Below are positions 1 through 30,731 of a stretch of 30,731 nucleotides of DNA, piece after piece. The position numbers and the translations under genes are program-made. A model generated the notes under the pieces. That model saw only the letters and a program-made list of their open reading frames with translations. It was not told where the DNA came from and did no database searches. Where the stretch lies: NCBI GenBank assembly GCA_964646805.1, contig CAZYFL010000001.1, positions 1 to 30,731 on the forward strand, given 5' to 3'. Numbering within the stretch: the first letter of the stretch is position 1; each line of letters begins with the position of its first letter. This DNA comes from an uncultured Elusimicrobiaceae bacterium (GTDB lineage Bacteria > Elusimicrobiota > Elusimicrobia > Elusimicrobiales > UBA9959).

Positions 1-1
1 A

Positions 2-388
2 GGAACCGCCTTTGGCTCCGGTCAGGCTGGAAGCCAGGGCCAGGGCGGCAACGTCGCGACCGGCAGCCAAACCGGTACCGCCGCCTTTGGAGGAGGTGGG
101 CGAGGCGATAGTGACGCAGCTAGCTGGACGGCTGGCGGCGGTGGCGGCGGCTACTTCGGCGGCGGCGCCGGCGGCGGCGCGAGCTATGCTGCCGGTGGCG
201 GCGGAGGCTCCGGCTACATCGGCGGTCCCGGGGTGAGCGGCGGCTCTACGACTGCGGGTACCACGACGACTCCTCCGAGCACGGGCGATGCGGATTATCT
301 CGCCGGGGTGGGGGAGGGAAAGACCGGTAGCGGCACAGGCGGACAAAATACGGCCGGCGGTAACGGCCGGGTCGTCATTTCCTACTGA
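2..388 (+). CDS. C-terminal part of a glycine-rich (Gly_rich-type) probably extracellular protein, 5' truncated by the window
   Basis: Manual translation of frame 2 is open from base 2 to TGA at 386-388: ...WTAGGGGGGYFGGGAGGGASYAAGGGGGSGYIGGPG...GGNGRVVISY*. The GGGGGYxGG / GGGGSGYI / GGNGxVxI pattern is typical of Gly-rich domains. Not in the ORF track, which lists an off-frame 12..236 ORF instead. Confidence 0.85.
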   Translation, partial: GTAFGSGQAGSQGQGGNVATGSQTGTAAFGGGGRGDSDAASWTAGGGGGGYFGGGAGGGASYAAGGGGGSGYIGGPGVSGGSTTAGTTTTPPSTGDADYLAGVGEGKTGSGTGGQNTAGGNGRVVISY

Positions 389-408
389 GAACGTATTGCG
401 AGTCGCTC

Positions 409-467
409 GGGGACGCTACACGATAACTTGATTGTTTTTTGATATCGGGATATCGTGTAGCGTCCCC
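409..467. repeat. Perfect 17-bp inverted repeat with 25-nt spacer (terminator or REP-like hairpin) between convergent genes
   Basis: GGGGACGCTACACGATA (409-425) and its exact reverse complement TATCGTGTAGCGTCCCC (451-467). Confidence 0.75.
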
Positions 468-543
468 TGATACCGAATCCAAGCAGTTGGCGTACGGTTA
501 ACGAACGGTTAAATCACGATAAGGAGCATCCGAGGCGCTAATA

Positions 544-934
544 TTAATCCGCTTTCGCCAATTCTTCCAAGAGAGCCGCTATGGCTTTTTTCCCAAGCCT
601 GTGCGTTGCAAGTTTTATCATCGCGTCAAAAAGTTTCCCTTTCGGATCTTTGATTGAGATTTTGTTCATCTCCAGGAAAATCAGCGCCGCGGCCAGTGCT
701 GTGCGCTTGTTGCCGGCTACAAAAGGCTGATTTTCGGATATATGAAACGCATAGGCGGCCGCCATCTCAAAAAGAGATGAATGCAGGAACTGCCCGCCAA
801 AACCGGACTGCGGAACGGAAATGGCTGATTCCAGAAGCCCTAGGTCCCGCGCCCCAGCATCGCCACCATAACGTTTGATTTGGTCATTGTGAATTATCTA
901 TAACCTCAGCCAGCGTAAGGAATAAGGGTTCCAT
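544..934 (-). pseudogene. doc: Fic/Doc (death-on-curing) family toxin with a +1 frameshift near codon 13 and a degenerate Fic motif
   Basis: ATG at 934 overlaps the antitoxin stop (TAATG) and reads MEPLFLTLAEVID, then stops. The other frame continues IHNDQIKRYGGDAGARDLGLLESAI...MAAAYAFHISENQPFVAGNKRTA to 544. The span is 391 nt (not a multiple of 3). The motif is QPFVAGNKR versus canonical HPFxDGNKR. Confidence 0.8.
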
Positions 935-1161
935 TACTTTGCGAGCTTATGGAAGGTTTTTCCGTGCTTGGCGTTCACGCTGGCCATGGCGGCAGCGAAT
1001 TTCTTCTGCCGGGATCGCTCAATGGCGGGGGAAATAACAAGGCTGCGCCCGTCAGTGGAGATTTCCAACGGCGTCGTCATATTAATGCTAAGTAACGCGA
1101 GAATAGGTTTATCAATTATCAGGGCCGCGCTGTTCCCGTGCGGAGTAAGATATTTGGTCAT
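934..1161 (-). CDS. AbrB/MazE/SpoVT-family antitoxin
   Basis: MTKYLTPHGNSAALIIDKPILALL...LEISTDGRSLVISP is a swapped-hairpin (xGNSxxLxI) signature. 75 aa, directly upstream of doc, with AAGGAGG RBS at 1166-1172. Confidence 0.85.
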   Translation of the reverse strand: MTKYLTPHGNSAALIIDKPILALLSINMTTPLEISTDGRSLVISPAIERSRQKKFAAAMASVNAKHGKTFHKLAK

Positions 1162-1186
1162 AATGCCTCCTTGGTACTACATTGTA

Positions 1187-1215
1187 AGTATACCGTATAT
1201 ACATAAATTTGTCAA
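1187..1215 (-). promoter_or_regulatory. Sigma70 promoter of the toxin-antitoxin operon
   Basis: Minus strand TTGACA (1215-1210), 17-nt spacer, TATACT (1192-1187). A short TACA-N-TGTA dyad at 1178-1186 may be the autorepression operator. Confidence 0.85.
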
Positions 1216-1447
1216 GAGCTGTCGGGAGACACGAGAAAGAAAAGGTGCATCATCCCTGAGGGAGAAACTGAGTGAGTAAGCCCGGGATACGGCCACCCTT
1301 CTGGATATTGCACAGAGTGAGACATATCGGAACTGGTCAGCCATAAGCCTTTCTCTTCGGCCTGCAAAGAGCAAGGAAACAGCAGACATAGAAATGGCTC
1401 TTCTCCCTGTTTGGGCGTAAGACAGGGCAAAAACTTTGTGGACCGAT

Positions 1448-2038
1448 TCAATTTGAATTGATATACCGCCAGACACCGCCGGCGACGACCGCAAGAAAAA
1501 GGATGGTTAACACAATCCATGTTTTGGAACGGGCTGGCGCTGTTTTCGCGTTTGTCACGGGATCCGGCGCGCCGGCGGACGGTAAATGGATCGCTGCCCC
1601 GCCCGTGTGAGAATCCGGAGAAGGGGGACTATAAGGCGGCCCGGAACTCCGGCCCGCGCCCTGTCCGGTTTCAGCGGGCGCATCCGGCTGGACAAACTGA
1701 CGGGCCGGCGCGTTGGCAAGCTCAGACTCTATTTTTTTACTGACCTTCTGAAAAACGCCTTTTTCTTCCCGTATTTCCAAATTTATCCGTTGTTCAAGAG
1801 ACGCAAGTTTTTCCGAGAGGACGTTTATGGAATCTTTTCCCCCTGCTTCTTGAGGGGGACTGGGGGGGGGAACTTTAATAGCTGATATCCTGTCAGGATA
1901 ATCCCCTAAAATCTTCCTTACCTGGGAAATACGGGCATATTCCTGGTGCACAGCGGCCCAAAAACCGTCCGGGTAATCTTTTAAAATCTTCCGTATCAAA
2001 GGAATCTGGGCATCGTCCGGCTGCGGCTCAAGCGTCAT
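1448..2038 (-). CDS. Hypothetical protein with a C-terminal membrane anchor, Pro-rich linker and duplicated RKILxDYPD motif
   Basis: 196-aa ORF. C-terminus KTWIVLTILFLAVVAGGVWRY is a single TM helix. IRKILKDYPD and VRKILGDYPD repeat at the N-terminus. Confidence 0.7.
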   Translation of the reverse strand: MTLEPQPDDAQIPLIRKILKDYPDGFWAAVHQEYARISQVRKILGDYPDRISAIKVPPPSPPQEAGGKDSINVLSEKLASLEQRINLEIREEKGVFQKVSKKIESELANAPARQFVQPDAPAETGQGAGRSSGPPYSPPSPDSHTGGAAIHLPSAGAPDPVTNAKTAPARSKTWIVLTILFLAVVAGGVWRYINSN

Positions 2039-2207
2039 TTACTATTTAGGCTCTGTGACAGGATAATACAGGCATTTGACTGGCCGTTTTTGGGCTGCGC
2101 CTTCGCGGCATTTCGCTAATGTACATGTAGTACATGTCGCTCTATGCCACTTCGGCTCGCTCCAAAACCAGCTCATCCAAATGTCCATCTTATTCTGTCA
2201 CAGAGCC

Positions 2208-2993
2208 TTATTCTCCGTGGCGTCCCTGGGTGTGCTGCCGCGTCAACTCGGCTATTTCCGCGCGAAGATTCTGCTTGAGTTTTTCAAGTTCCTCGTATTT
2301 CCGCGCATATTCCCGCTCCTGTTCCAGCAGCGCCGCCTCGCGGCTCTGGAATTCTGCCTGGAGTTGTTTTTGCGCGTCCATCAGTTCCGTTTCCTTCCGA
2401 AGGTGAAGCTTTCTGGTTTCCTCGGCGGAATGTTGCATTTCTTCCAGGAGGTCGCGCCGCTTTTTTTCAAATTCGCTCTCGTGTTTTTTGAGGTCGTTTT
2501 CAAGGGTTTGCTGGCGTTGTTTCCAGAAAGCTTCCCGCTCCCGTTCTTTCACGTCCTCTTCCTCAATAAATTTTTCCATATGATCGGCCCGTTCCGAGTC
2601 CTTCCGGGCTTCAAGTTTTAAATATTTTTCCTGGAACAGCGCATTCCCCTCCTCTTTTGTTTCCAGGTCCTTTATAAGAGCCTCAATTTTGGCCCTTGCC
2701 TTGTGCAGTTCCTCTTCAACGGCGGCGGTCCGGGCTTTGGCGATATCCAGCTCCTCTTCCAGGGCGGCGGTTCTCGTTTCGCAGCCGTGTTTTATAACCG
2801 ACTCCTGGGTTTGAAGCTCCTGGCGCAGGGACGATATAATTTCTTTCGCGCGCCCGAGCCCGGCTATTATTTCGTTGGACGCGGCCTGCAGCGCCACGGC
2901 GCTCACACGGTCTTCATCCCAGACTTTCCGGCAGACAATCTCAAGTTTTTCACACACCGCGTCCAGATTGATTTCGTAGTCCTTTTTTGTCAT
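2208..2993 (-). CDS. Hypothetical coiled-coil protein
   Basis: 261 aa, E/K/L/Q/R-rich heptad pattern. Start overlaps the upstream gene's stop (2990-2993). Confidence 0.75.
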   Translation of the reverse strand: MTKKDYEINLDAVCEKLEIVCRKVWDEDRVSAVALQAASNEIIAGLGRAKEIISSLRQELQTQESVIKHGCETRTAALEEELDIAKARTAAVEEELHKARAKIEALIKDLETKEEGNALFQEKYLKLEARKDSERADHMEKFIEEEDVKEREREAFWKQRQQTLENDLKKHESEFEKKRRDLLEEMQHSAEETRKLHLRKETELMDAQKQLQAEFQSREAALLEQEREYARKYEELEKLKQNLRAEIAELTRQHTQGRHGE

Positions 2994-3754
2994 GCTATCG
3001 TATCCTTTTCGCTGGACCCGCCGTCATGTGCCTTTAGCCCATTGACTTCCGCTCTCATTCGTTCCTTAAACTCGTCCAGTTCTTTGCGCATATGGGCGTG
3101 TTCGTTTTCCAGGACGAGGGCGCGTTGTTCAAGAGCGGTTTCTTTCTCCATAAGCGATTTTTCCGCAATCCGGTTCCGGTTTTCCCTGTCCTCCGTATTT
3201 TTCTGCAAATTTTCAAAATCTGCGGCCTTGCCCTCCCACTCCCGAAGCCTGGAGGCGCAGGCTTCTTTTTCCAGCTCAAGGATGCGCGCCTTATTTTCAG
3301 CGGCGTTTTTCGCCTCCAGCATGTTCAGCAACGCTTCCCTGGCATCCGCCCCTCCCGGAATCTGCGCCACAATGGAAAGGATTCCTTTTCGCGTTTCTTC
3401 AAGATCTCCCGCTTTTCTCTCCCACTCTTTCACCCGGGCGGCGTAGGCTTCTTTCTCCACTTCAATAAGCCGGGCATTGTTTTCCGCCGAGTCTTTCATG
3501 TGGCTCATGCGCAGAAACGCTTCCTGGGTCTCGGCCGCCAGACGCCTGGATTCTGAAAGCTGTGACATAAGGGACAGGAAGCCCCTTCGCGAACTTTCCA
3601 GTTCTCCCGCTTTATTCTCCCACGCCCTCAGCCTGGAAGCATCCGAACGCGTTTGTTCCAGGGCCGAGCGGAGCGCCGCGCGCATGGCTTCAAGATCATG
3701 AATACCGGCAAGATTGTTCAGATCAATGCGCGGGTTTTTATCGGCGTCTTCCAT
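2990..3754 (-). CDS. Hypothetical coiled-coil protein with three internal WExKAxxxE repeats
   Basis: 254 aa. Repeats ASRLRAWENKAGELE / AARVKEWERKAGDLE / ASRLREWEGKAADFE. Confidence 0.75.
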   Translation of the reverse strand: MEDADKNPRIDLNNLAGIHDLEAMRAALRSALEQTRSDASRLRAWENKAGELESSRRGFLSLMSQLSESRRLAAETQEAFLRMSHMKDSAENNARLIEVEKEAYAARVKEWERKAGDLEETRKGILSIVAQIPGGADAREALLNMLEAKNAAENKARILELEKEACASRLREWEGKAADFENLQKNTEDRENRNRIAEKSLMEKETALEQRALVLENEHAHMRKELDEFKERMRAEVNGLKAHDGGSSEKDTIA

Positions 3755-3900
3755 AACTTAAAAGTTGCGTCGCCAAAGTGCCCGGCTTTGACAGGAACAT
3801 TGTATCAAAAATACAGTACGCGCGATCTTTGAAACAGTAGCCCAGTAGCCCATTTTTGAGATGGTTTCTATCAGCAGATTGTTAATAAACCGATAAAGGG

Positions 3901-3914
3901 TTGATGAAAATCAA
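3901..3914. promoter_or_regulatory. FNR/CRP-family binding site (perfect FNR consensus)
   Basis: TTGAT-GAAA-ATCAA matches TTGAT-N4-ATCAA exactly. A TAAATT -10-like hexamer at 3938-3943 places it about 42 nt upstream of a putative start site for the hydrogenase operon. Confidence 0.6.
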
Positions 3915-3955
3915 TTCGTATTTTGCATTCGCTCATGTAAATTTTTGGCGGATTT

Positions 3956-3974
3956 TGTTACTATATCTGTAACA
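3956..3974. promoter_or_regulatory. Palindromic putative operator TGTTAC-N7-GTAACA
   Basis: Perfect 6-bp dyad in the AT-rich intergenic region upstream of the hydrogenase operon. The regulator is unknown. Confidence 0.4.
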
Positions 3975-4086
3975 GGTGGCTGGGCTGTCGGGCTATAGAG
4001 CTTAGAACTGACAAACCCGATAACTCTATAACTATGGTCTTCAACCCAAACAACCTGGGCGATTATATATAAGCACGGAGGGAGAC

Positions 4087-4728
4087 ATGATTTGCGTCGT
4101 AAGAATTCAATCACAGGCAAGTTTGACTATGCTTTGGGATGAAGTTTTAAGTAAAAAAGAGGAACTGCAGAAGATCTTAAATACGAACGGCAAGATACTT
4201 TACATCTCTAAAAGATGCAACTGCAACGAAGTAAGCATATTTATGCATGTGGCAAATATGAACATTCTGGGCGATTTTATCGCCAGCCATCTGGCAAAAT
4301 TAAAAGGAGTAGACGCCATCTGGCTGCTCAATATGTTAAAACCCGCTTTTTTTGCATCGCCTCCAAACATTGAAAAAATGGACAGGTACACAGTAACCCT
4401 GAAAATTTATCCCGCGAAATTAAGCGAAATATATGAAAATTTATTCTCCTTAAAATTACCGCCTGAAACAAGCATGACTTATCTGGCTTATACCTTTCAC
4501 CTGCTGGGGGATTGTCTGCAGTTTTCCCTGGTGACCAATAACGGGGACACATTGAAGGGATACATTAGTAATACCATCCGGCAGTTGCCCGGGGTACTGT
4601 GTACAACCGTTTGTAAAATTGAAAAAACCGCTCTTTTTGTCTTACATGGCGAATGGAAAAAATATATATCCCAAACCACCGGGATTAACTGGAACGACAA
4701 CTATATGATGGAACAATTCCAAAAATAA
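4087..4728 (+). CDS. Tandem Lrp/AsnC ligand-binding (RAM)-like domain protein without an HTH
   Basis: Two similar segments end in LGDFIASHLAKLKGVDAIWLL and LKGYISNTIRQLPGVLCTTVC, the (F/Y)I-xxx-L-xx-L-x-GV-xx-T pattern of Lrp/AsnC C-terminal domains. RBS GGAGGGAG. First gene of the operon. Confidence 0.55.
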   Translation: MICVVRIQSQASLTMLWDEVLSKKEELQKILNTNGKILYISKRCNCNEVSIFMHVANMNILGDFIASHLAKLKGVDAIWLLNMLKPAFFASPPNIEKMDRYTVTLKIYPAKLSEIYENLFSLKLPPETSMTYLAYTFHLLGDCLQFSLVTNNGDTLKGYISNTIRQLPGVLCTTVCKIEKTALFVLHGEWKKYISQTTGINWNDNYMMEQFQK

Positions 4729-4731
4729 CTT

Positions 4732-5934
4732 ATGGAAGTTCAGATTGAACCTTCATTGATATCCGAGGTTCGCAGATTCGGCGGATTTGACGCGGCTGCG
4801 TGCTACAATTGCGGCAGCTGCGCCGCCGTCTGCGCCTTGTCAAAAGATAATGCCATGTTTCCGCGCAACAGCATGAGATATGTGCAACTGGGACTGAGAA
4901 AGCCTTTATCAGGGAGCCTTGACCCCTGGCTGTGTTATTATTGCGGCGATTGCGCCACAACCTGTCCGAGACAGACCGAACCCGGCGAATCAATGATGAC
5001 CCTCAGACGGTATCTCATGTCCGTTTATGACTGGACGGGACTCTCTTCAAAATTTTATCGGTCAAAGTCGTGGCAAATAGGGGCGATTTTCCTGGCGGGC
5101 GCTTTAGTCCTGCTTCCAGCCGCGCTTATTCCCGCGTCTTTTGTGGCTGATTTTCATCAGAATTTAAGCGCTTCCAGGATCATGGAATTCGGCCATCTTC
5201 TTGAATTTACCTTAATATCCACGCTGGGTTTATTTGTTCTTCTCCCCAACATGTTCCGCATGTACTGGTTTGCCATGCACGCGGACAGCGATTTTAATGT
5301 ATGGAAAATTCCGTCGGCGCTGCTCCGGGACGGCCCTGGGTATGTCAGGAGCGAAAACAAGAAGATCAGGCTTTCCCCTGGTTTGTTTTTAAGGGAAGCC
5401 GTGACGCCGCTCCTTCATGGCGTCTTCCAGATAAAATTTCTGGAGTGCGCGGCGACGGCTAAAAACCGCTGGATAAAACACTGGCTGATCGCATCGGGAT
5501 ACATGCTGATGCTGGCGATGATAATTTTTCTGGGCTGGTTCAAAACGCTGGATTACCCGATCTATCATCCCGTGAGATTCCTTGGATATTATGCCACCGT
5601 CATTCTGGTCGTTTTTACCGCGGATGCGCTGATAGGGCGTATCAGGAAACGCGAGCAGGCGCACAAATTTAGCGAGTTAAGCGACTGGCTGTTTCTAATA
5701 TGGCTGTTTTTGATGGCGGCCAGCGCGCTGGCTGTTTATGTATTCATGAGCCTGGGGCTTGGGCGGATTGTTTACTACGCATACGTTTTCCATTTAATGG
5801 TGCTTGTCCAGTGGGCGCTCGTTATAGTTCCTTTCGGGAAATGGATACATTTCATGTATCGTCCGCTTGCGATTTATCTGCAATCAGTCAGGGAAAGAGC
5901 CTTAAAGGAATGCGCGGACAGGGTGTCGGCATGA
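4732..5934 (+). CDS. qmoC: QmoC-like membrane subunit (HdrC-like 2x[4Fe-4S] N-terminus plus HdrE/NarI-like transmembrane domain)
   Basis: CYNCGSCAAVC and CYYCGDCATTCP motifs, followed by several hydrophobic helices carrying His residues (RWIKHWLI, VFHLMVL...PFGKWIHFMYRP). Confidence 0.8.
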   Translation: MEVQIEPSLISEVRRFGGFDAAACYNCGSCAAVCALSKDNAMFPRNSMRYVQLGLRKPLSGSLDPWLCYYCGDCATTCPRQTEPGESMMTLRRYLMSVYDWTGLSSKFYRSKSWQIGAIFLAGALVLLPAALIPASFVADFHQNLSASRIMEFGHLLEFTLISTLGLFVLLPNMFRMYWFAMHADSDFNVWKIPSALLRDGPGYVRSENKKIRLSPGLFLREAVTPLLHGVFQIKFLECAATAKNRWIKHWLIASGYMLMLAMIIFLGWFKTLDYPIYHPVRFLGYYATVILVVFTADALIGRIRKREQAHKFSELSDWLFLIWLFLMAASALAVYVFMSLGLGRIVYYAYVFHLMVLVQWALVIVPFGKWIHFMYRPLAIYLQSVRERALKECADRVSA

Positions 5935-8900
5935 ACGCCGCACCCAAAAGCAACGGAGGTAAAATCGGCGCCGCCCTTGTGGTGGGCGGCGGCATAGGCG
6001 GAATGCAGGCATCGCTTGATCTTGCAGCCGCCGGCATTAAGGTTTATCTGATTGATTCGGGTCCCTGCATCGGCGGAGTGATGGCCCAGTTGGATAAAAC
6101 ATTCCCCACCAATGATTGTGCGATGTGCACAATGGCGCCGCGGCTGGTTGAAGTAAGCGCGCACAAAGACATTAAATTAATCACGCTGGCTGAGGTGGAC
6201 ACCATAACAGGGGAGGCCGGCAGTTTTACGGCAACTCTGAAAATAAAGCCGCGTTTTGTAGATGAGGAAAAATGCAACGGCTGCGGGGCATGCGTTCTGG
6301 TTTGCCCTATAGGCAGGATACAGCCTTCCAGTGACAAAAAAAACCCCCAGCCGTTGGCGGATGAGTATAACATGGGTTTGTCCTCCAGGCCTGCGATATA
6401 CATACCGTATCCTCAGGCCATACCTAATAAAGCCGTACTTGACTCGGCTAACTGCCTTTATTTTAAAACCGGCAAATGTAGCCTGTGCAAAAAAGTCTGC
6501 AAGGTTGACGCCATTGATTTTGAACAAAAAGAAAAACCGATTACCCTTAACGCGGGAGCGATAATACTGACGCCCGGCTATGAACTGTTTGACGCCGGAT
6601 TAAAGCCCGAATATGGGTATGGCGGCTTTAAAAACGTTCTGGCGTCTTTGGAATTTGAGAGAATACTGTCTGCTTCCGGCCCGTTTCAGGGCAAAATACT
6701 GAGGCCGTCCGACAAGACCGAGCCTAAAAAAATCGCCTTTATACAATGCATCGGTTCGCGCGACTGCGAAAGAGACTATTGCTCTGCGGTCTGCTGCATG
6801 TACGCCACAAAAGAGGCGCTTCTTGCCAAAGAACATCTTGGGGAAAAGCTGGAATGCGATATTTATTTCATGGATTTGCGCGCTTTCAGCAAGGGATTTG
6901 AGGAGTACTATTTAAGAGCCAGGAAGAACGGGATCAACTACATAAGATGCCGGCCCCCGTCCGTAGAAGAAGTTCCGCAGACTAAAAACCTGATTATCAA
7001 ATATGTGGCCGAAGATGAAAAAAAGGCGTCGCGCGAATATGACCTGGTGGTATTATCGGCGGGCCTCAGGCCTCCCAGGCATAGCGGGGAACTGGCCGCG
7101 AAGTTCGGCCTTGTGTTAAATAAGCATGGTTTTTGCGCAAACAGCGTTTTTGCGCCGGTTGATTCGCCAAAGCCCGGAATTTTTACCGCCGGCGCGTTTA
7201 CGGGACCCAAAGACATTCCTGAAACCGTTATTCAGGCGAGTTCCGCCGCGGCGAGGGCGCTGGAACTGCTGTCTGAGGCAAAAGGCTCGCGTATCTCAAA
7301 AAAAGAATATCCCCTTGAAACGGATATTTCGGGGCAAGAGCCGCGGGTCGGGATTTTCATATGTCACTGCGGCACAAACATAGCCGGCGTGGTAAATGTA
7401 GAAGAAGTGGCGGAATACGCAAAGAAACTGCCGAATGTCGTATATGCCGATAATATTCTTTATGCCTGCGCTAATGATAGCCAGGAAAAAATCAAAAAAA
7501 CAATTATCGGGCAGAAATTAAACCGCGTTATCGTGGCGGCATGCACTCCAAGGACCCATGAGTCTTTGTTCAGAAACACAATAAGGGAAGCCGGCTTAAA
7601 CTCTTATCTTTTTGAAATGGCAAATATCAGGGACCAGTGTTCCTGGGTGCATATGCATGAGCCTGGGAAGGCCACAAAAAAAGCCAAAGATCTGGTGCGC
7701 ATGGCATTGTCCAAAGCGAGGCTTATAGAGCCTCTGTATAGAAAGAACGTGCCGATAAGCAAAGGAGTTGTTGTTCTTGGCGGGGGATTGGCCGGAATGA
7801 CTGCGGCGCTGAGTCTTGCAAACCAGGGTTTTGACGTCCATTTGATTGAAAAGCAGGCGGCATTGGGCGGGAATTTGCGCAAACTCCATTATCTGTCTGA
7901 TGTGAGTTCCAAACCGCAACAATATCTGGAAACCATTACTGAGCGTGTCAGCCGGAATAAAAAAATCCATATTCACGTAAACGCAAAAATCCCGGTCATT
8001 GAAGGATTTATCGGCAACTTCACCACAAAGCTGTCGGATAACGGGGAATCCGGCGGGGAAATAAAGCATGGGGCGATAGTAGTGGCCACAGGCGCCGGGG
8101 AGCACAAGCCCGGCGAATATCTGTACGGCAAGAATCCCAATGTCTTAACACAACTTGAACTGGAAGAACGGTTAGCCAATGACGGCAGGAGCTTTTTAAG
8201 CGCCGTAGGCCGTGCGCCTAAAACAGTGGTTATGATTCAATGTGTCGGCTCGCGCGAGACTGCCCGTCCCTATTGCAGCCGCCTGTGCTGCAATCAGGCG
8301 GTTAAAAATGCGTTAAAAATTAAGGAACTGAGCCCGGAAACAAACGTATATATTCTGTACCGGGATATGAGAACATACGGCTTTGGGGAAGGTTATTATA
8401 CGCAAGCCAGACAGGAAGGCGTGGTGTTCATAAGATACGATGAAAACAAAAAACCCGAATTAGCGGAGCATTCAGGAAATTTATTATCGATTAAATGTTT
8501 TGAGCCTATTTTGCGCATGGACATTGTCTTAAACGCGGATTTGGCGGTTTTATCAGCCGCGGTCGTCCCGCAGCCGGAGAATAAAGAGCTTGCCCAGATG
8601 CTTAAAGTTCCTCTTGATGCTAACGGATTTTTCCTTGAGGCTCATATGAAACTCAGGCCGGTGGATTTCGCCAATGACGGCATATTTTTGTGTGGTATGG
8701 CGCATTTCCCAAAAGCTATTGACGAGACTATTGCGCAGGCAAATGCCGCCGCCGCGCGGGTGGCGGCAATACTTTCAAACGACACTATGGAACTTGACGC
8801 CAATATTTCAAGCGTCATTGATGAAAACTGCGACGGCTGCGCCTACTGCGTTGACCCTTGTCCCTATAAGGCCGTCACACTGATTGAATACATGAAGAAC

Positions 8901-9050
8901 GGCGCGATAAAGAAAACCGTTGAGGTCAACTCAAGCCTCTGCAAGGGCTGCGGAGTCTGCCAGGGCACCTGCCCGAAGAAGGCCGTAGTAGTGAAAGGTT
9001 TTAAGCTGGAGCAGCTTTCCGCCATGGTGGACGGCTTGTTAAAAGAGTAG
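5931..9050 (+). CDS. hdrA: Large two-module HdrA-family flavoprotein (QmoA+QmoB-like fusion, about 1039 aa)
   Basis: Start at ATG 5931 (ATGA overlap with the upstream stop). Module 1: VVGGGIGG, LDKTFPTNDCAMC, inserted ferredoxin, CIGSRD..YCSAVCC. Module 2: RVGIFICHCG, ACTPRTH, NIRDQCSWVH, VLGGGLAG, CVGSRE..YCSRLCC, and C-terminal CDGCAYCVDPCP / CKGCGVCQGTCP. Confidence 0.92.
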   Translation: MNAAPKSNGGKIGAALVVGGGIGGMQASLDLAAAGIKVYLIDSGPCIGGVMAQLDKTFPTNDCAMCTMAPRLVEVSAHKDIKLITLAEVDTITGEAGSFTATLKIKPRFVDEEKCNGCGACVLVCPIGRIQPSSDKKNPQPLADEYNMGLSSRPAIYIPYPQAIPNKAVLDSANCLYFKTGKCSLCKKVCKVDAIDFEQKEKPITLNAGAIILTPGYELFDAGLKPEYGYGGFKNVLASLEFERILSASGPFQGKILRPSDKTEPKKIAFIQCIGSRDCERDYCSAVCCMYATKEALLAKEHLGEKLECDIYFMDLRAFSKGFEEYYLRARKNGINYIRCRPPSVEEVPQTKNLIIKYVAEDEKKASREYDLVVLSAGLRPPRHSGELAAKFGLVLNKHGFCANSVFAPVDSPKPGIFTAGAFTGPKDIPETVIQASSAAARALELLSEAKGSRISKKEYPLETDISGQEPRVGIFICHCGTNIAGVVNVEEVAEYAKKLPNVVYADNILYACANDSQEKIKKTIIGQKLNRVIVAACTPRTHESLFRNTIREAGLNSYLFEMANIRDQCSWVHMHEPGKATKKAKDLVRMALSKARLIEPLYRKNVPISKGVVVLGGGLAGMTAALSLANQGFDVHLIEKQAALGGNLRKLHYLSDVSSKPQQYLETITERVSRNKKIHIHVNAKIPVIEGFIGNFTTKLSDNGESGGEIKHGAIVVATGAGEHKPGEYLYGKNPNVLTQLELEERLANDGRSFLSAVGRAPKTVVMIQCVGSRETARPYCSRLCCNQAVKNALKIKELSPETNVYILYRDMRTYGFGEGYYTQARQEGVVFIRYDENKKPELAEHSGNLLSIKCFEPILRMDIVLNADLAVLSAAVVPQPENKELAQMLKVPLDANGFFLEAHMKLRPVDFANDGIFLCGMAHFPKAIDETIAQANAAAARVAAILSNDTMELDANISSVIDENCDGCAYCVDPCPYKAVTLIEYMKNGAIKKTVEVNSSLCKGCGVCQGTCPKKAVVVKGFKLEQLSAMVDGLLKE

Positions 9051-9054
9051 TTTT

Positions 9055-9510
9055 ATGGAAAACACCCCCGAATCAGCGATTGACACGGTTGCGGCTGGAA
9101 ACGTGTTTGAACCGGTTATTGTGGCGTTTTGCTGCAACTGGTGTTCCTACACCGGCGCAGATCTCGCGGGAACCTCCCGGTTTCAGTATCCGGCCAATAT
9201 CAGGATAGTACGGGTGATGTGTTCGGGCATGGTGCATCCGAACCTGGTAATAGACGCTTTCACCAAGGGCGCCGATGGTGTGATTATCTGCGGGTGCCAC
9301 CATGGCGACTGCCACTATATCGACGGAAACCTAAAGTGCGAAAAGCGCGTTGAGGCAATTAAGCTTTTGCTGGAAGATTTCGGCATTGAACAGGACCGGT
9401 TCAGGCTGGAATGGATTTCAGCTTCGGAGGGGCCCAGGTTCGCGCAGGTTATGACGGACATGACCGGGCAGGTTAGAAAACTCGGGCCGAGCCCGTATAA
9501 GGGAGGCTGA
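9055..9510 (+). CDS. mvhD: Methyl-viologen-reducing hydrogenase delta subunit ([2Fe-2S])
   Basis: IVAFCCNWCSYTGADLAG, RVMCSGMV, GADGV..GCHHGDCHY and ISASEG motifs. Confidence 0.93.
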   Translation: MENTPESAIDTVAAGNVFEPVIVAFCCNWCSYTGADLAGTSRFQYPANIRIVRVMCSGMVHPNLVIDAFTKGADGVIICGCHHGDCHYIDGNLKCEKRVEAIKLLLEDFGIEQDRFRLEWISASEGPRFAQVMTDMTGQVRKLGPSPYKGG

Positions 9511-9511
9511 T

Positions 9512-9703
9512 ATGGCTGAACCGGCTAAAATCATCAATTCAAAGAAATTCATGTGGGATGGCAGGGAATACGCCGATGCCGCCGGAGCCGCGGCCGCGGC
9601 AAAAACTTACGAGCAGGCGGGCTTTGAAGCGCAGGCGTTGGAAGAAGGCGGGAGACATCTGGTGTATTCAAGACGTTTGGCCGTGTCACAGACGACCTCA
9701 TAA
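9512..9703 (+). CDS. Small hypothetical protein embedded in the mvh operon
   Basis: 63 aa (KKFMWDGREY...YEQAGFE...LVYSRR). Strong RBS GGGAGG, 1-nt gap to mvhD, same strand. Confidence 0.7.
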   Translation: MAEPAKIINSKKFMWDGREYADAAGAAAAAKTYEQAGFEAQALEEGGRHLVYSRRLAVSQTTS

Positions 9704-9732
9704 GAGTCTAAACAAGTATAAGGAGGCGGATT

Positions 9733-10683
9733 ATGGCGGTAAAAGTAGCTGAAGAATGGCTTAATATATGCGGAGGATGCGAGGTTTCCATACTGGATAT
9801 AGGAGAACCGCTGGTTGAGATTCTGCCGCAGCTTGAGTTCGTGCATATGCCGGTACTGATGGATAATAAATATTACGGGCAGACAGGGGATAAACCGAAC
9901 CTAGAGATTCCCGGCGCGGATGTGGGCATAATCTCCGGCGGAGTACGCAACGAGAAGGAAAAGCATGTGGCATTGGAAATGCGCAAAAAATGCAAGACCG
10001 TAATTTCCCTCGGGTCCTGCGCCTGCTACGGCGGCATTCCGGCTCTGGCCAACATGTCCCCGAATGCGGAGCTCCTGGATAAAGTTTACAGGCAGAGCAA
10101 AAGCACCGAACCCGCCGAAACGCCGAAAGAAAATCTGCCTCCCCTTCTGGATCGGGTTTATGCGCTGGACGAAGTGATAAAGGTAGACATTTACATCCCG
10201 GGCTGTCCGACTTCGCCGGACTGGATCAAGGCCGCGATAACAGCCCTTTTAACCGGCAAGCCGTTTACGATGCCGGATAAGAGCGTCTGCGACGAATGCC
10301 CCACAAAACGCGAAAAGAAAGCCGCCGGCGGACAGATTAAGCGGTCGCTTGAAGGCGTTCAGTTCAAGCAGGGCGAACCGTGGGAAAATACCCGGTGTTA
10401 TATGGAGCAGGGGCATCTGTGCCTGGGCCCCGTAACCAGGGCCGGCTGCGCCGGCATCACCACTGAAGCCGGCGAATCGCCGGCGCCGCGCTGTATCAAG
10501 GGTTACATGCCCTGCAGAGGGTGTTTCGGCCCGGTAAAAAAGGATTCAAACCCCCTCGTTGACATGATGACGGCAATTTCCTCCATCGGCCTTGAAGCCG
10601 GCCAGGTGGCCGACCGCAGGGCTTTGCTTAACCGCTATATCGGCAGCCAGGGAAGATTACGACCGCTTCCCGCCAGGAAATAA
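9733..10683 (+). CDS. mvhG: Group 3c [NiFe]-hydrogenase small subunit
   Basis: WLNICGGCE, GSCACYGG, YIPGCP, CDEC, CYMEQGHLCLGP, and CIKGYMPCRGCFGP motifs. RBS AGGAGG. Confidence 0.92.
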   Translation: MAVKVAEEWLNICGGCEVSILDIGEPLVEILPQLEFVHMPVLMDNKYYGQTGDKPNLEIPGADVGIISGGVRNEKEKHVALEMRKKCKTVISLGSCACYGGIPALANMSPNAELLDKVYRQSKSTEPAETPKENLPPLLDRVYALDEVIKVDIYIPGCPTSPDWIKAAITALLTGKPFTMPDKSVCDECPTKREKKAAGGQIKRSLEGVQFKQGEPWENTRCYMEQGHLCLGPVTRAGCAGITTEAGESPAPRCIKGYMPCRGCFGPVKKDSNPLVDMMTAISSIGLEAGQVADRRALLNRYIGSQGRLRPLPARK

Positions 10684-10713
10684 TAAACTGTTAAAGAAGG
10701 AGACACAACCACT

Positions 10714-12159
10714 ATGGGAAAAATAATCACCATCGCGCCCGTATCAAGGCTTGAAGGGCACTTAAAAGTGTCAGTGAATCTCGATGATGCCGGCAATGTG
10801 TCCGACACGTTCGTGCAGGCGGTTGAACTGCGGGGGTTTGAAAAATTTTGTATAGGACGCCCCGTTGAGGAGATGCCGAGGATCGTCACTTCCATCTGCG
10901 GCGTCTGCCCCTGGTCGCATCACCTGGCGTCGGCCAAAGCCTGCGACGCGGTTTTCGGGGTTACACCCCCGCCTACCGGCAGGAAACTCCGGGAACTCTG
11001 CAATGCCATAGCCTACTGCGAGGAGCATATACTCCATTTCTTCTTCCTTGCCGGAGCGGACTTCGTGCTCGGCCCCGGCGCGGATTACAAGATCCGGAAC
11101 ATTTTCGGCATTGTCAAAGCCGCTCCGGAACTTTCGGCCAGGGTGGTAAGAGCAAGGCATCTGGGCGTGAGGATGCTCAATGTGGTCTCGGGCAAATCCA
11201 TACACCCCGTCACCGCCGTGCCGGGCGGGTTTTCAAAACCGCTTCGCGAAGAAGAGCGCAAGCTGATACTGCCAATGGCCGGAGAAGTGCTTGAGTTCGC
11301 CAAAATGGCCATAGCCTGGGCGAAAAAAGACATTTTCCCCAGATATCCGGATGCGGTTAAGACCATCGGAATAATAAAGACCGGCTTCATGGCCACCGTG
11401 GACGCGGGCGGCGCCATGAATCTCTATGACGGCAAGATACGGCTTATGAAGGCCGACGGCACGCACATAGACTTTGACGATTCAAACTACCTGGACTATA
11501 TAGGCGAGAAAGTCCTGCCCTGGTCATACATGAAGTTCCCCTACGCCAAAACCTGGGGCGAGGGGTTCTCCATGGATCTTGACAACCCGAAGGGCATCTA
11601 CAGGACCAATACGCTGGCGAGGGTAAATGCCTGCGAGAGCATCCCTACTCCTCTCGCCCAGGCCGAGCTTGAAGAGTTCAGGAAGCTTTTCGGCAGGCCC
11701 GTGCAGGCCACGCTCCTCTACAATTGGGCTAGGCTCATAGAGCTGCTCTACAATGCGGAGCGGACCGTGGAGCTCCTTAACGACAAGGAAATAACCGGCG
11801 CCGAAACGCGCGTGCCGGTAACGCCCAGGGCCGCCAGGGGCGTGGGCCACGTTGAGGCCCCGAGAGGTACGCTCTTCCACGACTACGAAACCGACGAGAA
11901 CGGCATGGTCAGGAACGTGAACCTTATCGTCGGGACCACTCATAACAACGGGCCCATAAACATGTCGGTGAAGCAGACCGCCATGGCGTTGATAAGGGAC
12001 GGCAAATACGACGAAGAAATTCTCAACAAGATTGAGATGTCCATCCGCGCCTATGACCCCTGCGTTTCCTGCGCCACGCACGACCTGGACGGGAAAATAA
12101 TGGTCAGCGTAGACATAAACGGTCCGGACGGAAAACTAATAAAAAATTTCCGAAATTAG
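10714..12159 (+). CDS. mvhA: Group 3c [NiFe]-hydrogenase large subunit
   Basis: SRLEGH, ELRGFE, L1 PRIVTSICGVCPWSHH, VEAPRGTLFH, LIVGTTHNN, and L2 RAYDPCVSCATH followed by a cleavable 25-aa C-terminal extension. Cys, not Sec. Confidence 0.95.
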   Translation: MGKIITIAPVSRLEGHLKVSVNLDDAGNVSDTFVQAVELRGFEKFCIGRPVEEMPRIVTSICGVCPWSHHLASAKACDAVFGVTPPPTGRKLRELCNAIAYCEEHILHFFFLAGADFVLGPGADYKIRNIFGIVKAAPELSARVVRARHLGVRMLNVVSGKSIHPVTAVPGGFSKPLREEERKLILPMAGEVLEFAKMAIAWAKKDIFPRYPDAVKTIGIIKTGFMATVDAGGAMNLYDGKIRLMKADGTHIDFDDSNYLDYIGEKVLPWSYMKFPYAKTWGEGFSMDLDNPKGIYRTNTLARVNACESIPTPLAQAELEEFRKLFGRPVQATLLYNWARLIELLYNAERTVELLNDKEITGAETRVPVTPRAARGVGHVEAPRGTLFHDYETDENGMVRNVNLIVGTTHNNGPINMSVKQTAMALIRDGKYDEEILNKIEMSIRAYDPCVSCATHDLDGKIMVSVDINGPDGKLIKNFRN

Positions 12160-12178
12160 GTGGATAAAACAAATCAGT

Positions 12179-12733
12179 ATGAATAAACAGGATAATCTTT
12201 CCGGGTTGCATCCGTCCGAAGAGCGGACGGAATACGATACGGACGGGAAAAGAACGCTGGTGATAGGCTGCGGGAACGTGTTACTCGGCGATGACGGTTT
12301 CGGCCCCGCGGTCATAAAAGCCCTTTCAACCGGGTCCGTGCCGCCGCACGTTGCGCTTATAGACGCCGGCACCGGTATAAGGAAGGTTCTCTTCAATATT
12401 GTGCTTTCAGAGCAAAAACCGGAAAAGATAATTATTCTCGACGCGGTCCGCAAAGAGGGACGCCGGCCGGGAGAAGTGTTTGAGCTGGCGCTAAATGAAA
12501 TGCCGCCGCAAAAGGCGGAGGACTTTTCCGTCCACCACCTGCCCACCACCAATATGCTGCGCGAACTTCAGAAGGACTGTGGCGTAAAAGTAATGATAAT
12601 AGCGGCGCAGGTTGCCATGCTTCCCTGTGAAATGTCCTGTGGTTTATCCGGGCCCGTAGCAAGAGCCGTCCTGAAAGCGAAGAAAATAGCAGCAAGGGAA
12701 CTGTGTGGGCAAACGAGCGGAGTGAGGCAATGA
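12179..12733 (+). CDS. Hydrogenase maturation endopeptidase (HycI/HyaD family)
   Basis: VIGCGNVLLGDDGFG, IDAG, IILDAV and SVHHLP motifs. Directly after mvhA. Confidence 0.92.
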   Translation: MNKQDNLSGLHPSEERTEYDTDGKRTLVIGCGNVLLGDDGFGPAVIKALSTGSVPPHVALIDAGTGIRKVLFNIVLSEQKPEKIIILDAVRKEGRRPGEVFELALNEMPPQKAEDFSVHHLPTTNMLRELQKDCGVKVMIIAAQVAMLPCEMSCGLSGPVARAVLKAKKIAARELCGQTSGVRQ

Positions 12734-14112
12734 GCGGCTTGATTCCGGAAATATTGCAGACAGAACTCCTGCAGGAGGTACTGGCTCAGACCAGGGAGCC
12801 GTCTTCGGCGGCTGTTTCGGAAATTCTTGACCGCGCGCGGGATAAGAAAGGGCTGGCCCTTAGAGATGTCGGCTATCTGGCGAACCTTAAAGAGCCGGAA
12901 CTCGTCCGCAAACTTTTTCATGCCGCAGCGGTTATAAAGCGGGAAATCTACGGCGAGCGGCTGGTTTTCTTCGCGCCGCTGTATATCTCCGACTATTGTG
13001 TTAACGATTGCGAATATTGTAATTTCCATGCCGGTAACAAGCAACTGGCGCGGCGCAAACTCACTATGGCTGAAGTGGGCGCTCAGACCGCATTCCTGAT
13101 AGACCAGGGACATAAAAGAATCCTGCTTGAGGCAGGCGAAGATCCGGTTAACAATGATATAGAATATATCGTTGATGCCATAAATAAAATATACTCCGTC
13201 CGGACTCCCAAAGGCAATATCCGCCGCATCAATGTTAACATTGCGGCCGCCACGGTGGAAAACTACCGTAAACTCAAAGGGGCCGGCATCGGCACCTATC
13301 AACTTTTTCAGGAGACCTACCACCGGCCGACTTATGAGCGGTTGCATTGCGGTCCGAAGGCGGACTTTGAACGCCAGATTACCGCCCATCTTCGCGCCTT
13401 TGAGGCAGGCATTGACGATGTCGGGGTGGGCGCGCTTTTCGGGCTTTATGACTGGCGGTTTGAGGCGCTTGCGCTGGTCGCGCACAGCCAGTATCTTGAA
13501 AAAACCAATAATGCAGGCCCGCACACTATTTCAGTGCCGCGGATATGCGCGGCGCCAACCGTTGACTATAAACCCCAATACCCCGTCAGCGACGACGATT
13601 TCCTTAAACTGATTGCTATCCTGCGGCTGGCCGTTCCGTATACCGGAATAATTCTCTCTACCAGGGAACGGCCGGAGGTCAGAAAGCTTGCCTTCAAGAT
13701 CGGTATTTCGCAGGCAAGCGCCGGATCGGTTGCCGTTACCGGCGGCTATGGCAAAAAGGAGCGGCAGCCGCAATTTACGATTAATGATGAACGCTCCATG
13801 CAGGACGTAATCAGCGATGTTATAAAAGATAAACATCTGCCCAGTTTCTGCACGGCTTGCTACCGGAGCGGCCGGACCGGCGAGCGCTTTATGGCGCTTG
13901 CCAAGCCGGGGGATATCCATAAATTATGCCGGCCCAACGCAATCATAACTTTCGCCGAATATCTGACCGATTGCGCCACTGACGAACTGCGCAAGAAAGG
14001 CGGCCGCCTCATTGAGGAATCCGTTAACGGAATAGAAGAACTTCCGCTGCGCCGGGAAACCAGGAATCGGCTTGCCCGCATCGCCGCCGGTGAACGGGAT
14101 ATTTATTTCTAA
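12730..14112 (+). CDS. hydG: HydG-type radical SAM tyrosine lyase (CO/CN- synthase)
   Basis: Start at ATG 12730 (ATGA overlap with the protease stop). FAPLYISDYCVNDCEYC (CX3CX2C), QLFQETYH, GPHTISVPR (dangler-Fe His), and C-terminal FCTACYR-x-CRPNA with CX2CX22C spacing, ending GERDIYF. These features separate HydG from ThiH. Confidence 0.9.
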   Translation: MSGLIPEILQTELLQEVLAQTREPSSAAVSEILDRARDKKGLALRDVGYLANLKEPELVRKLFHAAAVIKREIYGERLVFFAPLYISDYCVNDCEYCNFHAGNKQLARRKLTMAEVGAQTAFLIDQGHKRILLEAGEDPVNNDIEYIVDAINKIYSVRTPKGNIRRINVNIAAATVENYRKLKGAGIGTYQLFQETYHRPTYERLHCGPKADFERQITAHLRAFEAGIDDVGVGALFGLYDWRFEALALVAHSQYLEKTNNAGPHTISVPRICAAPTVDYKPQYPVSDDDFLKLIAILRLAVPYTGIILSTRERPEVRKLAFKIGISQASAGSVAVTGGYGKKERQPQFTINDERSMQDVISDVIKDKHLPSFCTACYRSGRTGERFMALAKPGDIHKLCRPNAIITFAEYLTDCATDELRKKGGRLIEESVNGIEELPLRRETRNRLARIAAGERDIYF

Positions 14113-14121
14113 GGAAGAGCT

Positions 14122-15390
14122 ATGTGTTACGCCATTCCCGGCAAAGTGGTGGAAATTAACGGCCAGGTTGCTACGGTTGATTATTACGGCGAATGCAGAA
14201 AAGCATATACCGACCTGACCGAAACTGCCATCGGAGACTATGTCTACGCCCAGGGCGGTTTTATCATCCGGACGGTTCCCGTACCTGAAGCGCGGGAGAT
14301 ACTCTCGGATTGGCGCGGACTTTTCTTCAAACTGCAGGGGATTGACCGGAAACTCACCAGCAACCCGCGCACTATCTACGGACGCGCCAACGCCATCAGA
14401 CATAAATATCAGGGTAATTCCTGTTGTGTCCACGGTATACTGGAATTCTCCAATTATTGCAAAAACAACTGCCTATACTGCGGCATCAGGAATGATAATA
14501 GCTCTGTTACCCGCTACCGGATGACGCCGGAGGAGATCCTGGAGGCGGTTGGCTATGCGGTAGAGAAATTGGGGTTTAAGGCGCTGGTGCTGCAATCCGG
14601 AGAAGATCCGTATTACGATGAGGATAAACTGGAAGGTATTGTCCGGGAGATTCGCGCGCGTTACCCCGTCCTTCTTTTTGTCTCAATAGGGGAACGGCCG
14701 CTGTCAACCTACCGGAAGCTGTACCAGGCCGGCGCGCGCGGGGCGCTTATCAGGTTTGAAACCGCTAACCCGGACATTTATGCCGGTGTAAAACCCGGTT
14801 GCGATCCTGCGCAGCGCGTTAAATTAATAAAAGAGATCGGTGAACTGGGCTATCTGATTATTACGGGTTTCCTGGTGGGATTGCCGGGTGAAACGAATCG
14901 TGACGTCATCAGGAATATCAAACTCACCGGAAAACTCGCAGGCGGCCGTTTTGAGGGGCAGAGGCCGGACAGGCTTGACGCAACTTCCGTTAAGGCGCAG
15001 ACAGGCCCTGTCGCCGAAGCTTCAATGAAGGAGGGGATGTTCTCATTCGGCCCGTTTATCGCTCATCCACGCACGCCGCTGGCAGGTACGCCGCCGCCGG
15101 AATTAAGCCGGATGCTTAATACTATTGCCCAGGCCAGGTTGATGTATCCCGCTGCGCGGATAGTTGTTACCACCGCATTGGAAACACTGGATACCCAAAA
15201 CGGCGCGCGGGAAGGGCTGATGGCCGGAGCCAATTCGCTGATGATAAATATAACGCCAATCAAATACCGCCGGCTCTATGAGATATATCCCAACCGCGCC
15301 GGCGCCGGGGATGACATCCCTGCAAGGATTGATTCCGTCCTGAAACTCCTCCATTCGCTGGGCAGGGCGCCGACCGATATCGGAATCTGA
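14122..15390 (+). CDS. hypC-hydE: Fusion: N-terminal HypC/HupF chaperone domain plus HydE-like (BioB/PylB superfamily) radical SAM domain
   Basis: N-terminus MCYAIPGKVVEI...GDYVYAQGGFII (HypC: MCLAIPGKVVEI...GDYVLVHxGFAI). Then HGILEFSNYCKNNCLYCGIR, YRMTPEEI, VLQSGED, RFETANPDIY, GFLVGLPGET, GPFIAHPRTPL and GANSLMINITPIKYRRLYEIYP, all HydE-like. One continuous 422-aa ORF. Confidence 0.85.
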   Translation: MCYAIPGKVVEINGQVATVDYYGECRKAYTDLTETAIGDYVYAQGGFIIRTVPVPEAREILSDWRGLFFKLQGIDRKLTSNPRTIYGRANAIRHKYQGNSCCVHGILEFSNYCKNNCLYCGIRNDNSSVTRYRMTPEEILEAVGYAVEKLGFKALVLQSGEDPYYDEDKLEGIVREIRARYPVLLFVSIGERPLSTYRKLYQAGARGALIRFETANPDIYAGVKPGCDPAQRVKLIKEIGELGYLIITGFLVGLPGETNRDVIRNIKLTGKLAGGRFEGQRPDRLDATSVKAQTGPVAEASMKEGMFSFGPFIAHPRTPLAGTPPPELSRMLNTIAQARLMYPAARIVVTTALETLDTQNGAREGLMAGANSLMINITPIKYRRLYEIYPNRAGAGDDIPARIDSVLKLLHSLGRAPTDIGI

Positions 15391-15464
15391 GAGAAGTCGG
15401 GTCTCTGTAAACCGGGTTTTCACCCACAGGAAACGGCGAAGACCCACTTTGTATAATTACCCCT

Positions 15465-15869
15465 ATGCATGAATGGGCTTTGGCTGAATCCGTTATAAAA
15501 GCGGCGGTTGAACACGCCGGCGCTGAAAAACTTAAAAAACTTAAAGAGACCGGCGTAGTCTTCGGCGGGCTGCAGGCCATAGACAAAGACGTCTTTGTTT
15601 TCGCGCTGGAGGAGATGCGCAAGCAGTTCCCCTGCGCCAAAGCCTGCAAATTCAAGATAATAAAACAGCCCGCGGCTTTCCGCTGCAAGGCCTGCTCTCA
15701 CGAGTTCACGTTAAAGGGCCTGAAAAAGACAAAAGACGAGGCCGAGTTCATACACTTCGTGCCCGAGATGGCGCATGCCTTCCTGAAATGCCCCAAATGT
15801 AAGAGCCCGGATTTTGAAATTTCCGCCGGGCGCGGCGTCAGTATCAGCTACATCAAGGGGAATAGATGA
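15465..15869 (+). CDS. hypA: Nickel metallochaperone HypA, long Thermococcales-like form
   Basis: MHEWALAESV Ni site, CKAC and CPKC Zn motifs separated by the extended EFIHFVPEMAHAFL segment, and GRGV C-terminus. Confidence 0.92.
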   Translation: MHEWALAESVIKAAVEHAGAEKLKKLKETGVVFGGLQAIDKDVFVFALEEMRKQFPCAKACKFKIIKQPAAFRCKACSHEFTLKGLKKTKDEAEFIHFVPEMAHAFLKCPKCKSPDFEISAGRGVSISYIKGNR

Positions 15870-16726
15870 CTAGCCTGAAAGTTTCAGTTGGCTCGTCTCA
15901 CCGGCGAAAGCCGGTGTCCAGATTCCGACGAGACCTGGATTCCGGCTTTCGCCGGAATGACGGAATAAAAAAATCCGACCCAGCCCGACGATTATGTCAC
16001 TCCAACTGCAATTTTCAGGCTAGTGTTGACCCCAGGCCTTCCGTAATAGAAGAGCGGCTTAAAAAGGTAAAGCGGATCATTGCCGTTACCGGCTGGAAGG
16101 GCGGCATAGGCAAGAGCGTAATTGCCTGCGCGCTGGCGCTGCTGCTTGCAAAAAAGGGCTATAAAACGGGCCTGTTTGATTTGGACTTCGCCGGGGCTTC
16201 CGACCATATAATACTGGGAGCCGGAGGGCTGTTTCCAAAAGAGGAAAAAGGCCTTGAACCGCCGTTGTTTGAAGGCGTGAAGTTTATGTCGGTGGTCTTT
16301 TTCTCGGAGAACAAGGCCGTGCCGCTGCGCGGGGCAAATGTTTCCGACGCAATAATAGAACTGCTGGCTATAACGCAGTGGGGGGAACTGGACTTCCTGG
16401 TGCTGGACATGCCGCCCGGCATAAACGACGCCGCGCTGGATGTCCTGCGCTTCGCGGGAAAGGCCGAAGTGCTGGCCGTGACCACGCCTTCAGTGATAGC
16501 CCGCGACGTGCTGGCGCGGTCGCTGGTTCTTTATCGCGGGCTTAAAGCGCCGGTGCTGGGTGTGTTGGAGAACATGGCGCGCGGCCCGGCGCCAAAGGGC
16601 ATCGCAGCCCGCCTGCGCTTTGATCCCGGGCTTGAAGCGGCGCTTGGCCATCCCGCCGCCCTGATAAAAACCGCTTTTTGCCGCGACCTGATTAGCGCGC
16701 TTAAGATACTTAAACTGGAAGAGTGA
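15866..16726 (+). CDS. hypB: ATPase-type HypB (Mrp/MinD family P-loop ATPase) carrying an in-frame 50-codon MITE insertion
   Basis: DPR..IEERLKKVKRIIAV, deviant Walker A WKGGIGKS, LDLDFAGASDHIILG, PLRG..VSDAIIELL.IT.W.ELDFLVLDMPPG, VLENM. Lacks the CXXC of Fe-S carrier Mrp/ApbC. ATGA-coupled to hypA. Confidence 0.8.
   Translation: MTSLKVSVGSSHRRKPVSRFRRDLDSGFRRNDGIKKSDPARRLCHSNCNFQASVDPRPSVIEERLKKVKRIIAVTGWKGGIGKSVIACALALLLAKKGYKTGLFDLDFAGASDHIILGAGGLFPKEEKGLEPPLFEGVKFMSVVFFSENKAVPLRGANVSDAIIELLAITQWGELDFLVLDMPPGINDAALDVLRFAGKAEVLAVTTPSVIARDVLARSLVLYRGLKAPVLGVLENMARGPAPKGIAARLRFDPGLEAALGHPAALIKTAFCRDLISALKILKLEE
15870..16023. mobile_element. MITE-like element (146 bp plus CTAG duplication) inserted in frame in hypB
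   Basis: ACTAGCCTGAAAGTTTCAGTTGG (15869-15891) and CCAACTGCAATTTTCAGGCTAGT (16002-16024) form a 23-bp inverted repeat with 2 mismatches. CTAG occurs at both ends (15870-15873, 16020-16023). Deleting 150 nt restores ATG ACT AGT GTT GAC CCC AGG (MTSVDPR). Confidence 0.75.
15894..15962. repeat. REP-like palindromic element nested inside the MITE
   Basis: CCGGCGAAAGCCGGtgTCCAG (15901-15921) pairs with CTGGATTCCGGCTTTCGCCGG (15935-15955), with outer CGTC/GACG. Translates as LDSGFRRND, a peptide typical of this palindrome class. Confidence 0.75.
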
Positions 16727-16755
16727 GAATCTTTGTTGAGGCTATGGTTGACGCC

Positions 16756-17274
16756 CTATTTTACTATCTCCCAACTGATGGATAAAGTAATCCTTTCATC
16801 GCTTACCACAACATCCACTTTCTTTGCGCCGTCTTTTGTTCTCTGGTAAGCTTCCGCCATCACATATTGGACTGAATGCATATTCCTGGGAAACATTTCA
16901 ACAACCTTAAAGATTTTAGGATCGCTATCGCCTCTGACCGCCCAATAACTGAAGATCCGGCAACTTCTGTCGTCTTTTTCTACGTTTGCCGATACGGCCC
17001 CTGCCTTCAATCGGCGATACGCTTCGGCCATAAGCGCCTGGTAGGGCGTAGATGCGGGTAATTTTTCTATGCTCAGCATGGTACCGGGTTTATATGTCGC
17101 GGGCATTGGTCCAATTTTTTCCGCAACCTTAACCATTGCAGACGCTGAAGGAACGGCATTTTCCAGCGCCGCCGATGGAACCGCTGATTTAAGTTCCTCA
17201 ATTGCGCTTTCGGAAGCATAAGAGTTTCCAAAAGCTGTTATCGCAAGAACTGCTACAAAGAATACTTTTTTCAT
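16756..17274 (-). CDS. Secreted hypothetical protein with an internal duplication
   Basis: Signal peptide MKKVFFVAVLAITAFGNSYA. Repeats LMAEAYRRLKAGA and VMAEAYQRTKDGA. RBS GGGAGG. Confidence 0.75.
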   Translation of the reverse strand: MKKVFFVAVLAITAFGNSYASESAIEELKSAVPSAALENAVPSASAMVKVAEKIGPMPATYKPGTMLSIEKLPASTPYQALMAEAYRRLKAGAVSANVEKDDRSCRIFSYWAVRGDSDPKIFKVVEMFPRNMHSVQYVMAEAYQRTKDGAKKVDVVVSDERITLSISWEIVK

Positions 17275-17474
17275 AAGACCTCCCAGTGTTTAGCAATACA
17301 CATAGTCTAGCGCAAACAGGGTTTGCGCGTCAGGGTATAAGGGCTCTTTAACTTACGATAACTGCTTGTTTTGTGTGGGTCTTTTGACTGGGCCGCCAGG
17401 CCTATCTACCATGGGTCTTTGTGCCCAATCCAGGAGCCTGCGCGCGGTCTCTTGTCGTTCCCGGAAGCAGCGGC

Positions 17475-18317
17475 TTACAGGGAAGGGGCCGGCGCCAGCG
17501 CCAGGCAGTAGTTTTTAAGGATAAATTTTTCAGAACCGGGAGTGATTCTGCGGAGCTTGCAGACATCGGAGTTGGGGGGACAGAACCGGGCGAGTTCGTT
17601 ATTGGCGGCTGCGTGGCCGGGGCAGTTATCGCAGATGGCGGTCAGAGTTTTCAGGACATGTTTACGTTTCTCTTCCTGCAGTAAACCTAAAAATTTCTTA
17701 ACATCGTCCTTCATGCGGCCGGCGAAGGTGCGCGTGGGATAAACCAGGCTGAGGCGCGGCTTGCACAGTTTCGGCCAGGAATCCACAGCGGCGCCGCCGC
17801 CGTCAAAAATAATCTGAGTGCGGCTTATTACCAGCGCCCGATCGGCAGCGGGGGCGGGGAAGGCGGGGGAATACCTGCTGTGCGAGGTGAAGCCGGCGAA
17901 GAGGTGGTAATCGGACATGCAGGCCGAAATATCAGGATAGACACGCTCGCGCTCCGGGCCGGTTATGAAGGCGCCTTTAACGTCGCCCTCGCCCACAAAA
18001 AAGAAACCGAGTACTCCAGGGCGCATAAGACCGGCCATTACTTCGTCCGCGCTAAGGCCTGTGTGGCCTTCCACCGCGGCGTTCGGGTAAAGTACGGGGA
18101 GCCCGTCGGAGAGCATTGCCCCGACGTCTCCGCAGGCTTTGCCGCTTATCACGTCCTTCATCTTGCCGCCGGGAGAGCAACTGCCCAGGTACACCAGGAA
18201 TTTCCCGGAAGCGCAGAAATTTATGGGCGGGGGTTCGGCGGCCCGTGTGCCGAAGGGTTTAAATTCCGCCTGGGCCGGGGAGACGAGCAGGGCAAGGAAA
18301 AGCAACGTCTTATACAT
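17475..18317 (-). CDS. Secreted Cys-rich hypothetical protein
   Basis: Signal peptide MYKTLLFLALLVSPAQA. 280 aa, about 10 Cys, no family recognised. Confidence 0.7.
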   Translation of the reverse strand: MYKTLLFLALLVSPAQAEFKPFGTRAAEPPPINFCASGKFLVYLGSCSPGGKMKDVISGKACGDVGAMLSDGLPVLYPNAAVEGHTGLSADEVMAGLMRPGVLGFFFVGEGDVKGAFITGPERERVYPDISACMSDYHLFAGFTSHSRYSPAFPAPAADRALVISRTQIIFDGGGAAVDSWPKLCKPRLSLVYPTRTFAGRMKDDVKKFLGLLQEEKRKHVLKTLTAICDNCPGHAAANNELARFCPPNSDVCKLRRITPGSEKFILKNYCLALAPAPSL

Positions 18318-18369
18318 AGGTTCGCGTCATATACGTGAAACAGCGGTCCCCATCATAGTACAAAAATTT

Positions 18370-18378
18370 TGTTATAAT
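18370..18378 (+). promoter_or_regulatory. Extended -10 promoter element for atoDA
   Basis: TG-T-TATAAT, 32 nt upstream of the ATG at 18411, with GGAGGG RBS. Confidence 0.55.
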
Positions 18379-18410
18379 TAGATTTAAGAAATCCTGCGGC
18401 CGGAGGGACG

Positions 18411-19082
18411 ATGAAACCAGTCAGGACTCCTCAACAGGCGGTAGAGAATATAAAAGACGGGGCATCTATAATGGTCGGCGGATTTATTTCCTGCGGGCGC
18501 CCCACAGCCGTCCTTGAAGCCATCCTTGAAAAAGGGATAAAAAACCTTACCATCATCTCCAACGACACCTCAAAAGAGGAAACCGGTATCGTCAGGCTCG
18601 TTATGGAGGGAAGGGTTTCAAAATTCATAGGTTCCTACATCGGGATGAACCGGATAATGAGTGAAAAAATGAAATCAGGGGAAGTGGAAATTGAGCTCGT
18701 GCCCCAGGGTACTTTTGTGGAAAGGATCAGGGCGGCAGGGGCAGGTCTCGGAGGAGTTCTCACCCCCACGGGGCTTGGCACCGCGATTGAGCGGGGAAAG
18801 GAAACGCTGACGATAGACGGCCGCAGGTTCCTGCTTGAAAAACCCCTGAAAGCGGATTTCGCGATTGTTAAAGCGAACAAAGCCGATAAATACGGCAATG
18901 CCTTCGCTTCCGGCTCCTCAAAAAATTTCAACGTCGCCATGTCAATGGCTGCCGACTATGTGATACTTGAAGCGGAAGAGATCGTGGAACCGGGGGAGCT
19001 TGACCCTGAAAAAGTGACCTTCCCATGCGTTTTTATTGATATGCTGGTGCCGGTATCAAAGGGGGGGAACCGGAATGGATGA
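18411..19082 (+). CDS. atoD: Family I CoA-transferase subunit A (acetate/acetoacetate CoA-transferase alpha)
   Basis: IKDGASIMVGGF, KNLTIISND, ELVPQGTFVERIRAAGAGLGGVLTPTGLGT, LEKPLKADFAIVKA. Confidence 0.88.
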   Translation: MKPVRTPQQAVENIKDGASIMVGGFISCGRPTAVLEAILEKGIKNLTIISNDTSKEETGIVRLVMEGRVSKFIGSYIGMNRIMSEKMKSGEVEIELVPQGTFVERIRAAGAGLGGVLTPTGLGTAIERGKETLTIDGRRFLLEKPLKADFAIVKANKADKYGNAFASGSSKNFNVAMSMAADYVILEAEEIVEPGELDPEKVTFPCVFIDMLVPVSKGGNRNG

Positions 19083-19728
19083 TAATATGAGATGCAGGAT
19101 AGCCAGGAGAATAGCCAGGGAATTACCCGGGAACTCAATAGTCAACCTCGGCATCGGGATACCCACCCTGGTCGCTGATTTTATACCCAAAGACAAAGGG
19201 ATACTTTTGCATTCCGAGAACGGGTTTATCGGCCTGGGCGCGGCTCCCGAGCCCGGCAAAGAAGACCCCAATCTTGTGAATGCCGGCGGCCAGGCCGCCA
19301 CCCTCCTGCCGGGAGGATGCTGTTTTGATTCGTCCATGTCTTTCGCGATAGTGCGCGGGAAACACCTGGATTACACAATACTGGGCGCCCTGGAAGTGGA
19401 CGAGGAGGGCAACCTAGCCAACTATACGATCCCGGGAAAATTCGTCCCCGGCATAGGCGGGGCAATGGACCTCTCCGTAGGCGCTAAGAACGTTGTGATC
19501 GCCATGGAACACATGAACAAACACGGTGAGCCGAAGATAGTAAAGAAATGCTCCCTTCCGCTCACTGCGCCGCGGGAAGTAAACCTTATTGTCACCGAGC
19601 TGGCCTTTATAAGGGTTACGCCTGCGGGCCTGGCGCTGGAAGAAATTGCCGAGGACACGACGGTGGAGGAAGTGATAAAGAACACCGGCGCCAGACTTAT
19701 AATAGCGGAAACCCCTGGCCGCTTTTAA
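19075..19728 (+). CDS. atoA: Family I CoA-transferase subunit B
   Basis: Start at ATG 19075. IARRIAREL, VNLGIGIPT, catalytic SENG, GKHLDYTILGALEVD, GIGGAMDL. Confidence 0.88.
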   Translation: MDDNMRCRIARRIARELPGNSIVNLGIGIPTLVADFIPKDKGILLHSENGFIGLGAAPEPGKEDPNLVNAGGQAATLLPGGCCFDSSMSFAIVRGKHLDYTILGALEVDEEGNLANYTIPGKFVPGIGGAMDLSVGAKNVVIAMEHMNKHGEPKIVKKCSLPLTAPREVNLIVTELAFIRVTPAGLALEEIAEDTTVEEVIKNTGARLIIAETPGRF

Positions 19729-19791
19729 GGATTTTAATATCTTTTCCGGCAAGACCAAGATGTCGGTGAAGACCCGAGAGGGAGGAAACCT

Positions 19792-20724
19792 GTGAGCAAC
19801 GAAGTTATTCTCTGGATCGTTTTTAACGTGGTAGTCGCCGGCCTGCTTTATGTGGATCTTAAGGTCATCAACCGCCACGCCCACGTAGTTCCTTTCCGCG
19901 AGGCCGCTTTCTGGAGCGTCGTCTGGATAAGCCTGGCTCTTCTCTTTAATTTCGGGATTTACCACTTTCTGGGCAGGCAAAAAGCCCTGGAATTTCTGAC
20001 AGGTTATATCATTGAAGAAAGCCTCTCGGTGGACAACCTGTTCGTTTTTATCATGATCTTCAGACACTTCGGCATAGAAGCCAAGTACCAGCCCCGCATC
20101 CTCCACTGGGGCATTCTCGGCGCTCTGGTAATGCGCCTTGTTATGATTCTGGCGGGGGCGCATATCTTCAACGCTTTCCACTGGATCATCTATGTATTCG
20201 GGGCGTTCCTTATCTATACCGGAATCAGAATGGGCATGGCCGGGGAGCAGAGGCTTGAGCCGGAAGAAAACGCCGTTCTCCGCCTTTTCAGGAAGTTCCT
20301 TCCGTTCACCAAAGAGATCTCCGGCGAGAGCTTCTTCGTCAGGAACGGCGGCGTCTGGCGCGCGACCCCGCTTTTCGCGGCCCTCATCGTGGTGGAGGCC
20401 TCGGACCTTATCTTCGCGGTGGATTCCATCCCCGCTATCCTGGCTATAACGACCGACACCTTCATTGTTTACACTTCCAACGTCTTCGCTATACTGGGTT
20501 TGAGGGCGCTTTACTTCCTCCTGGCCGGCGTCATGGATATGTTCCGGTATCTGAAAATCGGCCTTTCGGTCATCCTTTGCTATGTAGGAATAAAGATGCT
20601 CCTGACGGATGTTTATAAGATACACACTGGCATCTCGCTGGGAATCGTGCTCGGAATTTTAGCCCTGTCGGTACTGGCCTCCGTTATGATCAGAAAAAAA
20701 CAGGAAGAAGCCAGCCCCTATTAG
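19792..20724 (+). CDS. TerC/Alx family integral membrane protein
   Basis: GYIIEESLSVDNLFVF, ILHWGILGALVMR, EASDLIFAVDSIPAILAIT, TSNVFAILGLRALYF. GTG start with GGAGG RBS. Confidence 0.92.
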   Translation: MSNEVILWIVFNVVVAGLLYVDLKVINRHAHVVPFREAAFWSVVWISLALLFNFGIYHFLGRQKALEFLTGYIIEESLSVDNLFVFIMIFRHFGIEAKYQPRILHWGILGALVMRLVMILAGAHIFNAFHWIIYVFGAFLIYTGIRMGMAGEQRLEPEENAVLRLFRKFLPFTKEISGESFFVRNGGVWRATPLFAALIVVEASDLIFAVDSIPAILAITTDTFIVYTSNVFAILGLRALYFLLAGVMDMFRYLKIGLSVILCYVGIKMLLTDVYKIHTGISLGIVLGILALSVLASVMIRKKQEEASPY

Positions 20725-20730
20725 CGTTCA

Positions 20731-20759
20731 TTGACAACAAAATCAACTTGTGATATAAC
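20731..20759 (+). promoter_or_regulatory. Sigma70 promoter of the dehydrogenase-lyase-CoA transferase-dehydratase operon
   Basis: TTGACA (20731-20736), 17 nt, TG-A-TATAAC (-10 at 20754-20759). RBS AGGAGG before ATG 20803. Confidence 0.75.
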
Positions 20760-20802
20760 CAAAGGAACAGAGCGCATTAATTCTATAGGAGGTCTCCAGA
20801 AT

Positions 20803-21939
20803 ATGAGCAGAAAATACAGGATAGCGTGGCTGCCGGGCGACGGTGTAGGCGTGGAAGTGATGGAAGCGGCGAAAATAGTCCTTGACCGCGTTGAGCTTGA
20901 CGCTGAATACATCCACGGCGATATCGGGTGGGAGTTCTGGCGCAGGGAAGGCGACGCTTTCCCTGGCCGTACCGTGGACCTGCTCAAGAGCGTGAACGCA
21001 GCCATGTTCGGCGCCATCACTTCCAAACCTGTAAAGGAAGCCGAGAAGGAACTGATACCCTCGCTGCAGGGCAAGGGCATGGTTTACCGCTCGCCCATAG
21101 TGCGTATGCGCCAGATGTTTGACCTCTACATCTGCCTGCGGCCCTGTAAGGCCTATCCGAAGAACCCGCTCAACTACAAAGAGGGGATAGATATAACGGT
21201 GTTCCGTGAGAACACCGAGGATCTCTATGTGGGTGTGGAATTTAACCCCGTGCCCGATAAACTGCGCGACACGCTTGCGGAACTCGCTCCCGCGTTCAAG
21301 GCGTTCAAGGATCTTAATGGCGGCGATTACGCTATCTCCTGCAAGATAAACACGAGGAAGGGCTCGGAACGTATTGTGCGCGCCGCGTTTGAATTCGCCC
21401 GCAAGTTCAACCGCAAGAAGGTCACTGTAGTGCATAAGGCCAACGTAGTGCGCGCAACGGACGGCCTCTTCCTGGAAACGGCGAAAGCCGTGGCGAAGGA
21501 TTACCCTGAGATAAAGATGGACGACGCGAATATTGACGCTATGACCATGTGGCTGCTTAAGAACCCGTTTGGCTACGACGTGCTGGTAGCCCCTAACCTT
21601 TACGGCGACATAATCTCGGACCTGAGCGCGCAGATGGTGGGCGGACTGGGCTTCGGCTGCTCGGCAAATATAGGCGCGAAGCTCGCGGTGTTTGAACCCT
21701 CTCACGGCTCGGCTCCCAAATACGCGGGACAATACAAAGTAAACCCCATCGCCACCATCCTGGCGGCTAAGATGATGCTTGACTGGCTGGGTGAAACCGC
21801 CAGGGCGAAACTTATAGAAGACGCGGTAGCCGAGGTGATAGCCGAGGGCAAAGCGCGCACCTATGATATGGGCGGCTCCGCCACCACTATAGGGATGGCG
21901 CGGGCTATAGCTGATAAGTGCGTGGTAGCTGCAAAATGA
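20803..21939 (+). CDS. Isocitrate/isopropylmalate dehydrogenase family protein, homoisocitrate-dehydrogenase-like
   Basis: IAWLPGDGVGVEV, FGAITS, RSPIVRMRQMFDLYICLRP, FRENTEDLY, VTVVHKANV, PNLYGDIISDL, FEPSHGSAPKYAG. Start taken at ATG 20803. Confidence 0.88.
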   Translation: MSRKYRIAWLPGDGVGVEVMEAAKIVLDRVELDAEYIHGDIGWEFWRREGDAFPGRTVDLLKSVNAAMFGAITSKPVKEAEKELIPSLQGKGMVYRSPIVRMRQMFDLYICLRPCKAYPKNPLNYKEGIDITVFRENTEDLYVGVEFNPVPDKLRDTLAELAPAFKAFKDLNGGDYAISCKINTRKGSERIVRAAFEFARKFNRKKVTVVHKANVVRATDGLFLETAKAVAKDYPEIKMDDANIDAMTMWLLKNPFGYDVLVAPNLYGDIISDLSAQMVGGLGFGCSANIGAKLAVFEPSHGSAPKYAGQYKVNPIATILAAKMMLDWLGETARAKLIEDAVAEVIAEGKARTYDMGGSATTIGMARAIADKCVVAAK

Positions 21940-22859
21940 CGGACACGGCGCGGCCCTCAAAAGCCCTCCTGCTTCACGAGGTTGGGCTGCGGGACGGCCT
22001 GCAGATGGAAAGCCGGGTCGTCCCTCTTGAAAAGAAAGCGGCCTGGCTCGCCGACCTGATGGGATCCGGTGTGGACGTAATCCAGGCAGGCTCGTTTGTC
22101 CACCCCGGGAAAGTTCCCCAGATGGCGGATACGGACGAATTGTTCCGTCGGTTCACGTCGGATAAAAAATCTCCGGCTGTCCTGTCAGGACTGGTACTTA
22201 ACGAAAAAGGACTGGAGCGCGGGCTCGCCTGCGGCGTTGAGCTGTTCTGTATGGGCGCTTCCGCCAGCGAAACCCACAGCCTCAAGAACACCGGTATGGG
22301 AACCGACGAAGCCGTCCCGCGCATTATCGCCGCTGCGAAAACAGCGGCAGCCGCCGGCAAAAAAGTGCAGGTATCAGTCCAATCCGCGTTCGGTTGCGGT
22401 TTTGAGGGCCGGATTCCAGAGGAGCGCGTACTGAAAATTGTGCGCGCTTATGTTGAAGCGGGCTTGCGCAATATCAGCCTTGCCGATACCGCAGGGCACG
22501 CCCACCCGGCTCAGGTGGAGCGCATGTTCAGCGCTGTTCTGGCGCTGGATCCGGAAGTAGACTGCGCCTGCCATTTCCATAACACCTATGGGCTGGGCAT
22601 GGCTAATATATTCGCGGCTATGCGGGCCGGTGTCACCTCGTTTGAGACGTCATTTGCCGGCCTCGGCGGTTGCCCTTTTACCAAAGTGGCAGCCGGCAAC
22701 GTGGCTACCGAGGACTTCGTCCATGTCCTTCAACTGGAAGGGTTGCGCAAAGAAGTCAGCCTGGACCGTCTGCTTGCCGTAGCCCGCGACGCAGCCTCAT
22801 ATTTCGGTCGCGACATGCAGGGTTTCGTATACAAGACAGGGGCGATACCAGGCATTTAA
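21936..22859 (+). CDS. Hydroxymethylglutaryl-CoA lyase-like (DRE-TIM metallolyase)
   Basis: HEVGLRDGLQ, SLADTAG, HFHNTYG, GLGGCPF..AAGNVATED. ATGA overlap at 21936. Confidence 0.88.
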   Translation: MTDTARPSKALLLHEVGLRDGLQMESRVVPLEKKAAWLADLMGSGVDVIQAGSFVHPGKVPQMADTDELFRRFTSDKKSPAVLSGLVLNEKGLERGLACGVELFCMGASASETHSLKNTGMGTDEAVPRIIAAAKTAAAAGKKVQVSVQSAFGCGFEGRIPEERVLKIVRAYVEAGLRNISLADTAGHAHPAQVERMFSAVLALDPEVDCACHFHNTYGLGMANIFAAMRAGVTSFETSFAGLGGCPFTKVAAGNVATEDFVHVLQLEGLRKEVSLDRLLAVARDAASYFGRDMQGFVYKTGAIPGI

Positions 22860-22868
22860 GGAGCGAGT

Positions 22869-24068
22869 ATGAGCAAACAGATCCTTTCCGGAGTGAGGGT
22901 GCTTGACCTTACTAATGTACTGTCGGGACCTTTCGCCACTCTCCACCTCGCGCTGCTCGGCGCCGAGGTAATAAAAATTGAGAATCCCAAAGACGGAGAC
23001 CTCGCCCGCAAGCTGGGCGTGATGCCGGCCCTGAACGACCAGCTGATGGGCACGAGCTTTCTGGCCCAGAACGCCAATAAAAAATCGGTAACCCTGAACA
23101 CCAAGACCAGCGAAGGCAGGGAAATCTTCAGGAAACTGGCGAAGACCGCGGATGTGCTGGTGGAGAATTTCCGCCCCGACGTGATGGACCGCCTGGGCCT
23201 CGGCTACAAAACCCTTTCCGGAATCAATCCCCGCCTAGTGTACTGCTCCATTTCAGGCTTCGGGCAGACGGGCCCCGACGCTTTCAAGCCCGCTTATGAC
23301 CAGATTATTCAGGGACTGAGCGGCGTCATGGACATCAACGGCGACGAGCGCCTGAACCCGTTGCGCGCGGGCTTCCCGATATGTGATACGGTGGGGGGGC
23401 TAAATGCCGCTTTCGCGATAATGGCGGCCCTCTATCATCGCGAACACAGCGGGAAGGGGCAGTTCATAGATATAGCCATGCTGGATTCCATAATGCCCCT
23501 GATGGGTTGGGTGGCGGCGAACCTGCTTATCGCCGGTCAGAAGCCGGCGCCGATGGGCAACGACAATTTCACCGCCGCCCCCTCGGGGACGTTCAAAACC
23601 CTGGACGGCTACATTAACATAGCCGCCAACAAGCAGGAACAGTGGGAATCGCTCTGCGACGTAGTAGGAATAGTTGACCTGAAGGCGGACCCCCGCTTTG
23701 AAAAACGCGACATTCGCAAGAAGAATCGCAAGCTCCTGACTCCGCTGATAGAAGAAAAACTCGCGCAGCGTTCCACGGCGGAGTGGGTGGATCTTCTCAA
23801 TGCCAAAGATGTGCCGAGCGGAGCTATTTTAAGTCTGGAAGCCGCCCTGAACCAGCCCCAGATAAGACACAGGGCGATACTTAAAGAGGTAACGGAGCAA
23901 GGCATCGGAACTCTTAAACTGTTCGGGCTTGCGGCCCAGTTTTCCGATACGCCGGGCGAACTTAACGCGCCGCCCCCGCGCCTTTCGGCCCACACGGCGG
24001 AAGTTCTTGCGGCCCTCGGCATAAAGGATGAAGAGTTTGCAGCCCTGAAAGCGAATAAAATTATCTGA
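22869..24068 (+). CDS. Family III (CaiB/BaiF) CoA-transferase
   Basis: LSGVRVLDL, SGPFATLHLALLGAEVIKIE, NANKKSVTLN, DVLVENFRP, ISGFGQTGP, AYDQIIQGLSG, catalytic Asp in ICDTVGG. Confidence 0.92.
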   Translation: MSKQILSGVRVLDLTNVLSGPFATLHLALLGAEVIKIENPKDGDLARKLGVMPALNDQLMGTSFLAQNANKKSVTLNTKTSEGREIFRKLAKTADVLVENFRPDVMDRLGLGYKTLSGINPRLVYCSISGFGQTGPDAFKPAYDQIIQGLSGVMDINGDERLNPLRAGFPICDTVGGLNAAFAIMAALYHREHSGKGQFIDIAMLDSIMPLMGWVAANLLIAGQKPAPMGNDNFTAAPSGTFKTLDGYINIAANKQEQWESLCDVVGIVDLKADPRFEKRDIRKKNRKLLTPLIEEKLAQRSTAEWVDLLNAKDVPSGAILSLEAALNQPQIRHRAILKEVTEQGIGTLKLFGLAAQFSDTPGELNAPPPRLSAHTAEVLAALGIKDEEFAALKANKII

Positions 24069-24086
24069 GATTGGAGACTGAGCGCT

Positions 24087-25376
24087 ATGCAAATGACCTA
24101 TGTACAGAAACTGCTGGCCCGTACCACCGGCCGGACCCATGTGGCCGTGGGTGATGTGCTTGAGCCGGAAGTCCACCTGGCGATGTCGCACGAGAACGGC
24201 GCGCTGGTGATAAACCAATTTAACGGGATCTTTGAGGGCGCCGGCCGCGAAGCGAAGGTCTGGAACCCGGACCGTATCGCTATAATCTTCGACCACCGCG
24301 TGCCCGCCGAATCCTCCAAGACCGCCGGCAACCAAAAGAAAACGCGCGAGTTCGTGGCGAAGCAGGGCATACGGAAATTCCACGATATCCGCGGCGATGT
24401 GGGCGGTATCTGCCACCAGATACTGCCTGAGAACGGCTATGTGCGGCCAGGCAGCATCGTCGTGGGCACCGACAGCCACACAACCACGCACGGCGCGCTG
24501 GGCGCGTTCGCGTTCGGGGTAGGCGCCACCGAGATGGCTTCCGTCTGGGCTCTGGGGCGGATACTTAACGTGGAAGTCCCGGCCACCATTAAGGTGACGG
24601 TAAACGGAAAATTCCCCGGGTACGTCTATCCGAAAGATCTGATACTCCACATAATAGGCCTCCTGAGCGCCCAGGGAGCCAACTACAAGGCGCTGGAATT
24701 CCACGGCGATACCATCCACGGTATGTCCACCTCAGGTCGCCTGGTGCTTTGCAACATGAGCGTTGAAGCCGGCGCCACCTCCGGGCTGGTTCCGCCCGAC
24801 GAGGAAACCCTGCGCTATCTCCGCGATGAAGCCGGGATAAAGGACAAGCTGGATATTTTCGGACCCGACCCCGACGCTGTCTACGAACAGGTATTAGCTG
24901 TAGACGCCTCAAAGCTTACCCCGCAGATAGCCTGCCCGCACACCGTTGACAATGTAAAACCGATCGGCGAAGTTAAGGGGAAAAAACTCGACCAGATCGT
25001 AATAGGTTCATGCACCAACGGGCGCCTGGACGATCTTGAAGTTGCGGCAAAAATACTGAGAGGCCGCCGTGTTGCCGACGGCACGCGCATGCTGGTCTTC
25101 CCTGCATCGTGGCGCATTTATCACAAAGCCATGGACCTTGGCTTTATACAGGAGCTTTCCCGGGCCGGCGCGGTAGTCTGCAACCCCGGCTGCGGGCCGT
25201 GCCTCGGCATACACCAGGGGGCGCTAGCCGATAACGAAGTTGCGCTGGCAACCACCAACCGCAATTTCAAGGGACGCATGGGCAACCCGAAAGCCGAGGT
25301 TTACCTGTGCTCTCCGGCGGTAGCGGCGGCGAGCGCCATCACGGGCGTAATAACGGATCCCAGGGAGGCAAAATGA
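24087..25376 (+). CDS. leuC: 3-isopropylmalate dehydratase / homoaconitase family large subunit
   Basis: IFDHRVP, GICHQ, GTDSHTTTHGALG, IGSCTNGR, NPGCGPCLG, TTNRNFKGRMG, SPAVAAASA. Substrate specificity (LeuC vs HacA) is not determinable. Confidence 0.88.
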   Translation: MQMTYVQKLLARTTGRTHVAVGDVLEPEVHLAMSHENGALVINQFNGIFEGAGREAKVWNPDRIAIIFDHRVPAESSKTAGNQKKTREFVAKQGIRKFHDIRGDVGGICHQILPENGYVRPGSIVVGTDSHTTTHGALGAFAFGVGATEMASVWALGRILNVEVPATIKVTVNGKFPGYVYPKDLILHIIGLLSAQGANYKALEFHGDTIHGMSTSGRLVLCNMSVEAGATSGLVPPDEETLRYLRDEAGIKDKLDIFGPDPDAVYEQVLAVDASKLTPQIACPHTVDNVKPIGEVKGKKLDQIVIGSCTNGRLDDLEVAAKILRGRRVADGTRMLVFPASWRIYHKAMDLGFIQELSRAGAVVCNPGCGPCLGIHQGALADNEVALATTNRNFKGRMGNPKAEVYLCSPAVAAASAITGVITDPREAK

Positions 25377-25873
25377 CCACCAGGAAAGTAGCGCTGAAAG
25401 TTTCAGACGACGTGTCTACCGACATAATTTACCCCGGGCGGTTCATGGCCACGGTTCTCCCCGCCGAAACGCCGCAGTTCGCTTTTGCCGACAATGCGGA
25501 CTTCAACAGCAAACTCAAAGGGGGGGAAATACCCTCCGGCAGCGTTATTGTGGCCGGCAGGAACTTCGGCTGCGGCTCCTCCAGGGAGCAGGCGGTTTCC
25601 TGCCTTAAGGGCTACGACCTTGCGATTGTGGCGCGCGACATCTCCCGCATTTTCCTCCAGAGCGCGATCAACCTGGGGCTGAACATAATTATCTGCCCGG
25701 AAATAGAGGCCGCTGAAGGCGAAGATCTGGAGTTCGCGGAGGAGAAGGTCTTCAACCGCACTTCAGGGAAATCATTCGCTACAAACCCGCTCCCGAAAGC
25801 GCGCCAGGCCATTATTGACGCGGGCGGCCTGATCCCGTACACCCGGAAATTGATGATGGAGACACGCTCTTAA
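25373..25873 (+). CDS. leuD: 3-isopropylmalate dehydratase / homoaconitase family small subunit
   Basis: Start at ATG 25373 (ATGA overlap). DDVSTDIIYPG, AGRNFGCGSSREQA, SRIFLQSAINLGL, IIDAGGLIPY. Confidence 0.88.
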   Translation: MTTRKVALKVSDDVSTDIIYPGRFMATVLPAETPQFAFADNADFNSKLKGGEIPSGSVIVAGRNFGCGSSREQAVSCLKGYDLAIVARDISRIFLQSAINLGLNIIICPEIEAAEGEDLEFAEEKVFNRTSGKSFATNPLPKARQAIIDAGGLIPYTRKLMMETRS

Positions 25874-25918
25874 ATGCCTCCCGAAGGTTAACGCGCGACA
25901 GTATTCTTTCATCGCTTT

Positions 25919-26881
25919 ATGACAGAGCTGTTATCGGTGCAAGTATTCCTCGCCGTAGTCACCGCGCTTTTCTATATTGAGGCCAGGCTGCTGCTCCACG
26001 CGTGGCTCCATAGGCGCCAAAAGCCGCGGCCTGGGTTCTGGCCGCGCCTGGGTTCAACATTCAACAGGCGGTTCAGCCGCATTTTCCACACGGCCGCGGT
26101 ATTCGGTGCGGGATGCATCCTCTACGGCTTCTTTATTGAACCGTCCTGGATTGAGGTTAAGACGGTCCGGCTCTCGTCGCCTGGAATATTTCCATCATCA
26201 GGACCGATCCGGATCGTGCATCTTTCCGACCTGCATTCTGAGGCGGAACCTCTGAACGAGCCGGCCGCCATGGGGCTGGTGAATAGTCTCAAGCCGGACA
26301 TCGTGGTAGTCACCGGCGATTATCTCAATACAACGGAGGGCATCCCGGTGGTCAGACGCATGCTCTCAGCTCTTACGGCTCCATACGGCGTGTTCTGCAT
26401 AACCGGAAACTACGATTTACAGGTACCGGCTCCAGGGCTATTTAACGGTCTGCCTGTGCGGCGACTGGACAAAAGCGCAGCGATTTTGGACATACGCGGC
26501 ACAAAAATACGCGTCATCGGGCTCGAAATTAATTCGGGTTCATATTTCAAACGCCTGATGGCGGATTTGGGTCCCTCTCCGGGCTATGATGTCCTCCTCC
26601 ATCATTACTCAGACCTTGTCTATGAGGCGGATAAGGCCGGCATAGACCTCTATCTTTCCGGCCATACCCACGGCGGGCAGATACGGCTGCCATTCTACGG
26701 CGCGCTGATTACTTTGGCTACTTTCGGAAAGCGTTTCGAGAGCGGCCTGTATCGGGTTGGCAGATCCGCGCTGTATGTGAACCGCGGGCTGGGCATGGAG
26801 GGAGGGATAGCGCCCAAAGTGCGCTTCCTTTGCAGGCCGGAGATTACAGTGTTTGAAATATCGGCCGGCAAAAATCACTAG
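25919..26881 (+). CDS. Membrane-anchored calcineurin-like metallophosphoesterase (YkuE/YaeI type)
   Basis: N-terminal TM helices, then HLSDLH, TGDY, GNYD (canonical GNHD), LLHH, SGHTHGGQI, VNRGLG. Confidence 0.85.
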   Translation: MTELLSVQVFLAVVTALFYIEARLLLHAWLHRRQKPRPGFWPRLGSTFNRRFSRIFHTAAVFGAGCILYGFFIEPSWIEVKTVRLSSPGIFPSSGPIRIVHLSDLHSEAEPLNEPAAMGLVNSLKPDIVVVTGDYLNTTEGIPVVRRMLSALTAPYGVFCITGNYDLQVPAPGLFNGLPVRRLDKSAAILDIRGTKIRVIGLEINSGSYFKRLMADLGPSPGYDVLLHHYSDLVYEADKAGIDLYLSGHTHGGQIRLPFYGALITLATFGKRFESGLYRVGRSALYVNRGLGMEGGIAPKVRFLCRPEITVFEISAGKNH

Positions 26882-26934
26882 TATGGAAACAGAAACAGCC
26901 GCACACCCCACAAATCCAGATACCGGAGGATAGC

Positions 26935-27399
26935 ATGATCCCGAATCTTACAGCGGAGACTGGAAACCGGAGCAAAGCATGTATCTTAAGAGGAGGCACA
27001 GTCGCACTACTTCTCTTCGGAGCAGGTCATCTATGCGGGTGGGCGGCCTGGAATATGCCGGTACGCTTCTCAGATTGCTCCAGTTTCCTGTCAAGACCCA
27101 AAGAATGTCTGGCATCGGGGGAAGATTGGAATGACCCCCAGGCCCGCGAGAGAGCGGAGAAAAGGGCCAGCTTGCATGCGCGCTGGTCGTTCATCATGCT
27201 GCCGGCTCTTCTTCTTTCCGGTATTCTTTTTGTTCCAGTATATGCGTTGGCGCTCCTGGTTCCTCCTCCACAACACGGCTTCCTATGGCACATCCTTGCC
27301 GCCGGACTCTACTTTACTCTCGGGGCGATTGTTGCCTGCTGGAGAGCACGGCGGGCTGACGCGTATAAGCGGGAAAGCATAAGCGGAAAAAACAGCTAA
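26935..27399 (+). CDS. Hypothetical membrane protein
   Basis: 154 aa with three hydrophobic segments and GGAGG RBS. Confidence 0.6.
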   Translation: MIPNLTAETGNRSKACILRGGTVALLLFGAGHLCGWAAWNMPVRFSDCSSFLSRPKECLASGEDWNDPQARERAEKRASLHARWSFIMLPALLLSGILFVPVYALALLVPPPQHGFLWHILAAGLYFTLGAIVACWRARRADAYKRESISGKNS

Positions 27400-27480
27400 A
27401 AAACAGCTTGTCAGGTAAGCGCATTTTCTTATAAACTATTCTTCGCGACGCTGATTTTCCGGCACAGTACGGAGGCCCGC

Positions 27481-29319
27481 ATGAAAGGATGGGTAGGGAA
27501 TATTCTCAGGGTCAACCTGACGGCCAAAACATATAAAAAAGAACCCTTCAGCGAAGAATTCGCCAAAACCTGGGTGGGCGGGCGCGGCTTTGCCGTTAAG
27601 ATTCTCTACGACGAACTAAAACCGGGAATAGACCCTCTCGGCCCGGAAAACAAACTGGTGGTCGCCCTCGGGCCGATTTCCGGCATCCCGGCTCCCAATA
27701 CCGGCAAGGCGGTCGTAGCCGCCAAGTCGCCCCTTACCGGCTTCTATGGCGACGGGAACGTGGGCACAAAAGTTTCCGATCAGCTCCGCAAAGCCGGGTA
27801 CGACGCTTTGATTGTTGAAGGCAGGGCTGAAACCCCGACAATGCTTTATATTGAGGACGACAAGGTGGAGTTCCTCGCCGCCGGCGAGGTCTGGGGCAAA
27901 GGCACTTACGCCACTAACGACTGGGTCTACGGGAAATACGGCAAGACCGTTGGAGTCCTGAACATAGGCCAGGGCGGAGAAAATATGGTGCGCTACGCCG
28001 TAGTGCGCAGCCTGGAAGGGCGCGCAGGCGGCCGGCCGGGCATAGGCGCGGTAATGGGCTCCAAGCTCCTCAAGGTCATTGTGGTAAAGGGTACGCAGGC
28101 AATTCCCCAGGCCGATCCCGAAGCCATGAAAGCGCTGGGCTTCGGAGATCTGAAAACGGTGCACGAGATGGACAAAAAATCGGGCTGGTCCATCCAGAGC
28201 ACCAACGGCGTGCTGGCCTGGTGCAACGAAGTGGCGGGACTTCCCGTACAAAACTTCCGCAAGACCAGCCACCCTGAGGCGCATAAGATAGACGGCGAGC
28301 GGCTCAACGAAGCCAGGGTGGCTACCTATGGCTGCCCGAGCTGTACCATGAAGTGCGGCATAACCATTCACGACAAAGAGGGCCGCGAGTCCGAGCTTGA
28401 CTACGAAAATGTCGGCCTCCTGGGTTCTAACCTGAATATCTTTGACCTTGACCAGGTAGGCTCCCTGAACTACCTCTGCGACGAGTACGGCCTGGATACT
28501 ATGTCAGCCGGCTGTACCCTCAGCTTCTACGCCGATGCCATCGCCCGCGGCGCCACGACCGGCGATTTTAAGTTCGGCGACGCCGAACGCGCAAAAGAGT
28601 TGCTGAGGCTGGCCGCGCACCGCGAAGGGAAAGTAGGCAATCTCCTGGCCGACGGCTCCCTGCGCATGGCTAAAGAATTCGGGCATAACTCCGAAGCTTA
28701 CGCTATGCAGGTAAAGGGCCTGGATGTGGCCGCCTACAACTGCAAATTCATCCCCGGCCAGGCGCTGTCCTTCGGCGTGGCCCCCATAGGGGCGCACCAC
28801 AGGGAAGCGTGGATAATCACCTTCGAACTTAAGAACAGCTCCCGCGACTCCTACGGGCCCGAAAAGGCGGCCAAGGTGATAGAACTGCAACGCATCCGCG
28901 GCGGCATGTTTGAGTTCATGGTTGCCTGCCGCTTTCCCTGGATAGAACTTGGGTGGCAACTGGATAACTACCCAAAATATTTCAACCTTGTTACCGGCCT
29001 GAACTGGACTCTGGATGACATGTGGAAAGTGGCCGACCGTATCTACGCCCTGATAAAGCTCCATTATATCAGGGAATTCCCTGACGCGACGCGCAAGGGC
29101 GATTATCCTCCGGCTGTCTGGTTTGACCCGGACAACTCCGACGCCGAAGGGCCTATAGCCGGAAAACACCTGGAGGCGGACAAGTACGACCGGCTTCTCC
29201 AGCACTATTATGACCAGCGCGGCTACGACAAGCGCGGCATTCCGACCAGGGCGACGCTGGAAAAACTCAGCCTCACCCGCGAAGGCGCCGATGCCGAAAA
29301 ATACGCGAAGCTGGCTTAG
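27481..29319 (+). CDS. Aldehyde:ferredoxin oxidoreductase family (W/Mo-bispterin), formaldehyde-oxidoreductase (FOR)-like
   Basis: ILRVNLT, GGRG, AAKSPLTG.YGDGN.G, EGRAGGRPGIGAVMGSK, GCPSCTMKCG, ESELDYENV.LLGSNL, DEYGLDTMS, GAHHREAW, ACRFPW. Candidate promoter TTGTCA-16-TATAAA at 27408-27435. Confidence 0.92.
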   Translation: MKGWVGNILRVNLTAKTYKKEPFSEEFAKTWVGGRGFAVKILYDELKPGIDPLGPENKLVVALGPISGIPAPNTGKAVVAAKSPLTGFYGDGNVGTKVSDQLRKAGYDALIVEGRAETPTMLYIEDDKVEFLAAGEVWGKGTYATNDWVYGKYGKTVGVLNIGQGGENMVRYAVVRSLEGRAGGRPGIGAVMGSKLLKVIVVKGTQAIPQADPEAMKALGFGDLKTVHEMDKKSGWSIQSTNGVLAWCNEVAGLPVQNFRKTSHPEAHKIDGERLNEARVATYGCPSCTMKCGITIHDKEGRESELDYENVGLLGSNLNIFDLDQVGSLNYLCDEYGLDTMSAGCTLSFYADAIARGATTGDFKFGDAERAKELLRLAAHREGKVGNLLADGSLRMAKEFGHNSEAYAMQVKGLDVAAYNCKFIPGQALSFGVAPIGAHHREAWIITFELKNSSRDSYGPEKAAKVIELQRIRGGMFEFMVACRFPWIELGWQLDNYPKYFNLVTGLNWTLDDMWKVADRIYALIKLHYIREFPDATRKGDYPPAVWFDPDNSDAEGPIAGKHLEADKYDRLLQHYYDQRGYDKRGIPTRATLEKLSLTREGADAEKYAKLA

Positions 29320-30537
29320 GTGTTCGTGAAAAAGCCGCTGATTATACATATCATCACCAGGCTTGAGCCGGGCGGGTCCAGCAGGAACGTGATTGACTCC
29401 TGCGCCGCCCAGATTTCAGATTATGATGTGGCGCTATTTTCAGGGCCGTATAAAGATTCCGCGTCCCTGCTCAAACTCCTGCCGCCGGAAGTAAATTACA
29501 TAGAGATAAAAAGCCTCCAGCGGGAAATCTGCGCCGCCGCGGATTTTCGCGCGCTTCTGGAGTTAAAGAGGGAAATAGCCGGGCTTGAGCCCGCTATAGT
29601 GCATACGCATACCTCCAAAGCCGGAGCGCTGGGCCGGCTGGCCGCCGCAATGGCCAACCTGCGCTTTAAAAAACCGGCGGTGATAATACACACGCCGCAC
29701 GGCCATCTGCTTTACGGTTATTACGGCCCTCTGAAAACTTTTATTTTCAGGCTGACCGAAAAATTCCTCTCCAGGTTCACTGATTACTTTATCGCCCTTA
29801 CCCCCGGAGAAATGCGCGAATCCGTGGCAGCCGGAATAGGAGAACCGGGGCAATGGAGAGTGGTGCACAGCGGGGTGGACTTTAAGCCGCCGGCCGTTCC
29901 CGCGCATAAGGTGGACCTTGGTATTGCTACGGATGAAATTGCCGTGGGAACTGTTGCCCGCCTGGAGCCGGTGAAAGGCGTGGAATACCTGATACGCGCG
30001 GCCGCGCTGCTTGATACGCGGCTGCCCGCAATAAGGCTGAAGTTCGTAGTAATAGGCGGGGGGGAACTGGAGACAAAACTGCGCAAACTGGCCGATAGCC
30101 TGGGCGTACGGGACCGGGTGATATTTACAGGCTTCCGCTACGATGCAGCGGCTATTATGGCGGCGCTGGATATTTACGCGCAGCCCTCGCTCAACGAAGC
30201 TATGGGCCGCGCCCCGTTGGAAGCGCAGGCGCTGGGCCTCCCAGTGGTGGTAAGCCGGGTTTGCGGCCTGCCGGATATAATCGTGGAGGAAAAAACCGGC
30301 TTGGCAGTAAAGGCCGGAGACGCTGAAGCGCTGGCTACGGCGCTTGAAAGGCTTATCCTTTCCCAAAAACTGCGCGTACGCATGGGTTCGGCCGCCAAAG
30401 CGTGGGCCGCCGCCCCGGACGCTACCGGTTTCCCCCGCTTCGGGCTGGAAAGCATGAACGCGCAGTTGCTTACGCTCTATAGGAATCAAAGAAACGAATC
30501 GGCTTCACGGTCAAAGAAAAACACGCCGGATATTTAA
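29320..30537 (+). CDS. GT4 (GT-B fold) glycosyltransferase
   Basis: IHIITRLEPGG, IVHTHTSKAGALGRLAA, IIHTPHG, GTVARLEPVKG, QPSLNEAMGRAPLEAQALGLPVV. GTG start. Confidence 0.9.
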   Translation: MFVKKPLIIHIITRLEPGGSSRNVIDSCAAQISDYDVALFSGPYKDSASLLKLLPPEVNYIEIKSLQREICAAADFRALLELKREIAGLEPAIVHTHTSKAGALGRLAAAMANLRFKKPAVIIHTPHGHLLYGYYGPLKTFIFRLTEKFLSRFTDYFIALTPGEMRESVAAGIGEPGQWRVVHSGVDFKPPAVPAHKVDLGIATDEIAVGTVARLEPVKGVEYLIRAAALLDTRLPAIRLKFVVIGGGELETKLRKLADSLGVRDRVIFTGFRYDAAAIMAALDIYAQPSLNEAMGRAPLEAQALGLPVVVSRVCGLPDIIVEEKTGLAVKAGDAEALATALERLILSQKLRVRMGSAAKAWAAAPDATGFPRFGLESMNAQLLTLYRNQRNESASRSKKNTPDI

Positions 30538-30705
30538 GTATGGCGCGTTGAAGAGGCATTATTGAGGTAGTCGGGCATTACCTGATGCGTAAGCGCTACC
30601 CGGACCTTCCCACCCGCCTGGCCGGGCTGATAGGGGCCGCCCTCGCCCGCAAGTAGAAGGAGATAAAAGGGATAGGGACGCTGATGACGTTTTTTTAAGG
30701 ATTAT

Positions 30706-30731
30706 ATGATCGACAAGAAAAGACTCAGCCC
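30706..30731 (+). CDS. Possible start of a downstream CDS truncated by the window end
   Basis: AAGGA followed by ATG ATC GAC AAG AAA AGA CTC AGC (MIDKKRLS). Too short to assign. Confidence 0.3.

Follow-up and report, generated by a model that had tools for sequence, protein, structure and literature searches.

The window analysed here, a 30.7 kb stretch of DNA from an uncultured groundwater bacterium, contains at 4732-12159 on the plus strand six tightly coupled genes that encode, in this order, a QmoC-like protein, a fused double HdrA, MvhD, a 63-aa protein, MvhG and MvhA. The same-strand cluster is wider than this segment and extends from 4087 through a maturation protease gene (12179-12733) to 16726. 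The features, all on the plus strand, are the following:

3788..3817, +: best sigma-70-like promoter match, TTGACA-18-TACAGT (10/12 consensus positions), in the AT-rich stretch ahead of the cluster
4087..4728, +: first cluster gene, encoding a 213-aa protein from a rare family
4732..5934, +: QmoC-like membrane subunit, 400 aa, with an HdrC-like N-terminal domain and six TM helices (Pfam, NCBIfam, AF2)
5931..9050, +: fused double HdrA (type II HdrA), 1039 aa; NCBIfam HdrA2, 978.9 bits in 3 stretches
9055..9510, +: MvhD, [2Fe-2S] adaptor between the hydrogenase and HdrA; PF02662, 187.6 bits; NCBIfam VhuD, 142 bits
9512..9703, +: conserved 63-aa protein without Cys; motif KKxMWDGxxY...GFE...LxYxRRV
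9733..10683, +: MvhG, small subunit of [NiFe] hydrogenase; PF01058; NCBIfam VhuG, 226.7 bits
10714..12159, +: MvhA, large subunit of group 3c-type [NiFe] hydrogenase; best NCBIfam match VhuA, 432.4 bits
12179..12733, +: hydrogenase maturation endopeptidase of the FrhD/HycI type; PF01750; TIGR00072, 115 bits (cut-off 47)
12703..16726, +: continuation of the cluster with maturation genes, not kept beside related Hdr/Mvh clusters, comprising the next four entries
12703-14112, +: HydG
14122-15390, +: fusion of a HypC domain with a HydE-like radical SAM protein
15465-15869, +: HypA
inside 15866-16726, +: Mrp/NBP35-type ATPase

The junctions are short, with a 3-nt gap between the stop of the 213-aa gene and the QmoC-like start, an ATGA overlap, a 4-nt gap between HdrA and MvhD, and a 1-nt gap between MvhD and the 63-aa gene. 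The ATGA coupling of the membrane protein to HdrA, already noticed in a preliminary description of this DNA, was confirmed: the TGA of the QmoC-like gene overlaps the ATG of HdrA (GGCATGAAC at 5931-5934). All the elements named in that description (QmoC-like, HdrA, MvhD, MvhG and MvhA) were found where it had placed them, and its order of MvhD, MvhG and MvhA was correct, although it had overlooked the conserved 63-aa gene between mvhD and mvhG. The gene junctions are bridged by independent assemblies and by contigs from four other groundwater runs, and no joints were reported.

The QmoC-like protein has the QmoC-type build, namely an HdrC-like 2x[4Fe-4S] domain fused to a six-helix membrane domain. 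It contains two CxxCxxCxxxC motifs (C24/27/30/34 and C68/71/74/78), 4Fe-4S dicluster domains are detected by Pfam, and residues 13-94 match the HdrC chains of PDB. The qmoC profile NF038018 (NCBIfam) is matched over its full length (5-358 of 360, E 2e-45) with a score of 155.7 bits, below the equivalog cut-off of 300 bits, and four tested relatives score 173-207 bits. The protein, previously designated “QmoC-like”, is a paralogue of QmoC rather than an equivalog.

In the AF2 model of the membrane subunit (pLDDT 78, pTM 0.81), six TM helices are predicted, and by the positive-inside rule the topology is N-in. Four His residues, H250, H279, H354 and H373, are conserved, as are H155 and H311 within the subfamily. 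In relatives with 35-50% identity the first four are (near-)invariant, and they form one pair close to each membrane face, H250/H373 on the cytoplasmic side and H279/H354 on the outer side. This His count, which had been proposed as a check, and the two Cys motifs agree with the earlier picture of a membrane protein with two [4Fe-4S] clusters and His-bearing helices. The arrangement appears compatible with two membrane-spanning hemes, and we infer that the subunit probably binds heme and quinone. The NarI family (Pfam) is matched by 9/25 members of the QmoC-like family (best E 5e-7), and the window protein itself has no match to the NarI model. A Foldseek comparison of the AF2 model with PDB returned nothing significant (best NarI, TMt 0.45, E 2.6; other weak matches were to HdrC and to rhodopsins, the latter judged spurious), and a profile HMM of the TM domain found zero chains among the PDB sequences.

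The adjacent gene encodes a two-flavin HdrA in a single chain, as had been suggested, with GxGxxG/FAD modules at residues 19 and 617; the protein aligns with the solved HdrA (5ODC) in three pieces (E 1e-195). Module 1 (residues ~13-450) includes a FAD/TrxR domain, an inserted 2x[4Fe-4S] ferredoxin domain and the equivalent of Cys197, and module 2 consists of an N-terminal cluster domain (~469-600), a FAD/TrxR domain (~610-960) and a C-terminal 2x[4Fe-4S] ferredoxin domain. The two modules are complementary: module 1 possesses NDCxxC and lacks the N-terminal domain, whereas the opposite is the case in module 2. The MvhD-facing N-terminal cluster domain, the inserted ferredoxin domain and the C-terminal ferredoxin domain are each present in one copy. 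The defining features of type II HdrA, two TrxR-like FAD domains in one chain with a complementary distribution of the N-terminal cluster domain and Cys197, are thus all present. Among 23 fused HdrA sequences, the equivalents of E356/K409 (the “bifurcation” residues) are invariant in both modules, as are all eight Cys of the inserted ferredoxin domain and the remaining cluster Cys, except for one Cys of the N-terminal domain (21/23). Judging by its sequence, the fused HdrA is a pseudo-dimer with two predicted FAD sites and seven predicted [4Fe-4S] sites. There is no biochemical study of any type II HdrA (PMC12054007).

The downstream genes provide a complete MvhADG-type module, that is, group 3c large and small subunits with MvhD, although the VhuA, VhuG and VhuD scores of MvhA, MvhG and MvhD are each under the respective equivalog cut-off. 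Both Ni-binding Cys pairs of MvhA are present (ICGVCPWSH towards the N-terminal end and DPCVSCATH towards the C-terminal end), and a cleavable tail follows the latter motif. MvhG has no Tat signal and is therefore cytoplasmic. The 63-aa protein matched no Pfam family; 14 related loci, belonging to two types of cluster, have a homologue of its gene after mvhD, and it is probably a small accessory or extra structural subunit.

Scans of the large likely coding ORFs with Pfam and NCBIfam detected neither a CCG-type HdrB, nor a free HdrC, nor Apr, Sat or Dsr in the 30.7 kb, and a tblastn search of the window with an archaeal CCG protein likewise yielded no CCG, Apr, Sat or Dsr gene. The lack of a CCG-domain HdrB and of sulfate-reduction genes noted at the outset is thus upheld. 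The accompanying statement that there is no separate HdrC holds for a free gene but not for the domain, which is present as the N-terminus of the QmoC-like protein. Because no HdrB with CCG domains is encoded, the cluster has no heterodisulfide site.

A survey of synteny, another check that had been proposed, showed that the qmoC-like/hdrA/mvhDGA combination recurs in several phyla. The identical gene order is found in at least 5 species of groundwater Elusimicrobia and on one further metagenome contig. In Bacteroidota and Calditrichia, the genes are rearranged and the HdrA pair is unfused (HdrA, QmoC-like, HdrA, MvhD, MvhG, MvhA). No CCG, Apr or Dsr gene is present in any locus of the window type or the Bacteroidota type. 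The QmoC-like family as a whole comprises 581 confirmed loci in one-genome-per-species references, from more than ten phyla; many relatives come from anoxic sediments and groundwater. In the well-flanked loci of this family, HdrA adjoins the QmoC-like gene in 55/55 cases, MvhD is found in 33/55 and a CCG gene in only 2/55, and the electron-input module is variable (Mvh hydrogenase, NuoEF-like, FrhB or none). In the closest, 75%-identical relative, nuoJKLMN lie directly upstream of the QmoC-like gene, so that a quinone pool is likely in that organism. In the Methanoperedens relatives (L007 and L018), the gene immediately ahead of the QmoC-like one encodes a CCG (HdrB-like) protein, so that the HdrC-like domain is able to work with a disulfide reductase; a CCG gene also lies ahead of the QmoC-like gene in an Armatimonadota locus (L090).

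Among the characterized and proposed systems, the window cluster can be likened, by description, to that of the methanogenic Archaeoglobi Ca. Methanoglobus nevadensis and Ca. M. hypatiae, in which Mvh with MvhD, two HdrA units and a membrane cytochrome-b-type HdrC/QmoC also occur together. HdrB is missing in M. hypatiae and AprAB in M. nevadensis, and both are missing from the window. By the same description, the composition proposed for Archaeoglobi (MvhAGD, two HdrA units, a QmoC/HdrC fusion and no HdrB or AprAB) is that of the window. For the MvhAGD/two-HdrA/QmoC-HdrC cluster of Ca. Methanoglobus, which is highly expressed, electron transfer from H2 to menaquinone and ferredoxin has been proposed (10.1101/2022.12.01.518715; PMC10945360). 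In contrast to the archaeal cluster, for which expression data exist, that of the window is bacterial and has a fused HdrA pair and a 63-aa gene after mvhD; RNA runs were looked for and none were listed. No bacterial description of an Mvh/HdrA/QmoC-like cluster was found in the literature searched; the survey of Elusimicrobia speaks of nothing more specific than “group 3c hydrogenases”.

The membrane subunit of QmoABC in sulfate reducers and sulfur oxidisers is of like build (an HdrC-like 2x[4Fe-4S] domain with a multi-helix cytochrome b domain). The partners of QmoC are two HdrA-like flavoprotein units and an MvhD-like module, and its hemes b are reducible by quinol (PMC3333476). Unlike in QmoABC, the A and B units in the window are fused to each other, MvhD is encoded by a separate gene and is not the C-terminal domain of the second HdrA, a complete hydrogenase is attached, and linkage to aprBA/sat is absent in the 30.7 kb. 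Clear homology links the hydrogenase, MvhD and HdrA to their counterparts in MvhADG-HdrABC of methanogens without cytochromes (5ODC, 8RVU, 7BKB), and FAD, the [4Fe-4S] ligands and the E356/K409 pair are retained in both HdrA modules. The window differs from these complexes in that CCG HdrB and soluble HdrC are absent, HdrC is fused to the membrane domain, and the fused HdrA forms an asymmetric pseudo-dimer in which each branch domain occurs just once. In the type II HdrA clusters of Methanoperedens and ANME (PMC12054007; PMC9012536), the fused double HdrA is ~59% identical to that of the window and, as in the window, stands after a QmoC-like gene belonging to the same family and before MvhD. 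However, the input in these archaea is FrhB (F420) and not a hydrogenase, and the clusters additionally carry a molybdopterin-family protein, a CCG/HdrB-like gene and a second HdrA-MvhD pair. Furthermore, the order of the HdrA modules in the window is opposite to that in ANME HdrA3/4 (PMC9012536).

The window cluster would encode a membrane-anchored, flavin-based electron-bifurcating [NiFe] hydrogenase of the Hdr/Qmo type that transfers electrons from H2 to ferredoxin and menaquinone, a reading to which a probability of about 0.55 is assigned. The preliminary description had arrived at H2/ferredoxin/quinone bifurcation, and this proposal is partly supported in that the predicted anatomy fits; the idea as such is not new, being already in print for Ca. 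Methanoglobus. In this scheme, the Ni-Fe site would oxidise H2 in the cytoplasm, and electrons would pass through the MvhG clusters and the [2Fe-2S] cluster of MvhD to the single HdrA N-terminal cluster, formed by the N-terminal domain of module 2 together with the Cys197 equivalent of module 1, and from there to a flavin, which would split the electron pair. The low-potential electron would leave through the inserted ferredoxin domain of module 1 to ferredoxin. The high-potential electron would pass through the C-terminal ferredoxin domain of module 2 to the HdrC-like clusters of the membrane subunit, then to two putative b-type hemes (His250/His373 close to the cytoplasmic face and His279/His354 close to the outer face) and finally to menaquinone. 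The net reaction would be 2 H2 + 2 Fd(ox) + MQ -> 2 Fd(red) + MQH2. Calculated with standard potentials, the reaction is exergonic at high H2 and near equilibrium at ~10 Pa H2, and so is reversible in principle; H2 uptake is favoured as the usual direction.

The direction could nevertheless be the opposite, with the same machine confurcating electrons from reduced ferredoxin and quinol to protons and thus disposing of quinol-level electrons (e.g., those released when CoA esters are oxidised) in cells growing by fermentation or syntrophy. The calculated near-equilibrium at low H2, the genes for CoA transferases, aconitase-like and isocitrate/isopropylmalate dehydrogenase-like enzymes and aldehyde:ferredoxin oxidoreductase nearby, and the origin of many relatives from anoxic sediments and groundwater are in line with such a role. 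Nevertheless, H2 would have to be at about 1 Pa or lower (about 1e-5 atm at most), the group 3c enzymes characterised so far are involved in H2 uptake, and both the published archaeal model (PMC10945360) and the Elusimicrobia survey presume uptake; H2 evolution is considered unlikely. A low probability is likewise given to the possibility that the high-potential arm does not end at the membrane subunit, which would instead connect the quinone pool with a cytoplasmic acceptor encoded elsewhere (for instance a CCG protein resembling HdrB, a disulfide of the DsrC type or an enzyme similar to APS reductase), such that H2, with or without quinol, reduces a third substrate, as proposed for QmoABC-AprAB. 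True Qmo works with the adjacently encoded AprAB, and a third partner has been proposed (PMC3333476); the match of the QmoC-like N-terminal domain to the HdrC chains of solved HdrABC complexes and the CCG genes of L007, L018 and L090 point in the same direction. These observations are countered by the rarity of CCG genes among the well-flanked loci, by the lack of CCG, Apr and Dsr genes in the window and in every locus of the window and Bacteroidota types, and by the presence within the cluster of a donor, a splitter and two exits.

It is quite unlikely that the complex is a non-bifurcating cytoplasmic H2:quinone oxidoreductase in which HdrA does no more than connect the two-electron oxidation of H2 to one-electron carriers, without ferredoxin as a substrate. 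Under the established potentials, electron transfer from H2 to menaquinone alone is strongly downhill, and bifurcation has been demonstrated neither for any type II HdrA (PMC12054007) nor for the QmoAB flavoproteins (PMC3333476). However, the inserted domain, the ferredoxin exit in the solved HdrA, is retained with all its Cys invariant, the E356/K409 equivalents are unchanged in both modules, and a 1039-aa subunit with two flavins and seven clusters would be superfluous for a simple uptake hydrogenase. Finally, the six-helix domain could be a mere membrane tether, binding neither heme nor quinone, for a soluble HdrA-Mvh module with another high-potential acceptor. The failure of structure and profile searches to retrieve a solved di-heme protein and the lack of a NarI match for the window protein would agree with this. 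The paired, (near-)invariant His, the nine family members that do match NarI and the full-length homology to QmoC, whose hemes b can be reduced by quinol (PMC3333476), make such a tether very improbable.

Under the bifurcation reading, the window cluster is a bacterial, fused representative of a predicted enzyme type. If the mechanism is correct, low-potential ferredoxin would be made from H2 with the respiratory quinone pool as the “pull”, H2 oxidation would be tied directly to biosynthetic reducing power and to respiration, and quinone would become one of the few high-potential acceptors known for HdrA-type bifurcation. The hydrogenase-linked form is no archaeal curiosity, being found in groundwater Elusimicrobia, Bacteroidota and Calditrichia, and the anchor family is widespread. 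More tentatively, the locus might be the hydrogenase-fed member of a very large, modular and essentially undescribed class of membrane-anchored HdrA complexes, with a conserved core (the QmoC-like anchor and the HdrA pseudo-dimer, frequently accompanied by MvhD) that would pass high-potential electrons from bifurcation to the quinone pool and be fed by interchangeable donors (Mvh hydrogenase, NuoEF-like NADH modules, GltD inserts or FrhB). Were this the case, quinone-linked bifurcation would be a common route to reduced ferredoxin in anaerobes.

The 213-aa protein matched no Pfam or NCBIfam family, and its own family includes only 80 cluster representatives in 1.84 billion proteins. A homologue adjoins the Elusimicrobia cluster in locus L027, with the same adjacency on an independent contig (L099), and the protein is possibly regulatory. 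It was considered as a hidden substitute for HdrB and ruled out, given that no Cys is conserved in the alignment and the family is rare. The promoter match upstream of this gene is merely suggestive because promoter-like sites overall are not enriched compared with shuffles.

The maturation endopeptidase occupies the same position in the Elusimicrobia clusters. A new route to the CO/CN ligands of the [NiFe] enzyme through HydG and the HypC-HydE fusion was considered and largely rejected: the fusion belongs to a widespread HydE subfamily, is found with HydG, HydF and an [FeFe] hydrogenase in one Omnitrophota genome, and is missing from the related Hdr/Mvh loci. The Hdr/Mvh proteins of the window are nearest to those of Elusimicrobia (67-78%), and HydE is nearest to Planctomycetota/Omnitrophota. 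A metagenome scan for nearer relatives recovered short contigs only, none above 74-77% identity. The GC content of the window is unlike the value implied by the ~66-72 figures in the names of these Elusimicrobia MAGs.

The window derives from a low-coverage groundwater metagenome population (word depth of about 3-8x in several groundwater runs), and a contig from Hainich well H41 carries an identical gene. Thirteen genes, overlapping or separated by very short gaps, occupy the + strand at 4087-16726, and six of these make up the span 4732-12159. Every gene junction is bridged by contigs of independent runs with no joints reported, and the junctions of the QmoC-like gene with the preceding 213-aa gene and with the HdrA gene are also present in two other assemblies. 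The cluster begins as follows:

4087-4728, + strand: first cluster gene, 213-aa protein with no known domain
4732-5934, + strand: QmoC-like membrane protein, 400 aa, with two CxxCxxCxxxC motifs and 4Fe-4S dicluster Pfam domains
5931-9050, + strand: fused double HdrA, 1039 aa, its ATG overlapping the preceding stop codon (ATGA)
9055-9510, + strand: MvhD (PF02662, 187.6 bits)
9512-9703, + strand: 63-aa ORF between mvhD and mvhG
9733-10683, + strand: MvhG, Tat signal absent
10714-12159, + strand: MvhA, with both Ni-binding cysteine pairs and the C-terminal tail
12179-12733, + strand: maturation protease, following MvhA

This layout confirms the preliminary description with small corrections only: the membrane protein indeed carries motifs for two [4Fe-4S] clusters, its gene is coupled to that of HdrA by the stop/start overlap, and MvhD, MvhG and MvhA do follow, the intervening 63-aa ORF having been overlooked. 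The reported lack of HdrB, a separate HdrC and sulfate reduction genes also holds for the window, in which the large, likely coding ORFs, when scanned against Pfam or NCBIfam, yielded no CCG-domain HdrB, free HdrC, AprAB, Sat or Dsr, and tblastn searches with an archaeal CCG protein, FrhB and NuoEF likewise revealed none of these.

The membrane subunit matches the NCBIfam qmoC profile over its full length (E = 2e-45), with 155.7 bits vs the 300-bit cut-off; this equivalog cut-off was reached by none of the four relatives tested. The window protein and its relatives form a family sister to true QmoC. Residues 13-94 align with the HdrC chains of solved Hdr complexes. An AlphaFold model built with 25 homologues (pLDDT 78, pTM 0.81) contains six long helices and a C-terminal amphipathic helix. 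Judged by hydropathy and the positive-inside rule, the N-terminal iron-sulfur domain is cytoplasmic, as are the loops 183-243, 305-315 and 369-400. Three histidines (His250, His354, His373) do not vary among relatives down to 35% identity, His279 is conserved in 15 of 16, and His155 and His311 are kept in the closer subfamily only. The count of candidate heme ligands thus comes to four (near-)invariant histidines, one pair per membrane face: the model puts His250 and His373 close to the cytoplasmic side of the membrane and His279 and His354 close to the outer side. This arrangement would suit two bis-His hemes across the membrane as reported for QmoC, whose two hemes b can be reduced by quinols (PMC3333476). 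The NarI Pfam family is matched by 9 of 25 family members (best E = 5e-7). Because the window protein itself has no NarI match, and Foldseek and profile searches of the PDB with this subunit returned nothing significant, heme and quinone binding are properties that we infer.

The claim that a single HdrA chain holds two flavins is borne out by alignment to a solved HdrA structure (5ODC), in which two FAD modules are recognized. Residues 13-393 correspond to the FAD/thioredoxin-reductase domain, including the inserted ferredoxin domain; residues 469-647 correspond to the N-terminal cluster domain and the beginning of the second FAD domain, and residues 869-1038 to the closing part of the FAD domain plus the C-terminal ferredoxin domain. 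Module 1 retains the NDCxxC motif (Cys197 equivalent) and lacks the N-terminal domain. Because the modules are complementary in their domains, the fused chain is predicted to be its own asymmetric dimer, with two flavins and each branch present once. In 23 fused HdrA sequences (59-100% identity), the equivalents of E356 and K409 are invariant in both modules, as are the cluster cysteines except for one in the N-terminal domain (21 of 23). Complementarity of fused or tandem HdrA has already been noted in ANME archaea (PMC9012536), and the window protein matches "type II HdrA", a class without biochemistry (PMC12054007).

The 63-aa protein is cysteine-free, has the motif KKxMWDGxxY...GFE...LxYxRRV and no Pfam family, and is kept after mvhD in hydrogenase and NuoEF clusters of several phyla (types A and B below); it is likely to be an unrecognised small subunit. 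The family of the 213-aa protein is rare, with 80 representatives among 1.84 billion proteins, and has no conserved cysteine; the protein was therefore ruled out as a hidden redox partner. In locus L027, a related QmoC-like locus, its homologue adjoins the Elusimicrobia cluster on the opposite strand.

Homologues of the QmoC-like protein number in the thousands, and a pattern scan with one genome per species confirmed at least 581 loci. Neighbours were mapped by tblastn in 116 loci, and the counts refer to the 55 with enough flank, on the same strand. HdrA genes adjoin the QmoC-like gene in all 55, MvhD in 33, a [NiFe] large subunit in 8, a NuoF-like protein in 8 and a CCG gene in 2. Five arrangements recur:

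Recurrent gene arrangements around the QmoC-like gene
Type A (window order): QmoC-like, fused HdrA, MvhD, small protein, MvhG, MvhA, protease; groundwater Elusimicrobia GCA_003450735, GWA2_69_24 and three NC_groundwater MAGs, and one metagenome contig
Type B (NuoEF-like): QmoC-like, 296-aa HdrA-fragment/NuoE-like, NuoE, NuoF with or without GltD, Fer2-fused double HdrA, MvhD, small protein, sometimes then MvhG/A; Aminicenantes, Fidelibacterota, Melioribacter, others
Type C (Qmo-like order): MvhD, short HdrA, long HdrA, QmoC-like, aprBA absent; Anaerolineales, Krumholzibacteria, a Desulfobacterales MAG, the isolate Ancylomarina longa
Type D (split HdrA): HdrA, QmoC-like, HdrA, MvhD, MvhG, MvhA; Bacteroidota, Calditrichia
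Type E (archaeal, Methanoperedens): CCG protein, QmoC-like, fused HdrA, MvhD, HdrA, MvhD, FrhB, molybdopterin-family protein

The qmoC-hdrA-mvhDGA order, for which a synteny survey had been proposed, thus recurs in groundwater Elusimicrobia. Identity of the type A proteins to those of the window is 67-69% for HdrA and 73-78% for MvhG/A vs 46-48% for the QmoC-like protein; together with the GC content, which is 0.47-0.49 across the genes for the 213-aa protein, the QmoC-like protein and HdrA and climbs to 0.55-0.57 across mvhG/mvhA (window 4000-12000), this hints at a mosaic history of the operon. One Elusimicrobia MAG with type A also carries a second HdrA-MvhD-MvhG-[NiFe] large subunit cluster of conventional make-up (L006, 18800-23159); it lies on the opposite strand at a distance of about 2.5 kb and includes its own protease. 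Type-B-like loci (L003, L004, L014, L016, L020, L024, L029, L038, L095, L097), in which NuoF is often fused to a GltD-like part, look like an NADH-fed, sometimes H2-fed, counterpart of the window complex; we found no published description of this NuoEF-type cluster. In two further loci (L103 and L115, ~9600-19100), the order is QmoC-like, double HdrA with a GltD-like insert, MvhD, small protein, MvhG, MvhA and protease, a variant that would give the hydrogenase-linked complex an NAD(P)H site. Ancylomarina longa strain T3-2, a cultured bacteroidote (L088, 6500-11032: short HdrA, long HdrA, QmoC-like; no aprBA nearby), could serve as an experimental entry point to the family. The closest relative of the window membrane protein (75% identity) is encoded directly 3' of nuoJKLMN; NuoL, NuoM and NuoN score above curated cut-offs, so that a quinone pool is very likely in that organism.

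Beyond the parts list, cofactor ligands, gene coupling and recurrent synteny, which are observed directly, an electron path can be proposed by analogy with the solved MvhAGD-HdrABC complexes and QmoC. H2 would be oxidized at the Ni-Fe site on the cytoplasmic side (MvhG lacks a Tat signal), and electrons would pass from MvhG via MvhD and the N-terminal cluster of HdrA to a flavin. The low-potential electron would leave via the inserted ferredoxin domain to ferredoxin, and the high-potential one would reach menaquinone via the C-terminal ferredoxin domain, then the pair of HdrC-like clusters and finally two hemes. Textbook E0' values are -414 mV for H2, -74 mV for menaquinone and about -500 mV for ferredoxin. 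Calculated from these, the reaction of 2 H2 with 2 ferredoxins and menaquinone is downhill by ~125 mV per electron at 1 bar H2 and near equilibrium at ~10 Pa H2; reversal is therefore possible at very low H2, and H2 evolution as the physiological direction has a small chance of being correct. The quinone site of QmoC has been argued to lie on the outer face (PMC3333476); if so here, the membrane potential would aid outward electron flow, and proton-motive force would be spent.

The coupling of H2, ferredoxin and quinone is a reasonable reading, consistent with all sequence features examined, and we give the membrane-anchored bifurcating hydrogenase a probability of roughly 0.55. That the HdrC-like domain instead feeds an unlinked disulfide or APS-type reductase gains some ground from type E loci, which place the QmoC-like family beside an HdrB-like protein, and is on the whole unlikely. 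For a plain H2:quinone oxidoreductase the flavins would have to be idle, against which the invariant ferredoxin-exit domain and the E/K pairs speak, making this option distinctly unlikely; helices acting as a tether only, next to four (near-)invariant histidines, seem highly improbable.

QmoABC shares the overall build of the predicted hydrogenase complex but differs in its linkage to AprAB, its separate A and B subunits and the MvhD domain fused to QmoB; its authors listed hydrogenase among possible co-donors (PMC3333476). Coupling of H2, ferredoxin and quinone has been proposed before for archaeal counterparts: in Ca. Methanoglobus nevadensis, a cluster comprising MvhAGD, two HdrA units and "QmoC fused to HdrC" was speculated to move electrons among H2, ferredoxin and menaquinone (bioRxiv 10.1101/2022.12.01.518715), and the same cluster, with the same hypothesis, is highly expressed (995-2431 RPKM) in the cultured Ca. 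M. hypatiae (PMC10945360). Among the papers searched, we found no description of a bacterial form, and an Elusimicrobia genome survey goes no further than noting group 3c hydrogenases as "probably involved in H2 utilization". The locus is most suitably classed as a putative new representative, from bacteria, of this predicted type of membrane-anchored Hdr hydrogenase, one in which HdrA is fused and an additional small subunit is present. New here are the wide occurrence of the QmoC-like/HdrA core, the exchangeability of its donor modules, the invariance of cofactor sites in both HdrA halves and the four-histidine proposal for the hemes.

After the [NiFe] protease (window 12703-15390) come a HydG equivalog (528.7 bits vs the 312 cut-off) and a fusion of a HypC domain with a HydE-like radical SAM protein; the window contains neither an [FeFe] hydrogenase nor HydF. 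The fusion forms a large family in Planctomycetota, Omnitrophota, Lentisphaerae and Brocadiia, and occurs in one Omnitrophota genome together with HydG, HydF and [FeFe] hydrogenase; accordingly, the pair probably represents ordinary [FeFe] maturation. Between hypA and a Mrp/NBP35-type ATPase, ~95 bp (15871-15966), single-copy in the window, have a contig word depth of 155-300x vs 3-8x around them in four groundwater runs, with many loose ends at the borders, and fold into an extended, almost perfect hairpin (-52.3 kcal/mol, z -6.0). This segment looks like a REP/MITE-like repeat common to many community genomes, and the ATPase ORF probably begins downstream of it. The genes at 18411-29319 encode a two-subunit CoA transferase, TerC, an isocitrate/isopropylmalate dehydrogenase family protein, an HMGL-like protein, a family III CoA transferase, aconitase-like large and small subunits and an aldehyde:ferredoxin oxidoreductase, a set that points to organic-acid/CoA-ester metabolism using ferredoxin. 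At the left edge (1-385), a partial ORF ends in a Gly/Thr/Ser-rich low-complexity C-terminus (…GGSTTAGTTTTPPSTG…GRVVISY).

What the first reader, a model, noticed from the sequence alone, without database searches (positions are those of the whole stretch)
10714..16726. Candidate hybrid [NiFe]-hydrogenase maturation pathway: HydG and HypC-HydE occupy the place of HypD/HypE/HypF
Seen in sequence: mvhA is followed on one strand by protease, hydG, hypC-hydE fusion, hypA and ATPase-type hypB. ATGA overlaps link protease/hydG and hypA/hypB, and there is a 9-nt gap from hydG to the fusion. No hypD, hypE, hypF, hydF or [FeFe] hydA occurs in the window. Established knowledge: HypE/HypF make CN- from carbamoyl phosphate, HypD with HypC assembles Fe(CN)2CO, HypC delivers it to the large subunit, and HypA/HypB insert Ni. 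HydG cleaves tyrosine to CO and CN- and releases an Fe(CO)2(CN)-cysteine synthon that HydE processes. Inference: the missing functions (diatomic ligand synthesis and Fe scaffolding) are exactly those that HydG and HydE could supply. Their physical fusion to HypC suggests a tyrosine-derived, radical-SAM route to the [NiFe] Fe site. I know of no description of this arrangement, but I cannot search the literature.
Basis: partly seen in the sequence, partly recalled or inferred. Interest (0 to 1): 0.95.

Follow-up and report, generated by a model that had tools for sequence, protein, structure and literature searches.

The report
HydG plus HypC-HydE fusion in [NiFe]-hydrogenase operons
A groundwater bacterium's nickel-iron hydrogenase operon carries two radical-SAM enzymes normally used to build iron-iron hydrogenases, one fused to the iron-delivery chaperone HypC, and this pairing recurs next to nickel-iron hydrogenases in many phyla without the usual HypD/E/F genes nearby, pointing to an undescribed way of building the enzyme's iron centre.

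Summary
On one strand lie hdrA-mvhD-mvhG-mvhA, an endopeptidase, a canonical hydG, a hypC::hydE fusion, hypA and an ATPase-type hypB. The stated ATGA overlaps and the 9-nt gap are present. The window holds no hypD/E/F, hydF or hydA.

The fusion is a real, widespread family, found in 351 GTDB species and at least 444 metagenome contigs. In 160 non-redundant loci, HydG is present in 102. [NiFe]-specific genes of groups 3b, 3c and 4, or the protease, HypA or HypB, are present in 93. That is 58 of the 87 loci with at least 8 kb of flank. HydF or [FeFe] HydA occur in 9 loci. HypD, HypE, HypF and standalone HypC occur in none.

Some Omnitrophota loci carry the fused HydE beside [NiFe] genes and a second, unfused HydE beside HydG and an [FeFe] hydrogenase. 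The fused family keeps HypC's Cys2 and HydE's SAM and substrate residues. It replaces His51 with Gln and remodels HydE's product cavity (R54H, H52C, loss of R155).

The best reading is a HydG-fed, HypC-delivered route to the [NiFe] iron site. Genome-wide absence of hypDEF could not be tested, and two loci sit with HydF and [FeFe] genes. I found one passing mention in a 2026 preprint. The cultured Caldatribacterium saccharofermentans carries the cluster.

The parts
5931..9050 (+). HdrA-like flavoprotein. The ORF opens at 5700; the likely start is the ATG at 5931, which overlaps the upstream stop.
   Evidence: Pfam Pyr_redox_2, FAD and 4Fe-4S domains. Relatives occur beside Mvh genes in L007, L029 and L068.
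9055..9510 (+). MvhD, the delta subunit of the group 3c hydrogenase.
   Evidence: PF02662 FlpD, 187.6 bits.
9512..9703 (+). Conserved 63-aa ORF of unknown function between mvhD and mvhG.
   Evidence: Called as a gene in L008. A homologous 62-aa ORF sits at the same place in L007.
9733..10683 (+). MvhG, the [NiFe] hydrogenase small subunit.
   Evidence: PF01058, 108.9 bits; VhuG, 226.7 bits.
10714..12159 (+). MvhA, the [NiFe] group 3c large subunit, with a C-terminal extension after DPCVSCATH.
   Evidence: VhuA, 432 bits. Motifs read in the translation.
12206..12733 (+). [NiFe] large-subunit maturation endopeptidase (FrhD/HycI type). The ORF opens at 12179.
   Evidence: TIGR00072, 115.1 bits; PF01750, 68.4 bits. 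The gene call in L008 gives 175 aa.
12730..14112 (+). HydG, a radical-SAM tyrosine lyase with the C-terminal CX2CX22C cluster domain. Its start overlaps the protease stop (ATGA).
   Evidence: TIGR03955, 528.7 bits against a cut-off of 312. 499.7 bits to T. italicus HydG 4WCX, with CVNDCEYC, GPHTIS and C-X2-C-X22-C aligned. Junction read.
14122..14355 (+). HypC-like domain of the fusion (aa 1-78): MCYAIPG N-terminus, OB-fold plus helix, and Gln44 in place of HypC His51.
   Evidence: PF01455, 55.2 bits. PDB HypC 2Z1C, E = 7e-11. Invariant M1 C2 Y3 I5 P6 G7 Q44 in 153 homologues.
14371..15390 (+). HydE-like radical-SAM domain of the fusion (aa 84-422). It includes a lineage-specific disordered insertion at about aa 267-305 (nt about 14920-15036).
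   Evidence: TIGR03956, 233 bits. TmHydE, 221.9 bits. AF2 model with pLDDT 87.5 and pTM 0.87, with residues 278-301 below 50. Foldseek top hits are TmHydE. Signature residues.
15465..15869 (+). HypA nickel metallochaperone.
   Evidence: NF003008, 145.6 bits; PF01155, 78 bits.
15866..16726 (+). ATPase-type (Mrp/MinD) HypB. Its start overlaps the hypA stop (ATGA). The first ~65 aa have no homology, so the true start may lie further downstream.
   Evidence: PF10609, 155.9 bits. The best PDB match is T. kodakarensis HypB 3VX3 at 205.9 bits, against 113 for a generic Mrp. Junction read.

Best explanation
HydG and the HypC::HydE fusion form a module that makes and delivers the iron-carbonyl-cyanide unit of [NiFe] hydrogenases. 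Here the recipient is the Mvh group 3c enzyme.

Proposed sequence:
1. HydG, which is canonical in every tested feature, cleaves tyrosine and builds an Fe(CO)x(CN)y-cysteine synthon on its C-terminal cluster. This follows from established HydG chemistry.
2. The HydE domain uses SAM radical chemistry to strip the cysteine scaffold. This is inferred from its conserved SAM and substrate residues.
3. Canonical HydE dimerises two Fe(I) units in its lower cavity. The fused enzyme instead retains a mononuclear unit on the family-specific Cys102/His104 site. This is inferred.
4. The unit passes to the N-terminal Cys2 thiolate of the covalently attached HypC domain, which inserts it into apo-MvhA. This is inferred by analogy with HypC.
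5. HypA and the ATPase-type HypB then insert nickel, and the endopeptidase removes the C-terminal extension. This is the established order.

The module most likely stands in for HypC, HypD, HypE and HypF. In organisms that also have an [FeFe] hydrogenase, HydG would feed two HydE paralogues, one for each enzyme class.
For: Anatomy of the window:
- The genes run protease-hydG-fusion-hypA-hypB on one strand, with 4-nt overlaps and a 9-nt gap.

Conserved synteny in 160 non-redundant loci from genomes and metagenomes:
- HydG lies next to the fusion in 102 loci.
- A [NiFe]-specific gene is present in 93 loci, and in 58 of the 87 loci with at least 8 kb of flank.
- 72 loci show direct same-strand contiguity with such genes.
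- Typical architectures are 3b(beta-gamma-delta-alpha)-protease-HypA-FUS-HydG, Mrp/Mbh-protease-HydG-FUS and Hdr-Mvh-protease-HydG-FUS-HypA-HypB.
- Three different [NiFe] groups are involved.
- Phyla include Elusimicrobiota, Omnitrophota, Planctomycetota, Margulis- and Saganbacteria, Spirochaetes and Atribacterota.
- 59 of the 62 neighbouring large subunits carry DPCxxCxx[HR] plus a cleavable extension.

Absences:
- There were no HypD, HypE, HypF or free HypC hits in any of the 160 loci.
- The same E. coli queries detect archaeal HypD and HypE at 269 and 229 bits.
- A published survey of 951 [NiFe] neighbourhoods found 748 HypC, 615 HypD, 953 HypE and 600 HypF genes (PMC12727194).

Paralogue split:
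- L081, L084, L131 and L133 read [NiFe 3b]-protease-fused HydE ... [FeFe A6 HydABC]-HydG-unfused HydE.

Sequence signatures in 153 fusions:
- Cys2 is invariant.
- D40N, D49N, H52C and R54H are invariant; R155 becomes G/A/S and T134 becomes F/I/V.
- Q107, R159, R180, M224, T268/T269, M291, Y303 and Y306 are kept.
- R54, T134, R155 and T269 are the residues reported to contact the CN ligands of the two Fe(I) units in TmHydE (PMC11826987).

HydG:
- It is canonical, with 499.7 bits to 4WCX and all cluster motifs.
Against: - Whole genomes could not be read, so hypCDEF, hydF and hydA may lie elsewhere in this and the other genomes.
- In L023 and L028 (=L001) the pair sits 4 kb from hydF and about 10 kb from an [FeFe] hydA, with no other HydE nearby.
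- The closest named relatives (Planctomycetota, 62-65% identity) and the DPANN archaea carry the fusion, or the pair, with no hydrogenase within 10 kb.
- HydG's known product carries 2 CO + 1 CN, whereas the [NiFe] site needs 1 CO + 2 CN. No step for this exchange is identified.
- His51, which is important for Fe binding in E. coli HypC (from my own knowledge), is replaced by Gln.
- There are no experimental data of any kind.
Confidence: 0.55

Rival explanations
1. HydG and the fused HydE are ordinary [FeFe]-hydrogenase H-cluster maturases. They serve a HydA and HydF encoded elsewhere and are merely co-located or co-regulated with other hydrogenase genes. The HypC-like domain would be an accessory iron-carrier domain of a HydE subfamily.
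For: - HydG is canonical.
- The HydE domain scores close to the TIGR03956 cut-off and keeps the SAM and substrate residues.
- In L023 and L028/L001 the pair lies with hydF and an [FeFe] hydA, and the neighbouring 730-aa radical-SAM protein is HxsC-like, not HydE.
- NCBI names many members HydE.
Against: - HydF or HydA occur in only 9 of 160 loci, and 6 of those 9 also hold [NiFe] genes. [NiFe]-specific genes occur in 93 loci.
- The module is inserted between the [NiFe] endopeptidase and hypA/hypB in several phyla.
- Genomes with an unfused HydE place that copy, not the fusion, next to HydG and the [FeFe] hydrogenase.
- The dimerisation-cavity residues R54 and R155 are lost in every fusion.
Confidence: 0.2
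2. The module supplements a conventional HypCDEF machinery encoded elsewhere. For example, it could supply the anaerobic CO ligand, whose source is still unknown, or a pre-ligated iron. The HypC-like domain would dock onto HypD or onto the large subunit.
For: - The source of CO under anoxic conditions is listed as unresolved in the 2025 review PMC12134894.
- HydG makes CO.
- The HypC fold and Cys2 are conserved.
- hyp genes are often scattered in genomes (from my own knowledge), so their absence from 20-kb neighbourhoods does not prove absence from the genome.
Against: - No hypD lies next to the HypC-like domain in any of 160 loci, although hypC-hypD adjacency is the norm.
- HydG also makes cyanide, which would make HypE and HypF redundant.
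- The preprint on the 1.52-Mb Centrionella genome lists only the protease, HypA, HypB and the fusion as its maturation machinery. This is weak evidence.
Confidence: 0.15
3. The module builds some other metallocofactor or modification needed by the neighbouring redox complexes and is unrelated to the hydrogenase active site.
For: - Radical-SAM enzymes of the BioB/HydE/PylB/HmdB clade are functionally diverse (one search lists cross-hits).
- Some loci show no hydrogenase at all.
Against: - The only shared feature of the neighbouring operons (groups 3b, 3c and 4) is the [NiFe] catalytic dimer and its protease, HypA and HypB.
- The HypC and HydG identities are specific.
Confidence: 0.05

Closest known systems
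HypC-HypD-HypE-HypF assembly of Fe(CN)2CO for [NiFe] hydrogenases (E. coli, Thermococcus kodakarensis)
   Same: It has the same presumed target, the apo large subunit with four Cys ligands and a cleavable C-terminus. It uses a HypC-fold carrier with an N-terminal Cys2. It has the same downstream steps: HypA/HypB nickel insertion, then the endopeptidase.
   Different: No HypD scaffold, HypE or HypF lies in the window or in any of 160 related loci. Cyanide would come from tyrosine rather than carbamoyl phosphate. HypC is covalently fused to a radical-SAM enzyme, and its His51 is replaced by Gln.
HydG-HydE-HydF maturation of the [FeFe]-hydrogenase H-cluster
   Same: HydG is indistinguishable from characterised HydG, with 499.7 bits to 4WCX and all motifs. 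The HydE domain has the TmHydE fold, the CX3CX2C motif and the SAM and substrate residues.
   Different: HydF and HydA are absent from the window and from 151 of 160 loci. The HydE carries an N-terminal HypC domain. The cavity residues that hold the two Fe(I) units (R54, T134, R155) are replaced, with invariant Cys and His introduced. The genomic partner is a [NiFe] enzyme.
'Unusual HydE-HypC fusion protein' noted in the [NiFe] operon of Candidatus Centrionella anaeramoebae (bioRxiv 10.64898/2026.04.11.717937)
   Same: It appears to be the same kind of fusion in the same kind of operon, with protease, HypA and HypB.
   Different: It is a single passing sentence. There is no HydG, no comparison across genomes, no comment on missing HypDEF and no mechanism. 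I did not compare its sequence with the window.
HypX, the aerobic route to the CO ligand of [NiFe] hydrogenases
   Same: It is a known example of an alternative enzyme supplying a diatomic ligand for the [NiFe] iron.
   Different: HypX adds to HypCDEF rather than replacing it. It uses formyl-tetrahydrofolate and CoA, is not a radical-SAM enzyme, and works under oxic conditions.
HcgA/HcgG radical-SAM enzymes of [Fe]-hydrogenase (FeGP cofactor) biosynthesis
   Same: These are radical-SAM enzymes of the same BioB/HydE-like clade used for a hydrogenase iron-carbonyl cofactor. The HmdB model gives a weak cross-hit.
   Different: The cofactor is different (guanylylpyridinol-Fe(CO)2). There is no HypC-like carrier and no HydG.

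Membership tests
HydG (TIGR03955, [FeFe] H-cluster radical-SAM maturase) | Whole-protein score above the curated cut-off | tested here: met
   528.7 bits against a cut-off of 312.15.
HydG | Radical-SAM CX3CX2C motif, C-terminal CX2CX22C auxiliary-cluster motif and the conserved His of the dangler-iron site | tested here: met
   CVNDCEYC, CTAC-X22-C and GPHTIS align with T. italicus HydG 4WCX. 80 of 94 fusion-adjacent HydGs show both motifs.
HydG | Works with HydF and an [FeFe] HydA | tested here: inconclusive
   Neither is in the 30.7-kb window. They occur in 9 of 160 related loci. The rest of the genome could not be read.
HydE (TIGR03956) | Whole-protein score above the curated cut-off | tested here: not met
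   233 bits against 254.6 for the window. The uninterrupted L081 fusion scores 254.5.
HydE | TIM-barrel radical-SAM fold with CX3CX2C and the SAM/substrate residues of TmHydE | tested here: met
   TmHydE, 221.9 bits. Foldseek TM-score 0.85 normalised to the target. C63/C67/C70, Q107, R159, R180, M224, T268/T269, M291, Y303 and Y306 are conserved.
HydE | Polar cavity residues R54, T134 and R155 that contact the CN ligands of the two Fe(I) units | tested here: not met
   R54 is His in 153 of 153 fusions. R155 is G/A/S. T134 is F/I/V in 139 and retained as T in 7 (by alignment). H52 is Cys in 153 of 153. The role of these residues is taken from PMC11826987.
HypC/HybG/HupF chaperone (PF01455, TIGR00074) | Family score and fold | tested here: met
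   PF01455 scores 55.2 bits against a cut-off of 28.5. TIGR00074 scores 46.3 against 48, marginally under. PDB HypC 2Z1C, E = 7e-11.
HypC | Cysteine directly after the initiator Met (MC..PG motif) | tested here: met
   MCYAIPG. M1, C2, I5, P6 and G7 are invariant in 153 homologues.
HypC | Conserved His51 (E. coli numbering) | tested here: not met
   The aligned position is Gln44, invariant in 153 of 153 fusions. The alignment to E. coli HypC was made by eye on the sequence from L089.
HypC | Partner scaffold HypD encoded alongside | tested here: not met
   0 of 160 loci have HypD within up to 10 kb. Controls.
Conventional HypABCDEF [NiFe] maturation set | Presence of HypD, HypE and HypF in the genome | not testable with these tools
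   They are absent from the window and from all fetched loci. No tool reads whole genomes.
[NiFe] hydrogenase group 3c (Mvh/Vhu) | Large subunit with N- and C-terminal CxxC nickel-iron ligands, a small subunit, MvhD and an adjoining HdrA | tested here: met
   VhuA 432 bits, VhuG 226.7 bits, FlpD 187.6 bits and HdrA domains. Motifs read.
ATPase-type (Mrp/MinD) HypB | Closer to the characterised Thermococcus HypB than to generic Mrp/ApbC, and coupled to hypA | tested here: met
   3VX3 scores 205.9 bits, against 113.2 for the next Mrp. ATGA overlap with hypA.

The most novel reading that the evidence does not exclude
HypCDEF is not universal. A sizeable set of anaerobic bacteria would build the Fe(CO)(CN)2 centre of [NiFe] hydrogenases from tyrosine, using the radical-SAM enzymes HydG and a HypC-fused HydE. 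These include Elusimicrobiota, Omnitrophota, Atribacterota, Margulis- and Saganbacteria, some Planctomycetota and others, perhaps also DPANN archaea. All three hydrogenase classes would then have a radical-SAM maturation route, and the fusion would be an evolutionary bridge between the [NiFe] and [FeFe] machineries.
Probability: 0.4. Interest if true: 0.95.

Novelty: new variant of a known kind. Interest (0 to 1): 0.85.

Why it matters
- Reviews up to 2025 treat the six Hyp proteins as necessary for every [NiFe] hydrogenase (PMC12134894). They also list the anaerobic source of the CO ligand as unresolved.
- A HydG-fed route would give a defined, tyrosine-derived origin for both CO and CN in a large group of mostly uncultured anaerobes.
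- It would explain [NiFe] operons that appear to lack the iron-ligand half of the maturation machinery.
- It would change how hydrogenase potential is scored in metagenomes. At present the fusion is variously annotated as HydE, biotin synthase, radical SAM protein or HypC.
- It would offer a compact cassette of two genes in place of four for heterologous [NiFe] hydrogenase production.
- Caldatribacterium saccharofermentans carries the cluster, has a closed genome and grows in pure culture, so the idea is directly testable.

Tried and rejected
- Whole-genome test for hypDEF, hydF and hydA. This was not possible. A HypD query to the protein database would list only the hits nearest the query, without genome identity.
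- Literature. Ten full-text searches found no description of a HydG/HydE role in [NiFe] maturation. The only hit was the passing preprint sentence. Dodsworth 2013 and Nobu 2016 on Atribacteria are not held. Supplements of the two relevant 2026 papers are not held.
- Promoter and terminator scan of 3700-17400. Counts were no higher than in shuffles, so it was uninformative.
- Structure. The first job was lost and the repeat gave a confident model. Coordinates are not exposed, so I could not measure the distance between Cys2 and Cys102/His104.
- HydG specialisation. The only signature difference between 94 fusion-adjacent and 5 other HydGs was Ti-Tyr251 to Phe. With so few comparators I rejected this as evidence.
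- The idea that the 730-aa radical-SAM protein in L001 is a second HydE. It is HxsC-like.
- The idea that the fusion is a frameshift artefact. I rejected it because of 153 independent full-length copies and a conserved linker helix.

Full report
**1. What is in the window**

The + strand between about 5.7 and 16.7 kb holds one tightly packed gene array. Its members are:
- an HdrA-like flavoprotein (ORF from 5700, likely start 5931);
- MvhD (9055-9510);
- a conserved 63-aa ORF (9512-9703);
- MvhG (9733-10683);
- MvhA (10714-12159);
- a FrhD/HycI-type endopeptidase (to 12733);
- HydG (12730-14112);
- a 422-aa HypC::HydE fusion (14122-15390);
- HypA (15465-15869);
- a P-loop ATPase (15866-16726).

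ATGA at 12730 joins the protease and hydG. Nine bases containing GGAAGAG separate hydG from the fusion. ATGA at 15866 joins hypA and hypB.

MvhA has the usual nickel-iron cysteine motifs and a C-terminal extension. The ATPase is much closer to the characterised Mrp/MinD-type HypB of Thermococcus (3VX3, 205.9 bits) than to generic Mrp proteins (113 bits).

No other large ORF of the window is HypD, HypE, HypF, HydF or an [FeFe] HydA. A housekeeping gene (LeuC) is 95% identical to that of an Elusimicrobiota MAG. The same DNA is found in Hainich groundwater assemblies.

**2. The two radical-SAM genes**

HydG is canonical.
- It scores 528.7 bits against TIGR03955 (cut-off 312).
- It scores 499.7 bits against Thermoanaerobacter italicus HydG.
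- The radical-SAM motif, the C-terminal CX2CX22C motif and the GPHTIS histidine all align.
- Comparing 94 HydGs that sit beside fusions with five others gave one weak signature difference, which I do not rely on.

The fusion has a complete HypC fold at its N-terminus. PF01455 scores 55 bits and T. kodakarensis HypC matches at E = 7e-11. A conserved helix joins it to a HydE-type TIM barrel, which scores 222 bits against TmHydE.

An AlphaFold model built on 30 homologues is confident (pLDDT 87.5, pTM 0.87). The exception is a 25-40-residue insertion peculiar to the window's lineage. Foldseek places the model with TmHydE.

**3. The fusion is a widespread family**
- All 120 best database hits carry both domains.
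- A pattern scan of one genome per GTDB species found 351 species with a relative.
- A metagenome scan found at least 444 contigs.
- A search from a distant member added Atribacterota.
- All 153 full-length copies begin MCY.IPG.
- Databases name these proteins inconsistently: HydE, biotin synthase, radical SAM protein or HypC family.

**4. Genomic company**

I translated every ORF of the fetched loci and compared them with three sets of reference proteins:
- proteins from the window;
- E. coli HypA-F;
- HydF, HydA and subunits of the group 3b and group 4 hydrogenases, taken from the loci themselves and identified by Pfam/NCBIfam.

Counts in the 160 non-redundant loci:

| Feature within the flank | Loci |
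|---|---|
| HydG | 102 |
| Any [NiFe]-specific gene (large or small subunit, endopeptidase, HypA, HypB, group 3b beta subunit, Mrp/Mbh membrane subunits) | 93 |
| ... the same, among the 87 loci with at least 8 kb of flank | 58 |
| [NiFe] large subunit | 61 |
| Endopeptidase | 59 |
| HydF or [FeFe] HydA | 9 (6 of them also with [NiFe] genes) |
| HypD, HypE, HypF or free HypC | 0 |

- In 72 loci the fusion is directly contiguous, on the same strand, with [NiFe] genes.
- Typical orders are beta-gamma-delta-alpha-protease-HypA-FUS-HydG, Mrp/Mbh-protease-HydG-FUS, and, in the window, Hdr-Mvh-protease-HydG-FUS-HypA-HypB.
- The neighbouring large subunits are real hydrogenases. 59 of 62 carry DPCxxCxx[HR] followed by a 7-41-residue extension.

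The zero for HypD, HypE and HypF is not a sensitivity problem. The E. coli HypD and HypE queries find their archaeal counterparts at 269 and 229 bits. For comparison, a published neighbourhood survey of 951 [NiFe] large subunits counted 748 HypC, 615 HypD, 953 HypE and 600 HypF genes (PMC12727194).

**5. Two HydE paralogues**

Four Omnitrophota loci (L081, L084, L131, L133) hold both enzyme classes in one stretch. The order is:
- a group 3b [NiFe] operon, its protease and the fused HydE;
- then Rex and a sensor kinase;
- then an [FeFe] group A6 HydABC;
- then HydG and a second, unfused HydE.

That second copy has the canonical N-terminus and the canonical 'ILRGIIEFSN' strand in place of the family's 'CCVHGI'. 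This split is what one expects if the fused copy serves the [NiFe] enzyme and the plain copy serves the [FeFe] enzyme, with HydG shared.

**6. Sequence signatures**
- The HypC domain keeps the essential Cys2, but Gln replaces His51 in every copy.
- The HydE domain keeps the radical-SAM cysteines and the residues of the upper active site: Q107, R159, R180, M224, T268/T269, M291, Y303 and Y306 (TmHydE numbering).
- Four positions near the bottom of the barrel are changed in all 153 copies: D40N, D49N, H52C and R54H.
- R155 is always G/A/S, and T134 is F/I/V in 139 of 153 copies.
- A computational study of TmHydE names R54, T134, R155 and T269 as the residues that contact the cyanide ligands of the two Fe(I) units before they dimerise (PMC11826987).

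I infer that the fused enzyme still processes a HydG-type synthon. I also infer that it no longer makes the diiron product and instead offers Cys/His ligands for a single iron unit.

**7. Most likely mechanism, and its weak points**

The proposed sequence is:
1. HydG makes the iron-carbonyl-cyanide-cysteine synthon.
2. The HydE domain removes the cysteine scaffold.
3. The mononuclear product is handed to Cys2 of the attached HypC domain and inserted into the apo large subunit.
4. HypA and HypB add nickel.
5. The protease trims the C-terminus.

Only the gene content, the synteny and the residue patterns are shown. The chemistry is inferred.

The weak points are:
- Whole genomes could not be inspected.
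- Two Omnitrophota species place the pair with hydF and an [FeFe] hydrogenase, with no other HydE in view.
- Planctomycetota and DPANN copies have no hydrogenase within 10 kb.
- The known HydG product has two CO and one CN, whereas the [NiFe] iron has one CO and two CN.

**8. Prior knowledge**

The full-text searches found no paper that assigns HydG or HydE to [NiFe] maturation. The 2025 review of [NiFe] cofactor biosynthesis mentions neither HydG nor radical-SAM chemistry.

[quoted passage not shown] It does not comment further.

Subscription journals are not covered by the library, so earlier mention elsewhere cannot be excluded.

**9. An experimental handle**

The family member P0267 lies in the closed 2.26-Mb genome CP187957.1 of Caldatribacterium saccharofermentans. 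There it ends a group 3b operon: beta-gamma-delta-alpha-HycI-HypA-fusion. The organism was recently obtained in pure culture and produces H2 (PMC13408713).

**10. Verdict**

The association of the HydG/HypC::HydE module with [NiFe] hydrogenases is strong and conserved. Replacement of HypCDEF is plausible but untested at the genome level and untested biochemically. It is a new variant built from known parts, and I rate its interest as high.

Noticed in passing
window 9512-9703 (+); L007 3383-3571: A 63-aa ORF sits between mvhD and mvhG. A recognisable homologue (..K.MWDG..Y......A....Y....F..Q...E.G..L.Y.RR.A.S) sits at the same position in an 82%-related cluster. No family was assigned.
   Followed up: partly
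window 14920-15036 (aa about 267-305 of the fusion): A lineage-specific insertion lies in the HydE domain. It is absent from about 99% of the family and is predicted disordered (pLDDT below 50 for residues 278-301). It is the reason the protein falls below the TIGR03956 cut-off.
   Followed up: partly
window 5700-9050 and 4732-5934: The HdrA ORF is 1116 aa with two FAD/NAD-binding regions. Its first 77 codons overlap the upstream Fe-S protein gene, and an ATG at 5931 gives another ATGA-type overlap. The relative in L007 is a 1530-aa GltD-HdrA-like fusion. The Hdr partner here is therefore atypical.
   Followed up: no
window 15866-16060: The first ~65 residues of the HypB ORF are Arg-rich and match nothing. 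The Mrp/HypB homology starts at about aa 53-65. The real start may be an internal codon, or this may be a lineage-specific tail.
   Followed up: no
L081, L084, L131, L133 (Omnitrophota; the L081 contig is 922 kb): These loci hold a hydrogenase supercluster on one strand, about 15 kb long: [NiFe] 3b operon, protease, fused HydE, Rex, sensor kinase, [FeFe] A6 HydABC, response regulator, HydG and an unfused HydE.
   Followed up: yes
L170 (CP187957.1 1894819-1916117): The closed genome of the cultured Caldatribacterium saccharofermentans carries 3b-HycI-HypA-fusion. There is no HydG, HypB or HypDEF within 10 kb. An RT-Cas1/Cas2 pair and an IS605 OrfB gene lie just upstream.
   Followed up: partly
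L069-L071, L074-L076 (Altiarchaeota, Woesearchaeota, Micrarchaeota, Aenigmatarchaeota MAGs): DPANN archaea carry the fusion and HydG as an isolated pair, with no hydrogenase, HydF or Hyp gene within 10 kb. What the pair serves in these small genomes is unknown.
   Followed up: partly
L003/L005 (Brocadiia/Planctomycetota) 11196-11580: In several Planctomycetota the fusion stands alone. It is followed, with a 1-4-nt overlap or gap, by a holo-ACP synthase (PF01648) gene. HydG and hydrogenase genes are absent from the flanks.
   Followed up: no
protein database entries P0007-P0360: Annotation of the family is inconsistent across sources: '[FeFe] hydrogenase H-cluster radical SAM maturase HydE', 'biotin synthase', 'radical SAM protein' and 'HypC/HybG/HupF family chaperone'. 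Genome surveys may therefore miscount both HydE and HypC.
   Followed up: no
window 18411-29319: Downstream lie a CoA-transferase A/B pair, TerC, an isopropylmalate-dehydrogenase-like gene, an HMGL-like gene, a family III CoA-transferase, aconitase-family large and small subunits, a metallophosphoesterase and a tungsten-type aldehyde:ferredoxin oxidoreductase. This could be an organic-acid pathway cluster.
   Followed up: no
window 1448-3754 (-) and 16756-18317 (-): Five minus-strand ORFs of 172-280 aa have no Pfam match. The 2-4 kb region has a strongly negative AT skew (-0.28).
   Followed up: no

Follow-up and report, generated by a model that had tools for sequence, protein, structure and literature searches.

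A complete HydG among the maturation genes of a group 3c [NiFe] hydrogenase points to an undescribed route to the [NiFe] iron centre

Results

HydG is encoded within an Mvh-type [NiFe] hydrogenase operon

The stretch of DNA analysed here (30,731 nt from an uncultured Elusimicrobiaceae bacterium, referred to below as the window) holds an operon with the gene order HdrA-MvhDGA, protease, HydG, HypC::HydE fusion, HypA and Mrp-type ATPase, and all features described are on the forward (+) strand. A QmoC/HdrC-like membrane iron-sulfur subunit is encoded at 4732–5934 (NF038018, 155.7 bits, below the cut-off) and a double HdrA-like flavoprotein at 5700–9050 (NF040770, 978 bits). The family match of the flavoprotein began at residue 91, and translation probably starts downstream of 5700. 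These genes are followed by MvhD (9055–9510; PF02662, 187.6 bits), a [NiFe] small subunit of the MvhG/VhuG type (9733–10683; NF045875, 226.7 bits, and PF01058) and a group 3c large subunit of the Mvh/Vhu type (10714–12159; NF041785 VhuA, 432 bits, and PF00374). The translated large subunit contains the motifs CGVC and DPCVSCATH and ends in a C-terminal extension, 25 residues long, for the protease.

The maturation genes begin 19 nt after MvhA with a [NiFe] maturation endopeptidase of the FrhD/HycI type (12179–12733; TIGR00072, 115 bits; TIGR00130, 109 bits; PF01750). It overlaps HydG (12730–14112), which is separated by 9 nt from a HypC::HydE-like fusion (14122–15390; PF01455, 55 bits, and PF04055). 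The fusion comprises a HypC domain in residues 1–75 (starting MCYAIPGK) followed by a HydE-type radical-SAM domain with the motif CKNNCLYC. It scored 233 bits on TIGR03956, below the cut-off of 254.6, and 222 bits against the HydE structure 7O1O; it matched HypC from T. kodakarensis (2Z1C) with E = 7e-11, and its HypC domain reached 46.3 bits on TIGR00074, just under the cut-off of 48. After a further 74 nt comes the nickel metallochaperone HypA (15465–15869; NF003008, 145.6 bits, cut-off 125), and the stop codon of hypA is overlapped by the gene for an Mrp/MinD-family ATPase (15866–16726). The ATPase matched MrpORP/ApbC-type profiles from residue 65, below their cut-offs, and probably acts as a substitute for HypB. 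With the Mrp-type ATPase in the place of HypB, the operon covers all [NiFe] maturation functions except HypD, HypE and HypF, none of which was found in the window. Searches for HydF, a canonical HydE and an [FeFe] hydrogenase also found none within the 30.7 kb.

The stop codon of the protease (TGA, 12731–12733) and the start codon of HydG (ATG, 12730–12732) share an ATGA overlap at 12730–12733, as the first-pass annotation of this DNA had pointed out, and a Shine-Dalgarno sequence for HydG, GGAG, is located at 12719–12722. The start was assigned to ATG 12730 and not to GTG 12703 because the matches to homologues begin at query residues 1–8. The ATGA overlap argues for translational coupling, and HydG is probably both co-transcribed with and translationally coupled to the protease. 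Scans for terminators and promoters inside the operon gave nothing above chance, and a search for RNA evidence of co-transcription found the sequence in groundwater DNA runs only.

The window gene encodes a complete HydG

The open reading frame at 12730–14112 is intact and translates to a complete protein of 460 amino acids, which is identified as HydG, the radical-SAM enzyme that cleaves tyrosine and makes the Fe(CO)2(CN)(Cys) synthon. In profile searches it scored 528.5 bits on TIGR03955 (rSAM_HydG), for which the curated equivalog cut-off is 312.15. A comparison with the crystallised HydG of T. italicus (4WCX) gave 57% identity along the whole protein, with residues 9–460 aligned to residues 23–480 of the chain at 499 bits and the alignment reaching the final residue, and the C. 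hydrogenoformans HydG (4RTB) also aligns end to end. Its homologues are conserved across phyla, at 51–70% identity to the window protein; an exact-sequence look-up matched no record. The radical-SAM motif CX3CX2C was read from the translation as CVNDCEYC (C90, C94 and C97), and the auxiliary-cluster motif CX2CX22C as C374 and C377 (CTAC) and C400. H265 lies within GPHTISVPR, a motif that is identical in 4WCX and 4RTB, and the conserved histidine has a ligand role for the dangler (fifth) iron in HydG (PMC8162317). All seven residues are near-invariant among 72 aligned HydGs. The histidine and the C-terminal cysteines had been recognised from the sequence earlier, as had the completeness of the enzyme, and both assignments hold.

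It is highly improbable that this gene encodes a 2-iminoacetate synthase of the ThiH type, acting in thiamine synthesis, or that it is an inactive remnant. Among other families ThiH comes closest, with 269 bits, and in one related locus (L020) a ThiF/MoeB-like gene is located between the protease and HydG, but the ThiH cut-off is 380 and the match extends only to about residue 367. ThiH is without the auxiliary-cluster cysteines, whereas the window protein keeps the whole C-terminal domain and H265. An intact frame and conservation across phyla also speak against a remnant, and this reading was dropped since the motifs and scores contradict it. Judged from its sequence, the protein almost certainly has the same chemistry as known HydG, in which tyrosine gives p-cresol, CO and CN on a cysteine-chelated iron.

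HydG is unspecialised and its HydE partner forms a separate clade

The first-pass annotation had anticipated a separate clade of HydGs tied to [NiFe] loci, and the phylogeny went the other way. HydGs linked to HydF or HydA were nested among those linked to [NiFe] or HypC genes, and an AU test, run on 44 rows of the 109-row set, rejected the HydF/HydA-linked HydGs as a single clade (p = 9e-5). The window HydG was placed in a clade with 97 support together with HydF/HydA-linked HydGs, and this clade is sister to the T. italicus group. Nesting among ordinary HydGs was one half of what the annotation had named as evidence against its interpretation. The search for [NiFe]-specific residues found no alignment column that splits the two sets among the 72 aligned HydGs; the best-separating column, a non-catalytic N-terminal position, showed a frequency difference of only 0.61. 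With neither a separate clade nor any [NiFe]-specific residue, the enzyme on its own provides no hint of a new role. By these sequence comparisons, HydG is unspecialised, and HydGs of its kind work in the HydE/HydF/[FeFe] systems of sister lineages. It appears to be interchangeable between the [FeFe] and [NiFe] pathways, and it may serve both in genomes that hold both.

In the HydE tree, a branch with 100 support parts all unfused HydEs linked to HydF or HydA, together with T. maritima HydE, from all HypC-fused HydEs, and the window fusion falls in the HypC-fused clade. On this phylogenetic evidence, specialisation lies with the HydE paralogue and not with HydG, and the strongest clue to the role of HydG is the HypC::HydE fusion as the next gene. 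Both kinds of HydE occur together on an Omnitrophota contig (L083), where HydG-HypC::HydE is followed 5–13 kb on by HydF, HydB, HydA, HydC and a canonical HydE. The canonical HydE is 47% identical to T. maritima HydE and 36% identical to the fusion. Because this separate HydE is present on the contig, the fusion there is not simply the organism's [FeFe] HydE.

HydG recurs beside [NiFe] genes across phyla

The gene neighbourhood was surveyed for 81 HydGs of the clade (the window and 80 species genomes), and 84 related loci were considered in all. A HypC-fused HydE adjoins HydG in at least 57 of the 81 loci. In 29 of the 81, [NiFe] subunits, a protease or HypA are encoded no more than 10 kb from HydG; in the other 52, many of which are short, no [NiFe] part was seen within that distance. 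Across the 84 loci, HydG stands beside [NiFe] genes of groups 3b, 3c or 4 in 32. Operons of group 4 (Mbh/Mrp type) precede the module in L004 and L018, of group 3b in L006, L020 and L057, and of group 3c in the window, L001, L002 and L016. The association with three [NiFe] groups recurs in more than 10 phyla. The earlier placement of HydG in, and overlapping, a set of [NiFe] maturation genes is borne out, and the tie to [NiFe] loci extends beyond the window. The closest relatives of the window HydG (67–70% identity; L084–L086) are encoded by hydG genes that overlap a short hypA ending the same Mvh operon, and this overlap is present even where the fusion is not adjacent.

HydF or HydA was found in 12 of the 81 loci, and no locus held either one together with [NiFe] parts in the 20-kb views. 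The two contexts followed the form of HydE. Nickel parts were present in 26 of 55 loci with a fused HydE and in 0 of 11 with an unfused HydE (Fisher p = 0.002), and HydF or HydA in 2 of the 55 and 6 of the 11, respectively (p = 1e-4). In L013, L017 and L083 the module has HydF and an [FeFe] hydrogenase at a distance of 5–13 kb, so HydG in these loci can serve the [FeFe] pathway. A 142-bit match to an [FeFe] profile in L001 was rejected, as the protein is NuoG-like, an Fe-S protein with a GcvH domain and without the H-cluster domain. Gene fusions were also found, namely HypC-HydE-HydG triple fusions (P0124 in L039, and P0126) and a HydF-HydG fusion (P0125) that is 59% identical to the window HydG.

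HypD, HypE and HypF were absent from the 1.09 Mb flanking the 81 HydGs when these flanks were searched by blastp and phmmer with E. coli probes. The E. coli Hyp probes did recover HypA, HypB, HypC domains and proteases from the same flanks. Weak phmmer matches to E. coli HypF and HypE in L070 and L058 proved to be a Sua5/YrdC protein and a protein of the AIR-synthase family.

Discussion

A possible route from tyrosine to the [NiFe] iron centre

The presence of HydG in a [NiFe] helper-gene set, here and in many uncultured anaerobes, points to an undescribed route to the [NiFe] iron centre. To our knowledge, [NiFe] maturation has been described as needing six Hyp proteins in all organisms, and a literature search found no paper that ties HydG or HydE to it. 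We consider the chances about even that the maturation genes of the group 3c (Mvh-type) [NiFe] hydrogenase have taken in an ordinary and catalytically complete HydG, an unmodified enzyme that would most likely supply a tyrosine-derived Fe-CO/CN unit. HydG and SAM would cleave tyrosine to CO and CN-, and the ligands would be assembled on the cysteine-chelated dangler iron of HydG to give the known Fe(II)(Cys)(CO)2(CN) product. The product of the next gene, the dedicated HydE paralogue fused to HypC, would take up this product, and its HydE domain would be expected to strip the cysteine backbone via radical S–C cleavage. Cys2 of the HypC domain in the fusion could then hold the resulting mononuclear Fe-CO/CN fragment until its transfer to the apo large subunit. 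Nickel would be inserted next by HypA and the Mrp-type ATPase, and the protease would then trim the C-terminus.

HydG and HypC::HydE would accordingly stand in for HypD, HypE and HypF, with CO and CN both derived from tyrosine. We put at slightly under an even chance the broader proposal that this bacterium and many uncultured anaerobes (Planctomycetota, Omnitrophota, Elusimicrobiota, CPR bacteria, DPANN archaea and Thermodesulfobacteriota) build the iron half of the [NiFe] site without HypD, HypE and HypF, the ligands coming from tyrosine through HydG and HypC::HydE converting and loading the unit. We infer the product made here, its hand-off, the replacement of HypDEF and a conversion of the 2 CO : 1 CN unit to Fe(CN)2CO. 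The ligand count weighs against a HydG unit feeding the [NiFe] site, because the known HydG product has 2 CO and 1 CN and the [NiFe] site has 1 CO and 2 CN (PMC8162317), in agreement with the remark on stoichiometry in the first-pass annotation. The interpretation given there, that HydG could in principle provide both ligand types of the [NiFe] site, keeps its footing in a complete enzyme and a recurrent [NiFe] association and loses the dedicated HydG clade. We know of no editing step that would turn 2 CO : 1 CN into 1 CO : 2 CN.

The mismatch in ligand count could be avoided if the contribution of HydG were limited to CO, or to an Fe-CO unit, while HypD, HypE and HypF encoded elsewhere made both cyanides from carbamoyl phosphate and the HypC::HydE adaptor brought the carbonyl iron to HypD. 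The hyp genes are frequently dispersed across genomes, so they might lie outside the regions surveyed. The source of CO in anaerobes is also unknown, while that of cyanide is well established (PMC12134894). We nevertheless regard this division of labour as unlikely. HypD, HypE and HypF were missing from the whole of the flanking sequence, even beside hypA, hypB, protease and HypC domain, the HydG product already carries a cyanide, and CPR and DPANN carriers with small genomes would need to retain two ligand systems. It is quite improbable that HydG serves ordinary [FeFe] maturation only, with HydF and HydA elsewhere and its position in the [NiFe] operon reflecting co-regulation of hydrogen metabolism or a chance gene order. 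The sequence of HydG is indistinguishable from those of [FeFe]-linked HydGs and interleaved with them in the tree, the HydF-HydG fusion is 59% identical to it, and three loci have HydF and HydA near the module, all of which fits an [FeFe] role. Against an [FeFe]-only role, the hydG start codon overlaps a [NiFe]-specific protease in the window and hypA in L084–L086, and the next gene joins HydE to HypC, a [NiFe]-specific chaperone. The recurrence with three [NiFe] groups in more than 10 phyla, the failure of HydF or HydA ever to share a 20-kb view with [NiFe] parts, and the separate canonical HydE that L083 keeps for its [FeFe] enzyme also argue against it. The tyrosine-derived Fe-CO/CN unit delivered through HypC::HydE is the reading that we prefer.

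Relation to known maturation systems

The origin of the carbonyl ligand in anaerobes has been named the most pressing open question in [NiFe] maturation, in an account that leaves radical-SAM enzymes unmentioned (PMC12134894). HydG is a possible source of this ligand, and its presence in [NiFe] operons provides a concrete enzyme candidate. If the preferred reading is correct, the [NiFe] cofactor would have a second route, based on radical-SAM chemistry, and this would answer where the CO ligand originates under anoxic conditions in these lineages and would explain [NiFe] maturation in genome-reduced CPR and DPANN organisms. Two hydrogenase maturation systems that have so far been treated as unrelated would then share parts. 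For new chemistry, the HypC::HydE paralogue is the more promising enzyme to examine, rather than HydG.

Compared with the HydE/HydF/HydG system that builds the H-cluster (TIGR03955; 4WCX, 4RTB), the window HydG has the same radical-SAM TIM barrel and C-terminal auxiliary-cluster domain, the same cysteines in CX3CX2C and CX2CX22C and the same conserved histidine, and it shares a clade with HydGs adjacent to HydF and HydA. It differs in its location in the last part of an Mvh-type [NiFe] operon, without HydF or HydA in the window, and its presumed client is the [NiFe] large subunit instead of HydF. HypX, the aerobic CO synthase, is likewise an accessory enzyme that adds a dedicated carbonyl source to [NiFe] maturation, but it is unrelated to HydG and decarbonylates formyl-CoA derived from N10-formyl-THF under oxic conditions, alongside HypCDEF (PMC12134894).

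The HypC-HypD-HypE-HypF system of E. coli and T. kodakarensis has the same task as the one proposed here, the delivery of a mononuclear iron with CO and CN through Cys2 of a HypC-type chaperone to the apo large subunit, and the later steps are also shared, with HypA and a HypB-type ATPase for nickel and then proteolytic trimming. In contrast to that system, neither the window nor any of the 84 related loci yielded a HypD scaffold, HypE or HypF, and HypC is present in the window only as a domain fused to the HydE paralogue. The ligands would here derive from tyrosine by radical-SAM chemistry, whereas HypCDEF uses carbamoyl phosphate. The operon position of HydG and HypC::HydE matches that of hypCDE, and the gene order in L057, hypA-hypB-hypC::hydE-hydG-protease, corresponds to the canonical hyp order except that hypDE is replaced.

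HydG in a predicted [NiFe]-hydrogenase operon

The gene at 12730-14112 had been described in the first-pass annotation as a complete HydG and not a truncated ThiH-like enzyme, and this description held. Against the HydG equivalog model, whose cut-off is 312, the protein reached 528.5 bits; against the ThiH model it reached 269 bits, under the cut-off of 380, with a match ending near residue 367. The crystallised T. italicus HydG (PDB ID: 4WCX) aligned to it from residue 9 through the final residue at 499 bits, and C. hydrogenoformans HydG aligned as well. The radical-SAM cysteines C90, C94 and C97, His265 within GPHTISVPR and the auxiliary-cluster cysteines C374, C377 and C400 (CX2CX22C) were all present and belonged to 93 near-invariant columns in an alignment of 72 HydGs. 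By every sequence criterion the protein classifies as a HydG family member, and a ThiH-like or dead gene was excluded with near certainty. The overlap with the [NiFe] endopeptidase was also borne out, as the ATG at 12730 shared an ATGA with the protease TGA and was preceded by GGAG 7 bases upstream. Homologue alignments begin at residues 1-8, in support of this ATG as the start.

HydG was found in a row of + strand genes encoding a QmoC/HdrC-like subunit (4732-5934), a double HdrA (ORF as listed 5700-9050), MvhD (9055-9510), the [NiFe] small subunit (9733-10683), the large subunit MvhA with the nickel-binding motifs CGVC and DPCVSCATH (10714-12159), the maturation endopeptidase (12179-12733), HydG, a HypC domain fused to a HydE-like radical-SAM domain (HypC::HydE, 14122-15390), HypA (15465-15869) and an Mrp/MinD ATPase (15866-16726). 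From MvhA to the Mrp ATPase, the successive junctions were 19 nt, a 4-nt overlap, 9 nt, 74 nt and a 4-nt overlap, and a terminator scan gave no sites above chance in the row. This spacing suggests that the row forms one operon. The translated large subunit carried a C-terminal tail of 25 residues, the usual protease substrate, and kept the usual EAPRG arginine, which presumably touches the cyanide side of the active site; there was thus no sign of an unusual pocket. The listed HdrA ORF overlapped the QmoC-like ORF by 235 nt (5700-5934) and its family match started at residue 91, and the true start is probably downstream of 5700. Family matches to the Mrp/MinD ATPase began only at residue 65, leaving the first ~64 residues unmatched.

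Neighbourhoods of related HydGs

When one genome was scanned for each species, 80 loci were recovered with HydGs 51-70% identical to that of the window, spanning Planctomycetota, Omnitrophota, Elusimicrobiota, Firestonebacteria, many CPR bacteria, DPANN archaea and Thermodesulfobacteriota. The ORFs were called and probed with the window proteins and E. coli Hyp proteins, and the remaining ORFs were clustered and the cluster representatives named by NCBIfam and Pfam. With the window included, a HydE-like protein starting with the HypC signature MC[YL]xIP adjoined HydG in at least 57 of 81 loci, counting a triple fusion in L039. [NiFe] subunits, endopeptidase or HypA were found within 10 kb of HydG in 29 of the 81, and these represented three hydrogenase types: Mvh/Hdr group 3c (the window, L001, L002 and L016), group 3b with beta and gamma subunits (for example L006, L020 and L057) and membrane-bound group 4 with Mrp-antiporter subunits (L004 and L018). 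HydF or [FeFe] HydA was present in 12 loci (L011, L012, L013, L017, L021, L036, L042, L059, L061, L073, L079 and L080), none of which had [NiFe] parts in the same view. Nickel-enzyme parts occurred at 26 of the 55 loci with HypC-fused HydE and at 0 of the 11 with unfused HydE (Fisher p = 0.002); HydF or HydA occurred at 2 of the 55 and 6 of the 11, respectively (p = 1e-4). Two more HydFs next to unfused HydEs were found after that count and strengthened the latter contrast.

No HypD, HypE or HypF was detected by blastp or phmmer in 1.09 Mb of flanks, from which the same probes did recover HypA, GTPase-type HypB, HypC domains and proteases. Two weak Hyp matches turned out to be a Sua5 protein and an AIR-synthase-family protein. 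The order in L057 was hypA-hypB-hypC::hydE-hydG-protease, and orders of this type place two radical-SAM genes at the normal hypD/hypE position. Three further close relatives (L084-L086, HydGs 67-70% identical) had the order HdrA-MvhD-MvhG-MvhA-protease-HdrC-HdrB-short HypA-HydG. In all three the HydG start overlapped hypA, including L084 and L085, in which no fusion gene adjoins HydG, and therefore HydG is coupled to differing [NiFe]-specific genes by lineage.

In the closest relatives this short HypA had 82-84 aa, comprised only the N-terminal MHEW half without the zinc-finger part, and directly preceded HydG and overlapped its start (L001:8252-8500, L002:9738-9986, L016:9745-9999, L084:9756-10004, L085:9778-10026 and L086:9750-10001). 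In the window, by contrast, HypA is full-length and follows the fusion gene. In one Omnitrophota locus a ThiF/MoeB-type adenylyltransferase lay between the [NiFe] protease and HydG (L020:9228-9980), and in several Omnitrophota the HydG-HypC::HydE-SDR genes were followed by a large radical-SAM protein of ~730 aa with an HxsC-like C-terminal domain and no clear family (L013:13590-15800, L017:13582-15774 and L083:6961-9141).

HydG phylogeny

A tree was built from 110 HydG sequences. It combined those of the loci with both PDB HydGs and with 27 representatives retrieved by searching a set of 1.8 billion, and E. coli ThiH served as the outgroup. The window HydG grouped with L001, L002 and L005 (support 99), all four [NiFe]-linked. 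Firestonebacteria HydGs adjoining [FeFe] hydrogenases and HydF (L011, L012, L021 and L023) fell inside its 95-supported group of 26, and the HydF-linked groups L059/L073/L079 and L036/L042/L061 were placed among CPR HydGs linked to HypC::HydE and [NiFe] genes. Constraining HydF/HydA-linked HydGs to one clade cost 190 log-likelihood units and was rejected (AU p = 9e-5, 44-row set), in a test whose groups were set by gene context with the tree already seen. No alignment column separated [FeFe]-linked from other HydGs, and the HydG part of an 861-aa HydF-HydG fusion (P0125) was 59% identical to the window HydG. HydG thus does not form a clade dedicated to [NiFe]; the window protein is an ordinary HydG, of a family that shifted between [FeFe] and [NiFe] contexts several times. 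The interpretation in the first-pass annotation was supported in part: the tie to [NiFe] maturation is strong in gene order and fusion, while the separate HydG clade that it had anticipated was absent.

The HypC::HydE paralogue

In the HydE-domain tree, a branch with support 100 separated T. maritima HydE (TmHydE) and every HydF/HydA-adjacent HydE from all HypC-fused proteins, with three unfused Micrarchaeia copies nested among the fused ones. The window fusion scored 233 bits on the HydE model, under the cut-off of 254.6, contained an insert of ~40 residues relative to TmHydE and retained Cys2 (MCYAIPGK). An Omnitrophota contig (L083, extending L013; L083:13728-19070) encoded Rex-NfnAB-like-HydG-HypC::HydE and, 5-13 kb downstream, Rex-HydF-sensor kinase-HydB-HydA-HydC with a second, unfused HydE. 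This second HydE belonged to the canonical clade, sharing 47% identity with TmHydE against only 36% with the neighbouring fusion. Therefore, the fusion is not the [FeFe] HydE of L083 but a paralogue with its own job, and the one HydG in view may be shared by both pathways. The HypC::HydE paralogue, not HydG, is the dedicated component.

The unfused Micrarchaeia genes adjoined HydG (L058, L062 and L070), and tblastn found no separate HypC-like coding sequence in these loci; they may reflect secondary loss of the HypC domain. Other architectures were HypC-HydE-HydG triple fusions of 881 and 906 aa (P0124, equal to L039:8717-11362, and P0126) and an 803-aa HydE-HydG fusion without HypC (P0128).

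A candidate maturation route

As a system, the window differs from both known maturation pathways. Unlike the HydE/HydF/HydG system of [FeFe] maturation it has no local HydF or HydA; that its HydG serves only an [FeFe] enzyme encoded elsewhere is improbable. Unlike Hyp-based [NiFe] maturation it has no local HypD, HypE or HypF. According to a 2025 review, maturation requires six Hyp proteins; the review names the anaerobic origin of CO as the most pressing open question and does not mention radical-SAM enzymes (PMC12134894). A role in which HydG contributes CO alone, with an ordinary HypCDEF set encoded outside the window, is also unlikely, though somewhat less so. The most likely route, putative also in its chemistry, would have HydG and HypC::HydE replace HypDEF. 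No paper tying HydG or HydE to [NiFe] maturation turned up in full-text literature searches. In a 2024 survey of archaeal hydrogenases, HydEFG were treated solely as [FeFe] maturases and were reported missing from most [FeFe]-bearing archaea (PMC11216029).

HydG cleaves two tyrosines, the first turnover giving Fe(Cys)(CO)(CN) on the dangler iron and the second Fe(Cys)(CO)2(CN), which is released, and HydE then cuts the cysteine S-C bond to yield a reactive Fe(I)(CO)2(CN)S unit (PMC8162317). In [NiFe] maturation, Fe(CN)2CO is carried on the HypC N-terminal cysteine to the large subunit (PMC12134894). In the simplest model of HypDEF replacement, HydG would form its usual product, and the HypC-fused paralogue would remove the cysteine and hold the mononuclear unit on its HypC domain, keeping two units from dimerising. 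HypC would then dock onto the apo large subunit, and HypA with the Mrp ATPase, followed by the protease, would finish as usual. The ligands would be mismatched, with 2 CO and 1 CN made versus 1 CO and 2 CN needed; because each tyrosine gives one CO and one CN, spare cyanide would be available and an exchange is conceivable.

Glycine-cleavage genes recurred near these loci. In L018 (10735-15881), the HydG-HypC::HydE pair was closely followed by GcvT, GcvH, GcvP halves and lipoate ligase; a GcvT lay downstream in L006 (19283-20410), and a GcvH domain fused to a NuoG-like Fe-S protein directly preceded the [NiFe] small subunit in L001 (1878-3164). The glycine cleavage system helps make the H-cluster bridge in [FeFe] maturation, so this recurrence may not be chance.

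Follow-up and report, generated by a model that had tools for sequence, protein, structure and literature searches.

The window analysed here, a stretch of 30,731 nucleotides from a groundwater Elusimicrobiota genome (G000; 92.7% complete), contains a five-gene module in which a family III CoA-transferase and a DRE-TIM lyase occupy the place of a condensing synthase and accompany a beta-decarboxylating dehydrogenase and an isomerase of the LeuCD type. This reading of the gene set holds up. The module would link a 2-oxoacid to a 2-oxoacid one carbon shorter and acetyl-CoA, by way of a tertiary hydroxy acid carried as a free CoA ester. We give an even chance to a catabolic route whose substrate, direction, CoA donor and catalytic steps we infer from sequence: 2-oxoadipate would be reductively carboxylated to homoisocitrate by the dehydrogenase; homoisocitrate would be converted through cis-homoaconitate to homocitrate by the LeuCD-like enzyme; homocitrate would receive CoA from succinyl-CoA or acetyl-CoA through the CoA-transferase; and homocitryl-CoA would be cleaved to acetyl-CoA and 2-oxoglutarate by the HMG-CoA-lyase-like enzyme. 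If so, 2-oxoadipate, a product of lysine, would be degraded via the first half of the aminoadipate pathway in reverse; no paper describing such a breakdown was found in the literature.

Genes of the module and their neighbours

The features discussed are the following (positions in the window).

18411..19728, + strand: 3-oxoacid/acetate CoA-transferase subunits A and B (ScoAB, family I; pcaI_scoA_fam 233 bits, pcaJ_scoB_fam 289 bits, both exceeding their cut-offs)
19792-20724: TerC gene, between ScoAB and the module
20731..20759, + strand: promoter-like site TTGACA-17 nt-TATAAC, read directly from the sequence
20803..21939, + strand: beta-decarboxylating dehydrogenase (Iso_dh family), 378 aa (PF00180, 296.8 bits)
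21936..22859, + strand: HMG-CoA-lyase-family (DRE-TIM) lyase, 307 aa (PF00682, 140 bits)
22869..24068, + strand: family III (CaiB/BaiF) CoA-transferase, 399 aa (PF02515, 415.8 bits, full length)
24087..25376, + strand: LeuC/HacA-like aconitase-family dehydratase large subunit, 429 aa (TIGR01343 hacA_fam, 517 bits)
25373..25873, + strand: LeuD/HacB-like dehydratase small subunit, 166 aa (TIGR02087, 103.9 bits)
25919-26881, + strand: metallophosphoesterase (Pfam Metallophos, 48 bits)
26935-27399, + strand: 154-aa protein matching no family
27481..29319, + strand: tungsten-type aldehyde:ferredoxin oxidoreductase (AOR; AFOR_N and AFOR_C domains), associated with the five genes but outside them

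The five genes (20803-25873) are intact and tightly packed: 4-nt ATGA overlaps are found at the dehydrogenase/lyase and LeuC/LeuD junctions, and the remaining two gaps measure 9 and 18 nt. The promoter-like site lies 44 nt before the first ATG, which is preceded by an AGGAGG ribosome-binding site; our consensus scan omitted this site because its rule demands T at position 6 and the second hexamer ends in C. Within the operon the scanner gave neither an internal promoter nor a + strand terminator that is convincing, and a single transcription unit with one promoter is plausible from the sequence. The sequence-only reading had described overlapping or near-adjacent stops and starts, named the enzyme families and noted that the window lacks a homocitrate or isopropylmalate synthase; the junctions, the profile matches and the gene content of the window, which includes no LeuA/CimA/NifV-type synthase, agree with it on all three.

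Concerning the neighbours, ScoAB is a conserved Elusimicrobiota partner, found upstream of the module in loci L006, L008, L009, L013, L014, L018, L148 and L255, and possibly recycles CoA. AOR is found downstream in L148, L171, L008, L167, L166, L005 and L009; the window's copy is 87% identical to the one that, in the L148 operon, follows the genes for lysine-ketoglutarate reductase (LKR) and saccharopine dehydrogenase (SDH), and its proposed role is the oxidation of aminoadipate semialdehyde to 2-aminoadipate. The metallophosphoesterase and the 154-aa ORF occupy the position of LKR and SDH or of a class III aminotransferase in relatives, and neither is found beside the module in about 160 other loci. 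No homologue of LKR, SDH or P6C dehydrogenase, and no close homologue of the aminotransferase, was found in this genome at its 92.7% completeness; of the proposed route it appears to have the module and AOR alone, and the route would here have to start from 2-aminoadipate or 2-oxoadipate. The lack of lysine-entry genes here counts against the 2-oxoadipate reading.

Family matches and specificity residues

The dehydrogenase is the sole PF00180 member found in G000. Its best NCBIfam matches are AksF2 homoisocitrate dehydrogenase (335 bits) and LEU3_arch (322 bits), all under equivalog cut-offs, and its closest PDB match is the homoisocitrate dehydrogenase (HICDH) of T. thermophilus (246 bits). 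The segment RSPIVRMR, which had been likened to homoisocitrate dehydrogenases, is confirmed in the sequence, and 82 of 84 orthologues have YRSPIVRMR unchanged; the likeness agrees with the evidence favouring homocitrate/homoisocitrate as substrates. Compared with E. coli isocitrate dehydrogenase (ICDH), Ser113 and the DLYICLRP segment are kept, whereas Asn115 is replaced by Ile and Ala117 by Arg; the Ile corresponds to Ile84 of T. thermophilus HICDH. Ser72 is also retained. Arg85 of HICDH, which binds the distal carboxylate, is replaced by Val, and the position which we take to be that of IPMDH Glu87 is occupied by Arg. In the L255 variant, the extra Arg that the family has at ICDH position 117 is replaced by Leu. 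We propose that the enzyme is a homoisocitrate dehydrogenase run as a reductive 2-oxoadipate carboxylase.

The large dehydratase subunit also matches PRK00402 (552 bits) and IPMI_arch (521 bits), and contains the Cys-bearing segments GSCTN and CNPGCGPC. The small subunit falls slightly below the TIGR02087 cut-off (108.95), and in the PDB it comes closest to 3vba, the isopropylmalate/citramalate isomerase of M. jannaschii (98.7 bits). Its specificity loop, PGRFMAT (invariant in 139 of 141 orthologues), differs from PARYLVY of 3vba, PGPYLRT of M. jannaschii homoaconitase (2pkp) and PGRYNLT of P. horikoshii 1v7l, and Ala replaces Arg26 of M. jannaschii HacB, which binds the distal carboxylate. 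The absence of the loop Arg is not diagnostic, because it is also missing from 1v7l and from the small subunits of L254 and L255, the latter two lying beside lysine genes. The replacement of the distal-carboxylate Arg of two characterised enzymes (by Val and Ala), and the scores below cut-off on all homoisocitrate dehydrogenase and homoaconitase equivalog models, count against the 2-oxoadipate reading.

The lyase passes NF004283, the HMG-CoA lyase subfamily model (260 bits; cut-off 246), and is closest in the PDB to B. subtilis HMG-CoA lyase 1ydo (195 bits); RDGLQ, HFH(N/D)TY and GLGGCP are kept in >100 orthologues. The CoA-transferase is closest to human succinate-hydroxymethylglutarate CoA-transferase (SUGCT, 9br6; 267 bits), and the motif GFP(V/I)CDTVG, which we take to be the site of the family's catalytic Asp, is kept in 107 orthologues. 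The proposed roles are homocitryl-CoA lyase and (succinyl- or acetyl-)CoA:homocitrate CoA-transferase, with a putative donor. A check for canonical synthases, suggested in the sequence-only reading, found only two PF00682 matches in the whole genome (92.7% complete), both lyase-type, and no LeuA/CimA-type synthase.

Distribution of the module and its links to lysine genes

The operon occurs in hundreds of species across many phyla. The window's order of all five genes, whose conservation had been posed as a question by the sequence-only reading, is shared by 53 of the 80 genome loci; these represent about ten phyla (Elusimicrobiota, Eisenbacteria, Gemmatimonadota, Gammaproteobacteria, Acidobacteriota, Ignavibacteria, Myxococcota and others), and identities are 60-90%. 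The flanking genes are wholly different between these loci, and the five-gene linkage exceeds chance by far. Two loci (L043 and L080) have the lyase-transferase pair alone within 12.9 kb. Outside Elusimicrobiota, a LysR regulator is the only recurrent neighbour.

Lysine genes adjoin the operon only in Elusimicrobiota and on a single metagenome contig that is unplaced. LKR and SDH lie 3-90 nt after LeuD in seven loci (L148/L172, which are one place, L171, L018, L020, L179 and L031), and SDH is followed by AOR wherever the flank reaches (L148/L172, L171). In other Elusimicrobiota loci LeuD is followed by AOR alone or by a GabT-like class III aminotransferase, in some cases together with AOR; this aminotransferase reaches 370 bits on the model for 2-aminoadipate transaminase, under the model's cut-off. 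LKR is much closer to the LKR domain of human AASS (283 bits) than to fungal Lys1 (52 bits), and SDH matches saccharopine reductase (334 bits). With such a sister operon, lysine would pass through saccharopine to aminoadipate semialdehyde by LKR and SDH, then to 2-aminoadipate by AOR or P6C dehydrogenase, and to 2-oxoadipate by an aminotransferase.

Variant loci have the same association. The order in G178/L255 is ScoA-ScoB-P6C dehydrogenase-LKR-SDH-lyase-CoA-transferase-LeuC-LeuD-dehydrogenase, and its P6C/aminoadipate-semialdehyde dehydrogenase scores 739 bits on NF050084 (cut-off 730). In G348/L254, LKR-SDH-P6C dehydrogenase adjoin LeuCD-like genes together with a dehydrogenase that shares 59% identity with the window's; where the transferase and lyase would be, this locus has a citryl-CoA lyase (NF004869, 219 bits; cut-off 212) and succinyl-CoA-synthetase-like subunits that carry a Citrate_bind domain. 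This citryl-CoA synthetase/lyase (CCS/CCL) pair is read as a non-orthologous displacement and is predicted to cleave a citrate-like tricarboxylate at the expense of ATP. In the metagenome locus L228, a P6C dehydrogenase homologue (61% identical to that of L254) is divergent from dehydrogenase-lyase-LeuC-LeuD.

LKR of this type is found in 8 of 401 Elusimicrobiota genomes; in seven of these the contig that bears it also bears the module, and the remaining genome is the CCS/CCL variant. In other phyla, 29 of 50 genomes with the module have a P6C dehydrogenase above cut-off, and about 40% of carriers overall lack it; its background is 59/281 in Gemmatimonadota, 37/201 in the class of G002 and 1/14 in controls, and in a random Gemmatimonadota sample one of five module carriers has it, which equals the background rate. 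This last figure, the carriers that lack the enzyme and the confinement of the lysine link to Elusimicrobiota and one contig count against the 2-oxoadipate reading. All these counts overstate the support, since related genomes do not count as independent. LysA is above cut-off in all five LKR-plus-module genomes tested and in G003, which implies that DAP-route lysine synthesis is in place. We favour the catabolic direction because relatives join the operon to the lysine-degrading LKR, SDH and P6C dehydrogenase, because in one relative the transferase and lyase give way to a citryl-CoA synthetase/lyase pair that depends on ATP, and because the five tested lysine-gene carriers keep LysA and LysX was not found in G000-G004.

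Alternative substrates and directions

Some roles are excluded by gene content. LysW/AAA lysine genes had been named as worth checking; without LysX, LysW-type lysine synthesis is ruled out in the five carrier genomes G000-G004. IlvC was not found in the same genomes (KARI_N <=34 bits, TIGR00465 <=29 bits; the profiles match in 14/14 control genomes), which rules out leucine/isoleucine synthesis as the module's job there. G000 and G003 each encode a citrate synthase, AcnA, a further aconitase-like protein and a monomeric ICDH (>1260 bits) of their own; the module is therefore not needed as a cycle branch, and a citric-acid-cycle stand-in is ruled out in these two genomes.

A version acting on citrate, in which 2-oxoglutarate would be converted through isocitrate, citrate and free citryl-CoA to oxaloacetate and acetyl-CoA, is unlikely; it would mean ATP-free citrate cleavage, serving glutamate/2-oxoglutarate catabolism or a reductive citric-acid-cycle branch. 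On chemical grounds citryl-CoA, which is HMG-CoA with a carboxylate for the methyl group, is the closest analogue and suits an HMG-CoA-lyase-like enzyme; the L254 homologues are named for citryl-CoA and have Citrate_bind; and the dehydrogenase shares Ser113 and DLYICLRP with ICDH. T. thermophilus HICDH also accepts isocitrate, and handling of 2-oxoglutarate near lysine genes is conceivable, as each lysine yields two glutamates when it is degraded through saccharopine. However, Asn115 is Ile and the HICDH-85 position lacks Arg, G000 and G003 already have AcnA, the other aconitase-like protein and monomeric ICDH, the benefit to aerobic carriers with a complete cycle would be small, and 2-oxoadipate from the co-operonic LKR, SDH and P6C dehydrogenase would be left without an operon enzyme. 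Interconversion of 2-oxobutyrate with pyruvate and acetyl-CoA through the LeuCD-/LeuB-like enzymes, for disposal of 2-oxobutyrate (from threonine or methionine) or degradation of citraconate/citramalate, is unlikely. The Arg at the presumed IPMDH Glu87 position and the adjoining ICDH-type Ser speak against it, as do the Citrate_bind domain of the CCS/CCL replacement, which points to a tricarboxylate, the missing IlvC, which excludes isoleucine synthesis in G000-G004, and the informative neighbours, which are all lysine/aminoadipate genes with no linked threonine/methionine genes. In its favour are the Val at HICDH-85, which is IPMDH-like, and the match to 3vba with a loop lacking Arg, the latter not diagnostic as noted. 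The pair would resemble Chloroflexus succinyl-CoA:(R)-citramalate CoA-transferase and (R)-citramalyl-CoA lyase, EC 2.8.3.20 and EC 4.1.3.46 being performed by the same two enzyme families, and such a pair has been proposed as an indirect citramalate route in a review (PMC8307300).

The opposite direction is very unlikely: the lyase would condense acetyl-CoA and 2-oxoglutarate, the transferase would hand on the CoA with the thioester conserved, and the product 2-oxoadipate would feed aminoadipate-type lysine synthesis via AOR as aminoadipate reductase, saccharopine reductase and saccharopine dehydrogenase. One L148 operon has all activities of the fungal-type pathway save the aminotransferase, AOR-type enzymes can reduce acids using low-potential ferredoxin, and no LysA orthologue was found in G000. 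Against this stand LysA in the tested LKR carriers and G003, the animal-like, catabolic type of LKR, and the replacement of AOR in L254, L255 and L228 by P6C dehydrogenase of the NAD(P)-ALDH type, which operates in the oxidative direction; the CCS/CCL variant spends ATP for activation, as for cleavage, G000 lacks LKR/SDH and LysX alike, and condensation without thioester hydrolysis would be thermodynamically weak. Of the sequence-only interpretation, the chemical logic of a transferase and lyase replacing a synthase stands, while its thioester-conserving synthase substitute is less favoured than catabolism. Least probable of all is that the lyase and CoA-transferase act on 3-hydroxy-3-methylglutarate/HMG-CoA and the dehydratase and dehydrogenase on an unrelated substrate, with the acetoacetate activated in Elusimicrobiota by the ScoAB-like transferase found upstream. 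The matches to SUGCT, HMG-CoA lyases and NF004283 and the solitary pairs of L043 and L080 fit this, but such independent use is unlikely because the translationally coupled five-gene order is strictly conserved across phyla. Moreover, the carbinol carbon of HMG has no carboxylate, which on chemical reasoning makes it an implausible aconitase-family substrate; leucine-catabolic genes such as methylcrotonyl-CoA carboxylase are not found nearby; and in L254 CCS/CCL replaces the pair beside the same dehydrogenase and LeuCD types, tying the pair to the other three genes.

In the catabolic 2-oxoadipate route, the transferase-lyase pair would be comparable to citrate lyase or citryl-CoA synthetase/lyase, but would work with free CoA and without ATP.

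The five genes and their distribution

The module comprises five genes at 20803-25873 of the window:

20803-21939, forward strand, Iso_dh-family dehydrogenase, intact
21936-22859, forward strand, HMG-CoA-lyase-family (DRE-TIM) protein, intact
22869-24068, forward strand, family III CoA-transferase, intact
24087-25376, forward strand, LeuC/HacA-like large subunit, intact
25373-25873, forward strand, LeuD/HacB-like small subunit, intact

The sequence-only reading had placed and named all five genes correctly, and the RSPIVRMR segment it singled out is present in the dehydrogenase. ATGA overlaps are found at the dehydrogenase/lyase and LeuC/LeuD junctions, and the other two junctions have gaps of 9 and 18 nt. 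Upstream of the dehydrogenase gene one can read a TTGACA-17-TATAAC site and an AGGAGG; a consensus scan found no convincing promoter or terminator inside the operon. As no terminator follows LeuD, transcription may read through into the genes beyond it. The source contig is the entire 30.7 kb, from an assembly of 2.57 Mb that is 92.7% complete.

Based on a scan of one genome per species, a close relative of the lyase is present in at least 550 genomes; the closest are labelled groundwater Elusimicrobiota. A synteny survey, proposed in the sequence-only reading, found all five genes in the window's order in 53 of the 80 best loci (identities 60-90%); most of the other 27 are short enough for contig ends to cut them. 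Module carriers are found in Elusimicrobiota, Eisenbacteria, Gemmatimonadota, Gammaproteobacteria (Lysobacterales, Woeseiaceae), Acidobacteriota, Ignavibacteria, Latescibacterota, Myxococcota and others. The distribution is patchy (16 of 401 sampled Elusimicrobiota, 5 of 281 sampled Gemmatimonadota) and the flanking genes differ wholly between lineages, so the cassette acts as a self-contained accessory module. When the neighbours at 80 genome loci were clustered without bias, all proved specific to a lineage except a divergent LysR regulator, the sole recurrent neighbour outside Elusimicrobiota.

Some arrangements depart from this order. In two 12.9-kb loci (L043, L080) a lyase and CoA-transferase pair, about 70% identical, is present, with no dehydrogenase or LeuCD found within the flanks; the pair can thus exist apart from the other three genes. 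In another relative locus, L256 (G327:C68:9000-28900), an insert of about 10.5 kb (about 9300-19900) splits the CoA-transferase from LeuC and includes an ORF of 957 aa that matches no family and a FlgD_ig/CHU_C protein. When the full library was searched with the dehydrogenase, chiefly fragments and fusions came up, which we judged unrelated: in four proteins of 715-764 aa (P0141, P0143, P0145, P0158) a distant relative of the dehydrogenase (about 40% identical to it) is fused to a MoCF_biosynth (molybdopterin-binding) domain, and in a fifth of 614 aa (P0142) a relative of similar identity is fused to an RraA-like aldolase domain.

Lysine genes beside the module in relatives

In seven Elusimicrobiota loci LeuD is followed by a 442-aa AlaDh_PNT protein and then a 450-aa Sacchrp_dh protein; where the flank extends far enough, an aldehyde:ferredoxin oxidoreductase (AOR) and a ThiS-like gene come next. 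Seven other Elusimicrobiota loci contain a GabT-like class III aminotransferase after LeuD, often followed by the same AOR, and two contain the AOR on its own. Along its whole length the 442-aa protein matches the human AASS domain for lysine-ketoglutarate reductase (LKR) (283 bits; fungal Lys1, 52 bits), and it resembles the LKR of animals, which is catabolic. For the 450-aa protein the matches are to saccharopine reductase and to the saccharopine dehydrogenase (SDH) domain of AASS, at 306-334 bits. This LKR is present in 8 of 401 Elusimicrobiota genomes, in seven of them on the same contig as the module; the eighth is G348, which belongs to another Elusimicrobiota family.

Three further loci carry lysine genes, including an L-piperidine-6-carboxylate (P6C, aminoadipate semialdehyde) dehydrogenase, in other architectures:

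L255 (G178:C299:35000-51660), 3110-14922, in the order ScoA-ScoB, P6C dehydrogenase, LKR, SDH, lyase, CoA-transferase, LeuC, LeuD, dehydrogenase
L228, 1884-11260, metagenome contig from another lineage, with four genes (dehydrogenase-lyase-LeuC-LeuD) and no CoA-transferase
L254 (G348:C141:25000-44900), 1880-13517, LKR-SDH-P6C dehydrogenase beside LeuCD-like genes and a dehydrogenase

The P6C dehydrogenase of L255 scores 739 bits against the NF050084 cut-off of 730. The module proteins of this locus are 42-69% identical to those of the relative locus L148 (LeuD 42%, LeuC 52%), and the locus seems to represent an old offshoot of the cassette, separate from the main family. The P6C dehydrogenase homologue of L228, 61% identical to that of L254, lies divergent from the dehydrogenase-lyase-LeuC-LeuD genes together with an EamA transporter, and Liv-type ABC (amino-acid) transporter genes follow the module genes. 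The dehydrogenase of L254 is 59% identical to the window's, with insertions and the SPIV segment in common. In this locus the CoA-transferase and HMG-lyase-like genes are replaced by two succinyl-CoA-synthetase-like subunits, one of which bears the Citrate_bind domain of ATP-citrate lyase, and a citryl-CoA lyase (NF004869, 219 bits against a cut-off of 212). The case is a non-orthologous replacement of a putative activate-then-cleave step, and through it the transferase and lyase are tied to the rest of the module. The three architectures make the lysine link harder to explain away as inherited synteny.

Outside Elusimicrobiota the association is an enrichment, not a rule. P6C dehydrogenase exceeds its cut-off in 29 of 50 (58%) module-bearing genomes of other phyla, although related genomes are not independent, against 59 of 281 (21%) sampled Gemmatimonadota, 37 of 201 genomes of the class of the gammaproteobacterial carrier G002 and 1 of 14 controls. 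About 40% of carriers overall lack it, and in the random Gemmatimonadota sample it is present in one of five module carriers. In G002 a Sacchrp_dh gene adjoins the P6C dehydrogenase.

Concerning the window itself, two features flank the module:

19792-20724, TerC-family membrane protein gene, between the ScoAB-like genes and the module
within 25919-27399, between LeuD and the AOR, a weakly matching YaeI/LpxG-like metallophosphoesterase and an ORF of 154 aa that matches no family

In relatives the ScoAB-like transferase lies directly upstream of the module, ScoB ending about 100-135 nt before the dehydrogenase (loci L006, L008, L013, L018). The window's AOR (27481-29319) is 87% identical to that of L148, and the same glycosyltransferase follows both. 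The pair at 25919-27399 fills the slot of LKR-SDH or of the aminotransferase in relatives; neither gene is found beside the module in about 160 other loci. In the window's genome, G000, we found no LKR, SDH, P6C dehydrogenase, close aminotransferase homologue or LysA orthologue. With these entry genes missing, the feed for the module and AOR would have to be 2-aminoadipate, its semialdehyde or 2-oxoadipate; alternatively, the entry steps may have been lost from this cassette.

Proposed route and its alternatives

We propose, as a reading whose chances we judge to be evenly balanced, that the module is a widespread catabolic 'reverse aminoadipate' route, which would convert 2-oxoadipate, mainly from lysine, to 2-oxoglutarate and acetyl-CoA via free homocitryl-CoA. 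Every catalytic step is one that we infer. Lysine would feed the route through saccharopine, aminoadipate semialdehyde and 2-aminoadipate to 2-oxoadipate; the dehydrogenase would carboxylate this reductively (with CO2 and NAD(P)H) to homoisocitrate, and isomerisation would give homocitrate. The family III CoA-transferase would then form homocitryl-CoA, which the HMG-CoA-lyase-type enzyme would cleave to 2-oxoglutarate and acetyl-CoA. In this way the cell would avoid glutaryl-CoA and fix one CO2, and it would regain the 2-oxoglutarate used by the saccharopine steps.

Several observations favour degradation. Diaminopimelate decarboxylase (LysA) exceeds its cut-off in all five tested LKR-plus-module genomes and in G003 (Elusimicrobiales), so the DAP route to lysine is in place there. 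In three loci an ALDH-type P6C dehydrogenase, an oxidative enzyme, takes the place of the AOR. The citryl-CoA synthetase/citryl-CoA lyase (CCS/CCL) variant spends ATP on activation, and this replacement in G348 argues for a citrate-like tricarboxylate as substrate and for cleavage as the direction. Together with the animal-type LKR and the divergent LysR regulators, these point to breakdown of lysine.

The residues of the isomerase and dehydrogenase bear on the substrate. The large subunit exceeds the cut-offs of TIGR01343 (hacA_fam, 517 against 385.7 bits) and TIGR02086 (IPMI_arch, 521 against 410 bits); the small subunit, ATGA-coupled to it, falls slightly under that of TIGR02087 (103.9 against 108.95 bits). 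Both score under the cut-offs of the HacA_Meth and HacB models, and the small subunit departs from methanogen-type homoaconitase, with the loop FMAT for YLRT and Ala at the position of Arg26, which binds the distal carboxylate. The loop Arg is also missing from the P. horikoshii subunit (YNLT) and from the lysine-linked L254 (YNIT) and L255 (FLNIT). The dehydrogenase scores 335 bits against the AksF2 cut-off of 540 for homoisocitrate dehydrogenase, 206 against 353 for 3-isopropylmalate dehydrogenase (TIGR00169, leuB) and under the cut-off of every isocitrate dehydrogenase (ICDH) equivalog. Its P-I-V-R-M-R aligns with A-I-R85-Y-L-R88 of T. thermophilus homoisocitrate dehydrogenase, with Val at Arg85 and matches to Ile84 and Ser72; a family-specific Arg (Leu in L255) lies one position beyond the Arg85 site. 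Against E. coli ICDH (R112-S113-L-N115-V-A-L-R119), R-S-P-I-V-R-M-R keeps Ser113 and has Ile for Asn115, the two gamma-carboxylate binders. The hydrophobic pocket of isopropylmalate dehydrogenase, Glu87-x-x-Leu90-Leu91, aligns with R-S-P-I-V, and its Glu is missing here. The picture is mixed and not decisive; the residues appear compatible with homoisocitrate and homoaconitate, and poorly so with isocitrate or isopropylmalate.

These residues sit badly with a citrate version (2-oxoglutarate to oxaloacetate and acetyl-CoA), which we consider unlikely. The module dehydrogenase is the sole Iso_dh-family (PF00180) protein of G000 and G003, but both genomes also contain citrate synthase, AcnA and monomeric isocitrate dehydrogenase, and we rejected it as the isocitrate dehydrogenase of these cells. 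Slightly less probable is a citramalate version, linking 2-oxobutyrate with pyruvate and acetyl-CoA after the manner of the Chloroflexus Sct/Ccl pair; it has a described enzymatic parallel, and the context of the module points instead to a C7 tricarboxylate and lysine. HMG use independent of the other module genes is the least probable reading and very doubtful. The lyase does exceed the cut-offs of PF00682 (HMGL-like TIM barrel, 140 against 29 bits) and of the subfamily-level HMG-CoA lyase model NF004283 (260 against 246 bits). Its RDGLQ, HFHNT and GLGGCP align with the B. subtilis and A. baumannii HMG-CoA lyases, are kept in 105-109 orthologues and supply the full catalytic signature (Arg-Asp of RDGLQ, HxH metal ligands, Cys of GxGGCP). 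No leucine-catabolic neighbour of the module is found in any locus examined. The CoA-transferase matches PF02515 at full length (415.8 bits, profile positions 1-366) and falls well under the SUGCT equivalog NF052585 (313.8 bits against 750); GFP(V/I)CDTVG, in which we take the catalytic Asp to sit, is conserved across 107 orthologues. Both the lyase motifs and this Asp-containing motif are conserved throughout carriers.

The biosynthetic direction we regard as improbable. Inventories covered G000, G001 (Gemmatimonadales), G002, G003 and G004 (Terriglobia). In G000 a whole-genome PF00682 search of the 92.7% complete assembly found no LeuA/CimA/NifV-type synthase. Isoleucine/leucine synthesis with a synthase substitute is rejected for all five genomes: ketol-acid reductoisomerase (IlvC) is found in none of them and in 14 of 14 control genomes, so the module cannot serve that purpose there. 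G004 contains a canonical leuA-leuC-leuB cluster besides the module. LysX reaches at most 42 bits in G000-G004 against a cut-off of 275.6, which speaks against a LysW-type aminoadipate pathway. The sequence-only reading had suggested looking for canonical synthases and LysW/AAA lysine genes, and in G000 neither a LeuA/CimA/NifV-type synthase nor LysX was found. Some other function, finally, is about as unlikely as the citrate version.

The inventories also hold some separate observations. The genomes without ketol-acid reductoisomerase include the 5.9-Mb Terriglobia genome with leuA-leuC-leuB; the carriers may live on peptides, as auxotrophs for branched-chain amino acids. Genes for peptidases and oligopeptide transporters often lie near the module. 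The second PF00682 protein of G000 is a lyase paralogue (56% identical to the L148 module lyase) in a separate cluster on contig C203 (L092:107-3592), in the order acyl-CoA dehydrogenase, second lyase, PEP-mutase/isocitrate-lyase-family protein and MmgE/PrpD, at which point the contig breaks off; the cluster may encode a further CoA-ester pathway, acting on a branched dicarboxylate. A Sacchrp_dh_NADP protein adjoins a LysA-like decarboxylase in G000 (C158:1419-4046), G003 (C32) and G002 (C3), and the pair looks like carboxy(nor)spermidine dehydrogenase/decarboxylase, not saccharopine metabolism. The decarboxylase frames of G000 and G003 contain one TAA each.

Comparison with known systems

Full-text literature searches found no paper on homocitryl-CoA, homocitrate lyase or the gene combination of the cassette, and papers on itaconate and C5-dicarboxylates do not mention it. 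The fate of 2-aminoadipate and 2-oxoadipate in many bacteria with saccharopine or P6C steps is poorly known. Current annotation assigns the genes of the cassette to leucine, HMG-CoA, oxalate or carnitine enzymes. If the proposed route is true, the cassette would be a new central route for the carbon of lysine and a biosynthetic chain-elongation pathway recruited in reverse. Homocitryl-CoA lyase would be a new enzyme activity, and the transferase and lyase a natural ATP-free, free-CoA counterpart of citrate lyase, useful in pathway design. Metabolic models built from the genomes of Elusimicrobiota, Gemmatimonadota, Acidobacteriota and soil/sediment Gammaproteobacteria would then need correcting.

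Among the closest known systems is the first half of the alpha-aminoadipate pathway of Thermus, Pyrococcus and fungi (homocitrate synthase, homoaconitase, homoisocitrate dehydrogenase). The proposed intermediates are identical, the isomerase and dehydrogenase families are common to both, and the nearest solved structure to the module dehydrogenase is T. thermophilus homoisocitrate dehydrogenase. The module differs in that the CoA-transferase and HMG-CoA-lyase-type lyase stand in place of homocitrate synthase and, as proposed, in running towards degradation; in G000-G004 it also has no LysW/LysX partners, and its enzymes lack the specificity Arg residues of the characterised ones.

Citrate lyase (CitDEF) and the CCS/CCL of Hydrogenobacter-type reductive citric acid cycles share the two-step logic: a tertiary hydroxy acid is made into a thioester, and retro-Claisen cleavage then yields an acetyl-thioester and a 2-oxoacid. 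In L254 the CCS/CCL pair itself takes the place of the transferase and lyase. The module families, however, are unrelated to both, and the module would use free CoA rather than acyl carrier protein, spend no ATP and probably act on a substrate one carbon longer.

We know of no account that places the Chloroflexus aurantiacus pair (Friedmann et al. 2006/2007) beside LeuCD- and LeuB-like genes in a fixed operon; to our knowledge it is the sole characterised combination of a family III CoA-transferase and an HMG-CoA-lyase-family enzyme acting on a 2-substituted malate. Its putative likeness to the module is one of described function, and no NCBIfam model exists for Sct or Ccl. The two activities, EC 2.8.3.20 (succinyl-CoA:(R)-citramalate CoA-transferase) and EC 4.1.3.46 ((R)-citramalyl-CoA lyase), are cited in a review (PMC8307300), which presents citramalyl-CoA lyase and citramalate CoA-transferase as a theoretical indirect citramalate route. 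HMG-CoA lyase and human SUGCT are the nearest solved structures for the module lyase and transferase, and the catalytic motifs are kept; identity is about 40% (by eye, from the alignment), and the context is not leucine catabolism or ketogenesis.

Clear homologues of the saccharopine pathway enzymes (AASS/LKR-SDH and ALDH7A1/P6C dehydrogenase) are present in the operons of relatives, with a tungsten AOR in place of the aldehyde dehydrogenase in anaerobic relatives. The known pathway continues with 2-oxoadipate dehydrogenase, by oxidative decarboxylation to glutaryl-CoA, and then glutaryl-CoA dehydrogenase, whereas the module would carboxylate 2-oxoadipate and cleave the product to 2-oxoglutarate and acetyl-CoA.
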